A stretch of 62,004 nucleotides of DNA, filler included, from Hausera hauseri (taxonomy: Eukaryota): the NCBI GenBank assembly GCA_046269625.1. It is 11 parts of 11 records of this genome, joined end to end, with 100 filler letters (N's around TTAATTAATTAA, not from the genome) between each part and the next. Parts side by side here need not be neighbours in the genome. Positions count along the whole stretch, not along the records: positions 38,963 to 52,397 come from JBJURY010810975.1; 10 more parts are not named here. One strand, written 5' to 3'. The notes beneath the pieces are model-generated. The model was not told where the DNA came from and ran no database searches. It worked only from the letters and a program-made list of their open reading frames with translations. Below, piece after piece: positions 1 to 62,004 of the stretch (positions are counted from its first letter, which is position 1; every line of letters begins with the position of its first letter). The position numbers were made by a program, and so were the translations under genes.

Positions 1-377
1 ATGGCGTGGGCACGGACGGCAATTATTTGTGTACAACGTGCAATATTTTAATCCAATGCCAGTACCACGACTTTTATGAAATGGACAAGCATCATCTTGG
101 ACCGTTTACGCGGTCCAAGAAGATGATGCTTGCACATTGCCCCACATACTCACGTTATTGTAATAGTAGAGTGCATGATTTTGCTGATTTCCATACTGCA
201 ATGGAGCAGTACTACGGCACAACCACAACGCTGCACGGTAAATAGACCTATGTTTGTCCCGGTTGTTCTATAGTTGATGATAATGACCAAATCAATTATG
301 TGCAATTCTATAATCAGCACAAGGATCAATTAAACCAGTTTAAGCCGTCAAAAAAACAGATATTCATGGACGCAACA

Positions 378-532
378 AAAAGCAACAACAACAACATCCC
401 CTCAGCAACAACAACAACAACAACAAGGAGGAAATATCAAGCATTCACAGGCCTTGACGAATAGGCGCAAAGCAGAAGCAGCAGTAAGCAGTAGCAGAAA
501 CAGCAGGAACAGAAGGAGGAGAAGGAGGAGGA
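378..532 (+). repeat. Low-complexity trinucleotide tracts (CAA, GCA, GAG)
   Basis: Visible runs such as caacaacaac, gcagcagtaagcagtagcag and ggaggagaaggaggagg. Confidence 0.8.
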
Positions 533-539
533 ATTACAC

Positions 540-3335
540 GTTACCGTCAAGTACGATCTAAAGGGATCGAACGTGTACATGAAGGTGGACATGTCCGCGA
601 ACACAAAAAGACAATTGAGTCATGTGCCGTCCATTATATGAAACTGACTGGAAGCTCAAATGGTGAAATTCAAACATTTCAGAGTGCAGCATTATGCACT
701 TGCAGAATTTGAAAACGTGCAATGTGACAGGAAACAATGGTACATGTCACATCGAGCTGTGCCCTATTCAGAGGATTTTATTGGCGACGTAGGAGAAAAG
801 CTGGACGAAAAAATGTTCAGCTATGCGGAAAAGGCAGTGGATGGCGAATAATCAAAATTGTCACTCTCGGCTTTATTATAACAAAGTCGAGTGACATAAT
901 TTACCTGGCCGGACGTCCATTCTTACCGACATCGGAGGCTCTGAAACACTCATATGCGATAATGAATGTGAAAAATACTGATGATGAATACTGTTTTCTA
1001 TACAGTATTCTAGCAGTATTAAAATATAACAAAGTGTCCAGGCAACATACAAATTGTCCAAGTCAGTATCGGCAGTATTTTTCGCAACTGGATTTCGATG
1101 AAAGATAGATGCCGATAAAATTAAAAACAATTGCAACATTTGAACGGCGTAATCCAACACTGGCAATCAACATGTTTCGGTGCAACACAATAATTGAAAT
1201 ACCGGCAGATGAAGAGATATACAAAAATCCACATGTGAATATAATCTACCGCAGTCGAAAACTGAATTGGCAGCCAATATATATGTTGTTGTTGGCGCAA
1301 AAAGAAAAGTTCCATTACGCTGCAGTTACAAATCTAGACAGACTGCTAAACATGGCACATGACCAGTTCATTAAAAAATGAATACAATGTAAATTGTGTC
1401 CTGTATGTTTACACGGATTCAGGTCAGAAACTACATTGGAAAAACATGTGATGCTGTGTAGACAACATTGCTTATGAACAACAATGTACGTCATGACCGT
1501 CAAAAAAGCTTTAAGATTCAGTAACTGGTCAAAAACGGACAATCCGGCATACGTCATATGTGCTGATATCGAAGTAATTCTACCACAACACAACTTGTAT
1601 GACCAGAAGCATGTTCCAATCACAATTGACATGCTGGTTGTGCCTATTAAAGCCGACGTACAATCGCAATACTACGTTTTCCATGGATGGAATTATGTGC
1701 TTGATTCCCTACATCACTTAAATACTATAGCGGAAACGGAAATCGCGCCGTGGTATCGGAATAATAGCACTAAACCTTTGGTCTGGGCAGAGGAATATAA
1801 ACTGCTGCTTTTCGCTACTACCTGAAGCTGGACGTGTACTTGTTGGACGATGTATTCCAGGCGCTTCGGGCTAAAGCGTTGGAGAAAGATAGTTTGGAGC
1901 CGCTTAATTTTTACGTCATACCGGGGATCAGTTGAGCGTCAGCTATAATGTTACTTCATTGGGACACTGAGCTGCTGAAAGACCCGGAAATGTACCGCTT
2001 GTTTTACGTTGGCCTTCGTGACGGAATGACGTTTGTCAACAAATATCACGTAACCAGTGGTAATAATACCACCATCACCACCACATCAATGCTGTACATT
2101 GAAATTAATAACCTGTACGGCTGGGCGCTTTCGCAACCCTTGCCTTAAAGTTCATTTAAATGGGTTGTCGAAAAACAGGAATTGGATTCATTAATAAACA
2201 GTCTGCTAGCAGAAAACACGACAGAAAGCAGCTCAGTCGGCTACCCGATGGACGTTGATCTCGTGGTACCCGATGAGCTGCATGACGCGCTGGATGAATT
2301 GCCAGTGGAACCAGTCAGCCAATATCCGCCCGGCTTAAAAGTAAAGAAGCTGCTCATGACGCATGAACCCAAATCGAATTACGTGGTTCATTGGCGTCTA
2401 CTGCAGTTTTACATGTAGCTCACTGTACGCGTGACACAGCTGCATCGTGCAATACGTTTCAATTAAGCGCCGATATTCAAGGCGTACATTGATGGAAATT
2501 TAGAGAAACGATCCGCAGCTTGTACAAAGTTCGAGAAAGACTATTACAATCTCAAAACAATTCACTGTACAACAAAACAGTGGAGAATCTGAAGAAGCGG
2601 CTCAATATGCTCCTGTGCAACAACAAAAAACGACTGGTTACGTACACCAGCAAGGCTCAGTTCTGACGATCAATGCACATTGCCGATTAATTGGTCGCCA
2701 TGCTTCTAAACACAGGATAATTCGTACTGGACCGGCTAAGCTACATCGGACAAGTGGTATTGGACCTGAACAAGTTGCGAATGTACGAGCTCCAGTATCG
2801 CGACTTGGCACGTTACCTGCAAATGTTAGGCGGCTGTGAGATCAGTATCATTGCCGGTGACACAGACAGTTTTTTCCTTCAGCTGAAAAACATTAATCGA
2901 GAGCAGCTGCCCCGACAAATTATGTCAGATGGACTACTGGACACGTCCAACGACCCGCAAAATCATCCTCTGTACAGCAGCGTGATAACAAACAAAATTG
3001 GTTGATTCAAGGACGAAAGTGAAGGCCGGGTTCAATACAGGGAATGGATATTTTTGCGCCCATAGTGCAACAGTCTACTGACGGACTTTGGACCGAAAAT
3101 GCGGGCAACAGGAGTCCAGCTGAAACAGACGGAAATAAACCACGGTGATTATCGCCGTGTCTATGATGGACAAGAAGAAGGAAAGGCTGTTGTGTCTCAA
3201 ACGACCATACAATCCACTGAGCACCAGCTGTATACCATCACAAATAAAAAGGTTGCTTTGTCATGCAACGATGACAAGCAAAAATGGGTGGGGCGAAATA
3301 ATAGTTGGGTGTTTGGGCATTGGCGGTTGAAGTAA
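540..3335 (+). pseudogene. Polinton/Maverick-type protein-primed family B DNA polymerase, decayed and internally deleted
   Basis: Motifs in the expected order across frameshifted ORFs: NVKNTDDEYCFLYSIL, ICADIEV (Exo I), YIEINNLYGWALSQPLP (motif A), K..NSLY, PAKLH/SYIGQVVLDL, AGDTDSFF (motif C), KIG*FKDE, NKKVALSCNDDK. Many stops and frameshifts. Confidence 0.9.
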
Positions 3336-3599
3336 AGCACATGCACAGTCAGACAACTCAGATGAAGACAGTCAGACCAGTACAATTTATAAACTATGAT
3401 ACTTCCTGTTTTTGATTTTTTCAATAGTGTATATTTGTTCCACGTATTTTGTTTTGTCTTTTTAATTTAACATAGTATTATGTAAGGTATTTAATAAAAA
3501 TAACGAATTAAGAGTAAAGTAAAATCAATAATTTATTAATCATAAAGCACAAAAGGTAAGTCAAATCACACAAAATTTACCAAACTTCAATATATAGGC

Positions 3600-3960
3600 G
3601 ATTTAACGCCACACAGTTCTTTGTAGCCTTTGATTTCAGCGTCAGACAGCCTTTAGCACCTTCGGATGGCAACGTCGTCGCTTCTGCTGTTGCTGTTGTT
3701 GTTACTGTTGTTTAGTCACCACTTGAACGGATAATGTTTTTTACACTGCTTTTGAGTAAAGAAGATGATGTGTCGCGAATATTATTGAACAACACAAAAT
3801 CATTGTTTACGTCTTTTAGCGTACGTTCCATCGTGTCCAAATCACTGTCGATTATTTTCTTTGCCTAAAAACCGTATTTCACCTGTATGAGTTTGACCGC
3901 TTGCGCCAATGACAATTAAATGGGAGTTCGTAGGTAGTTCAATTTGTAGCCATTGTGCAA
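3600..3960 (-). pseudogene. Possible Polinton ATPase-like remnant
   Basis: The minus strand reads LPTNSHLIVIGASGQTHTG, a hydrophobic strand followed by a degenerate Walker A, convergent with PolB. Heavily eroded. Confidence 0.3.
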
Positions 3961-4042
3961 CCAAGACGGTCTGACTGAATACTGATTGTATCGTGGTTGA
4001 CTTGCAGCAGCAACATCAGCAGCAGCATCATTGAATTTGGAT

Positions 4043-4142
4043 NNNNNNNNNNNNNNNNNNNNNNNNNNNNNNNNNNNNNNNNNNNNTTAATTAATTAANN
4101 NNNNNNNNNNNNNNNNNNNNNNNNNNNNNNNNNNNNNNNNNN
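4043..4142. other. Artificial 100-bp contig linker (first of ten; others at 8315-8414, 14387-14486, 20305-20404, 24557-24656, 29292-29391, 33870-33969, 38863-38962, 52398-52497, 57705-57804)
   Basis: Identical N44-TTAATTAATTAA-N44 blocks. The palindromic 12-mer places stop codons in all six frames. Confidence 0.99.
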
Positions 4143-4229
4143 CTTTTTCTCGATGACGTGTTCTCCTCTTATTGGCTTCCTTTCTTCCCTGGGGGGGGGT
4201 TTGGGGAGAAGTCCTCACATCTTACTACT

Positions 4230-5095
4230 TCCGTATTCCCAACTATTATTTTGCTCCACCCACTTTCCCTTGTCATCGTTGCATGACAAAGCAAGCTTTT
4301 TATTTGTGATAGTATACAGCTGGTGCTCAATCGATCGTATGATCGTTTGAGGCACAACAGCCTTTCCTTTTCCGTCTTCTTGTCCATTATAGACACGGCG
4401 ATAATCACCGTGATTTATTTCAACTGGATGCCTTTTGCCCGTATTTTCGGCCCACAGGCCATCAGAAAACTGTAACACTGGGGACAAAAATATTTATTCC
4501 CTGTATTGAACCCGGTCTTCACTTTTGTCCTTCAAGCAGCCGATTTTGTTTGCTATTAAGCTGCTGTACAGCGGATGACCTGGCGGGTAGCTGGACGTGT
4601 CCAGTAGTCCATCTGCCATCATTTGTCGTAGCGGCTGGTCTCAATTGATGTTTTTCGGCTCAAGGAAAAATCTGTCTGTGTCACCGGCAACGATACTTTT
4701 ATCACAGCTGTCGCCGAACATTTGCCGGTAACGTGCCAAGTCGCGATACTGGAGCTCGTATATTCGCAGCTTGCTAGGTCTAATACCACTTGTCCGATGT
4801 AGCTTGGCCGGTCCAGTACTACATCTTCCTTGTTTAGAAGCACGGCGACCAATCCATCGGCAATGTGCATTGACTGCCTGAACTGAGCCTTGCTGGTGTA
4901 CGTAACTAGCCGCTTTTCGTCGTTGCATAGGCGCACAATAAGCCGCTTCTTTAGATTTTTCACTGTTTTCACGTACAGTGAATTGTTTTTGAACTTGTAA
5001 TAGTCCTTTTCGAACTTTGTACAAGCTGCGGCTCGTTTCCCGGAATTTCCATCGATGTACGCCTCGAATATCGGCGCCTGATTAAAGCGGATTGC
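4230..5095 (-). pseudogene. Second copy of the Polinton PolB C-terminal region
   Basis: LDRPSYIGQVVLDL, IVAGDTDRFF, EINHGDYRRVY and NKKLALSCNDDK. Clearly paralogous at nucleotide level to about 2440-3320. Confidence 0.9.
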
Positions 5096-5223
5096 ATGAT
5101 GCAGATATGTGACACGTACAACTTCAAACTGCCACTGCTTTTCTTCCTTCGCTCATATTCATTCTGCCACTTTCCTTTAATTCTTTCGCTAATATCAATA
5201 CGCTCCTGCGTATTGTCCCCTTA

Positions 5224-5652
5224 TTACAAATATTTGGCTAACTGCTCCAGCCTCCGCTTTGTCTCTCTGGGCTTTTCAATTTTTGCTCCTAATGGCCTTT
5301 TGAGAGAACATGTCGTTTCCTTTATTTCCATGGAAATTTTTGACATAATTTCTGATACTTGTCGCGCTTGATTCCTCTTCGCAGTTGTGGAACTTGTGTC
5401 CGACATGTATTCACCGCTCGAATCTTGAGTGAATGCGAGATCTTCACGCACTCTTTGAACGATCGAATTAACTTCTTCATTGGGACTGCCCTCCGATTTG
5501 TCCAATTTGCCTTCTGCATTGTTCACCTTGCCTTCTGCATTATCCATTTTGTTGTCCAAATAGACTTCCGATTGCTTCTGCTTTCCTTCTGCTTTCCATT
5601 CAGATTGCGCTGCTGAGACAATCAATTCTTCCTCCAGAATTTGAGTGTTCAT
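5224..5652 (-). CDS. Hypothetical acidic/coiled-coil protein with short AEGK repeats
   Basis: Open frame of about 140 aa (MNTQILEEE...) containing KAEGK, NAEGK, NAEGK and KSEG. No recognised family. Lies between two Polinton fragments. Confidence 0.35.
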   Translation of the reverse strand: MNTQILEEELIVSAAQSEWKAEGKQKQSEVYLDNKMDNAEGKVNNAEGKLDKSEGSPNEEVNSIVQRVREDLAFTQDSSGEYMSDTSSTTAKRNQARQVSEIMSKISMEIKETTCSLKRPLGAKIEKPRETKRRLEQLAKYL

Positions 5653-6218
5653 TTTTGAGCCCTGAAAAATAAGTGAAAGCAATGAAATATACTGATTTAT
5701 ATATGACTCAGGTATGTGTACACATTTTTGTTTTATGTAATAATAAATATGTTTGTAATCAGATTATTTTGTGTATGTATATATGTAATAATGTTTCATA
5801 ACCATATTGCATAACATTTTCTAGGCGTGTACTTGTGGAATACTATTACATAATTACATGGGTTAATGATAACATTCTCACGTGGACATACAGAAAATTG
5901 CCAATAAATATAACTATATATTTAGTAGAATTTGCCTTACAAACTTAACAATGTCAAATGTAAGTTTTTTACACATTTTTGATTTTTTTTTTAAATTACT
6001 TTTTTAGAAATGCCGACTTTACAAATACTGCACTTCCAAAGTGCATAATAAAGAAATTTGCCACATGATGATAAAAAAATATTATAGGGTTACATTTCAT
6101 GGATCTAATTATTATATATGTCCCTTATGTAAAACTGTTTCAGGAGTTTCTTATTCAGATATTTTAAGCAGTATGGACACCACGTCTCTGCTTTTTATAA
6201 AAACAAAAGGCCATTTTT

Positions 6219-7880
6219 ATGAAACAAAAAGATGAATTGCAGATGGCATGTAATTTATTTAGGCTTAATAATGACAATGGACAATCAACCAGCTCAGCAG
6301 TACAATCAGAAAGAGGACAAAAGCGAAATAGTGCCACTCTGACAGGAGCAGTTAAACAAGGACGACGGAGACATCCTGATGGCGCTTCTTTTAAAAGTCA
6401 GATGCGAAAATTTGTACTACCGGCAACAGGACAAAATACATTTCAGGATTTTCTTGATTTTATTTTTAATGAATCAGTCGGAATATTGGAAGATAATCGG
6501 AGGGAATTGAAATCTATCAAAGTTACTTTAATGTTAGAAGCCATATATACGGACATAGATGATGAGGAAGCAAAAAGAGCATTTAAAACAAACAACAAAC
6601 CAGTTTTGGAACAAAATAATATTACTGCATTTTTTAATAACTATTTCAGACGCTTCATACATGAAGTAGAAGAAAGTCAAGAAAAGAACAGCGGTTGAAC
6701 ACTTTCAGTCATTAAAAATTTAAACATTCGGATACATAAATATTCGCCATGGAGAGGAAGTTCTTACATTAAGCTACCTGACTGGATTGAAAAAAAAGGC
6801 ATGCGTTAATGTTAAGAACGGTGATCAATTTTGTTTCAAATATGCAATTTTATCAAAATTTATAAATCTCAGTTCTCAAAGGGAGCAATTATACAGAGAT
6901 CTTCAGTATGTCTAAGATTTCTCATCTATCAGATTTCCACATCATTTCATGATATTGAGAAATTTGAGAAAATCAATTCAATTTCAATCAATATATTTGC
7001 CATGGATAATTCGTAGAAAATTTATCCACTCAAAGTATGCGAAAGTGAAAAACCGGATTATAAAGACTTGCTTTTACTAAGTGAAGGGGATAATAATCAT
7101 TATGTATGGATCAAAAGCCTTTCACGATTGGTATCCAAACAAATATGTAATCGCAACGGAAATATTGAAGTGTGCAAATGATGCTTGACACATTTCCATA
7201 ATGATACAGATCAAATGAAAATACAAGTACACAGACTGTACTGCAATGAAAAGTAGTGCTTAAGAGCTGATTTTCCAAAGGAGAATTGCATAATGTTTAA
7301 GGAGTATGAAAAAATGCTCAGAGTACCAATAGTCATTTATTGTGGCTTGAAGCAATATTATACCTGATACATGGATGTTATCAAAATCTTCAACAGTCCC
7401 ATTCAACATCTTATCAATTGCATGAATTGTCTTCATTTTGTATGTATGCAAAAGGATTTAATGAAACCCCTTTTTTGTACAGAGATCCAGGAGCCGCTTT
7501 TTATTTATTAAGAGATTGGAACATATCGCAAATGCGCTTCAAAATATGAAATCACAGAGCATGCTTATTACTTTGGCTGAAGAAGCTGAATGGGAAAATG
7601 CCACAAATTGTTATTTATGCAGTAGTAGCTTTACTTTTGATAATCACAAAGTTAAGGATCACTATCATATGGCAGCCTATTTTAGAGGAGCCACATGCAA
7701 TTCGTGTAATTTACGTTGTCGAACAATCAACTTTATTCCTTTTGTTTTTCACAATTTCAGTGGGTATGATTCATACTTCCTTATTAGCGAATTAGGTGAA
7801 GCTGCAGGAAAATTGATATCATCCCTCAAAGTGAGGAGAAATATATACCAATAACAAAACATATGGGAAAAATGAAGATT
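6219..7880 (+). pseudogene. N-terminal half of a second-family Polinton PolB, including the endonuclease-VII-like Zn motif
   Basis: SG*TL..I, RGSSYIKLPDWI, NVKNGDQFCFKYAIL, NHYVWIKSLSRL, CYLC..KVKDHYH..FRGATCNSCNL and FVFHNFSGYDS. Frameshifted. Confidence 0.88.
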
Positions 7881-8049
7881 GCCCAAATGAAGGCTCCTCG
7901 AAACTATATGAAGTACAAAATAAGTTTCCTAAAATGTGCAAGAACAATAGAACTACAGGATCCGGTATCTATGTGACCGACTCAGTTTGGATATCATGTC
8001 AAGGACATTACAGACAAGAATTACATGAAACTGGCTGCAGAACTACAGG

Positions 8050-8314
8050 CAGAAAATTTGGAAGCTGACCTTAACAATTTATTTACAAAGATCGCAAGGC
8101 ATAAAGGGGTCGCAGTAATATTCATTACTCAGAATCTTTTCTATCAGGGAGGTAGTCATCGTACGAGGAATTTAAATATCCATTACTTGGTCATATTCAA
8201 GAACCCGAGAGATCAAACCGTAATGGATTATTTGGCTAGACAAGCATTTCCTCATAATAAGAAATACCTTATAGATGCATTCATGGATGCAACAAGAAAA
8301 CCACATGGGTATCT
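8050..8314 (+). pseudogene. Polinton/Maverick packaging ATPase (A32/FtsK-like), C-terminal part
   Basis: LFTKIARHKGVAVIFITQNLF...RTRNLNIHYLVIFKNPRD...LARQ..P...DATRKPHGY. Cut by the contig end. Confidence 0.88.
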
Positions 8315-8790
8315 NNNNNNNNNNNNNNNNNNNNNNNNNNNNNNNNNNNNNNNNNNNNTTAATTAATTAANNNNNNNNNNNNNNNNNNNNNNNNNNNNNN
8401 NNNNNNNNNNNNNNTTCCATTGTAGCCCAACGGCGCGCCCCCAGGCATATCACCTCTACTTACTCTATCTTTCTTTTTCTACATAACAACTATATACACA
8501 TACACAGCATTGCATTTACACACTGCACCCATTCATAACTTCATCTCTATCTTACTTCACTTTTTTGATTTCTAACTTACATACAACGCATTTCTAGTAC
8601 CCCTCGCTGGAACTCTACAATCTTCCTTAACCCACAGCTGTCTTCACATTCACTTCCGTATCCGTGGTGGAATGTATTCGTCACCCACAATTAAAACCAC
8701 GCACAAATTTACCAAGCCATAGATCCCCGTCATTCATTTACCCAAACATCGCTTCCAACATCTCTGCAAAACATTCCTCACTCATTCACC

Positions 8791-9746
8791 ATGCACCGAA
8801 TATTTCCTCGACAGCCAATATTCTACTCAAACTTGGCTAAAACTGCATCAATTTTGGCTCCAATCACAAAACGTCGTTGACTCTTTATCCAAAGCCAACA
8901 GCCTCTTTATCCATTTACCAGCTTCCATCAAAACTGAAATTACCAATATTATCGATATCCTTCAGCACTCAGATCTATATGTTCAACTTTACAATGCTGT
9001 TTTTAAGCTTACTAATCGATCAATCGATTAAATCATTTAAAGATTCTTTAAAGATAAATCCATGGGCCTCCAAAAGCCTTCTGAATTCTTACGCACATCC
9101 TTGTCTCACCTCAACACCGTTGGCGTAATATCTCAGCATAGCACAGAACTTATTCGCCGTTATTTTTTAAATGCATTGCCCCTTCAAATAAGAGCTTTGC
9201 TCACCGTGGTCGAAGACTCAAAGAGCTCTGGACAAGCTAGCCGAGCTAGCAGACAAAGCATACCAAGTAATGCACTCACACGCAGCACCAACTATCTCTG
9301 CAGCATTATCTACAGACCAACAACAACAAAATGCAATGCTGCAGCAACAATTTGTGCAATTATGCACGGAAAATGAAATGTTACAGAAAACATTTAACAC
9401 GATAAACGACAAACTCAGCAAATTAACGCTGCCCCGATGGGGTTTTTTTAGGGCTACTTCACCTAGTGAATTTAATCAACTTGAAAGACGGTCACCTTCA
9501 CCCGCACTGTCATTAATTTGCTATTATTATAGCAAATTTGGCAACAATGCTCAGAAATGTCGCATAGGTTGCAAATTTTATTCCCCTTATTTTAACACAA
9601 GCAACATCGTCTGCATCTACCACTCAATATTTGACACAAAAGCACAAAAATGCCTACCTGGCTGTACCTACAGCACACACAATAGGACCTACACTAATAA
9701 GCTCAAACAAAACAGTAGGACAAATTCACCAGCTCCAAAAAACTGA
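8791..9746 (+). pseudogene. Gag with tandem CHCC-type zinc motifs
   Basis: CYYYSKFGNNAQKCRIGC and CIYHSIFDTKAQKCLPGC. The frame ends at AAAAAAC-TGA. Confidence 0.8.
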
Positions 9747-9799
9747 TTTTGCCGCTATGATACACGGCAAGTCCTAGCAAAGGTAACAGCCAGCAAAAA

Positions 9800-12700
9800 C
9801 ATAGCCGACACATTTCTTTTTCTCTATTCACGTTGAAAGCAGCAGCAGTCACTCCAACACAGCAAAACATTAACTTTCTTATAGACACCGGCACAGCAAT
9901 CTCTTTCCTGCCACCAACACAACACATCCAACACAATTACACTTCACAAAAGCAACTGTTCACTGCATCCTATGAATCTTTACAAACTTTTGAAGTTACC
10001 ACATTAACATTCACCCTCCCACACTTCATGAACACGTTCACATGAAAATTTACAATAGCCAATGTACGCACCCCTATACTGGGTTCAGACTTTCTGTTCC
10101 ACTACAATTTACTTGTAGATTGCAAACAATGTTCCTTAAAGAGCGGAAATAATCTTAATCAAATCAGCAGCATTTCGATGACCACCCCGGCGATTGCTTC
10201 CAACAAGTCGATACTGAAGCAGTCGACTTCTGATTTATATTATTTTTATAATCATACATTATACCGAAATTTTTACTACGGTGACAAATACGATATTGCC
10301 AACTGCGTGGCACCTATTACTAATAACACAGCTGCCAACATCATCTTCAACACCAACATCCTGCACCAAATACCACCGTGTCACAACACCTTGTCTATAA
10401 CTTATACTTCAACTGCATCCAGTCACGATGCATCGACACTATCGGATAATTTTTCATCGTTGCCCTCTGATTTACAGCAATACATTTCGTCGTTCTGCAT
10501 GCTTCTGTTGCAGAAGGACAAATCTTTCGCACATCAGAGACCAATACGTCAAAAGGTCCATCAGCTATCGCCTCATTGCTTGCAAGCAGTGGAGGCTGAA
10601 TTTCTCGAACTTGAAAAATCAAACATAATCAGAAGATCAAAATCCCCTTGGTTTTCACAACTACATATGGTTCCAAAAAAGATGGTACCTTTCGCCCATG
10701 CGGTGATTACTGCCAACTTAACACCATAACAACAATGGATGCCTACCCTCTACCATTAATCAACGATATCCTTTACAGGCTCTATGGTGCGACCATTTTT
10801 CCCTGCATTGATCCACACAAAGCATAACATCAGATTCCTGTGGCCCCAGTAGACATTCCGAAAACGGCTGTCATTACACCTTTCGGCCTTTTCGAATACC
10901 TCTTTATGCCTTTTGGACTACGTAGCGCTTCTCAGACCTTCCAAGAGCATATTGATAGAGACCTATCAGGCTTAGACTTTGCTTATCCCTACATAGATAA
11001 TATCCTAATTGCATCATCTTCCTCGAAACAACACTCCGAACACTTACGTTTAATCTTCCAACGCTTGCATCAAAACAACTTGCAAATCAATTTCTCTAAA
11101 TGCTCCTTTTTTCAACAGAAGGTCAATTTCTTAGGACATGTTATTAGCTTTTTTGGGCATTAACCTCATACATACCGCATCACACAGCTCAAAAACATAC
11201 AGCTACCATATACATCAACAGAGATGCGTTCTTTCATCGGAACATTGCACTTTATTTATAAATACATTCCACATTGCTCCACTCTAACCACTCCATTTAC
11301 ATAACTAAGCTCTGGCAAGAAGAAACAGCATATTTAATGGACTGCGAAACTAGTCAACGCTTTCTATCACGTCAAAAACAATTTAAAAACCGCAGAAATC
11401 CTGGCCTATCCAGACTCCCATGCAGAATTCTTCTTAACCACGGATGTATCCACAACAGTTGCAGGTGCTGTCCTCCATTAAGTCGAAAATGGATCCCATG
11501 AGCCATTGGAATTCTTTTCACGAAAATTCACAGCACAAGAGCAAAGATATTCCACCTTTGACCCAGAGTTGCTTGCAATTGTCCTTGCCGTAAAACACTT
11601 TAAACATCTGCTAACTGCACGAACTTTTACCATACAAACGGACCACAAGCCCTTGCTTCAATTTCTCACATGAAATCGCCTTCTTCACGCCAGGAGAGGC
11701 AAATATCGTATTTGTCAACATTTAGTTTTGTAATTAAACACCGATACGGAGTGGACAATTTAGTAGCTGACTTTTTATCCAGATTTGTCAGCTCAATTGA
11801 TTTCACACCAATTTTTTTTTCCTCAAAACCAGCCACCTACTGACATTCTTAAGTCTTTTAAATTGTGCAAAACCATCGGCGATGTGGCCTTTGACACTTC
11901 CAAACCTAACAATCCTAAAATCATTCTTTTTGAATCGCTTCAAAAAAAGCATTCAACAGCATCCATTCGTTGAATCATTCCGGTGCCAAGGCCACTTTTC
12001 GACTCTTACAACGCCAAGTAGTATGGCCGTCGATGCGCTCTGACGTACATGCATGGGTTAGGCAGTGTGAGGCATGGCAAAATACAATATAACTAAGCAC
12101 ATAAAGCCACCACTATTTCATTTCTCCTGCATGTCTCGTTTCGAATCTGTTCACATTGACCTTGTAGGCCCATTACCTGTAAACAACGGTTATTAGTTCA
12201 TCCTCACAATGACGGACCGTTCCTCGCGACGGCCAGAGGCTGTTCCGCTTCGGAGCACCAACACAGAAACTATCGCAGACGTTTCCATCCGCAGTTGGAT
12301 CAGTATGCTTGGATCACCCCGCCACATCATTTCAGACCAAGGTCCACAGTTCGAATGCAACCTGTTTAAAGCTTTTTCCAATCGATTGGGAATTAATCAC
12401 ATTCATACGTCATCAAATCATCCCCAATCGAATGGCCTTTTCGAACGCTTTCACCAAACGATGAAAACGTTTTTTAAAATTCTTGCTGAGTCTAATCGTA
12501 GTTGGACCACACTCCTTCCGTACGTTATGCTTGGCTGGCGGAACATACTATTTACTTCTACAGGTTGTTCGCCTGCAAAAGCATTATTTGTTACTTTTAC
12601 CAGATTATTATTCGAGCTGACTGAGCTGCACAATAATCCTGCAGATAAAACCATACAAGCGGCACAGAGACACTTCGTTGAGATTAGCAAAGACTCATTT

Positions 12701-13800
12701 TGCAGATTTTTACACGCAAACAAGCCCTACATACCCGACTATTTATATACTGACAAGTTCATTTAGCTAAAGAATCAGACTCTGTGTGGTTTGCAACCTC
12801 AGTATGTCGGCCCTTACAAAATAGTTCGCTTACACTCACGCAACATCATCATTCTCAAAGAAGACAAAGAAGTAACAGTTCACATCAACAACGCCAAGCC
12901 AGTCTTTTTCATCGACGATACGTCTTCCATCGAAGTCACTTTTTCACCAACATCTTTATACGACGCGTAGCAATCCAACAATTTACCTTTCATCTCTGCT
13001 CAATGTCTTAATCCACTTTCCCGTACGTTTTCTCCCAAAATTGCCACTTCAATTTCTTCTCACAATTCAGCCTCTTTCTCCCCATCCGATTTTGCACCTT
13101 CGAGCCTTCCACCACCTTCATCCCCGCACAACAACCTGCTTTCTCTTTTGACAGCACTTCCTCCATCAAACACCATTTCTACTTCACCAATCTCTCCATC
13201 TACATCTTTCATCATTCCAACCTTTTGCACACCACTCTCCACCTACTTTCCTTTGCCTTCTCCATCTTCTCGCTATCTTTCGCGTTGTATCTCTTCGCCG
13301 TCTTCTCTTTCTCTTTGTCCCTCTCTTTCCACACCTTCCTCATCTTCGGCCCTTTCTTCCCCCTTTCTCCTCACACATCATCTTTTACTCCTTTCACTTC
13401 CGATTCACAACTTCCTCCTCTCTTTACCTCTTTTCCTATCCCTTTTCCTTTCTTTACTACTCCTTTTGTTTCATCTTCTACTTCCACTTTCTCACACAAT
13501 TCAATTCAACCTCTACTCCAATTTCCCTTTCTCTTCCTTTTTCCGCCAATACACCTTTAATTATTCCTTCGTCTTCAACAATCTCTCTTCCGCCTTCACT
13601 TTCTTCTTTTCTTCTTTCTGGCTCCTCTTGGCATGACACAACATTAACAACAAAATCTGACCTTCTTTTCTCAAACTTCAAACTCTGCAGACAAACACAC
13701 AACATAAAGATAAAACACGCAGTCACATTCAGCAAGTATAGCATGGAAAAATCGTTAGAAGGCACACACCGTCTTGTTCACACTAAGACCGACTGACACA
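9800..13800 (+). pseudogene. pol (PR, RT, RNase H, integrase, long Ser/Pro-rich tail)
   Basis: ORF fragments 9833, 10178, 10840, 11785 and 12209 carry ordered pol motifs, with many stops and frameshifts. Confidence 0.9.
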
Positions 13801-13866
13801 AACACTTTCTTTTTTGCGGTTTTCTCTCTATTTTTACCCTTTATAGTTTTTATTTTGCCACGTGGA

Positions 13867-14250
13867 GTGATGTGGTGCCCACAGCGGCCGGCAACCTCTG
13901 GTCCATTTGGTTGGATACGGACGGGCGTCCGTTGCCGCTGAGTAGGGCCCATAGTCGGGCCCCGATCTTCTGCCTTTAAGGTTTTCGTGAAATAATGCAT
14001 AAACAAAGACATTTCATTGGACGACCTGCAAAATATTCGATCATCCAATTGTTAAACCGCGAATTTTCTGAAACTATAGTCACACATCAGTCAGCCAACT
14101 CAGATTAATGTCGACAAAATGACATGTTCAGCCGACGTCAATATACAATATTTAGACAGGTTCAAACTGAGTCACATCGATCCGAAGCTGGTGAAGATGT
14201 GGAAGACGACAAGTCAGTCATAAATAGACAGAATAAATAAAAAAGTTTTG
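13867..14250 (+). repeat. Probable 3' LTR of the CsRn1-like element (start TGATG; end uncertain)
   Basis: GCCACGTGGAG-TGATGTGGTG..GCGGCCGG aligns with GCCACGGGGGGGGC-TGATGCGGTG..GCGGCCGG (minus strand near 60500) and with GGTGGTAGTG-TGATG near 28807. AATAAA near 14231. Confidence 0.5.
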
Positions 14251-15719
14251 CTGTCGCCCTCGGATCCAGTTTTCAATTGTCTAATGAGTTTAAAGACAAA
14301 TTGAACAGATATCATCGTCGAAAATTGCCGAATGTTAGTAGGAGGAAAGGAGTCCACGAGGCCAACCCCCTCCCTCCAGAGAAGGANNNNNNNNNNNNNN
14401 NNNNNNNNNNNNNNNNNNNNNNNNNNNNNNTTAATTAATTAANNNNNNNNNNNNNNNNNNNNNNNNNNNNNNNNNNNNNNNNNNNNTTGTTGACGAACAA
14501 CAGTAATTATTTGATGACCCCCTATTGACTTGTATTGCCGTTGATCTCCCTTCTGTCAATTGCTCATTCAATTCACGATACATTTACTGCGATCCACACA
14601 TATTTATAACTTATCGATTTGTTGCTGTTGATGAGGATATTTTTTTGTTGCCATGACGACGAATTAATTATTACTTCTACACATCCAGTTCATTTTGTAT
14701 TGTTTTGTTCAAATTACTCGAATGCATTTATCAATTTCGTAAACAAAGACGGAATTAACTAATATCCACCAGCCAGAATGACAAAGTTGGTAGAGAATTG
14801 CGTTTAGCCGCTTGATGACGTTACATTTTACAGAAAATCTGTTTTCTAATTAATCCCTACTCTAGTTCAATTAACGATGATTTTTAGAATGTTCAGCATC
14901 AATTTTATTGTAATTTCTGATATTCTGAGACGGCAGTTTTGTCACTGAATAAAACTTGTTTCCAATGTTTATAAGTCCAGTCAATGAACTGTCTGCAAAA
15001 TTGTAACATACTTAGCAATAAGTTTGAATTTTTAACACACCAAGAAGACACACAAGTAAGACACAATTTCGAAATGGATATTTCATCAGCAATTTTTTGA
15101 TGATGTCTCAGATTTACATGTCATTATCTACATTAAATATTGATTGATAATTGATTTGATATTTATAATTTGAATTAATTCAAATAAAAAAAGAATCAAT
15201 ACCGAGGTCAAAAGTTAATGTGCTTAAAATTTTTACCAGTACTTTCTGTATTTGTTGTTTTATTTTTAATACATAGAAGAATATAAAATTTAATATTTTC
15301 ATTTATATTGTTCATTGATTCATAAATTCGATTGGCTTCGTTTGCTTAAAAATCTTAAATTTAAATAACCCTTTTATCGACAATATTCAGCTCTAAATTT
15401 GTGTAAAAAAATCCAAAATTTGGCCATGAAGGAGATCTCGGAAAACTGAAGATCGAAATATTAACAACGAAACACACTTAGTTGTATTGTCATTTTCAAA
15501 AAACGATTTGTTATATCCTCTTATTTATTCTGTATCCTGATAGGAACTTCTCTATCAAGGGGGACTTGTTTTACTTTCATATTTTTATCGTGGGCTGGTT
15601 TATCTTCTGCTACTATTTTATCAATTTTCACAATTCTTTTCAACAGTTCCCTTCTTTTTAGTATCAAAATATTTTAGAAAATCATGACGGCCCCTATCGG
15701 GCAAATTGCCTTTTTCGAC

Positions 15720-16720
15720 GAGGACAGCAATAAATTGATAAAAAGTCTAGTTCCTCAACCTTTTGCCGCTACGCTAATACAATCTAGAGTGTCGGTCACA
15801 GATCGAATCGATTTATTCTCACCACACATGTTATGATCGCATCACCAAAAAGCTTTCATCAACAGATTGCTGCACCAGTAGATCGAATACTTCTCGAGCA
15901 CAATTTCCGATCTTTGTATCACCGTCATTTTCAACCAATTACACGATACATGGATCGTCAACAATTATCGATATTCGGCTATTGGACTGCTCGAACAGAT
16001 ATCGAAACACGTTCAATTTCTTTTTCACAACGACCGTATTGTTGTCTTTAAGGCTGGATTTAGCCCGTGCGACTCGTATTACTGATTATAGAATTGCTTT
16101 GCTAATGGTCGTCTTCATACAATAGCTCATTAGTCGGTCAATAGACTCCAACTAATCTTTCCTAAGATTATTTGACACACCCTTCTGTAACTCATCACAA
16201 AAGTTTTCTTCCATGATATCATTCTGTAAACTATTTTGAGCTGATTTCACTTGCTCCGGTGTCGATGTTATTACCGGCTTTACTTTCTCGATCTTCTGTA
16301 GAACAACTTTCTGTTCAATCACAGTCACCCGTTTAATCACAATACATATAGCTGCTGTCAAAAATGACTGGATTTGTTGGATTTTAGAATTGTCCACGGA
16401 ATCCAGAAATACCATTATCGGTTTCTTACCGGCCAATTCGATAAAGCATGTCATCAACTGAAACATCGGTCCGCGGACGTCTTCATCGGCATGATACTTT
16501 TAACGAACTTTCGCACTGCCAAAACACTCACTAAAAACTGAGTCGACTCCGATCGAATGGTTAGAGTTTTGTTTTCTAGCGATTCCGACAAGATCGTTAC
16601 CAAATTGTCGATATTGACGTGATTAAAGGCCAAATCTATGCACTTTAGATTTGTATTCAAAACTTGGGCTTTTTTCTGTTGGTACCCTTTCAGACAACAT
16701 TCAACTAACGAAGACAACTA
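15720..16720 (-). pseudogene. CKAP5: CKAP5/XMAP215 (ch-TOG)-like fragment, TOG2-TOG3 region, eroded
   Basis: IDNLVTILSESLENKTLTIRSES, LAGKKPIMVFLDSVDNSKIQQI and LKDNNTVVVKKKL...LVENDGDTKIGNCARE resemble, in order, recalled ch-TOG segments (MDNKNPTIK, GEKAVNPFLADVDKLKL, WKETNFQV..LVDKIGDVKCGNNAKE). Stops and frameshifts are present. Confidence 0.6.
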
Positions 16721-17959
16721 GCAAATTTAGGATTTTCGTTATTAACATTTATTAGACAACTAAGATACACAAGCTGGCGGCATGTCAATTCCAAATTAAT
16801 TAATTTAATTAATATTCACGATTACCCGTATTATTGCTCCAGCATCTTTGTTCTGATGTTCCATGGAAGTCTCTGTATTAAGGTTTAATAGCACGTAGTT
16901 TTCAATATCAGTTTCCAAGAGCTTGTCTCGTAAAAATCTCTCAAGTTCGTCGTGCGTCAGAATTGTGATATCGGTTTCTCGATATCTAATCAATTGGATA
17001 CCTTGACAATTTCTTGGAGGAGGAAGTTCACTTCGAAGATTAGAGCAACTGCTATATCGATTGAGTCGAATGGAAAAGAACTCGATAGCCTCGTCGGATA
17101 AATGTGTAATAAAACTTGATTTGATTTAAAATATCCGGAAAATCAATTTATGAAAATCAAGGAAAGTCATTAATATTCAAAACTATCAAATCCCATGATA
17201 TTGTTCGTCAACAATACAAATGTATCTAACTATTCTACAGAATTTGAACACATCAGAGCAATTACAAAACCGCCATAAAAATGTATGCAAGCCAGATCAA
17301 CTTATAAAACGAAGAGGAAAGTTTGGTTTAATTAAATGTGGTAACTGGAATTGCATTTACGAATGGCGAAAAAAACGGTATATAAGTAGATAGAAGTGAG
17401 CTCTCCACCGCACTTCTCTGATTGATCCGCTGACCAGTTTTCTCCACCTTATTGGCTATTCTGAACGTTTTAATAAAATTTTTTCACGACCCCCCCCCAG
17501 AAAATGAGATCGAGCAAAGAGGTTCGGACCAAGTGATATCGATAGCGCGTGACGAGGTGAGCAAAAGTTAAAAGAGGTGCGGCTCACAGAAGTGTAGAAA
17601 TGTAGTAACTGTTCTTATTTTGAGTACAGTTAGAACAGTTACTGTGGTGCACACAATCACCCAACTGGTGATCTACATGTGGAATTAGTAAAAAAAACAA
17701 AAAACTAATTGTTTAAATAAACTACATTTTGTGTTGTTTTTGACCTCTTCAAATTGAACCTTATCTGTGAATCTAAAAACTTTAGTTGGATAGTTTTCTT
17801 TGGATTTTTACTATAGAGTCATTTTCATCCGAGCAATTGAGTTCTGATTTCGATTTTGAGTTTATCGTTAATACTAAAAAATTTGTGATCTAAATCCGAT
17901 TTTTAATTTGTCGTTATTGCTCCAAAAACTTTGTTCTGGAATTTAAAAGTCGCATTCGG

Positions 17960-18435
17960 CGATTAATTGTTACGGCAATGGACAGAACGAAGAAAACATT
18001 GGAGGTTAACGATAGCAATACAATTGCAGAATTGATTTCACCCGTCTGTAACAAAATGGACATAAGCAACCATGAAGAGTATTCATTGATTTACGAATTG
18101 GACGAAAAGAAAAAAATAAAAACTAACGTTGAAGAAAGACAAACCAAATTAGAGGTTTTGAAAAAGATGAATTGTTACTTTGATGAAAACACTTTCTCCG
18201 ATCAAAATGTCGACGCGAGAGATCCGATTCAGTCAAATATATTCTATGTTCAGTTAAAAAAGCAATTATCGATAGAACGCATCCCGTCAACATTAACGAA
18301 GTAATCCAACTGGCCGGTATCCAATGACAATCGGAACTCGGCAATTATTCCCGAGACAAACACAAAACAGTTCATTCGAACATCAAAGATTATCTACCGA
18401 AAGAATACGTTAAAGTAGATAAACCTAAGTACAAC
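17960..18435 (+). pseudogene. TLN: Talin head (FERM F1-F2) fragment
   Basis: ISNHEEYSL, FSDQNVDARDPIQSNIFYVQ, HPV..NEVIQLAGIQ*Q and IKDYLPKEYVK match talin (YSDQNVDSRDPVQLNLLYVQ, DFLPKEYVK). One frameshift, one stop and an internal gap. Confidence 0.8.
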
Positions 18436-18439
18436 TGCT

Positions 18440-19192
18440 ATTGGATTCAACGAGGATTCTCAGTGATGTTTTCAGTGTTCTGTGGAATCTCTCTAGGAGA
18501 CCATTCGATTGTGGGTGATACGGTGTTGTGTGTATATGGCTCATTCCTAATCGGTTAGCAAATGATTTAAACAAGTTGGACTCAAACTGAGTACCTTCGT
18601 CCTTAATAATGAACCTAGGCGATGCAAACCTGCTGATCCAAGTGCGTATGAAAACGTCGGCTATTGTATCCGTATTAGTGCTCCATAGAGGGACAGCTTC
18701 TGGTCATCGCCAGGAACGATCCATCATGGTCAAAATGAACTGATGACCGTTGTCATGAGGAAGAGGGCCAACAAGATCTATATGTACGGACTCGAAACGC
18801 GATGTGCAAGGGAAATGATATTGTGGTGGCTTTAAATGCTTGATGGTTTTAAATTTTTGGCAGGCCACACATGCGTTAGCCCACGTTTGCACATCAAAAC
18901 GCATAGTCGTCCAGATTACTTGCCGGTGAAGCAAGAAAAAAGTGGCCATAGCACCAGAGTGATGTAGAGAATGAACGCTGTTAAATGCCTGTTTTTGCAA
19001 GGCAGAATCTAAGACTATTAAAGAATGTCCCGGTTTAGACGTTTCGAAAGCTACACCGTCAATAATGTTGTAAGATCGAAGTGATTTAAGCATGTCCGAA
19101 GGTGGTTGGTTTTCTTGCAGCTGATCTTGTGTGAAAATAGATTTAAAATTAATGGAGCTAACGGATCTTAAAAGAAAGTCGGCGACCAAGTG
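18440..19192 (-). mobile_element. CsRn1-like Gypsy integrase fragment
   Basis: HSLHHSG...CVACQK (HHCC), VHIDLVGPLP and YHPQSNGLLERFH. Homologous to 11760-12450. Confidence 0.92.
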
Positions 19193-20404
19193 TAAATTTC
19201 TGTTTTGGTTTTCTGATACAAATTATTATTTTCTTTGTTGGAATTGTGTGGTACCTTAACTGGTTTAATTTTGGAGAATAAAATTATAATATCAGGATTT
19301 ATTGGGAGAGCCAACCCACCCCAAAAAGGGCCGCATTCCTCCCAATACTGCCATCATAAATCGTTGAGGGGGATTTGAAACTCAACATCTGTATCATTCC
19401 AAAGAAAACTTTCACTGTATAAAAAATTGGTTCTGGGAAAAACGAAATCAAACAAGTGTGGCTAAAGATTTATTTGCCAGAAACAACGTAAAGAAAAAAA
19501 TATGGCGTTTTTAAATTCTCGAAAAAGGGGAATTTCTTGTGAATTTAAACAAAATTTTTATTTAGGTCTTTTTTAACAAAAATCATATGGCGGGTAAATT
19601 GGTTGTATAACGCATTTCCTCACTCGTCTACTATTTACACACTGAGCCTGAAATTACTGAAACTATTTTTTTGTTAAATGCGAAATTACGGAATAACGTC
19701 ACCCGGGCACAATTGGAAGATTCAGTGGTTAAATTTTTCATAAATTTTTGCAATTCCACAAATAAATTACAGCAAGTAAAATATTTCATTTGTTGAGTGA
19801 AATTGATTAATTAAATTTTTTGTCATTGATTCGAACACTGAAGCTGAACCTATTTAGAGTATTAAGCACCAGTTTACACCCGTAGATGAATAAGCAACTG
19901 AAAAATTGAGCTGGTGCAAGAGTACAAAAGTATGATACGGCTAGATGAAAAAACTTCCTAGATTACGTAATCAGGCTACAAATAATGCTTGTCGTCAGTG
20001 GTGGCGGCGCCCGCAACGGCGGCACCACATTGCAAAACAGATATTATCATCCAAAGTCTATTCTCATTATTAGAGAATTGTGTTGGGTACTTTTCAGTAT
20101 TAATATTTCCAACAAGTTTCGGTCTTCTAATCAACCAATCAAAATGGAAACCATGCTTTCTCTTTCCGATAATTCAGAGTTTAAAATCGGACAACTGTCA
20201 GTAGAAATCCTCCAGAGCTATCAATTCAGCCTCACATTGGAAGATATGCATTTTATTTATCGTTCCAGTGATTACATTGTTCTCAGCCGTGTCATCGTTT
20301 AGTANNNNNNNNNNNNNNNNNNNNNNNNNNNNNNNNNNNNNNNNNNNNTTAATTAATTAANNNNNNNNNNNNNNNNNNNNNNNNNNNNNNNNNNNNNNNN
20401 NNNN

Positions 20405-21340
20405 AACAGAGATGATTAGTGCTGTAGGAGCTGCTGTGATGGTTACGTTATCCCATATGGAACGTTTTTGTTGGTAATACGAAGCATAGGGATTAATTAG
20501 AATAGTCATCTCTTTTTTATCAGTTGAGAATTTCACCGGTGGCGTCGTGATCCTCTGTTGTATATCATTGTATTCTTTCTTATTCTTATATCGTATGAAC
20601 ACCGTTGGTCCTTTTCTATGCATTTTATTCTTGAATTTTCCATGTTCCTTTCGTGACAAAGTGTACTTCACATCATATATTTCGCCTCTTGTTATGTTAC
20701 AACAGACTTGTTGTTCATTTGTTATTTCACATTTCGATGATCTTTGCTTACATCCTATTTCTTTTATGGATATTGTTATCCATAGGATGTATTTCAATTT
20801 TATCCTACTCCTAATTTCGAGACAACTTTGTCCACTTTTAAATCCCATTGGTCTTATTATTAACTGGACGAGTATTATTTCATCTAATAATGTTTCATTC
20901 ATTTCATGTCTATTGGGAACTTGTATATACTTATAAAATTTAGTATATAAACTATAATAATAGTTTTCCTTTTCTTTATGAGTGTAAGATATACTCGATG
21001 TGTCCCCGAAGTGTCTATCACACATCGCGTTTCATTTGTCGATGAACGGAGCATACAGTCGTTATATTGTTCATTAAAGTTCTTATTATAACCGTGGACT
21101 GGGGTTATTTGTATCTTTATGACATACTCCCTAGGCATTCGTCTTGTAGTGTACCAGATAATGCATTTTTTGCCTTTCATGGAGTACGTTAATTGGTATT
21201 TTAAGCTTTTTAACCATAGGTTCTCGTTTATGGCCGTGGCATGTCGTATCTTGGCTTGTTTGACTTCTGAATTAGTCATCTGTGTTATCATTATAGGAAA
21301 TAACAAGATGATGATCAGTAATAGGACATTTTTTATCTGG
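20405..21340 (-). pseudogene. Secreted/membrane protein fused downstream of integrase (copy D)
   Basis: NVLLLIIILLFPIMITQ is in frame with the integrase GPY tail. Two Cys-patterned domains follow (CDRHFGDT; CLEIRSR..C..VCCNI) that parallel copy C (CCDLDFGQT; CIRIETK). Confidence 0.65.
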
Positions 21341-21419
21341 AGTTTACTTGTTGTATCTATTTCAATTACTTCCTCACTAATGCTACATACCGATTCTTTT
21401 TCACCTTTTCTTAACTCGC

Positions 21420-24400
21420 TCTCCTTGGCAGCGTGCTTGCATCGATTAATGTGAACTTTAACAAAAGTGTTATTTTTCCTCAAACAGATATTCGATAGGT
21501 CTACCTTTTCTACTTCATATGGTCCTTTATATGGTCTATCTAATTTAGACGTTTTACATTTCTTAATTATCGGTGAATATAACATTACTTGATCGCCTAT
21601 CTTAATCTTCGGCTATTTGGTCTTTTGATCGTAGTACTTTTTATATTTTTGTTTATAATCTTTCTGATTATCACCAATCATCTTATATGCTAACTGGAGG
21701 CGTTCCTGCATTAACTGCTTATAATCATCTATTTCCATTAGGTGTGAAATGGGTTTCACATTAAAATCTAGATCGATTGGTAATCTTGCATCCCGTAAAT
21801 ACATTAAATAAAAGGGTGTCTCTTTAGTAGCCTCATGAACCGATGTCCGGTTTACGAAAACACATGCATTGATATATTTGTCCCAATCGTCTTGCCTGGT
21901 ATTTACCACCGTTTGTAATTTCCCTTTTAAATCTCCAATATACATTTCAACCATTCCATTATTCTCTGGTTGTCCTGGCGTGGATCATGACTTTAATATC
22001 TTCAGGATGTCATATATGGACTGCATTACAGTTCCATTTAAATTTGATTCTTGGGGCTCCATAATTAAATACTATATTTTCTACGAATTTCTCAGCGATT
22101 GTGTCTGCTTTCATGTCAGGCATAGGAAGGGCCACAACCCATCTCGTAAAATAGTCGATGAATACTAAGACGTATTTATTTCCATTTCGTGTCAATGAAA
22201 ATGGCCCTGTTATATCCATCGCGGTAAATTCGAATGGTGCTGGAGGGTAGTCCCATATCTTTAATGATGCTTTGAATTTTGCTCCTGTGTTTTTCCGAGT
22301 AGCACACAGCTTGCAGCTCTCGCACCACTTTTGTACATCTTTCGTTATCGTTGGCCAAAAATATTTCAGTTTTAATTTGTTTAGTGTCTTATTGGCTGAT
22401 TTGTGTCTACCAAGTAATCCATCATGATATTGAGTCAGTAAAACTGCTCTAGTTTTCTTGGGAATTACTAACGCAGGTCCATTTTGACTAATAAAATATA
22501 GAAATCCTTCTTTTTCCTCGTAGGCTTCGCTGAATCGAGCCAGATGACGGGTTAGCTCTCTGTCAATTGGTATGGTTTTATCTTTTGTGTATTTTCTAAT
22601 GGCTTTTATTTCAACATCTTCATTTTGATTTGCCTTAATTTTCTCAATTGATCCATCCATACTCCATACGGCTGCGACTACTGCCTTTGTTTCTTTTTTA
22701 TCGAGCATTCTCCATAAATAGTCGGCGTTAGCATTTTGTGTTCCAGGCTTATACTGGAAATTCAATGTATATGGTTGTAACTTTAAAGCCCATCGTAGTA
22801 GTCTGCTGTTTGGGTTCTCATGTTGCTTTAGCCATTGTAGCGGTCTATGATCCGTATAAATCAAGAGCGGTTTATTTTCGCTAATATACGGTGAAAATAC
22901 TTCTAAGGCAAATATCACTGCTAATAGCTCTTTTTCTATTACAGCGTATTTCTTTTGATACTTATTAAGTTTTCGTGATGCATAAGCTACTGGGTGTGAT
23001 TTTCCGTCTTCACCCTTTTGTGATAATACTGCTCCTATTCCATAATCACTTGCATCTGTTGCCAGAATAAATGGTTTGGTCATGTCTGGATAAATTAATA
23101 TAGGAGCCGTTAATAATTTGTTATTTAGATGTTCAAAGGCTTTTTGACATTTGCTTGTCCATATAACTTTATCTAAATCTTCACGTAATAACTCATACAA
23201 AGGTTTCGCAATTTTGCTAAAATCCTTTATGAATCTTCGGTAATAGTTTGCTAGACCTAGAAACTGACGTAATTTTTTAACGGTACCTGGCTTAGGAAAA
23301 TTCCTTATTTTTCCTAAGAGCTTATACTGAGGTTTTACAGTTTGCCTGTCTACTTTATGTCCGAGGAAATCTACCTCTGCTTGAGCAAATAAACATTTAT
23401 TGGGATTTATCTTTAGCCCCATTATTTCGCATCTATCAAAGAGATCCTGTAGATCCTTCAGATGTTGTTGAAAATTTGATGATGCTATTATTACGTCATC
23501 TATATATACCATGGCGTGTGGAACGTCTAATAGTAGGAGTTCTGTTCCTCTTTGAAATGTTGGTGGTCCATTCTTTAACTCAAAGTGCATCCTATTAAAT
23601 TTCAATAGCCCTTCTCCAATTGAGAAAGCCGTCTTTGGTTTATCTTCTTCTTTGACTTCCACTTGCCAATAACCTTTTTGTAGATAGATGGTTGTGAATA
23701 TGGTCAATCCGTGTAATTTGTCTAGTATCTCGTCAATTCTTGGTAGTGGATATGTATCGGTCTCCGTTATTTCGTTCAAAGCTCTATAGTCTATACAAAA
23801 TCTCATAGTACTATCTTTCTTTTTAACCATCACTAGGGTCGCTGTCCATGGGGAGCAACTTGGTCAAATTATCTTATTTTCTCTCATCCCTTTTATTATT
23901 TTACCAGCTTCCTGTTTTTTACCATATGCTAATCGATACGGTCTTTTCTTAATTGGCTTGTCCTGTCCGTCCTTCAACTTAATGACGTGCTGTATTACTT
24001 TCATTGTACCTAGATCATAGTCAGTTTGTGCAAATCGACTGGCATTCTTTTCTAATAATTCGATTAGCATCTCCTTTTCTTCCTTACTTAGAATTTCGCA
24101 TTTTTGCAACCTCTCGTTCCAGTTGAACTTCATGGTTTTATTTCTTTTGTCTTCGTCGGGTTTCTTCTTCAATTTTTCTGTCATCATCTTCTCTATTTTA
24201 TCTGCATCTAATATTATTGAGCAGATTTCTTCTTTTATTATTTCTTTAGTGATCGTTACTTTTCACAGTCTAGTAGCCTTCCGTAATCGTTTTTCTTTGT
24301 TTATTGTGTTACAGATTCGTAAGTGGATCTTTCTATCTTTTGCTTTATCTACCTGAGAGGCGATTAGTACCTCATATTTTTCCATAACCTGTGGAGATAG

Positions 24401-24480
24401 TTCAAAATAGACAATCTCTGGTAAAACAGGACTCTTGATTTTTCCAGATACTACTATCTCGGATCGCGGTGGAATTACAA
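21420..24480 (-). pseudogene. pol (RT-RNase H-integrase), few lesions
   Basis: RFCIDYRALN, YIDDV, FLGLANYYRRFI, TDASDYGIGAVL, YTDHRPL, YHD..H...CESC, MDITGP and YKGPYEV. Confidence 0.95.
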
Positions 24481-24789
24481 TGTCTTTTATTATTTAAACC
24501 AATCCCTCGTTATAATCTTCATTGAATATCTTAAGTTGACATATACTCATATAGATNNNNNNNNNNNNNNNNNNNNNNNNNNNNNNNNNNNNNNNNNNNN
24601 TTAATTAATTAANNNNNNNNNNNNNNNNNNNNNNNNNNNNNNNNNNNNNNNNNNNNATAAATATTCGTAATCAATAGATTCCAAGTGTGAAGAAAATCAA
24701 GTTCCGAAAATCGATTTTAAAGAGTTGATATTTTATATTTTTCTTCTATTAAAACAAAATATATCATACGCACACACAATTGTTTTTTT

Positions 24790-27700
24790 CCGTGGGCCAA
24801 TGTGGGCACCACAACACCATACCCCTATTGTCGCCGCCACATTACAACCGCCTATGATACCACCCAATGCAGAAATAGTAGCGCTGAATAACCAAATAAA
24901 CTCTCTCCGGGCTGAAAACACGGCAATACACCAAGCCATTTCTGCTTTAACGTCTAAACTGGACAATTTTTCCATGCCGCGACGAGGTCGATTCACACCC
25001 AATAATAGCCGTGCTTCATCGAACAAATCGAGATCCGCTGGGTCCCCTACTCGACCTATGGTGTGCTATTATCACATTAAATTTAAGAAGCAATCCAACA
25101 AATGTTGCTTGGGGTGTAAATTCTTTACACCAGCCTTCCAAAAATCCGACATCGTTTGTGTTTACCATAATAGGTTCAGCAATAAAGCCCGAAACTGCAC
25201 CAACGGTTGCACGTTTTCGAGTCGACTTAACCAATTCCATCGTAAGTCTCCCGACTCCCCAAATCCTACTATCCAAAAAAACTGACAAAGCCGCCAGATG
25301 TTTCTGCACATACTGGCACAGGCAAACGTCTTCAATCTAATAGCCATACTTATGCCGTTTTTACACTAAAAGCTTATTTAACTTCCGAATCCAATCAGTC
25401 AATCAATTTCCTCATTGACTCTGGGACAGCTGTTTCTTTATTACCACTATCCATCAGAACACTATCTATCTCACCGTCTAACACCAAACTGTACACAGCA
25501 AACGGCCAAGCTCTACGCATTTTTGGCAAATCCAAAGTTTCATTCACGTTACCACCAATCTCCGACATTTTCAATTGGACATTTATCGTTGTCGACACAA
25601 TCTCCAATACTTGGATCTGATTTCTTATCTTTTTACAACCTCCTTGTAGATTGTAGACAACGTCGGATCATTAAGAGCAGTTAAACAAAACCTACCCCTA
25701 CAAATAACCAACAAAGCACGCAACCTATCTCGCCTATAAAATCAATATTAAGAAAACCATCAGCCGACGCAAATAAAAACGTCATTAATACCAATATAAA
25801 TAATTCAACATTTCTGTTGCAGTCCGGTAATAGAGGAACTAAACGCGTTTACAAGGACAATCTAGGCGTCTTGGTTTCTAGCGTTTCTCACACTACGTCC
25901 AATCAAACCTTTACTACGCTTAGCCAAGAAATGCAACAATATTTAGTCAAATCTTGTTTCCATACAATTAAAAAAGACCCAGCATTTCGACCGGCTAACA
26001 TGACGCTTTATCACATCATCACAGAAAACCTTAGGCCCGTTAGGCAGAAACTCCGCCCACTTTCACCACGCCGTCGACAGGCAGTCCAAACGGAATTCTC
26101 TGCACTCGAGCAAGCTGGAATAATAAAACGCTCGAAGTCACCTTGGGCATCACCACTCCACGTCGTCCCAAAAAAATATGGCACATTCTGTCCCTGCGGT
26201 GACTATCGACAACTTAATAATGTCAAAACCATGGATGCTTATCCTCTACCGTTGATTAAGAATATATTGCATTCTTTTCACAAGACTACGATTTATTCAA
26301 CCATAGATCTCGAAAAAGCCTACCTCCAAATACTGGTAGCACCAGAAGACATCCGAAAAACGGCCATTATAACACCTTTTTGTCTTTTTGAATACGCATT
26401 CATGCCGTTCGGTTTAAAAAACGCAGCATAAACATTTCAACGGCACATTGATTCAGTCCTTTCTGGTTTGCCATTTGTATATCCGTGCATTGATGATACA
26501 GCAGTTTCATCGGCATCGCTCAAACAACACGAAGAATATCTCAGGCTAGTTTTTCGCCTCTTACACAACTACAATTTGCAAGTAAGCTTTTCTAAATGTT
26601 CCTTCTTTCACAAAAAAGTCAATTTTCTTGGCCACGTCATCACACCTGACAGTCACAGTCTGCAGCCTGATAGAATCCATCAGCTAGAAACATCGAGCTA
26701 CCGAAAACCACTACTGGTATGCGTAGTTTCCTTGGGACTTTACATTTTGTACATAAATACGTCTCACACTGTGGCCAGTTAACTGCTCCATTCGCTCAAC
26801 TAGGAGCAGGGCCCAAGGAAAAGCTCATATGTTGGACACAGGAACTTATTAACCAGTTTTGTGAACTTCGCGAGAAGCTCAAAACAGTCGAAATTTTAGC
26901 CTACCAAAAACCTGATGCTGACCTCATTCTAACAACCGACGCATCAACTACAGCAGTAGGATCGGTTCTTCATTAAATATCTCAAGGTACAAATGAACCG
27001 TTAGAATTTCTTTCGCGCAAGCTGCAGCCTAGCGAATTCCTCTATTCTACCTTCGATAGAGAGCTCTTGGCTATTGTTTTAGCTCTGAAACATTTTTCAC
27101 ACTTTTTTATCGCTCGTTCCTTTACCATTCAAACTGACCACAAACCTCTTGTTCACGTAATGAACATGAAACAACAATCACTGCGACAAGAACGCCATAT
27201 CTCATATCTGTCAACATTCAACTTCTAAATTTGCCATATTTCTGGCACAGACAATTTAATAGCTGATTTCCTACCACGGTCAGTTGGAGCAATTAGCGTA
27301 ACACCAATTTTCTCAAAGGACCAGTTAATCCAAAATCCACCTTCCAATGAAATTCTGAAACAATACAAGTCCGTGAAAATCATCGATGGAATAGCCATAG
27401 ATACTTCGACACTTGGACAACATTTGCCAATTTTGGCACCTCCTGTCCAACAAACTGCATTTCAGCATGTTCATTCTTTGCATCACCCAGGTTCCAAGGC
27501 TACATTCCGCCTCCTCAAACATCATATAACATGGCCATCAATGAGATCTGACGTACAGAGCTGGATTAGGCAATGCGTAGCTTGACAAAAGTTCAAAGCA
27601 GCTAAATATCTTAAACCACAATTATTCCATTTCCCATGTACATCTCGCTTTGACTCAGTTTACATAGATATCGTTGGCCCATTACCTTCCGATAACGGCC

Positions 27701-28900
27701 ACCAATTCATCTTAACAATGATGGACCACGCGCCTCGTTGGTTGAAATCCGTCCCTTTGTGCTCCATCAGTATGGACTCCATTGTCTACGCATTTATACG
27801 GATTTGGATTAGCCGCTTCGGTTCATCTCATTATATAATTATAGATCAAGTTCCCCAATTTGAATCGAACCTATTCAAGTCTTTAGTTAATCGACTGGGG
27901 ATAAATCACATTCACACAAGTCCATATCACCCCAAGTCGAACGGCTTACTAGAACGTTTTCATCGCACTCTCAAGATCTCATTAAAATACTGGCCAAAAC
28001 TTATAAGAATTGGAAAAACATCCTCCCTTTTGTTTTATTCGGGTGGCGCAATATGCCATATACTACCACCGGTTGCGCACCGACTGAAGCACTTTTTGGT
28101 ACCACAATTTGCGCACTTTTTGAACTCACCGATTTGGACAACACATCAACTGAAGAAACAATTATGTCTGCACAAAATCACTTTGTTCAGCTAAGCCAGG
28201 ATTTTTTCTGCAAAATAGTACATGGTGACAATTCATACTTACCTGATTCTCTATTTAATGCAAAGTTTGTGTGGATAAAACACCCTTCACTTTCCGGATT
28301 CCAACCAAACTACTTAGGACCATATAAAGTTCTCAATCTAACTTTTCACACGGTTACAATACTAAAAAACGACAAAAAACAAAATGTGCACATATCTAAC
28401 GTAAAACCTGCATTTTTCAGTAATGACACACCGGTTCCAACAACCTACTGTGCACATACCTTCCTTGACTCCTTCAACCCTTCTTCTGTTCTACCTCCAC
28501 GACAACCTGCTATTCCAAAACCTGAATCAATACAAAAAAATTACGTTAAACGAAATACCGAATAGTTCTCAAGCTTTTGACACGTCAAATCAAAATTAAA
28601 CTTCCTACCAATTAACTCAGTAAAGAACAAACAACAGGATAAAAAACACAAGACAGTCACCTTCAGCAAATACAGCAGAGAACAAAATATCGACAAAATT
28701 CAACGTCTTATCCATACAAAGACTCATGAGTTCGCTTACACCTGTCTGCCTTGTTTTCTTACTCCCGTTACATTAACACAGTGTTATCTTCGGAACGGTG
28801 GTAGTGTGATGCCGTGGACTCGGGAGCCACCACAGCCTAAGTGCACCGAATTCTGCAATAAACAATGATATCGATTCTCTTCAATATACGTTTTAACAGT
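24790..28900 (+). mobile_element. CsRn1-like Ty3/Gypsy element, decayed
   Basis: Gag with tandem CHCC motifs, FLIDSGT, SPWASPLHVVPKK, TTDAS, IDIVGPLP, YHPKSNGLLERFH and YLGPYKV. PPT-like GGTGGTAGTG then TGATG near 28807. Confidence 0.92.
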
Positions 28901-29449
28901 AATGTCTGCCTTAAATCTGGATTCAGAAATCGACTCGGTACCAGTTGCTGCGGGTCAACAACAGATAAAAGCTCGACTTATGTATCCAGAAATGGGGTAA
29001 TAAATGATGAAATTTCAATGCCTATTCAAATCCGGTGCAGGAAATTTACTCTTCAGTCACATTTTCTGCCGGTGTCTATTTTCTTCAACCAAATAATTAC
29101 AAAAATCAAACTTTTTATTGTAAAAATATGCAGTCGTTATTTCAACCTCCAATCAAGACAATTTCTAATCTCTCCCACGGTCTTTCAACAAATGTTAAGT
29201 CAAATCGCGGGCCCGGATCTGTTCATGGTGGATCAGGGAATTCGGCTAGCGGAAGTAGTAGCAACGTTGCTCGCAATATGAATATTCCAGTNNNNNNNNN
29301 NNNNNNNNNNNNNNNNNNNNNNNNNNNNNNNNNNNTTAATTAATTAANNNNNNNNNNNNNNNNNNNNNNNNNNNNNNNNNNNNNNNNNNNNCTGACAACA
29401 TAGCCCAGTTACGTGCCGATGTCTAGGAAAATTATGTGGACACTAACTC

Positions 29450-29980
29450 CACATTTGCCTAGACGCCTGCTTAGGGGTGTAAATGGACTTTACTTACTTT
29501 ACTTACTACTCCACAACTACATCGAGCATGAGAATGGAAATAGAGGCGGTGAAAGCGGCTCTCAGCTGGTTGTTGACGCAGTCCTCAACACACGCAATGA
29601 TACTAATAGATTCCCAAAGCATGCTGCGCAAGATTGAAAGGCGTCTGTTGAGAAAGGAATGGGTCACTCTGCTGTATGACTCAGGTGTACACAACATTTA
29701 GTGGGTCTACTGCCCGGCACACGCAGGAGTCAGGGGTAACGAAAGAGCTGACAATCTGGCAGGAAATGCGGCTATAGACGGCACTGTGATGAGAAGGGAC
29801 AAAGCTGAGTTCATCAGGGCAGTCACAGAAACACTGCAGGGGGAAGAATTTGAACACGGAGGAGAGAATACACATATATAAAGAATGACAGAAATAGGAG
29901 TGTCATGGGGAGATGGGAGAAAGTGTATTCAGACTGGAAAGATAGAAGATCACGAAATCAAGTTTTGACTGGGACTTTGA
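29450..29980 (+). pseudogene. LINE-type RNase H domain fragment
   Basis: SSMRMEIEAVKAAL, ILIDSQS and WVYCPAHAGVRGNERADNLA. Confidence 0.8.
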
Positions 29981-31284
29981 GTGTGTTTACTCTCCGGTGA
30001 CTGTTGGAGCGAAGAGCGGAGCATTTATGGGAATGTCCCCTGTGTTGTGATGCTGGTTCTTAATAAATCAAGACAACGAGGACGTGGGCAGAGGATCTTG
30101 GCTGACTATGATTCATCAGCCCTGGCACTGTGTATCAGAGTCGGATATGGGTCGCCACACACAGCACCTCCGTCCCCAAAACTACTATTACTACTACCAA
30201 AGTTACTACAATCACTATTAATAAGCTGTTATAATAGTAATATGGCCTTAAGTTTTGGACAGAAATACAATAGCACCAACTTTGAAGACTGGTGTGTCGT
30301 TTGTAATCGTATATTTGCTGATGTTGCTTTCCATTTGGCCACTATAGAGCTGATTGTATTTAAAAGCTGTGTGCCATTTTCATTTACGTTTATCCCAGCG
30401 TCAAAACGATGCCTTACCTGCGTTTTTTTTTTTTTGTTTCCTTTTAATCTGCTCTTTCATTGCAATTGTTATTGTTTTAAAAAGGATATAAATGGATGGG
30501 TATAAAGAACAGAGACAATATGTCCTATCCATGCGTGCCATACCAGCTGACTAGCTAGTATAAACGACGGGGCATGTAGATGTCATGGTCAACATCAGGA
30601 ACAATGGGAGATGAAAGTGGATAAGAGCAATTGTGCAACAAGTGCAAACCAACATGGTCAGGCATAAAAACTAATATTGCATAACAAGGAGGAAACTAGT
30701 AAGCTTCAGAACCAAAACTGGGATGTATTCAAGACCATGGACGTCATATGACGTTATCTTTGCCATGCACTGTATCATAAGGATGTGACATCACGTTTTG
30801 GTTTTTTTTTTTTTTAACACACTTAAATGTTAGCGGTTGTTTATTCAGAGTAAAAAATGATTCAAAACATACAATCCAATACTGTTTAACGTACTTTCGA
30901 CTTAAAACACTGACGGGAAGTTAAGGCCACATAACTCTGGTGCTCAGTGTTTTACAGTATACTACTGGCGGGAAGATGGCCAAGGGAGCTTCACAAAAAT
31001 TTTATTGCCCTTTTTGTAATTCAGACGGTTTGAAAAGCAGACAATGTTTGCTACGATCCTGCTGAACAGTTTCTATCATGACTACATCTACACATGTTTG
31101 ATTTGTGACTGTGACTCCTCCTATGTGACTCCAGTGTACGTGACTCCAGTCAAAGTATCAAGAAGCTAAATTTACTTGTTTCAGTTCAGCATCCTCGTAC
31201 ATGCGTCCTCTGGCATGCAGATTCTCGAATAATCACGCACGAAATGTTGTAATGCCTCAACGTAGGTGTATATTAATGTGCACA

Positions 31285-32325
31285 ATGCCTTGTTTGCAGA
31301 CGACCTAGTTGTATGGGCAGAATGAATATCACCACTCCAACTTCAGAAGAACTAACTTGTTCTCTAGCTGCACTAACAACCTTTTGCAGTCTCTAGAAAT
31401 TAGTTAGTTAGTCGCTACGATCGCGGCTTCATAGCAAAAGGTCGCCCCATAATTGCGAAGCCACCCGCGCCGATAGCAGTCACACAGAAAATAGTTCACT
31501 GTCCCTCACGAAATACATTACTATTCCAATCAGAAGTCTCGGTAAACACTACATCGGGAAGCTGCACACAGCTCACGGCTTTAAGGCGACTAATAATTAA
31601 TTAGTATTTTAATTCAAGCAAAACAGCGTACAATTTTTTTCATCCTCAGCAATCGGATAACCGGGAGAAAATGTACAACTAAAATTAGATGGCAAAATCT
31701 TGGCAAAAGAAAACAACCCTAATTATCTAGGAGTTCAGCTTGACACTAAACTTACTTGCAGAGTACATGTTGACACATTGGTAGCAAAGGCCTCAAAAAG
31801 ACTAAATGTTATAAAACGACCGGTAAGCACCAACTGGGGAGCCAATCGGCATACACTACGACAACTATACTTGGGATATGTACGCTCTGTCATGTAGCTT
31901 GCTACTGCAATCTACTGCCAGTCAGACACAGAGGAACAAGTTAGACCGCATCCAAAACCAAGCACTCTGGTTAATTTACAGAAGACTGCAATCTACTCTA
32001 ATAAGTCTGCCAATGTGGAACCCTTGAACTGATGGGAGGAAGGGCAATTATGACAACAGCAGAAATATTTCAGAGAAAAAACAAAAACGATCTTGCAAGA
32101 AGATTGTAACTAACTACGAACCCAGGAGATATAAAAAGATATAAAGAGCTACCAGAAAAGCATTACCTACCAGAGACAAGAATGTCAACAATACCTGTAC
32201 CTAATTTTCCATCTCACATAGAACTGAGAACACCAACAATACGAATAAATCTCCTATGTCCAGCAGATAAGAGCCTCCTGTCTACATTGCTAAAATAGCT
32301 CACACTGGGAACCATCTACCATTCA
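31285..32325 (+). mobile_element. Non-LTR retrotransposon (I/Nimb-like) RT fragment
   Basis: LFADDLVVW, NYLGVQLDTKL, NWGANRHTLRQLYLGYVRSVM and LDRIQNQAL. Confidence 0.85.
31404..31600. mobile_element. About 200-bp insertion interrupting the LINE RT frame
   Basis: The RT peptide resumes on either side. AATTAGT occurs on both flanks, and the ends TTAGTCGC...GCGACTAA are inverted. Confidence 0.5.
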
Positions 32326-33105
32326 TCATCATTATAAGGTGACAGGCTGTGAAGCGTAGGTCGTCATGTATCTCCATCTTACGCGATTCCTGGTGCCTCC
32401 AATCATCTCTGCTGTTGAGTTACTTCCAAGCCATTCACAACCATCCAAACACTTCATTCGCTGTCGTCCACTACTTCCATCTCCTGTTTTTTTCACTGTG
32501 GTGACCAAGTTCTCCAGACCTTCTCTTCTCAAAAATGGGCATTCAAAGATGCCTGTCTCTTTCTGATCTTACTGATAAGCGTTCTTTCTGCTTCTGGTAA
32601 AACCTCATTTGTTCTCTTTGCCGTCCAAGGGATTTTCAACATTCTTCTCAGAAACCACATCTGCATTGCCTTTAAAGAATTTTTCAGTTTCTTACTCAAT
32701 ATCCAAGTTTCGCAGCCATATATTAGTATGGGTGCGATATAACACTGCAGGACTCTGTTTCTCAACTTTAATGACAGATCTGTAGTACATAATATGCTTT
32801 ACAGTTTCTGGAATGCTGCTTTTGCCTGTGCGGTTCTACTTTTGATTTCCGTGTCACATCTGGCATCTGATGTTATAAGAGTTCAAGGTATTTGAATTTT
32901 TGCCCTTGTTTTACTTGTGTGGCTTTTATCTTTACATTGCACAGCGGTGGCTCTTTCTTCATAGAGACTGTCATCGTTACTTTTTTTTTTTAGTGTTTAA
33001 GGTGAGTCCATTCTTTTGACTTTCAGTTGTCACCGTGTTCAGCATCTCACGTAAATCCCCTTCGTTCGTTGCTATTAGCACATGTCATCTGCATAGCGTA
33101 AGTTC
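32325..33105 (-). mobile_element. RTE-clade LINE, 3' fragment
   Basis: LRYADD, FKYL, ILIYGCETW, MWFLRRMLKIPW and GLENLV..GR. Short (TGA)n-like tail near 32325. Confidence 0.88.
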
Positions 33106-34740
33106 AAAATAAGTAAATACAGCTTTTATATAAGTCAGAGTAATATTTATAACAGAATTTGGAAATGTCCTTTATATTGTCTGTAATAACTCCATCTATG
33201 TTTAGTTGAACATAGACTGAATTGAATTTTGCTTGTGATTTCTCAAGCTTAAAGAAGGAAGCAGACATTTGCTCTCCTTGCTCTAGCCATTTTTGTCGAG
33301 ATCTTATAAAGGCCCCTTCTGCTTTAGTTTTATAAATGTCGTCTAGTTTATTCTAAAGATCAGTTAATTTTAAAAGATCTTGTTCATTTTAGCTATCTGG
33401 AGGCAAGCTAGTGAGAGTTGAATTTTCATATATGACTTCCTCTTCTAATTTGCGTTTAGATTTTGCATAGAGACTACCATATCTTCTTAGATATTTAGAA
33501 TTTTCAAATTTGAGGAAAATTAACGACAAACTAAGCTAACTCAGATTTGAAATAAAACTAATAATTAGTCAGCTATTGGTGGCTTTAACTTGATGAGGGC
33601 TAAACAGGAAGAGGCCCAGAGAGCTGGGAGACAACAAGCAGCAAAAGGTCAAAGGTCAGTACTTGAACCAAGGCCAGATGTGAAATCCTCTGAACATGTT
33701 GCAAACCAGTTCAGCTACTCTGTGCCCTTATTGTTTATTGACCTGAAATAAGGAAAACAGAACCAGACTGAACGATAGTAAGTTAAATATTTGTTCACAA
33801 CTGTTCCTGGATTCATCTGCTTTTGTCCACTTTTTATAACGTTGCAAAGATCTGGAAGTTCATTTTTAANNNNNNNNNNNNNNNNNNNNNNNNNNNNNNN
33901 NNNNNNNNNNNNNTTAATTAATTAANNNNNNNNNNNNNNNNNNNNNNNNNNNNNNNNNNNNNNNNNNNNGGGGTTGAGATTTGAACCTATCACTTCCAAG
34001 CAGCACATGAAAGCACGAGTCATTCCGCCAAACACTCACCATCCAAATACCAATAAAATGTAATCGGTATACAATCTTTACGTAAGGTTTGGCATGAATC
34101 GGCCATTAATTACAGTCTTTATTGGCAATTGAACAAAACAAGTGTTATATTTTAAACAGATGTGAATTTTGCACGCAAGCCCTGAATAACTTCTGTCCTT
34201 ATGCAAACCCAATATCAATAATACGTTCTATCTACATGCTCCATTAAAAAAAAAGGCTGGTGAGTGGTATTATGTGACGAGACAGATACGATTATAAAAT
34301 CCAATAACAACAGGCGAAACGGCGAGTTAGAGAGTCAGAAGAGGACGGCGACAGAAACATGTTTAATGGTACATGGCAAGGACAAATCAACAACAGGTTT
34401 AATACAGAGTGGAAGAGATAAAGAGATGATCGCCAACGCCACTCGGCAGTGCACTTAATAATGATGATGATAAGACGGGAGTTAATTCTGTTTCCCTTTT
34501 ATTCTACTAAATGTCTTTGTTTCGAATACAAAAAACCCTGTATTTTATTTCTTCCTTTTCTGTTACTTAGTGTTAGTGTTCCTTGGCTGTACGCTGCGTC
34601 TTGCTCTGCCCAACATTTTCTGTAGCGTTCTCTAATGTGTATCTTAGTTGACCCTTCATCGTGTATCATTGACTTTGTCTCTCTAACCATGCTATGAATA
34701 CCATGTCGCGATTACTATTTGTTTTCATGGGCTTCTTATG

Positions 34741-36240
34741 TCAGTGTAATTTACAAGAACTATTTACACATCTAATTAGAGCATTTCGCAAACTTTCCAC
34801 ACAACTGCATCTGGAATTCTTTTCATTATCCAGTCTACCAAGCCACATTGGAGCCCACTGATAAGCAATAAATTTGTTTAAAGATAAAAGACTTTCATCA
34901 TCATATTCCAGTACTAATTCCTCCATCGGCGAATATATGGCTTTACTGTTCCATCTTGCAGAAGAAACTTTACATGCTTGCGTGGAATTTTATGTATCTC
35001 CTTTCTACAGTCTCCTTCAATGTTCTTAGTAAGTTTTAGTAGGTAACAATAATCATCACGTCGGTGTACATTACTTGGAAGATCCTGAAAATATCGACTG
35101 GTGATCTTTCTGTTTCATAATATTTATTTCAGTAATGGCTCCATTTTTCTTGCAAAATTGTAACGAAATTATAGGGAATATGTGGACTCGTTGTTTCTGT
35201 AAACCCCCACAAATGCTGCATTTCGTGCTTTGGAATCAGATCTAGTACATTAAGTCTACGCGGTGCATACGTAATATTTGGGAACTGTTTTGTTATTGCT
35301 GCAAATATTCCGTTTTTGAGCCAGTATTTGTAAGTTCCGTGTCAGAAACAATTCTATCGATGTCCCGTGTGCTAGTAACGAATATCAGAAATTGCGCAAT
35401 AGTAGCTGCTTACTTATTTGGAAGTTCTTCAAATTTCATTAGTTTGTTATCTACGCCAACGCATATCATCTCTCATTTCTGACCGTAAAGATTTTTATGT
35501 TGATTTATGTGAAAATACAAGTTGTGGTGACATCACCAGAAACGTGCTCAGATGCATTTCGTGAGGCTCGTGATAAGGTACCCGTGGATGGTGGTATAGG
35601 AATACTACGTACATAGGGGAAATTTTCTCTATAGAACTGCATAGCAGCAATTGTTCGTGATATTGAAAGGTTAGCTCGTTTACTTAGTAATTCTGCAAAA
35701 TTAACATCACTAATAACATTAAGCCTGATAGATGGATCGAAAGTTGAATTTACTGAATTGTCATAATTATCCGAACAGGACTCTTCTACCACATCGATAT
35801 TTTCTTGAGACGTTTATTACACTTCATTTCTCCTTGATCGCTTAGAAGGATGAATGTAATAAGGGATTTTCTTTGAAGTGCGGTAACCATCAAGATTTTG
35901 CTTTTGATTTATGTAGTATTGTTTATTTTGATTTGTTTTCCAGATCGACTGTTTTTAGGAATGCAATGAAACAAGTTATTATTTTCTATTAGTTGACACC
36001 GTTACAGTTTATTGTAAATGATTGAACAGGAACGTCTTGCTTTTTTCATGTTGACTCTATTTCTTTTGCTAACTTTGCTAAAAAGGTTGATTTAGGCCTT
36101 ACCATATTTTGTACTTGCAATGTTAGTCGCCTTTGAAGCACATCCCAGTTTGATGGCAATTTTTTCAAATCTAATAAATTGCCTACTGGTTTCAATAATC
36201 GACTTGATTTTCTACAATTTCGTCTTTGTGGCATGTCTAT
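34741..36240 (-). pseudogene. Decayed DDE DNA transposase, possibly hAT-like
   Basis: IVSDTELTNTG, a degenerate CxxH region (LRMHRVD) and SARWNSKAIY in the expected order. Superfamily uncertain. Confidence 0.45.
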
Positions 36241-36439
36241 ATCTGTTGAACGAACTGTAATAATCAATTAATACAACTTTTATTATAAAATACAAAAAGA
36301 AACATTATCGATGAATCATATTTCACAAGCATACTGTTTTTGCTGTGAAAACAATGTGAAAAATTATGAACTTTTCTGAGCTTTCTATCAAAACCGTTAT
36401 TACCATAAAAACGGAGTAAAGTTCATTCGAAAGCAACTG

Positions 36440-37403
36440 AAAGTAGTTGAAAATCCGAACATGAAACACAACATGATACGCCTTCTTCTGGTACCATTCC
36501 AACAGCTTTAAGCTCATTCAACCAGTCGAAACTGCTTCCAGAAACAAATATAAGTACTTCTACTATTTGCCACCGCTGCATCAATGATTTTAACCTTCGC
36601 AGTTTGAAGCCAGTAGCATAACCTCTATTATTTGAGAAGAACAAGGAAATCTGATTAAAGTTTTGCTGCACATACCGCATTTGGACTGTAGCTTAATGGG
36701 GCGAAGTGACGTTCAGCGATGAATCCATAATTCGCAGTTTGCCCCGTACAATCCGTACGTTCGTAGACCTAATCAACTTTACAATTACCGATGCATCAAA
36801 CCCAGTAAAACACTCATTGTCATTAATGGCGTGGGGATAAATCACCAAGCAATGACGAGTTGCCATAACCATAATTTCAGTTGGAAAAGCTGTAAACGCA
36901 CAACGCTAGCTCGAAATTGTCCGGTAGAACGTGCCCTTATGGATGAATTCGCACGGCTGCACGTTTTTCCAACATGATGGCGCACCGTGTCATCAAGCAC
37001 GGTGCGTCAAACAGTTCTTCGTGAAAGCAGGCATCAAAATACTGCCTCCATGTCCGGGATCAAGTCCTGACTTGAACCCCATCGAAAATTGTTGGACGAT
37101 AGTCAAGAACAATGTTTCGAAACTGAATATCACGTCTATAGTTGACTTTCGCAAGAAAATTCTTATTACTTGGGCAGAATTTGTAACTCCAGATTATTGT
37201 GCCAAGGTAGTTGAATCCATGCCTCGTCGAATAGAAGCGATTATTGCGGCCAAGGGCCATCACTCAAAGTACTAGTATATATTTGAATATTTATTTAATC
37301 TTTGTATATGATGCGTGCGTAACAAAGATATATGCGCATGTTTTATTATATGTCCGAAATGGAAAATTTTACGGGTTGTCTCGGAATTATGCACAGCACT
37401 GTA
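36440..37403 (+). mobile_element. Tc1/mariner transposon, decayed, with 3' end
   Basis: WGEVTFSDES, FFQHDGAPCH, SPDLNPIENCW and SMPRRIEAIIAAKG. Ends ...GCACAGCACTG-TA. No matching 5' TIR found. Confidence 0.9.
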
Positions 37404-37862
37404 TTTTACTAATGATGGTTAATCCATCGAAATATATTTATAAATGACGTTATTTAACATTAGGAATATTATTGACTTTGTTTAAGTTTTATAAGATGTT
37501 ATGAGTGCTGCATTCATCGAATACCAAAGTGTCTGAACAATAATGGACACTTCATGGAATTTTAAGTTTCATCAATTGCCCGATTATTTGTAAGATGCAT
37601 TTTGGTTTTACGACAGTTAATCATACGATATTTAATCACAGACAATTAACCACGTCGACAGTTTGTCATGGGCGTGACGAAATTGTAGTTATAATTTATT
37701 TTGAGACGGACTTGTAATTACTTTATAAAGTTGATCAAAAATGATATCATTTAGTAACATTTACTGAGCAATTCAAGCCATATATTGACGTCAATTGTGC
37801 ATAAGTTCGTGAACTGATAATGTCTTTCAATTCCTATTAAAATACTATTTATTTTTTTGTTT

Positions 37863-38579
37863 CTATATATTGGTGTATGCCTTATTTAGAAGTTCTTTTT
37901 CGAAGAAATAAGTGATTGAGACAATAAGACAAACTGCGGGATAAGACGGTGAATATTTATTAGTACTCAAGTTGCACTCATTCACGCTGCCACTTGATTC
38001 CTCTGCGGAAGAATGGAAACATTCCATTTGGTACGAGTTGTATCGGAAAACAGTGGTGTTTCTTTCCCGCGGGTCGTGCCTCCTGATAGGTTGCCCTTTG
38101 GTATTCGGGACTATTTGGCTCTCTGGAGGGCTGACTGTCTCGAATAGTTGATCCACGGCTGTCATTAAGCGCATGCGGACAGTTATATATCGGGACGAAT
38201 CGGAACAACACCGTTTCTCGCTCTCGGCGGAGAACCGGTGCAGACGCTTCATCGGCAACGCATGTATGTCGTGAGATGGTAGGTTTGCGAGGTGTTTCAC
38301 AAACTTACTTCTCTGGAGGAGTTCTCGCGCGATTGGGAAATCCGAATATGATCGACCGAGAACTGGGGTTTGGTCGTCTTGTGACAAAAAAGTTGTCTTT
38401 TTGATGGCCTGTGTGGAGTGCTCCTTGTGAACAGTTCCCACACTGGTGCCAGAATCCCAGATCTCGATTTCGTCATGCGTTGGCCAGAGTACCTTCGGAA
38501 TCCGGTACCCCGCAACCAGCTTGCTTTTTTTCTCTACGAGACGAAGCTGTAGTTGGGCCGCATCTTTCTGCTGGTTCAA
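37863..38579 (-). CDS. Hypothetical protein, unassigned
   Basis: A 238-codon open frame in a locally GC-richer block. No recognisable motif. Confidence 0.3.
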   Translation of the reverse strand: MNQQKDAAQLQLRLVEKKSKLVAGYRIPKVLWPTHDEIEIWDSGTSVGTVHKEHSTQAIKKTTFLSQDDQTPVLGRSYSDFPIARELLQRSKFVKHLANLPSHDIHALPMKRLHRFSAESEKRCCSDSSRYITVRMRLMTAVDQLFETVSPPESQIVPNTKGQPIRRHDPRERNTTVFRYNSYQMECFHSSAEESSGSVNECNLSTNKYSPSYPAVCLIVSITYFFEKELLNKAYTNI

Positions 38580-38962
38580 TATCTCGTGTGCACGAGACTT
38601 CGACTTCTTGATGTCTTCCTCGGAGGTTGAGGCATTTAGAGCCTGTCTTGTTGTACCTCAGTTACACGGGGTTCTCTTTTCGCCGTCACGGTCTAAGTCC
38701 ACGGAATCGCTTTCTTTATCCATGCCAACCAAGCCTCGATAGAAGTGGAGCAAATCGGGGCACTACAATAGATTCAGGCTCCCAAAATATCGTTATGTAT
38801 AATACTAGTAGTGAATCAAACAATATAGACGGATCAGGAAGAAAGGGACACGGAGATATGTTNNNNNNNNNNNNNNNNNNNNNNNNNNNNNNNNNNNNNN
38901 NNNNNNTTAATTAATTAANNNNNNNNNNNNNNNNNNNNNNNNNNNNNNNNNNNNNNNNNNNN

Positions 38963-39925
38963 ACTCAAGGAGCAATAAAACCAGATAAAGAACGGGCTAA
39001 CATAACGAAACTAGATGACATAGTACAATCGATGGACCCAATCAAATGGGTATTAAATGAAAATATAGCCAATATTTCAGCTAATAAGAACGACAAATGT
39101 ATCCAAATAGACACAAAAGGAAGACTGTCCAGTAAACAAGAAATCTCAGTCCAATTTACGAAATTAAAGGAGTCAAGTCCAATGCCTGAATATTGTAGTC
39201 TAAAGATCACAAATCTTAGCATCTGTTGTAAAATTGCAGCATGTCATGAATATAGGATTCATTTTGACCTCTATAGAACCCAAATAAATAGATCGAGTAT
39301 CTATTTAGGAAGATATTATCCAGACAATAGAATCTGGAAAACTTCGGTTGAAACGACTACAACTAGCCGAACTGTCCCAGTAAGCACTACTGTTAGGCTT
39401 ACTATGACAAAAAAAGATGAACAAGAAGAAATTACTTAAGATTCCGGTAAATACTCTGCGCAGCAACACAAAATACTATTTTCAGTGGAAGAGAAACTCA
39501 ACTATAATATCGAAATATACTGTCGTACTATGTATAAAAGTGTGAAAACAACTTTATGGAAAGGCTCATATCACACTGAATGTAACTCATTAGTATCCAA
39601 GACAGAATACATAATCCAAATGCATGCAAAAGATGCTCAGAGTCAGACGCTCACAATACAGACCCTAGAAGAACTACAAATAGCACCATATGGAGACAAA
39701 AACACAAAACAAGAAATAACTACAGAGATAACAATTACAAAACCCAAAGGATTGACCACATTATCAATAGTAATGGTCGTAAGTCTGTCAACGCTTGTGT
39801 TTATAATATGTCTTGCGACATTTCGATTAGTTGCCGTAAATTGTCATACTAAGCGTACCAAAATCGTAGAACGGAAATTAAGGGTATGGGAACCCCAAGA
39901 ATACGTCTATGATAAAATAACCTGA
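38963..39925 (+). pseudogene. Type I membrane protein: Cys domain, Thr-rich linker, FN3-like domain, TM, YDKIT tail
   Basis: ECNSLVSKTEYIIQMHAK (FN3 C-terminal signature) and TM LSIVMVVSLSTLVFIICLATFRLVAV. One frame break near 39440. Confidence 0.75.
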
Positions 39926-40043
39926 TTATTACAGATCGGGTTATTCTATCATCAAACAAAGAATTTGTTTTGGTTTAAAAACTATACTTTGTTTTGAGAT
40001 TAACCCTTACTGTCTATTGTTTAAATTGATAAGTATCCAGATG
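39909..40043 (+). promoter_or_regulatory. Conserved double hairpin plus branch-point/acceptor-like signal (copy A; homologs at 46150-46287 minus and 53740-53864 plus)
   Basis: Stems ATGATAAAATAACCTGAT/ATCGGGTTATTCTATCAT and AAACAAAG/CTTTGTTT, then GATTAAC and a T-rich tract before the ATG. Confidence 0.7.
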
Positions 40044-42530
40044 GATTGCGGAATCAGCCGACGTAGCATCGACAATCAATTGGGATCAGGAAGCAGCCGA
40101 CGTAGTATTGACGATCAGGTCAAAAAATCGAATTCAGGAAGGAGCCGACGTAGCATCGACGATTTCCTGCAGAATTGTGCAACAGTATTAATCCCTCCAT
40201 CTAAGTCAATCTTCCGACAAATCAATAACGAACTACTCGCAAAACAATTCGTGGAATACAAACGAACACATGAGATCCCAAATAACTTAAAAGGCAGTAC
40301 CGAGGAAAACCGGACAGTACGATTATATGCAATGAGAGAGGATAAGAACGTGCGAGCGTACGCATTAGAACAACTCGTTCAATACGAACCAGTATATTAC
40401 CAGAATATATTTATTCACTTAGCGGACGGAGGAATCTATTACAGATTAAAAGATCAAAGTTGGGACTCTGCGCAAGGACGCCAACACAGATATAGTATTT
40501 TCCTAATCATTAGCAGAGATTTCCACCATTACAATTGTGAATTAGAATTTCGAGTCGCCGCATTGCCTATCAAACTTATCATAGAAGTATGTTATGAAGG
40601 CGCACCATTTATCCAGTTACCACCATTACGATTCCATTAAAGGCCAACTGAGAAGGATCAAGACGACCACTTACACTCCTTCAAATTAGTCCAAGACGAT
40701 AGAAATGCCAGGATAATTACTGTAGATTACGGAGAAGCAGATGATGACGTCCCAATCGGGGTATCTGTACGAGAGACAGGAGGAACAGAAATCTACGCAG
40801 AATTGATCACTCCCAAGAAGAGAGTACGAGAAACTTGTCTAGAAGTTACTGGAATCAAAAAGGAGCAATTAGTTAACGGAAGAGACATCGAATTAGTTCG
40901 CAAAAAATTACTCCGTTGCCTGTATGGAAGTATACTTGTTGGATATCAAATAGAAAAGATCGTGGAAAGTTGAAATTACCCGATACCCACGTGAGTTGGG
41001 TTAGAGAAATCGAGACCCACCCAATAGTCATGCAGCAGATGGAACAAACCGTTCGCAAGAAGAATGGTTATTTACCACCGACAGTAGAAGGCCGATTTAA
41101 GCCAATGTTGGAAGCTATGAGTGAAGAAGACGTTCGAATTAATAGACTCTTTACAGCGAGCCAACGTTTCCAATATCTAAAAGATATATATTCAGGACTT
41201 AAATGGAAACACGAATGGACTTTCGATAACCCTAGACAAAATTTGCGAAACACAACAAACCCCGAAGGATTAATTTCCAAACACAGAAAGCATTTTAGGC
41301 CGTATTCCCCCGTCAGAATGGTTGAATCAACAACAAGGGACAAACAATTACCCCAGCACCAGTAAAAGCCCAAATTCAGAGGCGGCCGAGCAAAAATCTA
41401 AGGATCAAAAATAATTAAGGGTACCGACAAAACCCGAAAGAAACCAAAAAGGCAAAGAAGAAGCTACATTTTCCACGGGAAAAAGGAAACTATCCCTATA
41501 CGAATACTTATTCAAAAAGAAGAATAATGGAGAAGACAACCGAAAGGTAGTTGCAAAACCTGAAAAGCCTGAAAAGACAGAAACTTAAAACGAAATAATA
41601 AAAAAAGAATCTCCGAGCACCGAAACCCTAAATAACAAAAAAGAAATGCACTCCGAAGAAATAAAAAGAAAGAAGAGAATTCAAACCCAAAGGAGAAAAT
41701 CAGACAGCGATATCGTTACCATTGAAGTGAACGTCTTGAAAAAGAAAATATTAGAAGAAAATGTGTATTTCTCCACGAACAAAGAATTTCCCAGACTACT
41801 CTTAACGGCCGAATATTGTAGCCATAAGAAAATAAAGGAAGCAATGTTCTATGTGAAAAACGCTGGAATACAAGAAACACCAGATGGAGCATACGCTTGG
41901 GAAAATCTCAGCATAGGAAATTATTTAGCCCCAATTTTTTGGTCCAAAAGGACTGGAAAGCTGTTTCTTCCTGTGAACAACCAAATTAAACTAATGTTTA
42001 AAAGGCAATATCAAGCTTACCAAAAGGAAGGTGAGATTCCCGACTTAGATAAAGAAACCATTATGGACTGGACATTAGTCCCAGTAAATTATGATCCTAA
42101 AAAGAGTTCAATTAACACCCAACAAAAAGAACTATACGGTTACCTATATTCCGATCAAGACGGACTAATATTTGAACGAATCCAGATTATACCCAAGGTT
42201 GACTTGGACGATGACGGAAACACGAATGAGAATGAAGACACTTGCCCAGTATGTAACGAGAATATCTGGCAAGGTTACGTTAAATTGGACAACCAAGCGT
42301 GTAGACACAGATACTGTCGCACGTGTTTAGAGACGTGGACGTTGGATAACGGAAAAACGACATGTCCAGTATGCCTAGCCGAGGCTGATGGGTTAAAATT
42401 TTTTTCGAACGGTGAGTGTAACAGATCCGTTCCTATACAAAGTCAGCCCAGTACTAACTATACAATAGAGGTGGAACAAGTTGACGACAGTAGTCTCCGG
42501 AGTAGACTGGACCTACTGCGCCGACAGTAA
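40041..42530 (+). pseudogene. Accessory ORF (about 830 codons): unknown N-domain, DEDDh-like exonuclease fold, Lys/Glu-rich linker, unknown domain, C3HC4 RING
   Basis: RIITVDYGE...VSVRETGG..I..P...VTGIKKEQL..G..I..V....L.G.ILVGY, and CPVC-x15-CRH..C..C-x12-CPVC. Broken by a few stops and frameshifts. Confidence 0.8.
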
Positions 42531-42590
42531 TCGGGCGCCATCTTTCCTGACACAATCGGCACATGCGAGGTGTCGTTCAGGGAGGAGAAA

Positions 42591-43359
42591 TGTTACGATT
42601 ATACATTTTGTAAAGTACGATTATGATAGCTTGCTAAAATTTAGATAAAATGCAATTAGTTTATATTAATATTCGATAGTTGTATTAATATTCGCCAATT
42701 GATAATAATTATGTAATGCGAAAAAACAGGTGTAAATCAAAAGAATTTGTACGTAATCGGAAAGAACGGATTTTAATTATTAGTTAATTGATCGAAAGTG
42801 ATGTAATCGCAAAATGGGTGTAGTATAAATAGAGACAGATTTACAGAATAGTCAGAAAGTTTTTCTGAGTTAGATCCGACAGCGATAACACAGAAAACCG
42901 AAACGTGACATTCGAAGTTAACGTATTCCAGAAGCATCAGAGGATAAAGTGCCCGAGACCTACTGTGGTGAACAAATGGATTACTCAACCGATAGCAAGA
43001 TATTGAAGTACAGGGGACGAACTGTTCAGTAGACAGAATCATTGCGAAATTGTTGATATTTATTTGGGTATTAATTATATTTTGTGTATAAAAGTGTTAA
43101 CTTATTTCTTATAGTTTCCATCGATTCTTAAAATCGATTTGACAACCCTAAGATTGTAAAATTACACTTAACTTATATAGATAAGAGAGATTCTTTTCAA
43201 ACTACGCACAGGACATAGCACGCAGTACCCGTATAGAATCTTAAATCGTAAGGCACATCCTGATTTACCGAGAACGGTAAACCGTACCTGTGTTATAAAA
43301 ATATTTTAAATTTATTGTTAGATAGTGGGAGAAGTTAGGGCCCAACCCAAAATCTAACA
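42591..43359 (+). repeat. 3' LTR of copy A (769 bp)
   Basis: Follows the PPT AGGGAGGAGAAA. Termini TGTTA...TAACA, TATAAATA at 42824. Shares AAAATCGATTT and GCACGCAGTAC with the copy C LTR. Confidence 0.88.
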
Positions 43360-43660
43360 CTTATATACTAATGCAACTGCGTACGTGACTGATTTCATTT
43401 ATTATTTTTGGAATTATAAAGTTTTTAACTTAATTGTTCGGTATTATCCGATTTAAAGATTAATATAAATTCAACGCTTTCTCCAAAAATTTTACAAAAT
43501 ATACCAAATTATTGCTAAATTCTTTCTCTATATTTGTACAAATTCCTAAGTTCGTACAATAATGATAAATACCATAAAATAATAATTATTTACAATTTGC
43601 TGCTGATAATAGTATTTACAATTTTTGGACGTCTTTGCAATACTGGACGTCTTTACAACA
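43360..43660 (-). repeat. Interrupted 3' LTR of copy B (first 301 bp)
   Basis: Minus strand PPT CAGGAGGAGAAA then TGTTG. Ends at TATATAAG, directly abutting the end of the copy A LTR. Confidence 0.8.
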
Positions 43661-46151
43661 TTTCTCCTCCTGAATGGCATCCTCGGATGTGCCTATTGCG
43701 TCAGGAGAGGTGCCGTGAGAACGAGGCGAACGTAATAATTCCATACGTTGTCTTAAACTGGTTTCAAAGCTGGTACTTGGTTGGCTTTCTCTGGGATTTG
43801 TTTCCAATTCGTAACTGTAGTATGGTTTTGTCCTAACTACCCGAGTATAACTACCGTTGGAATAGTAATTCAAATCAGCAGCCTCAGCTCTACATACTGG
43901 ACATGTGGTTTTTCCATTATCCAACGTACATTTCTCCATGCAGTCTCGGCAATATTTGTGTCGGCAATCCGGGTTATTTAGTTCTACATATCCTTGCTTC
44001 AGATTCGCCTCACATACGGGGCATTCATGCTCTTCTCTCTCATAATTTCGATAGGTTCTATTATCAACACTTCTTCATCTTGGTATAAGTAGGCATATAT
44101 TCTCTTCTGTTTCGGATTTATTGAGCTTTTCTTGGGATCACATCCCACGGTTATTAGAGTCCAATCGCTGATAGTACCTCGATTTAAATCGAGAACTTCA
44201 CCAGTCGATCGGTATTTTTGATATTGTTTCTTTAGTAACAACTTTATTGATTTATCCACGGGGACTAGAAGTTTGCCATATCGGTGCAACGTATTTTCCG
44301 ATCTTAGGATTTTCCCAGACATAAGTGTTCTCGTAGACTTGTCTGGCGGGCATTAATTTGACGAAAAACATCGCCTCTTTGATCCTTTGTTTACTATAGT
44401 ATTCTGTCGCAACCAACATTTTAGGATAATGCTTTGTAGTGGCGTAATGTATGTTGTCCGTAGAGTTCTTCTTCCGTAATATATTTATTTCCGTTATCCG
44501 TTCCTTCTGTTTGCTCGTTATCCTTGTAGACTTCTCAGTATGGGTTTGAATAGTCGTTTTTGATGATCTTTTTGCTTGTATTCTTGGACTGTTGGTTCGC
44601 TTTATTTTTGAATCCTTATTGTCTGATCTGCGCCCTTCTTTTGGTTCATTTTCCCATTTACTTTTTTTCTTGAATAAATATTTGAGGAAGGAGGTTTTCC
44701 TCTTAGCTATCTTTCCGATTTCGATTTCTGGAATTCTGTCTTTTTCTTCTAGGTACTTTCAGGGAACTTCGGGTATTTTAAATAAATTATTATTTTCAGC
44801 GTTCTCCATAGTTGACGCGGCGCAATAACTTGTACTTGGCCTTTCCTCTGTTTTTAGTTTATTTCCCGTTTTCTTGGTTCTCAATCCTTGGATCGTTATT
44901 TGATAATTCCACTTTGGTGTCATTTCGACGTTTCATGGTGGAGAGTATGGGCAGAAGTGTTTTTTGTATCGTGTACTGACCCCTTCAAGTTTGGGAAAAC
45001 TTCGTAGGTTCTGTCCGGGGTTATTGGGAATCCATTCATGTTCTCATCTTAATCCAGCGTTTGTGTCTCTTATATACTGGGATCGTTGACTAGCGATCAA
45101 CAGTCGGCTTATTTTTATGTTTCCTACGGTCATTGCCTCTACCATTAACTTAAATCGGCCTTCCACGGTCGGTGGTAGATGACCCTTTTTCTCTTTAACC
45201 TTGATATCCATTTGTCCCATTACAGTTGGGTGGGTCTCTATCTCTCTGATTCCGGCTAGGTGAGTTACTGGTATGTTTAATTCCTCTATCATTCTTTCTA
45301 CTTGATACCCCACTAAGACGTATCCGTATAGGCACTGTGCTACTTCCTTTTGCACTAATTTAGAATTTTTTCCGTGTATTAATTGTTCTCGTTTAATCCC
45401 AGTTACTTCTGCATAGGTTTCTTGTACTTTCTTTCTTGGGTTAATGATTTTCGAACAGACCTCGGCCCCATTTTCTTCTCGTATGAAAATTTCAATTGGG
45501 ATATAATTTCCTTCATCTCCTTCTCCATAGGCTATTGCGGCAATTCTGATGTTCCTGTCATCGGTTACTAATTTGAATGAGTGTAGATGCGCGTCCTGTT
45601 CTTCTTCAGTGGGCCTTTGCTTAAATTCTAAGGGCGGCAATGTAGTGGTTATTGTTTCCTCTTTAGTTATTTCGACTATCATTTTCACAGGTAATGCAGC
45701 TATACGAAATTCCAACTCGTAATTGTGGAAACTTCTACTGTTAAATACTAACGTGCTAAACCGGCTTTGTCTTCCTTTGGAATGAATCCCATTTTTGGTC
45801 TTTTAGCCGATAATAGATTTCCCCGTCGGCTAAGTGTACATATATTTTCTGTTCCTTGTCCGTTTGGTGCTGGGTGATCTGTTTCAAGGGGTATGCTCTG
45901 GCATCCTTATCTTCTCTCCATGCATATAAATATATAGCTCTGGCCTCTTCAGTTGTTTCTTTTAAATGGTTTTGTATATCGTCGATTTTTGTGTACTGAA
46001 TGAAGTTTTGTCCTTGCAATTCTGTGTTGATTTGCCTATAGATGGCTTTTGAGTTCGGGATACGTACAGTCACATACTGTTCCAAAAATTCGTCGATGCT
46101 AAGTCGGCTCGTATTTTTCTCATCGTCGATGCTAAGTCGGCTCGGGTTCAT
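43616..46151 (-). pseudogene. Accessory ORF copy B (DEDDh-like fold plus RING)
   Basis: IAAIAYGE...IINPRKKV...EVTGIKREQL..G.....VQKEVAQCLYGYVLVGY, and CPVCEANL...CRHKYCRDC...TCPVCR. Confidence 0.82.
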
Positions 46152-46270
46152 TTGGATCTGATTACTTACCAATCTGAAAAAAAGACATAAAGGTTAATCT
46201 TAAAACAAAGGATGGTCTTAAACTAAAACCAATTCTTTGTTTGATGATAGAATAACCTGGTCTGTAATTG

Positions 46271-47700
46271 TCAGGTTATTTTATCATACGGATCTACCGG
46301 GTTTTTCAATTCCCTTAATTCCCATTCGGAGTTTTTAGGACGCTTAGAATAACGGTTTTTGGTAACTAGTCGAAAAATCGCAATTAACATAATGAGAACA
46401 AACGTTGACAGTGCAGAGATGGATACGATCGACAGTGTAGTTAATCCCATTGGTGTTTGTGTGGTGACTAGAGTTGTGATTTCCTCATCTACATCCTCAT
46501 ATGAATGCTACTCTGCACGAGTTTCGCCTAAGGTACACAATGTGATGGTTTGGTTTTGTTTATTCTCTGCATGCACTTGTACTATGTATTCGGTTTGTGG
46601 TTTTAATAAGTTGCACTATGTTTGATAAGTATTTTCAAATAGCGTCACAATTTTATTATTATATGTTGTTTGACAACTTATTTATATATTGTAGTTTTGT
46701 TTCTTTTTCACAAATAACACAATTTTAGATCGATATGCCGAATATTTAATTGGAATGCTTCCTAATTCTCTTTTAGGCACACGGCTTGACGTAGCGGTTA
46801 CCGTAACGGCACTAACTCGAGTGGCTGGCTTTTTAGTGGTCAATTCTACTGTGATTTTCCATATTCAATTTTCTGGATAATAAGTTCGTAATTGTACACT
46901 TGATTTGTTAGGTCGTACCTCGTACAAGTCGAATTTTATTCTAAACTCTTGGTTCACGGGTAGTTTGCAACAAGGGTGTTGTACGCCTGCGCAAATAGAA
47001 CAATATTTTATTTTCAGAGTTGGTCTATTAGCTGCTTCGAATGTGATACTAATTTCTCGACTGATAGTTAACTCTGTTTGGGCATCTACTTGGATGCATT
47101 GTTTCTGCTTGTTTACAGAGATTCTCCAAATATTTTCGTCTAATAGTCTTACATCTGGGTCGGTAGATCGTAGCATTTCGCTGGGTTTTACTCCATGATG
47201 TCTGTTCCATGCATGAATGACTAATTGAAATTGTGGTTTTACTTCGATATAAACTTCGATTGAGTCTGGTAAGTATAGGCGATAAATAAGGTTATAAATA
47301 CGTCCAAAATCTATGTCGCAACTCTGCGTATTTTCTCCAGGCTCAAAATCACAATTCTTCGCTTCTTTCGTTGTTACATCATATAAACCAATCTGAAATC
47401 TTCCGAAATCGTGGTGTGGCCTCCAAGCCTAAAATCCAACACATACTGTATTTGGCGAGTAATAATGAATTGTCATTTATTGTAACAATTTAATATCTTC
47501 TTGTCTTTGAATTTCTTCGACTGTTGGTTTCTTCTTCGTTTTAATTGTTTCCGGTTTTGCTCCACTCTTCCGAATTCCATATATATCTCCTAACGTAGAT
47601 TCATCGTGCCACCTTTGAATCTGTGTTCGCAGAATATAAGAAGCAATTAATGATAATGCTAAAACTATCTGAACATATGATATTGGTCTAGCAATTATTG
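46271..47700 (-). pseudogene. Type I membrane protein copy B (signal-like segment, two Cys domains, FN3-like domain, TM, YDKIT)
   Basis: ISYVQIVLALSLIASYIL follows the integrase end KRYNLRQRK in frame. CNLLKPQTEYIVQVHAEN; TM GLTTLSIVSISALSTFVLIMLIAIF. Confidence 0.75.
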
Positions 47701-47719
47701 AGGAAGTTTTTACCTTACG

Positions 47720-50700
47720 TTGACGTAAATTATAACGTTTATTGGGCCGTATTTCCGTCTTAACAACTCTTTGTACTGACACGATTTCTTCCTTTCCGTT
47801 TTTGTTGATGTACACCGTGGTTGGTGTAACTCTGGTAACTTCGTACGGTCCTCTGCCTGTACGAGTTAATTTCAATGAGGTGCCTTTTTTGGCTACGGGA
47901 TAGTGTACATAAACTCAATTCCCTTGTTCTAAATCGTGCGGTTTAGTTTTCTTATCATATTGCTTTTTAAACTGCTCTTGATATTCTTGAGACAACTCTT
48001 TGGCGATTTCCCAACATTTTTGCAATCGCACCTGTAATGCTTCTGCAAAATTCTGTTCCAAGTCTTCCGGCTTTACCGTGTAGGGCGTCATTCCTAAGTC
48101 TGTACGTAACACAGCTTCACGTCCATACATCATAAAAATGGCGTAAATCCTGTTGCTGGATGCGGAGTAATATTAATTGCAAATTGAGTTCCTTCTAAAA
48201 ATTCGTCCGAATCTTTTTTGTCCTAAGCTACTACGGTTGATAGTATAGGTATGACAATTGCATTCATTCGATCAACTATTCCATTACACTGCGGATGATA
48301 CGCAGTTGTGGTTAACCTTACGATTTCAAATATTTTGCTAATCTTCTCGAATAGTTCACTGTCAATATTTGGTCTGGCGGTCCATATCGGCAAATGATTC
48401 TTCTAACCACAACTTTGGCCAAGGTTTCTTCCTTTTGATCAATTAGCGCTATTCGACAAAATGAGTTAGTCGATCAATACAAGTCAAGATGTAATTATTG
48501 TCCTTGTGTATCGTAGGTAGCGGTCCTACGATATCCATTGATATGGCCTGCATGGGTCTATCCGGTACGTTGATTGGTTTCAGTTCTGCCATGCATTTTT
48601 TGTCTTCTTTTGTTTCGTCGCACATACTTTACAAGCATTCACCCAATTTTTTACATCAATATAGATACTGGGCCAAAAGTACTTATTCAATATTCTTTCC
48701 AGCGTCTTTTTCCATATGTGTCCTGCTAAATATGAATCATGTTCTGCCATTAAGACTTCGGTTCGTAAACTCTTAGGAATGACTATCAGTTTTCTTCCTT
48801 TCCGTTCGTGATATAAGATATCTACATTACTTTTGTCATTTAAGACGCAGTATTTATGTCCCTGCCTGTGTAAATGTTTCTTTGCCGTCCTTTTGGTATG
48901 ATGGCCTTTTTACCAAATTCTATAATTTGCTGAATAACTTTATCCTTCCTTTGTTCGATGGAAATTTTAATCGTTTTATCCATTGTTAAGACGCGACTTT
49001 TCTTCATTATGGTGATTACACTTGTTTTCGTCCTGAATCTTGATAGTGCATCGGCATCTACATGTTTATTTCCTGGTTTATATTGGAATTCAATATTGTA
49101 TCTAGAGATTTCTTCGATCCATCTATTAAGTCTGCGTGTCGGATTATTTGCTTGGCCTTTTAAGGTCGTGACGGCTTTATGGTCAGTGACAATTATAATT
49201 TTCTGCCCGCACACATAAACGTTGAAATTTCTAAGCGATTCTTTTACTGCTAGGGTTTCTAATTCAGTAACAGAATAATTTTTCTCGGCTTTCTTCAGGG
49301 AACGTCCTCAATAAGCAGTTGGGTGTTCTAATTCTTCATCTTTTCTTTTCTGCGCTAATTCATATCCAATACTTTCTTTAGTGGCATCTGTTTTGATTAA
49401 AAAAGGTGAATTGAAGTCTGGATATCGTAGAACTGGTTCACTTTTTAATATTTTCTTCATTTTGTCGAAGACTTTCTGTTCGACATCCGTCCATTTCCAT
49501 TTAATTCCCTTTTTGAATAGTCGGTACAGAGGTGCATTAATTTTTGAGTTATCCGGTACGTAGGTGGCATAATATCCACAAAGGCCTAGCCAATATCTTA
49601 ACTCTTTCTGATTTTGAGGTTCCATGCAGTCTGATATCTTGTTTAATATTGATTTGTCCGGTTTTGATCCTCCTTCTTTGACTATATGGCCAAATTAAGA
49701 TACTGCGTTCTGTGCCCATTTACTTTTCGGATTTAATTTTAATCCGGCCTGTTCTAGTCCCATCAACGTGTGTTCAATATCCTTTAAGTGTTCCTCTTCC
49801 GTTCTTGACGCTATCATTACATCGTCTAAATATGCAAAAGCAGGGTCTAACCCCAATAATATTTTGTTTATCATCCCTGTAAATATGGCCGGTCCGGTAT
49901 TAATACCAAAGGGCATTACGTTGTATTCATAAACACCATTGTGTCTTGAACGCTGTTTTATATCGATCTTTGTCTTCGATTTCTACTTGCCAAAATTCGG
50001 ATTGTAAATCCAGATATGGTAAGCCATTTTGCCCCTAAGAGTCTATCCAGAGCCTCTTTTACACATGGCATTGAAAAAGAATCTTTCATCATGAAATTAT
50101 TTAGTCCTCTGTAGTCGATACAGAATCGATGTTTCTTAGTACCTTTCTTTTTAACCATGAGGATTGGTGAGTACCAGGATCTATAACTGGGCCTAATTAT
50201 ATCGGCCTTAAGCATTCGCTTGACTTCTTTTGTTATCTTGGGTCTTAGTGAAAGTGGCGGAGGATACCATTTCGGCATTTTTTGATCTTCAAGATCTATC
50301 TCTTCATTCGAACCAGGCTTCTTCTGAAGCGGAATAGTCAACTTTAATGACTTTGCCCTGCCAATATCTTCGTCGTTCTGAGCAATAATCGACTTATAGC
50401 GACACAATAATTCATAGAATTGACAATATGATTCAGGTGAAGACTTAGTTTCAACATGCGGTGGGAAATCGGCATACTTGTAAGAATTTTCTTCAGTACT
50501 TATAGATGACACCCTATACGTATCTCCTAAAGTCGTATAGGCATGAAGTTTTACGGGGGTCGGTACATTATTTTCTATCCTGATCGTCAAACGACCGGAG
50601 TATACTCTTGTCAATAAGTTACTGAGTATTGTATTTGGATTCAATGTCTCCTTTGGTTCAAAATATACCGGTTGATCATCATCTTGTTGAACATGCGCGT

Positions 50701-51140
50701 AAATTATTATTTCTGTTTTCGGCGGAATGTTTTTATTTACTGGTATCCATACTTCCCCAAATTTTCTATCCTTCGTGTTTTTTACACCTTTATTCGGCCT
50801 AATTTCTATTAATTTTCCCGTTTGTAAGTCTATTGCTATATTCTGTAGCCTTTTTTATAGGTCACACCCTAAAACTACGTAGTCAGTTAATTGTTCCATG
50901 ATTGCAAATTCGTGACGGAAGAACTGTCCGACTATTTGGACTTCTGGGTTCCATTTGAACATTGGTTTCGACATTTGGCCAAAAGCTCCTCTGCTGCCTG
51001 GGTCTTCCGTAAATGATGGGTATAACTGTCCTCTTAAGGTTTGAGGTATACAATCTATTTTAATGTAAGACATCTCAGAAACCGCATCAATTAATGCGTA
51101 AACCTCCCAGTCTTCAAGAATGATTTTGGCGAAGGGTCTT
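47720..51140 (-). pseudogene. pol copy B (PR, RT, RNase H, integrase)
   Basis: YALIDAVSE and VVLGCD (PR), RFCIDYRGLN and YLDDV (RT), KTDAT and VTDHKA (RH), IDIVGPLP, YHPQCNG and GRGPYEV (IN). Confidence 0.93.
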
Positions 51141-51829
51141 CTTTCTATTACTGTTCCAAAACAGTTTGATGCAACTTTTGGACGCTTATTCGCCGATATT
51201 TTATGTCCGTTGATTCAGATTTCTGGGGAGGATATTATGTTTTCTGATCATTGTCTTAGTTCTCCGTTTGGATATAATCCATTGTTTTCCACGTCCAATT
51301 CTTTCGTTTCATGAGTACTAAATAATGGTTCTCGATTGTTCGTGTGAGGCTCTATATTCCGGAAAGTTTTTAACCTTGGATTTTCCCAGACAAGTGATCT
51401 AGTCTCTATGTTCCGAGGTTCTCTCGGGGAATACAATATTTTAGGGTCAACCATGGGTTGTCGATAACATATTTTTCGTAGGACTCCATAACGTTTCGTT
51501 CCTTTATAGGGGTCTTCTAAACTAATTGTCCTCTTATAGATTTTTGTATGATACGATTTCATTGATCGCTTGTCACAATCTTCGTAAACTGGAGCAGTAG
51601 GGAGTAGCATAGGCAGTGGTGCTTTAATGACGGAATACGTTCTGTGCCTTTCAGTTTTCGAAGGTACTTCTCCTCTCTTAGGCTCGTTATCATCTGAACT
51701 ATTCCTTTGTGTATTATGTTTCGTGATTTTCCGCTTGTTCAAGAACATAGGTTTCCTTTTTCGTTTACGATTATAGTAACTGACATGACGTTCTACGTCC
51801 GATTTCCATCTATTCTCTTCGTATGCTTT

Positions 51830-52397
51830 CAAAAACTTTCCAAAAGACGTTATAATTGCAGTTAGTATCTTGCATGAAAATCCAGTCAATGTAAATATTT
51901 CATAACCATTTATTACTGTTTGGATGACTGCCTTAATTATTTGTATCAGGAAATATATCGCTAAGAATCCGGATGCGGCTTGTCGAAAAATCAAAAATCT
52001 TCCCTAAGTTTTGTAGAGTATTTCTGTGGTTACCCTCTGGTAATGGTTTACGCCAAGCAGTGATTCCCATTTAGCTTGATATCTAGTATCATCTACTACC
52101 GAGGCCATGGCTCGATTTAATTCATGTGTCCGCTGTCGTGGAAAGGCAAGAAATTGTCTAAAGGCTTCAATATCTTTAGGCCTATATATGCCTTTTTGTG
52201 AGGTATCCTGGAACTTGTCGACGGTGATTCCTTTTGCAAGATTCGTGCCAGTTAGCTTCCTTGGGGCAGCAGTAATGCATCCATTAGGAAAACTGACCCA
52301 ATCTGTTTCTCTAAGTCTAAACATAAGCTCGCCCAAACTTGCCTTGCAATCTTAAAGGATTGTTGGTTCAGTTACGTTATCTAATAACACTAGTGAG
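51830..52397 (-). pseudogene. Chuvirus-like (class III-type) fusion glycoprotein, C-terminal part
   Basis: DC...LMFRL...W..FP, GIYRPKDIEAFRQFLAFP, T*GRFLIFRQAASGFLAIYFLIQIIKAVIQTVINGYEIFTLTGFSCKILTAI. This fits the recalled chuviral G pattern GIY...D....R....FP / W..F..FG..SAG......IK....T.IHGY.L....GWS..LL.A. Confidence 0.78.
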
Positions 52398-52497
52398 NNN
52401 NNNNNNNNNNNNNNNNNNNNNNNNNNNNNNNNNNNNNNNNNTTAATTAATTAANNNNNNNNNNNNNNNNNNNNNNNNNNNNNNNNNNNNNNNNNNNN

Positions 52498-53756
52498 CTT
52501 CTTATGTACCCAAGGTGAAATCGATAACTATAGCCGAAAAACTACGATACGCGATGAAACGCAGGTATATCCAGAATATGAGTACACGATATGGATTGGA
52601 GCAAACCATGTGTATGGTTTGAAGCAAGCGAACCTATTAAGAACCACGTAAAACTTCAAATAACATTTGTAACCAGATACACGATGAGAACATGTGATTT
52701 TCCATACGGATATGAAAAAAGATGCTGTGATTTGGATTTTGGACAAACCTACGGATGCAGATTTCAAGTGCTTTATTCTAATCAGTTTGCAGCTCAAGTT
52801 TATATAATTACAGAACTCGTAATAAGAATGCCCCAACAAGAGGACGCAAACCAAGCCAAGACGGACGAAATAATCCGAAGCACTGACCCGTTTAAAAGAC
52901 TCTTAGATTATAACATTATGGGGATTTACAAGGACTTACAGAATCAGTGTATACGAATTGAGACCAAAATAGAGCTGCCTGGAGACAGACAAAATTCTGT
53001 CTCATTTATACCATTAAATGCTTACATTTCTAACCCGGAGTATTGTTATCTGGCCAGACACCTATCTACTACGTACTGTGTAATACAAATAGAACAGGAT
53101 TATCAGTTTTAATTCGACCTGTACAATACGTACCCCGGAGAACAAAGCACTTATTTAAGAGGATACTGTCCGAAAAACGGAATATGGAAACTGTCATTCC
53201 CAACCACTACGAAAAAACGGTCTACTGCTCCGAATACAACTCGCACTACTACGATCGTCACTTTGGATGGAATGCCAGGAAGCATACCGGTTAAGATTTT
53301 GGCAAAAAGCAATAAAATTCTATTTTTTGCTGAAGAGACGTTAAATCAAGACGCCAAAATTGAATGTCGCACCCTGCACACCAACCAAGTCGTGATCCTG
53401 AGAAAGAATAGTCAGGAAACTGAATGCAGGTCATTACGGCCGCAACATTACTATATAGTCAGAATCACTGCAAAGAGTAAGAACCCTAAAACGTACACAG
53501 TGTGGACTTTAGATAATAGAATTGAAATAATGCAGCATAAGGGTCTTAGTACCCAAAGTGTGTTCACCACAAATAGTTCCATCAAGGAAAATAATTTACC
53601 AATAATAGCTATATTTAATTTGCCTAGTTTCGTTCTTGTCACATTAAAGGCGATGATTTTTCTATTTTCCACAAATTGTAATAAAAGCTGTAAATATCAA
53701 AAAGGAGATAAAAGGGAAAAAAGCACCAAGACGGACTTTATGATAGCATAACCTGA
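52498..53756 (+). pseudogene. Type I membrane protein copy C
   Basis: Two Cys domains, ECRSLRPQHYYIVRITAKS (FN3-like) and a hydrophobic segment. An alternative frame ends LYDSIT*. Confidence 0.72.
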
Positions 53757-53861
53757 CAACTACAGAATGGATTATCCTACCATCAGACAGAGAAAATGTT
53801 TTGTTTCAAAACAATGATCTGTCTTAGGATTAACCTTTATTTTTATTTTAGCAGAGTAAGT

Positions 53862-56288
53862 ATGGCCAAGAAGGCGAAGAATCCACAGTCAGTTCCAATT
53901 TTGATATCGATGGCTTCCTACAGCAGCACGTCACGGTTCTTAAACCACTATCCAAAAGCTTATATCGACAAATTGGAGAAAATCTGAAAACGCAGAACTA
54001 TCCAGAGTTCGACCAAGAAAGTAAAATACCAAACGGACTAAAATGGGGTTTAGAAGAGAATCGACTGGTTCGATTATATGCCATGCGAAATCCGAAGGAT
54101 GCACGGGCATATCTTTTAAGAGATCTAATTCCATACGAGCCGACACATCAGCAATTGTACGTACATGTCGCTGATGGATAAATTCAATTCAGGATCGTAG
54201 GACAATCCTGGAGTACGCAAAAAGGGCAACAGTGGAAATTTAGTACTTATGAGCTATGCTGCTATAGCCTCATAAATTATGCTCTGGAATTCAGGATCGC
54301 GGACCTTCCGACCAAAATTATGATCGAGATGACGTGGTGAACAGAGGTAATGAAGCCACTACCACCGTTATTATACGTAAAGAAGCCATCAGAAGATGAA
54401 ATAGAGTAAATGGGAAATTGTATAGATTAGTCCCAGATGGCCGAAATACCCGGATATTAGCCGTAAACTATGAAGAAAAGGATGACGGATGGTATGTTCC
54501 GATTGAGGTCTCTATCAAAAATACTAATGGAGAACAGGTTGTAAATAAAATAATCGCACCATGAGCGATAAAAGGATACTTTTCCTGACGTTGAAGGAAT
54601 TACAAAAGTTCAGCTCGAAAAAGGAAAGGATTTCTTGTAGATCCAAGAAGATATAAGCCATTGCTTATATGGATATATTGTTACCGGATTCCGAGTGCAC
54701 AAAGCGTTGGAACGATTAGGAATTAGGCAAGAATATATAGCCGGAATTCGAGAATTGAGCCAAAACCCAGCAGTTGTGAGCCAAGTAGAAAATACCTTGA
54801 TGCGGAAAACAGGTTGCCTGCTTCCGTCAGCATTGCGCGAATCGCAATTTTAGATGATGCTAGAAGCCATGAATGTCGAACGATCCAAATTCCATAACCT
54901 GATTAAAACAAGTCAACGGACCAAATTTATAAAAGATATCTATGACTCGTTACGATGGGATCACGAGTGGAAACCTAGAAATTACATGCAGAATGCGATA
55001 TTCGACAATAACCCCAAGATCCTAATACAAAAAATCCAAAAAGGATTTAGTAAATACCCGATTTATCGGCAAGTAGTACCCCAAGAACATAACCGATTTT
55101 GAGTGACAGTTCAAAATAATCCAGTAGAAGTTCCTAACAGCCAACAAAAACCAACGACCAGTCAAGCTCAAAAAGAAATAATAGTGAAATCAAATAACCC
55201 CGACAACTCAAGAAGGCAAAAGACAAAAACTTCCTTCCTGGAATATATTAGTAAGAAGAAGAGCAAACCTAGTAAAAATCAAACAGACGAAAACAAACCA
55301 GCAGCCGACAGCCCAATTCAGAAGGAACCGACAAACGATCAAAAGGAAATATCGAACCAACAAGGAACAAAGGAAAACAACGAAAATCAGTGAAGAACTA
55401 CCAAAACCGGATCGTTTAAGACAGAAGTTAACGTTCTTCGGAAAAACTGGGAGGAAGATACTACAATTATCGTTACAGAATTCGGTCAAGTGAAGGAATA
55501 TAAAAGAATCCTCGTCATGCCTGAGTATTATAGCAAATGTAAAATCAAAGCTATATTTTATGTATCCACTGTCCCTAGAAGAATAGTAAGTGGAAACGGG
55601 TATGCCAGAGAAGATACTACCATTGGCAGATACCTAGCCCCAATATTTCAATCAAAGAATGGCACTAACAGATTGACAATTCTCGTGGATACCCAAGTTA
55701 GAATTCAACTAAAAAGACAATACAAGAAAACTGGAGTACCCGACTTGGATAAATAGGAAATAGTTGAATGGACATTGGTTACGGTATCCGACGATCCGAA
55801 GAAAAATTCAATAGACCCCAATAAAAAGAGATTATACGGATATATATACCAAGACAAAGAGGGACTGGCATTCGAGAGAATAGAATGGATGAAAACCTTG
55901 TGGACATCGACGGAGCTGAAAAGGAAGAATGTCCCGTTTGCGACGCGGATCTCTATCAAGGATTCGTAGTACTGGACAACAAAGATTGCAGTCACAAATA
56001 TTGCCGGTACTGTTTAGAGACGTGGACCCTGAAAATGGGAAAACGACCTGTCCAGTATGCAGAGCCGAAGCTACAAGGCTGAGATACTACTCAAATGGAG
56101 AAAATAAGAAAATAGTAGAGATATTACCCGAGAAGGCCACTACGTCCTACCATTTTAACTTGCAATTGCCGTCGAACGAAACGGATTCGGAAGCGGACTT
56201 ACGCGGACGAATGAAGCGATTACACGGCACCTTTACTGACGCAATGGGCACATCCGAGAGTGCCGTTCAGGGAATAGAAATGTTGTGA
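53862..56288 (+). pseudogene. Accessory ORF copy C (DEDDh-like fold plus RING)
   Basis: RILAVNYEE...VPIEVSIKNTNGEQVVNKIIAP...GIT..QL..G......EDISHCLYGYIVTGF, and CPVCDADL...CSHKYCRYC...TCPVCR. More decayed than A or B. Confidence 0.78.
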
Positions 56289-56958
56289 AATGGTCACCCT
56301 TGTAAATACTGAAACCGAAAACGAAACCGTTAATCAAAACGGAAAGTGAAATGATAAGTTAATGGATTGTATAATTAGTTTATGAAGTTTTGAAATGCAA
56401 GCCGAGTGTAAATAAACCGAAATTCTATTGAATACTTGAAAATAAATGAACAAAATCCAGTAAAATACGGGAAATGCGAAAATCAAGGAAATTAAATTGT
56501 AAATAAACGAGTCCAGAGCTACTATATAAGCCGATGGATTCATGTATAGTTGCCAGTTGTTAAACAGTCAATACGAGTAAACAGAATCAACATTGCGTAA
56601 TACAGAAGAATTCGATACGGTTAATAGAAGGACATTGAATTGAACTGTGAATCTACGATAGTGATATTGGTATTTTCTTTGTTGTGTTAATAAATCATTG
56701 TTGTAAACTCCTATAGTTCTCCGTTGCTCCTTACGAGGGACCTGTACCACACTAAGTTTTAAAATCGATTTAAACTTCATAGTTAAGTTGAGAATTTCTA
56801 AACTATGCAAGACACCGCACGCAGTACAAGCATCATAAACTAGTGCAAACATTCTAACGAGAACGTTAGGACTTATCTGCTCAAAATCATCATTAAACTT
56901 CGAGTTTCAATATTGTTATAGTTGGGTGTTGAATAGGGTCCACCCTCAACTATTAACA
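56281..56958 (+). repeat. LTR of copy C (678 bp)
   Basis: PPT AGGGAATAGAAA, termini TGTT...AACA, TATATAAG at 56523. Confidence 0.88.
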
Positions 56959-56960
56959 TT

Positions 56961-56978
56961 TGGCGACTCTAGCAGGAC
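56961..56978 (+). promoter_or_regulatory. Primer binding site, probably tRNA-Arg
   Basis: TGGCGACTCTAGCAGGAC starts 2 nt after the LTR end. It is complementary to a tRNA 3' end ...GAGTCGCCA, as in Arg(UCU)-type tRNAs. Confidence 0.75.
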
Positions 56979-57245
56979 AGTTGGCACTCGCTAGACTTGA
57001 CTTTTAGTGAAAAGTAACTACATATTAGCGATCAGCGCTACCACATCAAATAATTGATTGTAGATTGTTGTGAAATTGAAATTTGGGATTATAAGAAACC
57101 CTCAGTATTATAACGACATATTATTGGATCAAGAACGAATATTGATAGACATAAGTCAGACGATAACTTAAATCTCATTCTAAACGGTAAGGAGAATAGT
57201 GATTTTCGAGAAACACGTAATAGAGTTTATAGACAATGTAAGACG

Positions 57246-57704
57246 TTGATTAGACGCACTTTATCTGAAACAAATTTAGCTAATACTGAATCTATTGACT
57301 TAAACGCTGTTGAACAGCCTATTGAATTTAAAGTTCCTGATAAGAGAATTAGAGCTCGTAAGGTAGTTAAGCAAAATCTAGTAAACGTTGAGAATATTGT
57401 TGAAAATCAAGCAGTAGCTCAAAAATTGGATATTTTTACATTCGATTCTCTAAATCTTCAGGCGTACGACGGAGACCCGGACGGACTTAATGAGTTCTTA
57501 AGGACATATAAGTTGCATGCAGAAGGTGCTGGACTTGCAGCTAACGTGATGATTAAACGTTTGTCGTTGTATTTAAAGAATCTGGCCGCTGATGCCTATA
57601 GTGAACTCACTGACGAGGAGAAGAAAACTTGGTCCTCCTTGGTAGGAGCCCTGAATCGAAAATTGTTACCGACTGTAACTCCGCAGCAAAACTCATGGCT
57701 TTCC
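57246..57704 (+). CDS. Gag (capsid N-terminal region), partial
   Basis: AYDGDPDGLNEFLRTY...RLSLYLKNLAADAY..L......TWSSL..AL, downstream of the PBS. The start codon is uncertain. Confidence 0.85.
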
Positions 57705-58929
57705 NNNNNNNNNNNNNNNNNNNNNNNNNNNNNNNNNNNNNNNNNNNNTTAATTAATTAANNNNNNNNNNNNNNNNNNNNNNNNNNNNNNNNNNNNNNNN
57801 NNNNTCCATAGCTAGTTGGGTCGTCATACGTTGAAACAATGTCATTAACAAATTTAACACTTTCTTTCGTCTTATCTTTATTTTTACGTTCGTATTTGTG
57901 AATTAATGTATTCTCGGTTGATACATCCAACATAGACGAGCTTTCAAGAAAACATGGAAGCAAGCACGGTGAAAGACGTTCATTATCCATAGAATTCTGT
58001 TTCATAGACAAACCAGACATATTACAAAACTTATCACTGTCCAATATTTTTGGTATTTTAGAATCAAATATTTGATATTTTGAACTAATTTCAATATACG
58101 GAAAATTCGGATAGATCAAATATTGTTGTTGTCTAGACATGGGAAAACTATTGGAGAAGAAATAAAACTGCTAAATCGTTTTTACCTTGCTTTAGGACTT
58201 TGCAAACAAAAGAATTGACTCAAGAATATTCAAAAGACAATGTTTACAATTTTCGAAACTTTTACTTTTCAAATTCAGTAAAACAATTTTTTTGCAAGTA
58301 ATATACAAAAGTGTGTACACAATTTACTTATTAGAAAATCACTGTAATCGGCATTTAAAGTTAATAAACATAGCATGATCACAATATTTCCCATAATATT
58401 CATCATGAACAATAAATGTAACTATGTATGTTGGTATTTACAAAAAACATTGAGCAAATGATATCGCAATGAAGTCATAATAATAATAATAATAGAAAAA
58501 ATGCATTTTAAAATCAAAGATCAGGAGAGAAAAACAGCTCATTAAAGACTTGGTACATAAACAAAGGCAATTCAACGAGACCTCAAAACAGTTTGTGTAT
58601 AAACGCGCGTTTGTGTAGCACAGCTGTACAGAAACAATATGCAATCACAACCGTAGGAGGTAAGAAAGATGATATCAAAAGATAATCATTGGGGAAATAA
58701 GTCATTGTTGATTAGTGGAGTTGTACAGATCAAAATGGTTGTTAAGTTTAATTTAATGTTCGATGATCTGATAATTTTGTTATTACTGAAATCGGTCGGA
58801 CAATTGGCGAATCAATTTCACGAATGTTGTTGCAAATGCTGACAGCCGAATCACAACTGCGATTGTCGACGTCGATGACAGCTCTTTTAGCTTAACGACT
58901 TCGGATGATCGTGATGGTTTGTTTGTGTT

Positions 58930-59628
58930 TTAATATTTTAAACGAATCGTATGATAATTGTGGGGTTTTTGTTCTTGTACCGGTTGAGATTGTTGCTGTT
59001 TGGACCTCGACGGTCGACACTGATAAATTGATAATATTTCCGAACTGTTCAGCGTTTCGCTGTACACTTGGCTGCTGTCAATTCCACTGTCAAATTCATA
59101 GGTGTTGTTATTGTTAAAATGTTCCATGTGGTTGTTTAAATCTTTGGACAAATCAACACCAGATGTAGATGTCAAATAGGGCTGGGAAAAGAATCGCTGT
59201 CCACCGCTGATTGACATTTCTGGGTAATACGTTCGAAGAATTTGTGATGAATAAAATTCCGAACAAGTCTTACTGGAATCTTTAATCGTACTGTTGTCAT
59301 CGATGACGTCATGACAATCCTCGCAATACTGATCATGTTTCACGATCGTCGATGTTAGCGATAATGGAATGTTACAGCCGGCCAATCCGGTTGACCGAAA
59401 ACCGCTTTGTTGGTTTGTTAAATTAGTTTTCATCAAAGATTTATCGAAACTGGACCCTGAGTGCGAATTCGAGATCAATAACAATCGGCGTTTTTTCGAA
59501 CTAATATATTTATGGAAATAGATGAAAACGACAATCCATAAAATCGACGTGAGAAGAATGGACAGAATCACTATGATAATGATGATACTCAACCAGTGAT
59601 CGGATATCCATTTTGATCCGCCACTCAT
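58930..59628 (-). CDS. Probable host single-pass membrane protein, TM plus Ser-rich cytoplasmic tail (partial)
   Basis: WLSIIIIIVILSILLTSILWIVVFIYF followed by a basic stop-transfer segment (HKYISSKKRR). 232 codons open. Confidence 0.55.
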   Translation of the reverse strand: MSGGSKWISDHWLSIIIIIVILSILLTSILWIVVFIYFHKYISSKKRRLLLISNSHSGSSFDKSLMKTNLTNQQSGFRSTGLAGCNIPLSLTSTIVKHDQYCEDCHDVIDDNSTIKDSSKTCSEFYSSQILRTYYPEMSISGGQRFFSQPYLTSTSGVDLSKDLNNHMEHFNNNNTYEFDSGIDSSQVYSETLNSSEILSIYQCRPSRSKQQQSQPVQEQKPHNYHTIRLKY

Positions 59629-59749
59629 TGTATCCGATTTTGACGCAATACTGCTTTGATTTGGATCATACGGTTTTGTGATGTCAACGTTTCCCGAATG
59701 ATTTCTTTTTCTGCTGTTTGTTTCGCATACTTCTGTTCTAAAGTCAAAA

Positions 59750-60139
59750 TCAAATTATATTTTCGATTTCTGCATTTTTGAGCAACGCCTCGATTTCGAG
59801 CTCTTTCCTTTCTAATATCGTTTGCTCATCAACATCCTTTTCTTCTTTCATCAATTTATAAATATTTGGCGCTTCTTTAGGTGTGTTCCGGACAGAAGAA
59901 TTGCTCAGTCCACAGTTACTTTCATTTGCACTGCTACTAACTGACAAACAACGAATATTGATTACAGATTGGCCATTTGTGATCATTGGCGCGGGAACCA
60001 GTTTAATAGAAATCTGATTGAGTGGATTAGCATTAGCAATGCGAGAAACGACGTTTATCAACGAATTTAGCTGACTAAGGAGTTGGTTTTTAGATGAATC
60101 TTGACATTTGTTAGCGATGATAGAACTCGATATTATCAT
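59750..60139 (-). CDS. Hypothetical protein or exon, possibly the same gene as 58930-59628
   Basis: 129-codon ORF on the same strand, 120 bp upstream. No motif. Confidence 0.3.
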   Translation of the reverse strand: MIISSSIIANKCQDSSKNQLLSQLNSLINVVSRIANANPLNQISIKLVPAPMITNGQSVINIRCLSVSSSANESNCGLSNSSVRNTPKEAPNIYKLMKEEKDVDEQTILERKELEIEALLKNAEIENII

Positions 60140-60299
60140 AGCATTTTGTTGATAAATCGACTAATAAAACTGAGGAATTGGACCAGCTGAATGTACTGAA
60201 TGTTGAAGAGTATAAAAAATCATGCAAACGGGTATTATCTGCTACGATCGTCGGTGCTACATATGTTGCGAACGAACTGCTTCTGACCATCGACGAATT

Positions 60300-62004
60300 C
60301 TAATCGTATTCTAAATTGAGAATACCGATTAATTCTGCTAACAGTTCATCTCCTAATCTTTTGTCCAATCCGACGATAGGATTCTCAAGGCGGAGAGACG
60401 GACCCGAATACAGTTCCGACGCGGCGATAACGGACGCCCGGCCGTGCCCAACCAAAATGGGACAAAGGGCACCGGCCGCAGTAGACACCGCATCAGCCCC
60501 CCCCCGTGGCCAGGTTAAAAGTGTAAAAGAGCAAAGTAGACAGAAACAAAATTGCTCAACGGAAAAATGTGTGTATAAATTGGTCTTATTGTGAACAAGA
60601 CGTTGGGTGCCCTCTGCTAATTTTTCCCTGCTATACATGCTAAACGTGGCTTTGCATGTTTTGTCTGTATGTGATGTGTTTGCTTGCAGAGTTTGAAATT
60701 TGGAAAAGAAATTTTCAGATTTTGTTATGGTGTTGTGTCGTGAAAAGATAAGTCAGAAAGAAGGAAAGGAGAAAGTGAAGCAGGACGAGAGATTGTTGAA
60801 GACGGACGATTGAAGATGTTCAAGAGAATGCTAGAAGGCAAGTCATTGGCAAAAGACGTAGTGGCAAATGAAGAAGGATGGACGGAAATTGGAATAGGGA
60901 TTGGAATTGTATTAGGCAAAAGAGTAGAAGTAGAAAGTGGAACAGAGGTAGTGGTAGAGATAGGAACAGAGATAGGGGTAGAAGTGGAACGTGAAGAAAA
61001 TGATAAAGCAGAAGTAGGAGCAGAAGGAGGATGTGGAACAGGTATTGCAACAGATATAGGAACAGCAGGAAATGTGGAAGTGAAAAAAGGGGTCGACGTG
61101 TCGATTGGCGAAGTGTCGTCGACGAAAAAAGCAGGCTTTAAGTTGGTAATATGCACTGTGAGTTCTTTGCCATCTTTAGAAATAATAGCGTTATGCGAAC
61201 GTAGCTGTACCAGTTTATAGAATCCCAGATACCGCGGCTGAAAACCGCACGAACCTTCACAATACAAACGGACCACAAGCCCTTGCTTCAAATTCTTACA
61301 ATGAAATCGCATTCTCCACGTCAGGCGAGGCATATATCGTATTTGTCCACATTTAATTTTGAATTTAAGCACTTAAACGGAGTCGACAATTTAGTAGCTG
61401 ACTTTTTGTTGGTGTGGCTTTTGACACCTCCAAACCTAATAATCCTAAAATCAACCTTTTCGAATAGTTTGAAAAAAAGCATTATTAGAAGAAGCCACCA
61501 TTATATCATTTTCCCTGCACATTTCGTTTTGAATCTGTTCACATTGACGTAGTAGGCCCACTACCTATGGGCAACGGCCATCAGTTCATCCACACTATGA
61601 TGAACAGTGCCTCGCAATGGCCAGAGGCTGTCCCGCTTCGGAGCATAACACAGAAACAATCGAAGACGTTTTCATCCGCACGTGGATCAGCAGGTTTGGA
61701 TCACCTCACCACATCACCTCGGACCAAGGATCATAGTTTGAATCCAACCTGTTTAAGGCTCTTGTCAATCGACTGGGAATTAACCATACACACATGTCAC
61801 CCTATCATCTTCAATCGAATGGCCTTCTCAAACGCTTTCACCGAACGATGAAAACGTCTTTTAAAATCCTTGCTGAGTCCAATCGCAGTTGGACCACACT
61901 CCTTCTGTACGTTCAGCTTGGCTGGCAGAATACACCATCTAATTCTACAGGATGTTCACCTGCAGAAGCATTATTTGGTATTTCTATCAGACCATTATTA
62001 GAGC
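60300..62004. mobile_element. Rearranged CsRn1-like Gypsy fragment
   Basis: Integrase tail, PPT and LTR start on the minus strand (about 61260 down to 60400). RNase H end and integrase on the plus strand (about 61262-62004). Both parts are similar to 11630-13900. Confidence 0.88.

Follow-up and report, generated by a model that had tools for sequence, protein, structure and literature searches.

Stop codons that are read through have been described with the context CAR-YYA, a conserved G at +9 and 3′ stems that lie 7 to 12 nt away, with a spacer of 12 nt in Sindbis virus (PMC3159437, in the sections available). The accessible part of a 2026 review gives animal viruses only readthrough types II and III (PMC13517186). 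In turnip crinkle virus and umbravirus-like RNAs, an inactive fold dominates the free RNA and an active fold forms at the recoding site (PMC10602861, excerpted text). Among LTR retrotransposons, the portions of the reports available describe suppression of a pol-env stop in SIRE1 (PMC3414828) and, in Tca2, a gag-UGA-pol arrangement where a stop with a predicted structure gave no readthrough in yeast reporters (PMC2194720). Both are Ty1/copia elements with an in-frame stop before a downstream gene. The element considered here is also an LTR retrotransposon with such a stop, but its stop closes the pol frame, behind a membrane domain, and the gene that comes next is nuclease-like/RING. A second comparison is with the GAG-ENV-POL errantiviruses and planarian Burro/GYPSM1, where a fusion glycoprotein lies in frame before protease and RT (PMC13524379, PMC6431247), an env-before-pol order known from nematodes, bryozoans and flatworms (PMC13524379). 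Burro also carries extra ubiquitin-related domains, a likeness to the RING-bearing element below (PMC6431247). The available text of these accounts yielded no mention of the ORF3-ORF4 module that we describe (PMC13524379, PMC6431247), and the main text of the eLife paper on errantiviruses does not mention readthrough, splicing, stem, exonuclease or RING. Our literature search found no description of this element's putative readthrough signal (older SIRE1 and gag-pol recoding work may mention it), no CARYYA readthrough in retrotransposons and no platyhelminth LTR-retrotransposon readthrough with RNA structure.

The window analysed here is a stretch of 62,004 nucleotides from Hausera hauseri, made up of 11 contigs joined by N spacers. 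The feature occurs in three related stretches, A (+ strand), B (− strand) and C (+ strand), which are decayed copies of an envelope-carrying Ty3/gypsy element; stops and frame breaks are present in every copy, and contig ends fall inside env (B) or inside ORF3 (A and C). Copy B is the longest. Upstream of pol it retains the final part of a fusion glycoprotein of Monjiviricetes type (PF24664, E 7e-13), after which come protease-like, RT, RNase H and integrase regions (47696..52397, −). The env region is in the same frame as the start of RT, and the protease-like and RT regions follow in that frame. This corresponds to the ENV-POL part of a GAG-ENV-POL Ty3/gypsy errantivirus, where PR-RT-RH-IN is preceded in frame by a mononegavirus-type fusion glycoprotein. 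One contig carries both A and B, tail to tail and separated by about 1.1 kb (42530-43616), and some 60 bases at the end of ORF4 are common to A, B and C.

The spacer under study was initially annotated as lying between two downstream ORFs, and it does separate ORF3 from ORF4; in B, however, ORF3 is no separate gene, since a single frame runs from the integrase core to the stop and ORF3 continues the integrase frame. ORF3 is decayed in A (38966..39925, +), B (46271..47695, −) and C (52582..53756, +). A hydrophobic, signal-like stretch comes first, followed by beta-sandwich domains with a likeness to fibronectin type III (low-confidence model, pLDDT 49), then one membrane helix and a tail; copy A retains the beta-sandwich ectodomain, the helix and a tail ending in YDKIT. 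In B the signal-like stretch comes directly after the end of the integrase and in the same frame (47600-47695, −), and for this reason ORF3 may be cut out of the pol polyprotein by signal peptidase. The tail ends Y-D-x-I-T-UGA in all three copies, and this motif is kept while the rest of the tail diverges (39908-39925, +, and homologues). It resembles a YxxΦ sorting motif, though its codons are also under the constraint of hairpin 1, described below. ORF4 (A 40041..42530, +; B 43616..46151, −; C 53852..56288, +) is likewise decayed in each copy and encodes a cupin/oxygenase-like barrel, an ISG20-like exonuclease fold (model pLDDT 69) and a C-terminal RING finger.

The UGA that ends ORF3 is followed by CAR-YYA-xxG in two of the three copies: B reads UGA-CAA-UUA-CAG (46262..46273, −), a type I readthrough context by the motif given in PMC3159437, and C reads UGA-CAA-CUA-CAG (53754..53765, +). 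In A (39923..39934, +) the context is UGA-UUA, which differs from CAR-YYA at the first two bases and keeps the G at +9. Across the window, CARYYA follows 13 of 6550 stop triplets (0.2%), and two of these 13 are the B and C sites. The likeness to type I, the tobamovirus signal UAG-CAR-YYA, thus consists of CAR-YYA directly past the stop and of the +9 G in B and C (PMC3159437, PMC13517186, from the parts at hand). Type I also has UAG as its stop and A at −1, but all three copies have UGA preceded by ACC. The likeness to the alphavirus-like type II lies in UGA-C followed by a predicted stem 12 nt downstream, within the 7 to 12 nt of that type, with further structure held in the loop (PMC3159437, same sections); here, however, the context is CAA in B and C and UUA in A, not the CUA or CGG of type II. 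Because it fails the defining codon tests of both types, we file the element under neither. By analogy, it appears to work like a readthrough cassette in which a type I context is mixed with type II-like structure.

The initial annotation had described a conserved double RNA hairpin with compensatory changes, and its stems are found in A (39909-39994, +), B (46200-46287, −) and C (53740-53825, +). Hairpin 1, which in A (39909..39952, +) contains the Y-D-K-I-T codons and the UGA, lies at 46244..46287 (−) in B and at 53740..53783 (+) in C; hairpin 2 occupies 39954..39994 (+), 46203..46242 (−) and 53785..53824 (+), respectively. Against 200 dinucleotide shuffles, the folding z-scores of the spacer were −6.5 in A, −6.2 in B and −2.4 in C. 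Among 379 sense-strand windows across the three elements, the A and B spacers rank first and second, are the only ones with z below −4, and are joined by C in eighth place. The spacer is indeed more conserved than its flanks, with pairwise identities of 0.89-1.0 in the stop region and 0.73-0.86 in the long stem introduced below, versus 0.52-0.66 in the ORF3 tail and 0.52-0.59 in early ORF4. The compensatory changes held up for hairpin 2 but not for hairpin 1: all of the two-sided changes (3 of 31 pairs) fall in hairpin 2, where C has two A-U to G-C paired changes in the outer stem, and none affects the 15 pairs of hairpin 1, three of which are broken in C. With three sequences only, significance is out of reach, and 32 of 500 shuffles of the three-copy alignment reach the same covariation value. 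The double-hairpin structure is real and its covariation suggestive only; together, the fold, the conservation and the paired changes support a functional cis RNA element.

The same bases can also form a second fold. The 3′ strand of hairpin 1, 12 to 27 bases past the stop, has two complementary partners: the codons that precede the stop and the segment immediately after hairpin 2. Pairing with the latter gives a long stem-loop that encloses hairpin 2 and excludes hairpin 1, and the two folds are mutually exclusive. When the RNA was blocked to +9 or +11, a stand-in for a ribosome on the stop, or when the 5′ strand of hairpin 1 was removed, the long stem-loop was predicted in all three copies (A 39938..40006, +; B 46191..46258, −; C 53769..53835, +), each time beginning exactly 12 nt past the UGA. 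In the free RNA of A and B it has near-zero probability and is approximately 7-8 kcal/mol weaker, and in C it is preferred even in free RNA. Its z-scores of −3.9 (A), −4.2 (B) and −4.0 (C), with 0 of 200 shuffles as good, show that the long stem fits the three copies more evenly than the double hairpin. Two-sided changes are present at 4 of its 24 pairs, among them the base pair of the stem, which is A-U, G-C and G-U across the three copies; this covariation is not significant either (29 of 500 shuffles). Compared with type II signals, two further differences emerge: the stop-containing hairpin is predicted to sequester the stem's 5′ strand until a ribosome arrives, and the 3′ strand overlaps a splice-acceptor-like signal. 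The proposed exchange of an inactive for an active fold recalls turnip crinkle virus and the umbravirus-like RNAs, but those elements need long-range pairings and belong to plant RNA viruses (PMC10602861, excerpted text), whereas the switch here is local, predicted and in a retrotransposon.

The spacer had been called non-coding, which now looks doubtful. In C the frame of the stop is open for 33 spacer codons (chance ~0.07). A representative library gave 21 protein matches at E<=0.001, of which two are close, P0001 and P0002. Both are known as protein sequence alone, from hairpin 2 onward: they start inside hairpin 2 and are open and in register through the tract into ORF4, in a register that equals the readthrough frame of C and aligns with the stop's own frame. 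P0002 runs uninterrupted for 870 residues, and the first methionine past the tract is more than 30 codons further on in both. That both relatives keep an open, matching frame from hairpin 2 to ORF4 makes translation of the spacer probable. The arms of hairpin 2 in P0001 read M-T-G and S-C-H, for which perfectly complementary codons are possible, a property that 8 of 11172 tripeptides allow; these complementary arms suggest further paired changes. No copy in the window has its stop in frame with the ORF4 core; register is lost inside the spacer in A and B and just behind it in C. Copy B has a stop codon inside the spacer in the readthrough frame, at a loop-closing codon whose three positions each have common variants. 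The rest of B has few frame breaks: a single frame runs from env to RT, and a single frame leads from the integrase core up to the stop. Among other copies (run X1 contigs), the pyrimidine tract shows two length variants of one base each.

Variation among copies was read from run X1, where 690 contigs cover a 141-base stretch of B and substitutions were counted above 8% of depth; these data carry no phase information, divergent contigs in them are clipped, and the window itself may derive from this run. None of the 16 substitutions above this threshold falls in the stop, in the 14 bases before it or in the 10 after it. Three of the six substitutions in hairpin 1 break pairs, with no partner change listed, and each of these three variants can pair in one of two long-stem registers, where the partner is a fixed base or another listed variant. 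In the stems of hairpin 2, two of the four substitutions disrupt a B pair, in a count that excludes the loop-closing codon with its three positions. Hairpin 1 stands out from its neighbours by a much higher summed contig depth, a measure that gives no copy number and cannot rank the parts.

On balance, we think it likely that the spacer is a programmed readthrough signal in the form of an RNA switch with two states, of which hairpin 1 would be the resting one. Its product would be a fusion in which a nuclease-like/RING protein is joined to a fibronectin-III-like membrane protein. Neither the readthrough context nor the refolding, and no such function, had been named in the initial annotation. 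The context and the stem would lead a minority of ribosomes to insert an amino acid at the UGA and to cross approximately 33-34 spacer codons into ORF4, while most chains would end at the YDKIT tail. The fusion would be a membrane-anchored protein with the nuclease-like domain and the RING finger on the cytoplasmic side. Such a fusion would tether the RING finger to a surface protein, which makes down-regulation of host membrane proteins by the transposon plausible.

The spacer probably serves as a splice acceptor for ORF4 as well. The initial annotation had named splicing control among several possible roles, and for this one a branch-like motif, a pyrimidine tract and a YAG have been found in B and C. 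In B (46164..46199, −) the branch-like UUAAC is followed by the tract, CAG and, 4 nt later, GUAAGU; C (53828..53861, +) has a branch-like motif, a tract, UAG and the donor-like GUAAGU. Copy A (40006..40043, +) has a pyrimidine tract, degenerate acceptor-like and donor-like motifs and AG-ATG at the start of ORF4, and lacks a YAG at the homologous place. We scanned the sense strand for YAG sites where 12 or more of 15 bases are pyrimidines and which also have a branch-like motif. The 8897 bases of B contain two YAG sites of this pyrimidine content, one of them with the branch-like motif, and this is the spacer site; the 3903 bases of C contain a single site, again the spacer. The GTRAGT 4 nt past the acceptor is the only one in B, and no run X1 substitution above 8% occurs in 46155-46199. 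The GUAAGU lies 4 nt past the AG in both B (46164-46175, −) and C (53850-53861, +) and reads V-S in the ORF4-entry frame, a pair that recurs in P0001 and P0002; it could delimit an exon of 4 nt, act as a U1 site by which the acceptor is tuned, or code for protein.

Splice control might be the whole function; this is the main alternative, unlikely but credible. The spacer would then be the 3′ acceptor of a spliced, or spliced-leader trans-spliced, ORF4 mRNA, the two folds would expose or hide the branch point, and the readthrough-like context would be a coincidence. The uniqueness of the motif-bearing acceptor in B and in C, that of the GTRAGT behind it in B and the invariance of 46155-46199 all fit this account. 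As far as the sources at hand go, the extra ORFs of LTR elements are typically expressed from spliced messages (PMC5408684), and parasitic flatworms trans-splice close gene pairs with a leader that ends in AUG (PMC12582326). At the acceptor of C, this AUG would enter ORF4 in frame, with no need for a frame break, though not at that of B, where phase-0 entry at the main acceptor hits a stop before ORF4. A is without YAG at the homologous place, and splicing alone leaves unexplained both the CAR-YYA-xxG with its uniform 12-nt spacer and the fact that P0001 and P0002 are open and in register ahead of the AG. Were the splice role alone real, this would be an ordinary subgenomic acceptor with an unusually well conserved structure.

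Readthrough, our preferred reading, can be combined with the acceptor in a single scheme. In B the branch-like UUAAC is also the 3′ strand of the long stem, so that the motif is accessible in the double hairpin and masked in the long stem. For A and B, the predicted resting form of the free RNA is the double hairpin, in which UUAAC, tract and AG would be open. A ribosome reaching the UGA would have to melt hairpin 1; the freed strand could then pair downstream and close hairpin 2 into the long stem-loop at the mRNA entry channel. We tentatively propose, well short of conviction, that this is a ribosome-triggered switch, in which the double hairpin keeps the acceptor open in untranslated RNA and the ribosome converts it to a readthrough stimulator. 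If so, two expression routes are overlaid on one 120-base stretch, and a type I (CAR-YYA) context with 3′ structure occurs in an animal retroelement. A flatworm retrotransposon would then have a receptor-like membrane protein to which a cytoplasmic RING ubiquitin-ligase tail can optionally be added. Readthrough signals and splice acceptors are each known, normally apart; here one short RNA would set the ratio of membrane protein, fusion and free ORF4, and the ribosome would flip it. The scheme bears on why recoding elements keep inactive folds.

The export and packaging roles that had also been suggested for the spacer, together with internal initiation, gained no positive evidence. We regard as improbable a function in RNA stability, export or packaging, in which the hairpins and the tract would shield the RNA from nonsense-mediated decay or bind Gag or an export factor. 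An element of Rous sarcoma virus blocks nonsense-mediated decay through PTBP1, and such tracts and readthrough elements both protect viral RNAs (PMC6277124, partial text). Here, too, a pyrimidine tract and about 2.6 kb of further sequence lie behind the stop, but the tract, short as it is, terminates in YAG, the spacer lies far from either end of the element, and any protection could be a side effect of readthrough.

More improbable still is another form of recoding: a +1 frameshift at ACC-UGA (antizyme-like), reinitiation, or internal initiation at the ORF4 AUG. In A and B the +1 frame meets no stop over its first 33 codons, and in A it continues unbroken into ORF4 (ORF 39921-40640); these two copies also have an in-frame AUG 115-119 nt past the stop. 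In C, however, the +1 frame is closed, and in B it stops short of ORF4; the frame that P0001 matches is that of the stop itself, not +1, and C has no in-frame AUG before the ORF4 core. Slippage to −1 was rejected, as no canonical slippery heptamer is present in the stop's frame in any of the three copies. An Rfam search of the window, which had been suggested as a check, returned no match at gathering score, the best weak match having 27 bits versus a cut-off of 60 (E 1.4); a known Rfam RNA (SECIS, IRES, hammerhead, snoRNA or miRNA) was rejected on this ground, and the lack of an IRES family match also speaks against internal initiation. That an AT-rich inverted repeat merely folds by chance is hardly credible, for all that three AT-rich sequences without significant covariation might suggest it, because the spacer provides the top two of the 379 windows, is more identical than the flanking coding DNA, and has paired changes as well as two coherent signals.

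When the window was searched with a covariance model built on A, B and C, a fourth copy was absent and the only additional matches were echoes on the reverse strand. No further loci came from pattern scans in viral and metagenome contigs, and protein-guided scans gave 345 and 276 pattern matches, none of them confirmed. Other contigs of the window carry further LTR retrotransposon remnants (8415-29291 and 57805-62004), which include RT, RNase H and integrase at 22010-23863 and related pieces at 10625-12594, 26120-28102, 18429-19113 and 61243-62004; by the same covariance model, these remnants are without the hairpin spacer. The first two contigs share a repeat, an inverted match of 890 bases at 84.5% identity (2424-3309 versus 4238-5120).

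A sequence search of the PDB gave no match to the flanking proteins, and protein searches gave no relatives for ORF3 and, for the N-terminal part of ORF4, no longer relatives and one of near length. Among the library matches, P0003-P0005 are proteins with several exonuclease repeats. P0006, P0010, P0013, P0014, P0015 and P0019 share the barrel-plus-exonuclease part of ORF4 at 18-22% identity, and no RING finger is seen in them by eye. ORF4 starts with short tandem repeats, S-R-R-S-I-D three times in A (40059-40163, +) and S-R-L-S-I-D twice in B (46080-46141, −). Since run X1 contigs skip 40047-40146, the number of these repeats varies.

Follow-up and report, generated by a model that had tools for sequence, protein, structure and literature searches.

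A putative RING E3 ligase, very probably fused to an exonuclease-like domain, in the last gene of a decayed env-bearing Ty3/gypsy-type retroelement of Hausera hauseri

Retroviruses usually hijack host ligases via adaptors such as Vif, and ICP0, IE2/PE38 and poxvirus p28 are viral single-chain RING-HC E3 ligases. Among LTR retroelements, errantiviruses with a GAG-ENV-POL order and an HSV/gB-type env have been described in Platyhelminthes, Bryozoa and Nematoda (Chary and Hayashi, PMC13524379), in a paper whose main text contains no occurrence of "RING", "exonuclease", "accessory" or "ubiquitin". The Burro/GYPSM1 giant gypsy elements of planarians have env between gag and pol, and the part of the paper drawn on here describes ubiquitin-related cargo in them (an AIR1 "RING Zn-finger" motif, MATH, BIR and Ubi2/SUMO-like domains), providing a precedent for such cargo in env-bearing gypsy elements (PMC6431247). 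The bdelloid rotifer LTR elements Juno and Vesta carry a DEDD-family exonuclease gene (ORF3) downstream of pol, in a paper with no mention of RING (PMC5408684). The Hausera hauseri element described below is similar to the errantiviruses in having a Chuvirus/gB-type fusion gene upstream of a Ty3/gypsy pol, but has two further ORFs between integrase and 3' LTR, a difference that holds against the main text of PMC13524379. It shares with Burro the env and ubiquitin-related cargo; however, Burro cargo sits in the gag-env-pol polyprotein or upstream, whereas the present element has a stand-alone C3HC4 RING at the end of a 3' accessory ORF, and neither the exonuclease fold nor the adjoining domain, which we call domain X, is among the Burro cargo in section 7 of PMC6431247. 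Like Juno and Vesta it has a DEDD-family exonuclease-type gene downstream of pol, but their ORF3, as described in PMC5408684, is RNase D-like (DEDDy) with catalytic residues kept, while the one here is ISG20/REX-like, degenerate and RING-fused. In the open-access literature, we found no description of an architecture of RING, pseudo-nuclease and domain X in an LTR element. What appears to be new is an element-encoded RING under selection, very probably fused to a pseudo-nuclease via domain X; DEDD exonuclease ORFs and ubiquitin-related cargo in LTR elements were already known.

The stretch of DNA analysed (the window; 62,004 nucleotides, filler included) consists of 11 pieces joined by identical 100-nt linkers, N44-TTAATTAATTAA-N44 (10 sites, the first at 4043-4142; e.g., 38863-38962 and 52398-52497), so that neighbourhood across a linker carries no meaning. 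The piece at 38963-52397 (JBJURY010810975.1) holds two related retroelement copies arranged tail to tail, copy A on the plus strand from 38963 and copy B on the minus strand from 52397, and copy C lies on the next piece. About 1 kb separates the LTR edges of A and B (42591-43660), and these two copies are ~65% identical in the exonuclease region. All three copies are broken, and none of the three is intact. The ORF at 41646-42530, described in the initial annotation as a retroelement-encoded RING preceded by a conserved domain, is what survives of the 3' end of the last gene in a decayed, env-bearing Ty3/gypsy-type LTR retroelement, other parts of which are as follows.

51251-52351, minus strand: env remnant of B, a Monjiviricetes-type fusion glycoprotein, upstream of pol (PF24664, E 7.1e-13)
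47480-51214, minus strand: decayed pol of B, with protease-like domain, ~140-aa insert, RT, RNase H and integrase zinc domain
38978-39922 (plus strand), 46274-47428 (minus strand) and 52582-53748 (plus strand): second accessory ORF, with a strong C-terminal transmembrane segment (KD 2.65-2.71)
42579-42598, plus strand: purine tract and TG (TG at 42591) of A, read as polypurine tract and start of the 3' LTR

Read from B, the order of the element is fusion gene, protease-like domain, RT, RNase H, integrase zinc domain, the ORF with the transmembrane segment, and the pseudo-nuclease-X-RING ORF. The pol order PR-RT-RNase H-integrase is thus present in B, with a weak protease match (E 0.11), and the best PDB matches for the start of its RT are 4ol8 and the Ty3-G Gag-Pol 7q5b. 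No gag can be seen, as the contig piece stops within the env of B (52397), and from the paired LTRs of the element, the polypurine tract and the 3' LTR edge alone were seen. The ~140-aa insert between protease and RT of B (~50400-50854, minus strand) had no Pfam or PDB match; the dUTPase-like domain of Burro occupies the same position. The second accessory ORF, located between integrase and pseudo-nuclease ORF, is common to A, B and C, and Pfam gave no significant match for it. Elsewhere in the window, other pieces hold further Ty3/gypsy pol fragments (10046-12766, 18429-19222, 22013-23863, 25685-28194 and 61205-62004), of which 22013-23863 (minus strand) is an unbroken 617-aa RT-RNase H-integrase frame, and an inverted pair of ~890 nt, 84.5% identical, lies on two pieces (2424-3309 and 4238-5120). 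Behind the 3' LTR edge of C, an ORF at 57114-57704 (plus strand) resembles by eye what we take to be the beginning of the Gag capsid of gypsy elements, and would then belong to an element in tandem or nested arrangement; it had no Pfam match at E up to 1.

At the 3' end of the gene, the RING is followed by a ~60-nt block with 83-85% identity among the copies; a purine tract closes this block, and TG comes next (at 42591 in A, 43660 in B and 56281 in C), and in all three copies the ORF abuts tract and TG. The frames of B and C extend past this LTR edge, and the stop of A at 42528 lies 63 nt short of it. Given that the ORF ends at the polypurine tract and that the frames of B and C cross the edge, the gene lies inside the element. 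We consider both ends of the 41646-42530 ORF to be probably products of decay. A contig scan of 41150-42750 (run X1) returned 622 contigs, 51 of them at ≥99% identity and 296 under 90%, and at the stop just upstream of this ORF, the 10 related contigs among the matches listed all read differently from A. Given that run X1 is possibly the source of the window itself, these contigs show a multi-copy family and are not independent support.

The RING finger and the tail behind it were located as follows.

42243-42377, plus strand: C3HC4 RING of A, with Leu as linchpin residue and all eight ligands in frame
43889-44023, minus strand: C3HC4 RING of B, eight ligands in frame, Arg linchpin
55930-56063, plus strand: RING of C, eight ligands over two frames, Arg linchpin
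42378-42530, plus strand: C-terminal tail of A, closed by a first stop that is probably premature

All eight zinc ligands reported in the initial annotation for A, B and C are indeed present, in a single frame in A and B and over two frames in C. The finger of A reads C-x2-C-x15-C-x1-H-x2-C-x2-C-x12-C-x2-C in one frame (42243-42374), that of B has identical spacing on the minus strand from 44023, and this pattern matched twice in the window vs. never in 30 shuffles; the corresponding PF00097 scores are 29 bits in A and 25.4 bits in B, with a cut-off of 21. In C, a frameshift splits the finger into ligands 1-6 (55930-56013) and, in another frame, ligands 7-8 (56031-56063), and in B a frameshift and a stop cut the RING off from domain X. 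The closest solved fingers are cellular (TRIM5, RING2, TRIM21 and Praja-1), and an equine herpesvirus RING appeared lower in the list (E 0.027), so that the earlier comparison to ICP0 and IE2/PE38 stands as an analogy and not as the nearest relationship. Arg directly follows the last Cys in B and C (2/3 copies), as in the aligned TRIM5, RING2, TRIM21 and Praja-1. Although the linchpin residue varies among E3s, Arg is the most effective one, according to the part of the source consulted (PMC12326332). The linchpin codon of A departs from that of 39 related contigs in run X1, and its Leu state looks copy-specific. The Trp four residues after ligand 6, kept in A and C and absent in B, aligns with a Trp of Praja-1, a residue of the RING central helix that presumably has a role in E2 binding. 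No single copy keeps both linchpin Arg and Trp in an unbroken RING; the linchpin and Trp deviations, each in a single copy, fit decay of a canonical E2-binding surface.

The finger thus fits a RING E3 ligase, and we regard the protein as probably such an enzyme. As in the single-chain RING-HC E3 ligases TRIM5, TRIM21 and RING2, a C3HC4 finger with linchpin Arg (B and C) stands next to what would be an adjacent folded domain. The RING could instead be a zinc scaffold or dimerisation module devoid of ligase activity, like arenavirus Z or an inactive heterodimer partner, in a protein of dead enzymes that acts by binding; given that the two deviations fall in different copies, that the one in A looks private to this copy, and that the nearest structures are active E3 RINGs, we consider this unlikely. 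Beside the RING, Pfam detected none of the known partner domains (B-box, coiled-coil, SPRY, KilA-N or others), and the domain preceding the finger in A had no Pfam match at E up to 5, with a structural model too poor to exclude a remote fold.

That domain, X, was delimited in each copy.

41709-42191, plus strand: domain X of A, ~160 aa, from alignment and codon-position conservation
44047-44503, minus strand: domain X of B, in two frames
55412-55885, plus strand: domain X of C

Domain X of A is 49% identical to that of C and 42% and 56% identical to the two halves of that of B, with identical residues in 50 of the 150 three-way columns. The initial annotation had summarized this region by four conserved motifs, which hold mostly in looser form: YLAPIF.S and the DPKK..FERI pattern each occur literally in 2/3 copies and PDLD..TI.DWTL in one, and relaxed forms of these are found in all three copies, while EY....IK.A.F.V as written matches none. 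In all five pairwise comparisons, identity in X was 0.25-0.44 at codon position 3 vs. 0.62-0.77 at positions 1-2, and codon-position conservation was similar in the RING and the exonuclease-like part. The low position-3 identity indicates that purifying selection acted on X during the divergence of the lineages, and that the breaks came later. Codon-position conservation also largely refutes the reading that the element carries a captured fragment of a host RING gene as cargo without function: third-position divergence is typical of purifying selection, position and order were kept in three lineages ~50% apart in protein, and X resembles no known host family in database searches, so that such neutral cargo appears extremely improbable. 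X had no significant match in Pfam, PHROGs, NCBIfam or PDB sequences, nor in protein searches or contig scans, and a four-row AlphaFold2 model (pLDDT 33.7) gave no usable fold match. Its secondary structure is predicted, at low confidence, to be mostly beta with a central helix. RING E3s generally carry substrate-binding domains, as stated in the part of PMC12326332 cited here. From this general rule and from the position of X beside the RING, X has about an even chance of being the substrate adaptor of the putative ligase.

Upstream of X, the gene includes the following parts.

40041-40637, plus strand: N-terminal part of the same ORF in A, with in-frame Met, SRRSIDD repeats and a beta-rich prediction
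40641-41311, plus strand: DEDDh/ISG20-like exonuclease remnant of A with C-terminal extension, frameshift near 40970
41301-41708, plus strand: linker of A, basic and of low complexity, with 33 K+R among 136 aa and two stops in frame
44504-46151, minus strand: N-terminal and exonuclease-like domains of B with the linker, in a single frame shared with X from 45802 on
54587-55885, plus strand: second half of the exonuclease-like domain, linker and X of C, one frame with 5 stops

Matches of the exonuclease-like part are weak (Pfam RNase_T E 2.5e-4, below the cut-off; NCBIfam E 9e-5; ISG20L2 E 0.025). In the alignment, read by eye, the catalytic acids are not conserved across copies, with DYG, AYG and NYE at the Exo I position, and the position of the GH motif reads GY or GF; the domain is likely a disabled nuclease. 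The N-terminal domain is predicted to be beta-rich, with weak cupin and jelly-roll matches. The ORF opens with short repeats of SRRSIDD/SRLSIDD type, of which A has three (40056-40165, plus strand) and B two (~46090-46145, minus strand).

The earlier suggestion that the RING and the exonuclease-like domain lie on the same polypeptide is borne out by the open frames of B and C and by a linker motif found in all three copies, and we consider it very probable that exonuclease-like part, linker, X and RING formed one chain. In B, the frame that leads from the exonuclease-like domain into X has 3 stops over 510 codons, and the two alternative frames have 32 and 44; the corresponding counts for the 433 codons of C are 5 vs. 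28 and 29. In 2000 composition-matched simulations for each copy, the best frame never had fewer than 13 stops for B or 11 for C. The linker contains 33-35 K+R in A and B and 18 in C, and its identity between copies is 26-45%. Within this otherwise divergent sequence, 14 residues, K-x-K-x-S-[FL]-x-[EK]-Y-[LI]-x-KKK, form a motif that is kept in frame in 3/3 copies (41481-41522, plus strand; 44663-44704, minus strand; 55220-55261, plus strand). We take this motif to resemble a PCNA-binding (PIP) box of non-canonical type that carries a basic tail, a candidate assignment that would point to a nuclear, replication-linked target. Against the fusion, exonuclease part and linker of A are in different frames. 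Protein and contig searches returned no intact relative.

Upstream of the ORF for this chain lies a conserved block.

39909-40040, plus strand: conserved block between membrane-protein ORF and pseudo-nuclease ORF in A

The block has matches at ~46160-46290 in B and ~53740-53870 in C, and its first 100 nt show 77-89% nucleotide identity vs. 67% for the X coding sequence. Downstream come GATTAAC, a run of pyrimidines, AG (B and C) and then an in-frame Met in A (40041) and B. This resembles a splice acceptor, and from it we infer a subgenomic spliced message. In B and C, the upstream stop lies in a CAA-YTA context, presumably like that of known leaky stops, and the frame offsets do not support readthrough from that stop into the next ORF. 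In B and C, GTAAGT, which looks like a splice donor, follows 4 nt after the acceptor-like AG. Together with the length and poor conservation of the linker, this would be compatible with an X-RING acting apart from the pseudo-nuclease, either released by the element protease or made from its own spliced RNA, such that the nuclease does not aim the ligase. However, there is no Met common to the copies before X (neither B nor C has a Met matching the one at 41646), no second acceptor was seen by eye in the A-rich linker, and the frame is open through the linker in B and C, making a separate X-RING decidedly improbable.

The ligase could also serve the cycle of the element itself, by ubiquitinating Gag, Env, the neighbouring membrane protein or a receptor and thereby driving budding, trafficking or superinfection exclusion instead of destroying a defence factor. 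The element has env, with the ORF carrying the transmembrane segment right upstream, and the RING-bearing ORF crosses the polypurine tract like a retroviral 3' accessory gene, for which nef is an analogy. On the other hand, X-RING is free of any hydrophobic segment (max KD 0.39) and the charge of X is balanced, the linkers of A and B are strongly basic, and a nuclease fold in the same protein suggests action at nucleic acid and not at membranes. Given these features, we regard a role in the element's own cycle as improbable.

Directly observed are the zinc ligands of the RING, a domain X that is conserved and was under selection, a common frame for exonuclease-like part and X in both B and C, and a gene position just inside the 3' LTR. 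Starting from these observations, we lean slightly towards a single-chain E3 ligase targeted by a dead nuclease and basic linker, with X selecting a host protein. The gene, of ~860 codons, would be expressed from a subgenomic, probably spliced RNA using the conserved block upstream of the Met at 40041. The RING would recruit a host E2-ubiquitin conjugate, X, packed next to it, would select the substrate, and the dead nuclease and basic linker would bring the protein to nucleic acid or the nucleus. Such delivery would make a host silencing or RNA-surveillance factor the most likely substrate, and we tentatively suggest a host defence factor as the target. A wider reading, which we hold to be doubtful, is that a clade of env-bearing gypsy elements carries its own anti-silencing ligase, in which dead nucleic-acid enzymes serve as readers that find the RNA or chromatin of the element and X is a new fold presenting PIWI-pathway or heterochromatin proteins to the RING, in a manner similar to ICP0. 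If the proposed single-chain ligase is real, domain X, so far set apart by sequence searches without a match, would be a new protein family, likely substrate-binding, and the element's own RING E3, fused to a pseudo-nuclease, would represent a direct counter-defence mechanism in animal transposon conflict.

Follow-up and report, generated by a model that had tools for sequence, protein, structure and literature searches.

A predicted FN3-like membrane protein fused behind the integrase of a Ty3/gypsy element with a gB-type fusogen in Hausera hauseri

Env-bearing retrotransposons have, to our knowledge, been treated as having one surface protein. Gag-env-pol elements are already known, and errantiviruses of this layout with an env of HSV/gB type were described in Nematoda, Bryozoa and Platyhelminthes (Chary and Hayashi, eLife 2026, PMC13524379). 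They share with the element analysed here a Ty3/gypsy pol and a class III-type env ahead of it. Compared by description, they differ in what follows the integrase, where the main text of that paper describes only chromodomains and no second membrane protein; the words 'fibronectin', 'RING', 'exonuclease' and 'polyprotein' have 0 occurrences in it. In planarians, Burro/GYPSM1 (Arkhipova and Yushenova 2019, PMC6431247) shares with the present elements a giant ORF, in which env is placed in frame behind gag and ahead of pol, and accessory ankyrin and RING-type domains. However, its env is described as gypsy/mononegavirus fusion-like, the element exceeds 30 kb, and a post-integrase signal-FN3-TM module is undescribed in the text of that account ('fibronectin', 0 occurrences). 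The longest intact relatives of our element measure 3426-3735 amino acids and are devoid of BIR, BCL2 or MATH domains, and fall outside the Burro-like giants (>30 kb, ORF of ~5000 amino acids, BIR/BCL2/MATH). Cell-surface or adhesion-type proteins located after pol and under purifying selection occur also in CrocERV31, which captured nectin-3, and CrocERV29, which captured KIT ligand; a role in infection was speculated in that report (Chong et al. 2014, PMC4299795). Those are separate ORFs of vertebrate retroviruses, recently captured from an identifiable host mRNA (~76% identical), and in CrocERV31 nectin-3 replaces env, whereas here an old module without identifiable donor is joined to the integrase and present alongside a fusogen. 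Bdelloid LTR elements with an extra ORF3 (Rodriguez et al. 2017, PMC5408684) likewise bear a DEDD exonuclease and small TM proteins after pol, but as described there these are separate ORFs, the exonuclease is of the DEDDy type, and neither FN3 nor a gB-first layout is present. In the papers searched, a set without subscription titles, figure images or Repbase notes, a second post-integrase membrane protein was undescribed.

The window, that is, the whole stretch of 62,004 nucleotides of Hausera hauseri analysed here, consists of 11 pieces with N spacers between them, and holds four related copies of the module, named A to D (Table 1). B is on piece 9 and D on piece 5; the pieces of A and C start inside the ectodomain, and the integrase junction is visible in B and D only. 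B lies in the 3' end of a Ty3/gypsy element that has decayed and in which a fusogen of gB/Monjiviricetes type precedes pol; the PR-RT-RH-IN order with a GPY/F tail is that of Ty3/gypsy (Metaviridae). The upstream fusogen posited by the sequence-only reading is present and of class III type: it matches the env of the intact relative P0125 over 52351-51830 (tblastn), has a TM near 51970, and its frame continues, with two stops in between, to a protease motif at 51097. Besides B, the gB/class III-type env before pol (PF24664) is found in P0125, P0027, P0028, P0038, P0044, P0045 and P0046. The piece of B begins inside env and gag lies outside it; the relatives P0125 (zf-CCHC and a weak Ty3_capsid) and P0028 (Retrotrans_gag) carry gag. 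An ORF homologous to the exonuclease ORF downstream of B sits behind the polyprotein in the intact DNA loci L001-L003 too; word-index searches with this ORF and with A1 gave no matches.

Table 1. Features of the window, in positions of the whole stretch; domain assignments are predictions.
Feature	Position	Strand	Evidence or remark
Element D (frameshifted): GPY tail of the integrase, then a signal in frame and two Cys domains of weak similarity	20405..21612	-	
Copy A, with domains 2 and 3, TM and tail; a single stop	38963..39925	+	
Decayed ORF, separate and downstream, with an exonuclease of DEDD type and a RING finger	43616..46193	-	RNase_T E 0.03, RING E 5e-6
Non-coding stretch at/after the stop, conserved in A/B/C: two possible hairpins, then a splice-acceptor-like tract	46170..46290	-	3 sequences
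Short cytoplasmic tail ending in YxxPhi, then stop	46271..46354	-	
Transmembrane helix	46355..46438	-	hydropathy 2.64; helical in both models
Domain 3, FN3-like, conserved Cys pair, common to intact relatives	46523..46759	-	Pfam fn3 E 0.008
Thr/Ser-rich stalk	46760..46846	-	sequence; low pLDDT
Domain 2, Cys-bearing FN3-like beta sandwich	46847..47134	-	VIA Z 7.2, rmsd 3.0, 92/93
Domain 1, Cys-bearing FN3-like beta sandwich	47225..47473	-	weakest support of the domains
Charged spacer ahead of domain 1	47474..47620	-	one stop at 47477-47479
Internal signal-peptide-like hydrophobic run	47621..47686	-	hydropathy peak 2.29
C-terminal (GPY) domain of the integrase plus basic linker, open and in the frame of the signal	47687..47914	-	
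Decayed pol PR-RT-RNase H-integrase, stops and frameshifts	47708..51100	-	tblastn of P0125; Pfam RT_RNaseH
gB/Monjiviricetes-type fusogen, C-terminal part (piece begins inside)	51248..52396	-	PF24664 E 7e-13 in 51248-52003
Copy C, with all three domains, TM and tail; a single stop	52582..53751	+	

Copy B, on the minus strand, runs in a single frame from the integrase C-terminus through the hydrophobic run, the ectodomain and the TM to a stop at 46273-46271. After the signal-like run the ectodomain comprises three Cys-bearing beta domains and two Thr/Ser-rich stalks, followed by the TM. The frame contains 6 stops in 473 codons, against 38/472 and 29/472 in the other two frames, and these six are decay stops. 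Identity to B is 41% for A and 31% for C, and in all three pairs among A, B and C (3/3) identity decreases from second to first to third codon positions; the ectodomain, with its conserved Cys, is under purifying selection across the three copies. D, also on the minus strand, has a frameshift behind domain 1, and its piece stops short of the TM; its domains match the family profile weakly (domain E 0.011-0.045), and MAFFT aligned its domain 1 onto domain 2.

The sequence-only reading had proposed two Cys-patterned domains, a stalk, one FN3 domain and a TM in A, B and C. The TM was borne out and the three FN3 motifs were located at 46562-46606 (B, -), 53434-53478 (C, +) and 39590-39631 (A, +), but the supposed Cys domains are better taken as FN3-like, since all three domains of the ectodomain, and not the third alone, are predicted to have this fold. 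In the model of P0133, the closest intact homologue, domain 3 superposes on FN3 with VIA Z 9.5 and rmsd 2.6-2.8 over 76-79 residues, and by hhalign it aligns with the domains of the relatives (Prob 95%, E 2e-8). A domain profile made from relatives only gives 27-33 bits to the third domains of B, A and C, scores that 0/200 shuffles reach in each case; it finds no clear match to domains 1 and 2, where the score was equalled by 102/200 shuffles (B1) and 99/200 (C2). Domain 1, with pLDDT 55-69 in the P0133 model, fits an FN3 monobody with Z 7.0 and rmsd 3.0 over 86/89 residues; domain 2, with pLDDT 75-82, has a profile that matches domain 1 weakly (E 9e-4), and the Z of about 7-8 attained by both domains is in a range possibly reflecting a common arrangement. 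Confidence in the models is low to middling (mean pLDDT 46 and 56), and the fn3 clusters among the ESM Atlas features of P0133 (0.83-0.85, below the 0.9 level) are a lead only. Pfam fn3 (PF00041) gave at best 16.8 bits (E 0.008), in 1/11 members, and it is because the curated 25-bit cut-off was not reached that we write 'FN3-like'; Pfam on the whole B, A and C proteins returned no family above cut-off, and phmmer of the B protein against the PDB returned 0 matches. The family profile picks up cellular fn3 proteins, with fn3 in 19 of the 27 scanned hits, and 13 of its 14 matches in the PDB are receptors or matrix proteins of FN3 type. The models, by Foldseek (best match tandem FN3, E 4e-9) as well as by VIA, uphold the FN3-like assignment, and among the top matches listed no known Env or fusion fold emerged in its place. 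A shared fold by itself shows no function.

The position and the fused arrangement could suggest a divergent Env, given that this is the usual env site and that P0101 has a true Env fused behind the integrase in one ORF. This is scarcely credible, as is a host gene adjoining a dead element. The top structural matches listed from the PDB and BFVD include no fusogen fold and are FN3/Ig-type chains, with FN3 matches over all three domains, in line with the earlier view that the protein is not a fusogen; the RxK/RR site is absent from the ectodomains of B, P0133 and P0125, and the element already has its gB-type fusogen. A host gene is contradicted by the lack of introns, the four related copies in the window and the intact element-borne relatives.

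At the junction of copy B, the GPY codon at 47851 is followed 56 codons on by the hydrophobic run, with neither stop nor Met between; in D the run is found 65 codons past GPY, in frame and without Met. The in-frame succession in B and D had already been read from the sequence. Of the 40 variants between 47620 and 47880 that are best supported across the copies of the family, 32 are third-position and synonymous, 0 are stops and those listed include no indel; third positions account for 27 of the 32 variants listed in 47693-47880 and for 5/7 in the linker. The in-frame integrase-signal junction is under purifying selection. P0133 carries a hydrophobic segment nearly identical to the signal-like run of B, and the hydropathy pattern of B and its relatives (signal, ectodomain, single TM, short tail) fits a type I membrane protein. 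Hydropathy, together with small residues on the cleavage side in the relatives, suggests cleavage by signal peptidase.

Polyproteins of the pol clade contain the signal-ectodomain-TM behind the integrase in the same ORF in 12/14 cases, versus 1/97 of the other mapped hits, taking as criterion at least two hydrophobic segments after the integrase within that ORF; the P0072 record ends inside the integrase. P0125 encodes gag-gB-PR-RT-RH-IN-signal-FN3-TM in one ORF of 3735 amino acids, and the loci L001-L003 also have the post-integrase signal-ectodomain-TM in one ORF. Because the intact relatives keep the cassette behind the integrase, the single-ORF layout is settled, and intact copies with a stop between integrase and hydrophobic segment, which would have spoken against the fusion, did not appear among the relatives examined. 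The clade proteins take the top 11 of 121 places when scored with the pol of B; in the pol tree B forms a long branch, and its place within the clade is unsure. It is very improbable that the module is in frame by history only and is expressed from a subgenomic or spliced mRNA of its own, like the errantivirus env. P0133, recorded as a stand-alone ORF of 479 amino acids with Met residues ahead of the signal, and several relatives with a Met at the signal start would agree with such an mRNA, but the Met-less junctions of B and D, the third-position bias of the linker variants and the one ORF kept by most relatives do not, and the acceptor-like tract lies downstream of the gene, not upstream.

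The slot behind the integrase accommodates FN3-like, Ig (PF13927 E 1.5e-5, P0044) and Cys-rich (P0028/35/38) ectodomains, and the ectodomain is exchangeable between these types. Several relatives have an extra protease exactly between integrase and signal stub. The usual env position claimed beforehand is not a fixed one: in L002, P0040 and P0177 the same cassette also separates env from protease. P0027 has gB and no post-integrase tail, and P0044 has a signal and an Ig domain with no TM by the hydropathy cut-off used; given these two, the second protein may be dispensable. Among 83 loci the domain profile matched L002 and L003 only, and 3 distant loci are among viral contigs.

Beyond the TM, the tail motifs are more uniform across relatives than the ectodomains. 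The YxxPhi motif is retained in B, A, P0133 and P0130, and the window's own family ends in it in place of Val. Val terminates 13/17 tails versus 4/107 controls, and S/T-x-V/I/L 9/17 versus 2/107; both are counts over related sequences, for which the p-value is overstated. The Val-ending tails are PDZ-ligand-like, and such ends are typical for junction proteins. Trafficking of retroviral Env is directed by YxxL and Dlg-binding tails, as described in PMC3395148. The uniform tails, with PPxY in P0028, P0035 and P0038, the three unrelated ectodomain types in one slot and the cassette between env and PR would suit a mainly topological role, in which Pol is anchored at the budding membrane by the signal stub and the TM, the tail gives sorting or late-domain signals and the ectodomain is a replaceable luminal spacer. 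We consider this improbable: the ectodomain is under purifying selection with conserved Cys, the TM of gB already tethers Pol, and one to three folded domains exceed what a spacer needs.

The same architecture could act instead on the expressing cell, as a receptor decoy or adhesion mimic serving immune modulation, superinfection exclusion or altered cell contact. Cytokine receptors and adhesion molecules are among the top structural matches, the PDZ-ligand-like ends would be consistent with it, and the elements bear further host-facing cargo (ankyrin repeats, RING, DEDD exonuclease). Nevertheless this host-cell role is rather unlikely. Among the cellular matches no donor gene was found, these being long multi-FN3 proteins of unrelated taxa over short matched stretches, and no single mimicked receptor stands out; co-translation with Gag, gB and Pol in one ORF fits a particle component, and the tail is confined to the gB-first clade within the protein set examined.

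The explanation that we favour, with a probability of about 0.55, is that the second predicted type I membrane protein, with its three FN3-like domains, is a non-fusogenic attachment or trafficking partner of the upstream gB-type fusogen. The polyprotein would cross the ER membrane twice, as signal-gB-TM, cytosolic PR/RT/RH/IN and second signal-ectodomain-TM; signal peptidase would free the ectodomain and an element protease would trim the integrase off the signal stub. Because Pol would occupy the tail of gB, the one C-terminus left free in the cytosol would be that of the second protein. Its YxxPhi, PDZ-ligand-like or PPxY motifs would guide the element toward cell contacts or budding sites, and the ectodomain would bind a surface ligand on the target cell.

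Herpesvirus gB needs partners, and attachment and fusion are split between gD/gH-gL and gB in herpesviruses and between H/G and F in paramyxoviruses; the likeness to the division of labour proposed here is a functional analogy, with neither sequence nor fold relation shown. More tentatively, and at somewhat less than even odds, the whole clade could use two-component entry in one polyprotein, with a class III fusogen ahead of Pol and, after the integrase, an attachment protein of exchangeable FN3, Ig or Cys-rich type, whose PDZ-ligand or YxxPhi tail would direct the element to cell junctions for contact-dependent spread. If true, this would be a herpesvirus-like split of attachment and fusion within a retrotransposon. 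A swappable second surface protein co-translated with Pol would explain the cell specificity of a conserved gB-type fusogen, and would give a concrete candidate for the means by which these elements enter the invertebrate germ line. Moreover, the published GAG-ENV-POL annotations (1512 elements) may conceal a fourth gene within the 'POL' ORF.

In fragment B, one of four related Ty3/gypsy element fragments (A to D) located in pieces 5, 9 and 10 of the 11 that, with N spacers between them, make up the window, the integrase and what follows it share one reading frame. From the GPY tail (codon at 47851) it passes via a basic linker into a hydrophobic run 56 codons further on, with neither a stop nor a Met between them, and continues through a spacer, three beta domains, stalks and a TM to a 27-residue tail that ends at the stop at 46271. 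Upstream of pol, B preserves the C-terminal portion of a fusion protein of Monjiviricetes type. D has the same in-frame junction, with 65 codons from GPY to the hydrophobic run and no Met, its integrase tail being just 32% identical to that of B and its domains weakly matching the family profile. Hence, the in-frame hydrophobic run that the sequence-only reading had placed behind the integrase in B and D is confirmed. The second membrane protein gene of B is decayed, as its frame contains 6 stops in 473 codons versus 38 and 29 in the other two frames. Identity to the B protein is 41% in A and 31% in C, and identity by codon position (first/second/third) is 0.58/0.65/0.45 for B-A, 0.48/0.61/0.41 for B-C and 0.53/0.60/0.37 for A-C, always highest at second and lowest at third positions. 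Family copies of B were taken from one public sequencing run, possibly the window's own source and so not independent, in which 18,237 contigs, mostly 85-95% alike, align to 43500-52397 and cover 30 of 30 bins. On the junction (47620-47880; 1335 contigs) about 80 differences were listed, none of them an indel; of the 40 displayed, 32 are third-position and synonymous (22/25 in the integrase, 5/7 in the linker, 5/8 in the signal) and none introduces a stop or a Met. The presence of such variants, without stops, in every zone indicates that the B frame was under selection right across the junction during family spread.

Relatives were searched with D pol among longer proteins (120 matches listed, P0125 being added via cluster look-up). 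The relative group, which stood out in that search at 46-51% identity, consists of 14 proteins in 13 clusters, and the 107 other matches, 97 of them mappable, served as controls. D falls inside the group in trees (SH 95 with P0072; SH-aLRT 88), the group provides the best-scoring proteins for B pol (top 11 of 121), and B is a long branch outside a supported outgroup, its position being unsure. P0125 carries all its domains in one 3735-aa ORF, in the order gag, signal, PF24664 fusogen, TM, protease, RT, RNase H, integrase, signal, two beta domains, stalk, TM and tail. At least two hydrophobic segments follow the integrase, in the same protein, in 12 of the 14 group members (P0044 has one, P0027 none) versus one of the 97 mapped controls, the pol-env fusion P0101; no separating stop of the kind that would speak against the fusion is seen there. 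Such segments are also found at the DNA level in three intact metagenome loci (L001, L002, L003). The record of P0046 assigns this eukaryotic retroelement polyprotein to a Flavobacteriaceae MAG, likely through bin contamination. When the family profile was run against 1.84 billion representatives, 67 matches came up, including P0130 and P0133. The latter, intact at 479 aa, is homologous to the complete B protein (33% identity, E 3e-81) and is on record as its own ORF with a Met ahead of the signal; expression of the second protein from a separate mRNA is very unlikely. The architecture itself, with a second membrane protein in frame behind the integrase, has a probability of about 0.9; what is shown comprises the gene order, its single frame, the selection on it, the intact relatives, an ectodomain that can be exchanged, and the tail motifs.

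Most relatives have between one and three FN3-like domains in the post-integrase slot, whereas P0044 has an Ig domain there and P0028, P0035 and P0038 a Cys-rich one; the Cys-rich ectodomain, present also in L001, is of a different type without a Pfam match. In L002 (E 8e-12, outside the training set), P0040 and P0177, the same kind of signal-FN3-TM cassette is found between env and protease as well. Extra protease copies stand between integrase and signal in P0027, P0028, P0041, P0045 and P0060, with ankyrin repeats there in two cases. These five and L002 have two or three aspartic-protease domains in each polyprotein, some past the integrase, and ankyrin repeats occur in P0041, P0060 and P0177.

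AlphaFold2 models reached a mean pLDDT of 46 for B and 56 for P0133 (domain 1, 55-69; domain 2, 75-82; domain 3, 69-79). The Foldseek check proposed from sequence alone listed tandem FN3 proteins as matches of both (best E 1.7e-6 and 4.3e-9). In VIA-align against 48,161 chains, domain 3 superposed on IFNAR2 D2 and fibronectin across 76-79 residues (Z 9.5, rmsd 2.6-2.8), and domains 1 and 2 gave Z ~7 and rmsd ~3, a level that may reflect merely a common sandwich. Profile-profile comparison paired domain 3 with the domains of the relatives (Prob 95%, E 2e-8) and found no such likeness for domains 1 and 2, which weakly resemble each other (E 9e-4); no shuffle out of 200 reached the scores of B3, A3 and C3 with the relatives' domain profile. 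Among 62 new profile matches, 27 were scanned: 19 contain fn3, 7 are element-like without an fn3 match and one is a repeat surface protein. The FN3 assignment is sustained for domain 3, FN3-like by model with concurring sequence evidence, and is qualified by modest predicted models and by family domains that do not reach Pfam's own fn3 cut-off; fold and membrane topology of the second protein are predicted. With E values of 10 or less, the family profile matched 14 PDB sequences, and all but one of these (13) are Dscam, tenascin, Tie2, PTPRF, contactin or Tn3. A protein acting as host-cell decoy or adhesion mimic is a possible but doubtful reading. Structure matches in BFVD were FN3/Ig-type tail and membrane proteins, and no donor gene for the ectodomain emerged from profile and structure matches; that the second protein is an Env or a host gene is barely credible.

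Coordinates of the element fragments and of features around and behind the stop
Feature	Position	Strand	Basis
Fragment A	from 38963	+	
Fragment B	52397-43600	-	
Fragment C	from 52498	+	
Fragment D	24556-20405	-	
Non-coding conserved stretch (~110 bases) around stop, B	46170-46290	-	comparison of A, B, C
Same, A	39896-40050	+	comparison of A, B, C
Same, C	53727-53875	+	comparison of A, B, C
Separate DEDD-type exonuclease ORF behind polyprotein, window	43616-46193	-	
Same, L001	5011-6525		
Same, L002	10617-12104		
Same, L003	7268-8740 + 9043-10371		

The stretch around the stop is conserved better than coding DNA in A, B and C and contains two possible hairpins, followed by a branch-point-like TTAAC, a pyrimidine tract and an AG directly ahead of the next ORF; it may control downstream gene expression. 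The exonuclease ORFs of all three metagenome loci, duplicated in L003, are homologous to that behind B. A RING finger ends this ORF in A, B and C, and a SRRSID-like short repeat in 2-3 copies lies at its start (40080-40165, +, A; 46090-46140, -, B). A gag-like ORF start 3' of C (57114-57704, +), resembling the P0125 N-terminus (E 1e-5), belongs to a following element or a tandem copy. The window also contains a decayed gypsy family unrelated to A-D with Thr/Ser-rich 3' regions (8415-20304, 24657-29291, 57805-62004), a talin-like FERM exon (17894-18301) and, in pieces 1 and 2 (1-8314), DNA polymerase B fragments 85% alike, labelled Polinton-like from reading translations without a library match. 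Contents of this kind mark the source as animal DNA.

C-termini of the S/T-x-V/I/L type can bind PDZ domains. Tails that fit this pattern are found in 9 of 17 lineages versus 2 of 107 controls, and a C-terminal Val in 13 of 17 versus 4 of 107; with related sequences and some partial controls, both counts describe a pattern and are not a test. The tails of B, A, P0133 and P0130 end in a conserved YxxPhi instead of Val, and those of P0028, P0035 and P0038 carry PPxY. A mere tether and sorting device is an unlikely reading of the second protein. For tails of retroviral Env, PMC3395148 describes endocytosis driven by YxxL as well as binding to Dlg.

Among known elements, the texts covered describe gB-type GAG-ENV-POL elements in nematodes, bryozoans and flatworms (PMC13524379), env in frame between gag and pol in Burro (PMC6431247), accessory exonuclease and TM ORFs in rotifer elements (PMC5408684) and captured nectin-3 and KIT-ligand in crocodilian ERVs (PMC4299795). 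Unlike B and its relatives, none of these systems is described in those texts with a second membrane protein behind the integrase. No description of such a fusion was found in the literature covered; novelty may be affected by Repbase entries, papers behind subscription, figures and the bulk of the supplements, which lie outside that coverage. The observation of a second predicted membrane protein behind the integrase is real. The polyprotein would cross the ER membrane twice, and signal peptidase together with the element protease would release the second protein, which, on balance, would probably serve as attachment and trafficking partner of the gB-type fusogen.

Follow-up and report, generated by a model that had tools for sequence, protein, structure and literature searches.

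The question raised by this locus is whether a chuvirus-like glycoprotein lying upstream of the protease and reverse transcriptase of a Gypsy element belongs to the same polyprotein as these enzymes and, if so, how such a chain would be arranged with respect to the membrane. The window analysed is a stretch of 62,004 nucleotides from the Hausera hauseri assembly GCA_046269625.1 (11 parts joined by 100-letter fillers), in which positions 38,963 to 52,397 come from JBJURY010810975.1; its DNA has about 36-39% GC and contains many decayed mobile elements, Gypsy among them. We consider, with a probability of about 0.7, that the locus holds the remains of one copy of an abundant Ty3/Gypsy element, and that the family of this element encodes Env, protease (PR), reverse transcriptase (RT), RNase H (RH), integrase (IN) and, probably, Gag in a single ORF, the product of which would be threaded through the endoplasmic reticulum (ER).

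The first-pass annotation had placed four ORFs (52004-52336, 51248-51994, 50855-51073 and 49958-50644) in one minus-strand frame, with offsets of 342, 921 and 429 nt, and recomputation returned the same values. From 52396 to 49958 (-) this frame holds only five internal stops and the closing one, when about 57 would be expected from composition, and the two other minus frames over the same interval contain 68 and 63. The internal stops are found at 52352-54, 52004-06, 51248-50, 51215-17 and 50855-57. The annotation had described the ORFs as separated by point stops, one of them a TAG where the glycoprotein pattern expects Trp. The stop at 52004..52006 (-) is a nonsense lesion just ahead of the Env anchor, in a column that is invariant in 21/21 relatives; the stop at 52352-54 had been overlooked. 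Read through these lesions, the frame begins with the C-terminal third of Env and the Env anchor, continues with a basic tail and then a retropepsin, and reaches the first part of RT.

The chuvirus-like identity claimed for the upstream part was borne out by the Pfam profile PF24664 (Monjiviricetes_fusion), which matches two colinear pieces of glycoprotein, one with residues 431-509 of the profile (E 2e-4) and the other with 543-612 (E 7e-13), and the segment can also be aligned colinearly with 21 relatives. The first piece belongs to the C-terminal third of a class III (chuvirus/gB-type) ectodomain at 52007..52396 (-), which is cut by the contig end. Only this last third is present because the contig stops at 52397, at a filler of N's, and gag is absent from this copy because the contig (38963-52397) ends upstream of Env. 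The assignment of Env to class III rests on PF24664 and on a low-confidence model of the Env of a relative, P0004 (pLDDT 45.5), which matches herpesvirus gB, GP64 and VSV G with a best E of 1e-8; TM-scores for this Env model and for the FN3 model discussed below are about 0.13-0.2. The ectodomain is followed by a predicted transmembrane anchor at 51923..51979 (-), with a hydropathy of 1.96-2.07, which is the sole segment above the threshold in the 813-residue frame. The tail that joins Env to PR in frame (51143..51841, -) is basic, with 22 K/R against 9 D/E in its first 75 residues, and is interrupted by the stops at 51248-51250 and 51215-51217.

The retropepsin (50804..51142, -) was located with a profile built from the proteases of 14 relatives, for which 51142-50804 is the best match in the whole window (iE 3e-14). 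In this copy its catalytic motif is degenerate, the stop at 50855-50857 falls within it and Pfam gave no protease match. The Env anchor and the PR motif are 305 aa apart; in the 14 relatives, the first such motif lies 130-370 aa from the anchor. The PR-RT spacer, RT and RNase H follow at 48918..50803 (-), as identified with RVT_1, RT_RNaseH and tblastn with the relatives, and integrase, with its H2C2, core and C-terminal parts, at 47720..48909 (-) (Integrase_H2C2, E 1e-16, and tblastn); both regions are frameshifted. Thus RT, RNase H and integrase lie downstream of PR in the order of Ty3/Gypsy elements, and the Pfam set (RT_RNaseH_2, Integrase_H2C2) is that of a Gypsy-type pol. The spacer is 25-33% identical to that of the relatives by tblastn and lacks a Pfam match. 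There are seven frame changes between the tblastn pieces of pol, and the copy is dead.

As the copy is dead and no intact one of its family was found, whether its junction stops are decay or part of the design has to be read from other copies. The stretch is present in one sequencing run of one study, X1 (word share 0.46), which may be the source run. There, 11,095 contigs fall on 49000-52397, most of them less than 95% alike, which indicates a large and old element family. A total of 280 X1 contigs was placed on the junction, 51175-51300, and the two junction stop codons carry a non-stop base in 3128/3438 (91%) and 1005/1116 (90%) of the depth, in agreement with the expectation that other copies would have sense codons near 51248 and 51215. 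No indel row is found among those listed for this interval, seven of the eight contig pieces shown are gap-free and, among the other listed variants at the junction, none creates a stop. With a non-stop codon and no indel in roughly nine tenths of the depth, the stops at 51248-50 and 51215-17 are the result of decay. Similarly, the middle base of the 52004-06 stop differs in 41246/41904 of the X1 depth. A point against a conserved reading frame here is that minor variants show only a slight preference for third codon positions (6/9 minor variants at the junction, P 0.04; 8/15 overall, P 0.09). Programmed readthrough at 51248-50 was considered and rejected, since most sister contigs are non-stop there.

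These data also bear on the proposal that Env and Pol are separate products. In this case the tail would contain a stop codon or a site of readthrough or splicing, Pol would be made apart or at a lower yield, and the shared frame would not imply one chain. The inspection of sister copies covered the junction and little of the tail at 51300-51840, and this copy, with about 10% divergence from most contigs, could have lost a stop. Moreover, a 1:1 ratio of Gag, Env and Pol is unusual among retroelements. GAG, ENV and POL are, in addition, treated as ORFs, with gaps of up to 2 kb allowed, in the parts of a survey of errantiviruses considered here (PMC13524379). However, about 90% of the depth has a non-stop codon at each of the two candidate positions, the tail of this copy contains 251 codons without a stop (P about 1e-8), and the relatives, both L001 (see below) and proteins, run uninterrupted. 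Separate products are, consequently, decidedly unlikely, and a single Env-Pol ORF in the element family is very well supported.

Relatives were sought by phmmer against 1.84 billion representative proteins, which gave 108 matches, 13 of them at E<=1e-10. Of these 13, 11 were scanned with Pfam, and a protease follows Env in the same chain in nine, three of which continue through RT. A further search, restricted to proteins of 1444-4598 aa, a size filter that favours fusions, retrieved 11 proteins with Env and PR in all of them and RT in 10/11. Gag is found upstream, in the same chain as Env-Pol, in P0014, P0117 and P0125. At the DNA level, a metagenome scan yielded at least one locus (L001) from 593 stretches, with a stop-free ORF of 3,426 codons that encodes Env-PR-RT-RH-IN and is followed, as in the window element, by a DEDDh exonuclease ORF. 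By contrast, scans of viral_contigs and genome_contigs found no relative, a word-index search of the anchor-tail ORF against longer proteins had no match, a similar query with Env-RT returned two generic pol proteins only, and the Env-PR profile, when run against PDB sequences, matched only proteases. Some relatives have additional features: P0008, P0012, P0112 and P0118-P0123 present 2-5 protease-like motifs between Env and RT, and in the L001 ORF a third membrane protein is inserted among such motifs, at residues about 1585-1770. P0003, a 2,627-aa Env-Pol polyprotein, is entered at NCBI under a Flavobacteriaceae MAG and most likely represents animal DNA binned into it.

The relatives are distant, with 25-32% identity in Env and 39-41% in RT-RNase H. 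In a quick Env tree of 44 rows, from which none was dropped, the window Env is sister to 17 polyprotein Envs (SH-aLRT 88, on a long branch), and 26 stand-alone glycoproteins fall outside this group. The latter include true chuviral glycoproteins, such as those of Lishi spider virus 1 and Chuviridae sp., and insertions of this kind, flanked by Gypsy fragments and without capture, have been reported (PMC10084718); it might thus be proposed that a chuvirus glycoprotein entered the genome on its own, landing upstream of a Gypsy pol, and that the shared frame is a coincidence. Nevertheless, the best matches are polyprotein Envs, with which the tree groups the window Env, the 11,095 contigs show a similar divergence across env and pol, and contigs span the junction. 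An independent or fresh viral insertion is, therefore, largely refuted, and we regard it as most improbable. In a tree of 20 RT rows, the window element is unplaced, with a long branch (3.2) relative to the Burro-like relatives; given this and the RT-RNase H identity of only 39-41%, the element is considered a separate lineage with the same layout. The proposal of a Gypsy element with a fusogen N-terminal to PR in one frame is, consequently, sustained by PF24664, the shared frame and the decayed junction stops. The env-pol order assigned to it was correct in that Env is upstream of pol, but the full order is probably gag-env-pol, as in relatives with Gag, and not env-pol alone.

Such a single ORF raises the problem of how Gag, Env and Pol would reach their compartments. 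Topology was judged here from a hydropathy scan of 13 long relatives. In 10/13 of them a hydrophobic signal immediately precedes Env, which closes with an anchor, and in 12/13 integrase is followed by a pair of segments, signal and anchor (P0123 has no such pair). Of these, the window element retains the segment that anchors Env and both segments after integrase, which are read in the frame used by the integrase C-terminus. According to these positions, the polyprotein would be threaded through the ER with Gag left in the cytosol; an internal signal, cleaved by the host signal peptidase, would open a luminal Env ectodomain, and the Env anchor would bring the chain back, so that the tail, PR, RT, RH and IN would form a cytosolic loop. 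A second cleaved signal and its anchor would then produce a luminal FN3-like glycoprotein. Pol would be held at both ends as a membrane precursor, and the element protease would free it during the assembly of enveloped particles. Basic residues that flank membrane segments tend to stay in the cytosol (the positive-inside rule), and the basic tail fits this side. We think this topology, which is predicted from sequence features, is probably correct. The earlier suggestion that the Env anchor tethers Pol to the membrane may, accordingly, be kept as a prediction for the precursor until PR cleaves it, and no further.

A different topology of the same ORF has also to be weighed, in which a second hydrophobic segment would cross the membrane too, or the ectodomain would be only partly translocated, so that Pol would not simply be anchored on the cytosolic side. 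In this copy, that segment (51842..51898, -) has a mean hydropathy of 1.56 and may be a juxtamembrane or amphipathic helix. It exceeds the transmembrane threshold, with scores of 2.07-2.11, in 4/13 long relatives, and the gB-type ENVs in PMC13524379 are described, in part of that text, as flanked by two transmembrane domains. Against a second crossing, the anchor is the more hydrophobic of the two in 20/21 relatives (there is a tie in P0122), the hydropathy of the second segment in the 21 is 1.0-1.7 with one or two charged residues in each, and the strongly basic tail comes next. Besides, a luminal Pol could neither reverse-transcribe nor integrate. Segment parity is not clean, given these four relatives and P0112, where segments above the threshold before RT are unpaired; in L001 the extra insert before RT is another hydrophobic pair. 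Overall, this arrangement is unlikely, and the cytosolic Pol loop is preferred.

The membrane protein that follows integrase (46271..47700, -) is a second type I protein that shares its frame with the end of integrase and has two hydrophobic segments and, in this copy, several stops. Its layout includes a predicted signal, about three FN3-like domains, an anchor and a short tail, and it is 31-41% identical to its sister copies. A low-confidence model of the FN3-like ectodomain of a sister copy (pLDDT 50.1) matches tandem FN3 domains of fibronectin and gp130, with a best E of 8e-7, and the Atlas neighbours of the post-IN domain of one relative are of FN3 type (0.81-0.87), which we take as a lead only. 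The presence of this protein after integrase, in the same frame, suggests a polyprotein predicted to cross the membrane four times. It has been tempting to compare such an ORF with those of alphaviruses and flaviviruses, as one that crosses the ER four times and would supply a two-glycoprotein entry system, with a class III fusogen and an FN3-type attachment partner, in a broad invertebrate Gypsy lineage; here, the host signal peptidase and the viral protease would yield Gag, the fusogen, a membrane-held Pol loop and the FN3 glycoprotein. We advance this extension only tentatively, and a role of the FN3-like protein in attachment is, in itself, doubtful.

Downstream of this protein there is a 3′ accessory cassette (43616..46193, -) with an ORF of unknown function, a DEDDh exonuclease-like ORF, another unknown ORF and a RING finger. 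Its Pfam matches are RNase_T (E 0.03; 2.5e-4 in a sister copy) and zf-C3HC4, and the same cassette recurs in the window at 39921-42614 and 53852-56288. By eye, the exonuclease-like ORFs at 45044-45802 and 40449-41203 seem to be without the first acidic motif, which is kept in the L001 exonuclease. The element ends in the start of a probable 3′ LTR (43361..43655, -), which begins at 43655, as deduced from inspection and from alignment with sister LTRs, and appears to be interrupted by a sister element, the 3′ LTR of which meets it head-on.

Among known systems, the Anakin element is reportedly built on a BEL/Pao backbone with env downstream of pol, while the window element has Env upstream and the Pfam set of a Gypsy pol, instead of a BEL/Pao-type pol with env after integrase. 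The likeness lies in the glycoprotein family, PF24664, which is the same in both (Dezordi et al. 2020, PMC7642597). Closer is Burro/GYPSM1, a giant Ty3/gypsy element of planarians with an in-frame Env between Gag and PR that matches mononegaviral fusion glycoproteins (Arkhipova and Yushenova 2019, PMC6431247). It shares with the window element the PR-RT-RH-IN order, the in-frame Env in one polyprotein, which we find here from this copy and from sister copies inspected mainly at the junction, and a RING-type accessory domain. Its internal region reaches 25 kb, with an ORF1 of about 5,000 aa, MATH, ubiquitin and BCL2 domains before env and a dUTPase-like domain between PR and RT (PMC6431247). 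Some of our relatives have weak matches to domains that Burro also carries, namely Bcl-2-like in P0004 (E 1e-3), ubiquitin-like in P0119 (E 0.018) and ankyrin in P0112 (E 6e-6). In contrast to Burro/GYPSM1, the window element is compact, with about 8.7 kb from Env to the 3′ LTR and one protease domain, and has the post-integrase FN3-like protein and the exonuclease ORF, neither of which is mentioned in the parts of that paper considered. The two elements are compared by description, and the RT of the window element is 39-41% identical to Burro-like relatives.

Errantiviruses with the order GAG-ENV-POL and an HSV/gB-type ENV have, additionally, been described by Chary and Hayashi (2026, PMC13524379, which cites Sacco et al. 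2022) in Nematoda, Bryozoa and Platyhelminthes. They share with the window element the order of the genes, the class of env and a pol of Ty3/gypsy type. The sections of PMC13524379 considered describe no 3′ cassette for them, and polyproteins are not a subject of its main text, from which the terms "polyprotein", "in frame", "fused" and "frameshift" are all absent. In bdelloids, the Juno/Vesta elements also have an exonuclease-like accessory ORF downstream of pol (DEDDy, in ORF3), although, as far as PMC5408684 describes them, they carry an F-type env in a separate ORF3 and intact exonuclease residues, while those of the window element appear degenerate. As the gene order was already published for Burro/GYPSM1 (PMC6431247) and the GAG-ENV-POL errantiviruses (PMC13524379), the novelty implied by the first-pass annotation is not upheld, and our headline claim is not new. 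The layout, however, extends to a compact and distant Ty3/Gypsy lineage, and what our results suggest as new is the additional membrane protein, FN3-like, that is encoded after integrase and shares its frame. In the passages of the literature considered, we found neither signal-peptidase processing nor a post-integrase FN3 protein for such elements, a weak negative; as a conserved protein, it is a candidate partner of the fusogen. The element family also seems to abandon the retroviral rule by which Env comes from a separate spliced mRNA and Pol is made in a smaller proportion. Topology and processing can be tested in relatives that are naturally free of stops, namely L001, P0003, P0119 and P0125.

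Other elements surround this copy. At 38963-43360 (+) there is a sister element with an FN3-like membrane protein, an exonuclease-like ORF and a RING finger, whose proteins are 34-56% identical to those of the main element and whose LTR of ~770 bp (42591-43360) meets the latter head-on, apparently inserted into its 3′ LTR. A third sister family occupies 52498-57704 (+), with the 3′ cassette and, at 56290-57704, an LTR (about 56290-56960), a PBS-like site and a gag (57114-57704) that matches the Gag of Env-polyprotein relatives (E 4e-15), an arrangement that could reflect tandem copies or a collapsed assembly. Another Gypsy pol, at 20405-24556 (-), is 42-52% identical to Env-polyprotein relatives, closer than the main element, and its integrase is followed by a hydrophobic segment; the contig does not reach the upstream part of this pol. 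Finally, a degenerate fragment at 17894-18304 (+) resembles a talin head, and several decayed fragments at 728-8366 look like genes for a protein-primed DNA polymerase and an ATPase, as found in Polinton-like elements.
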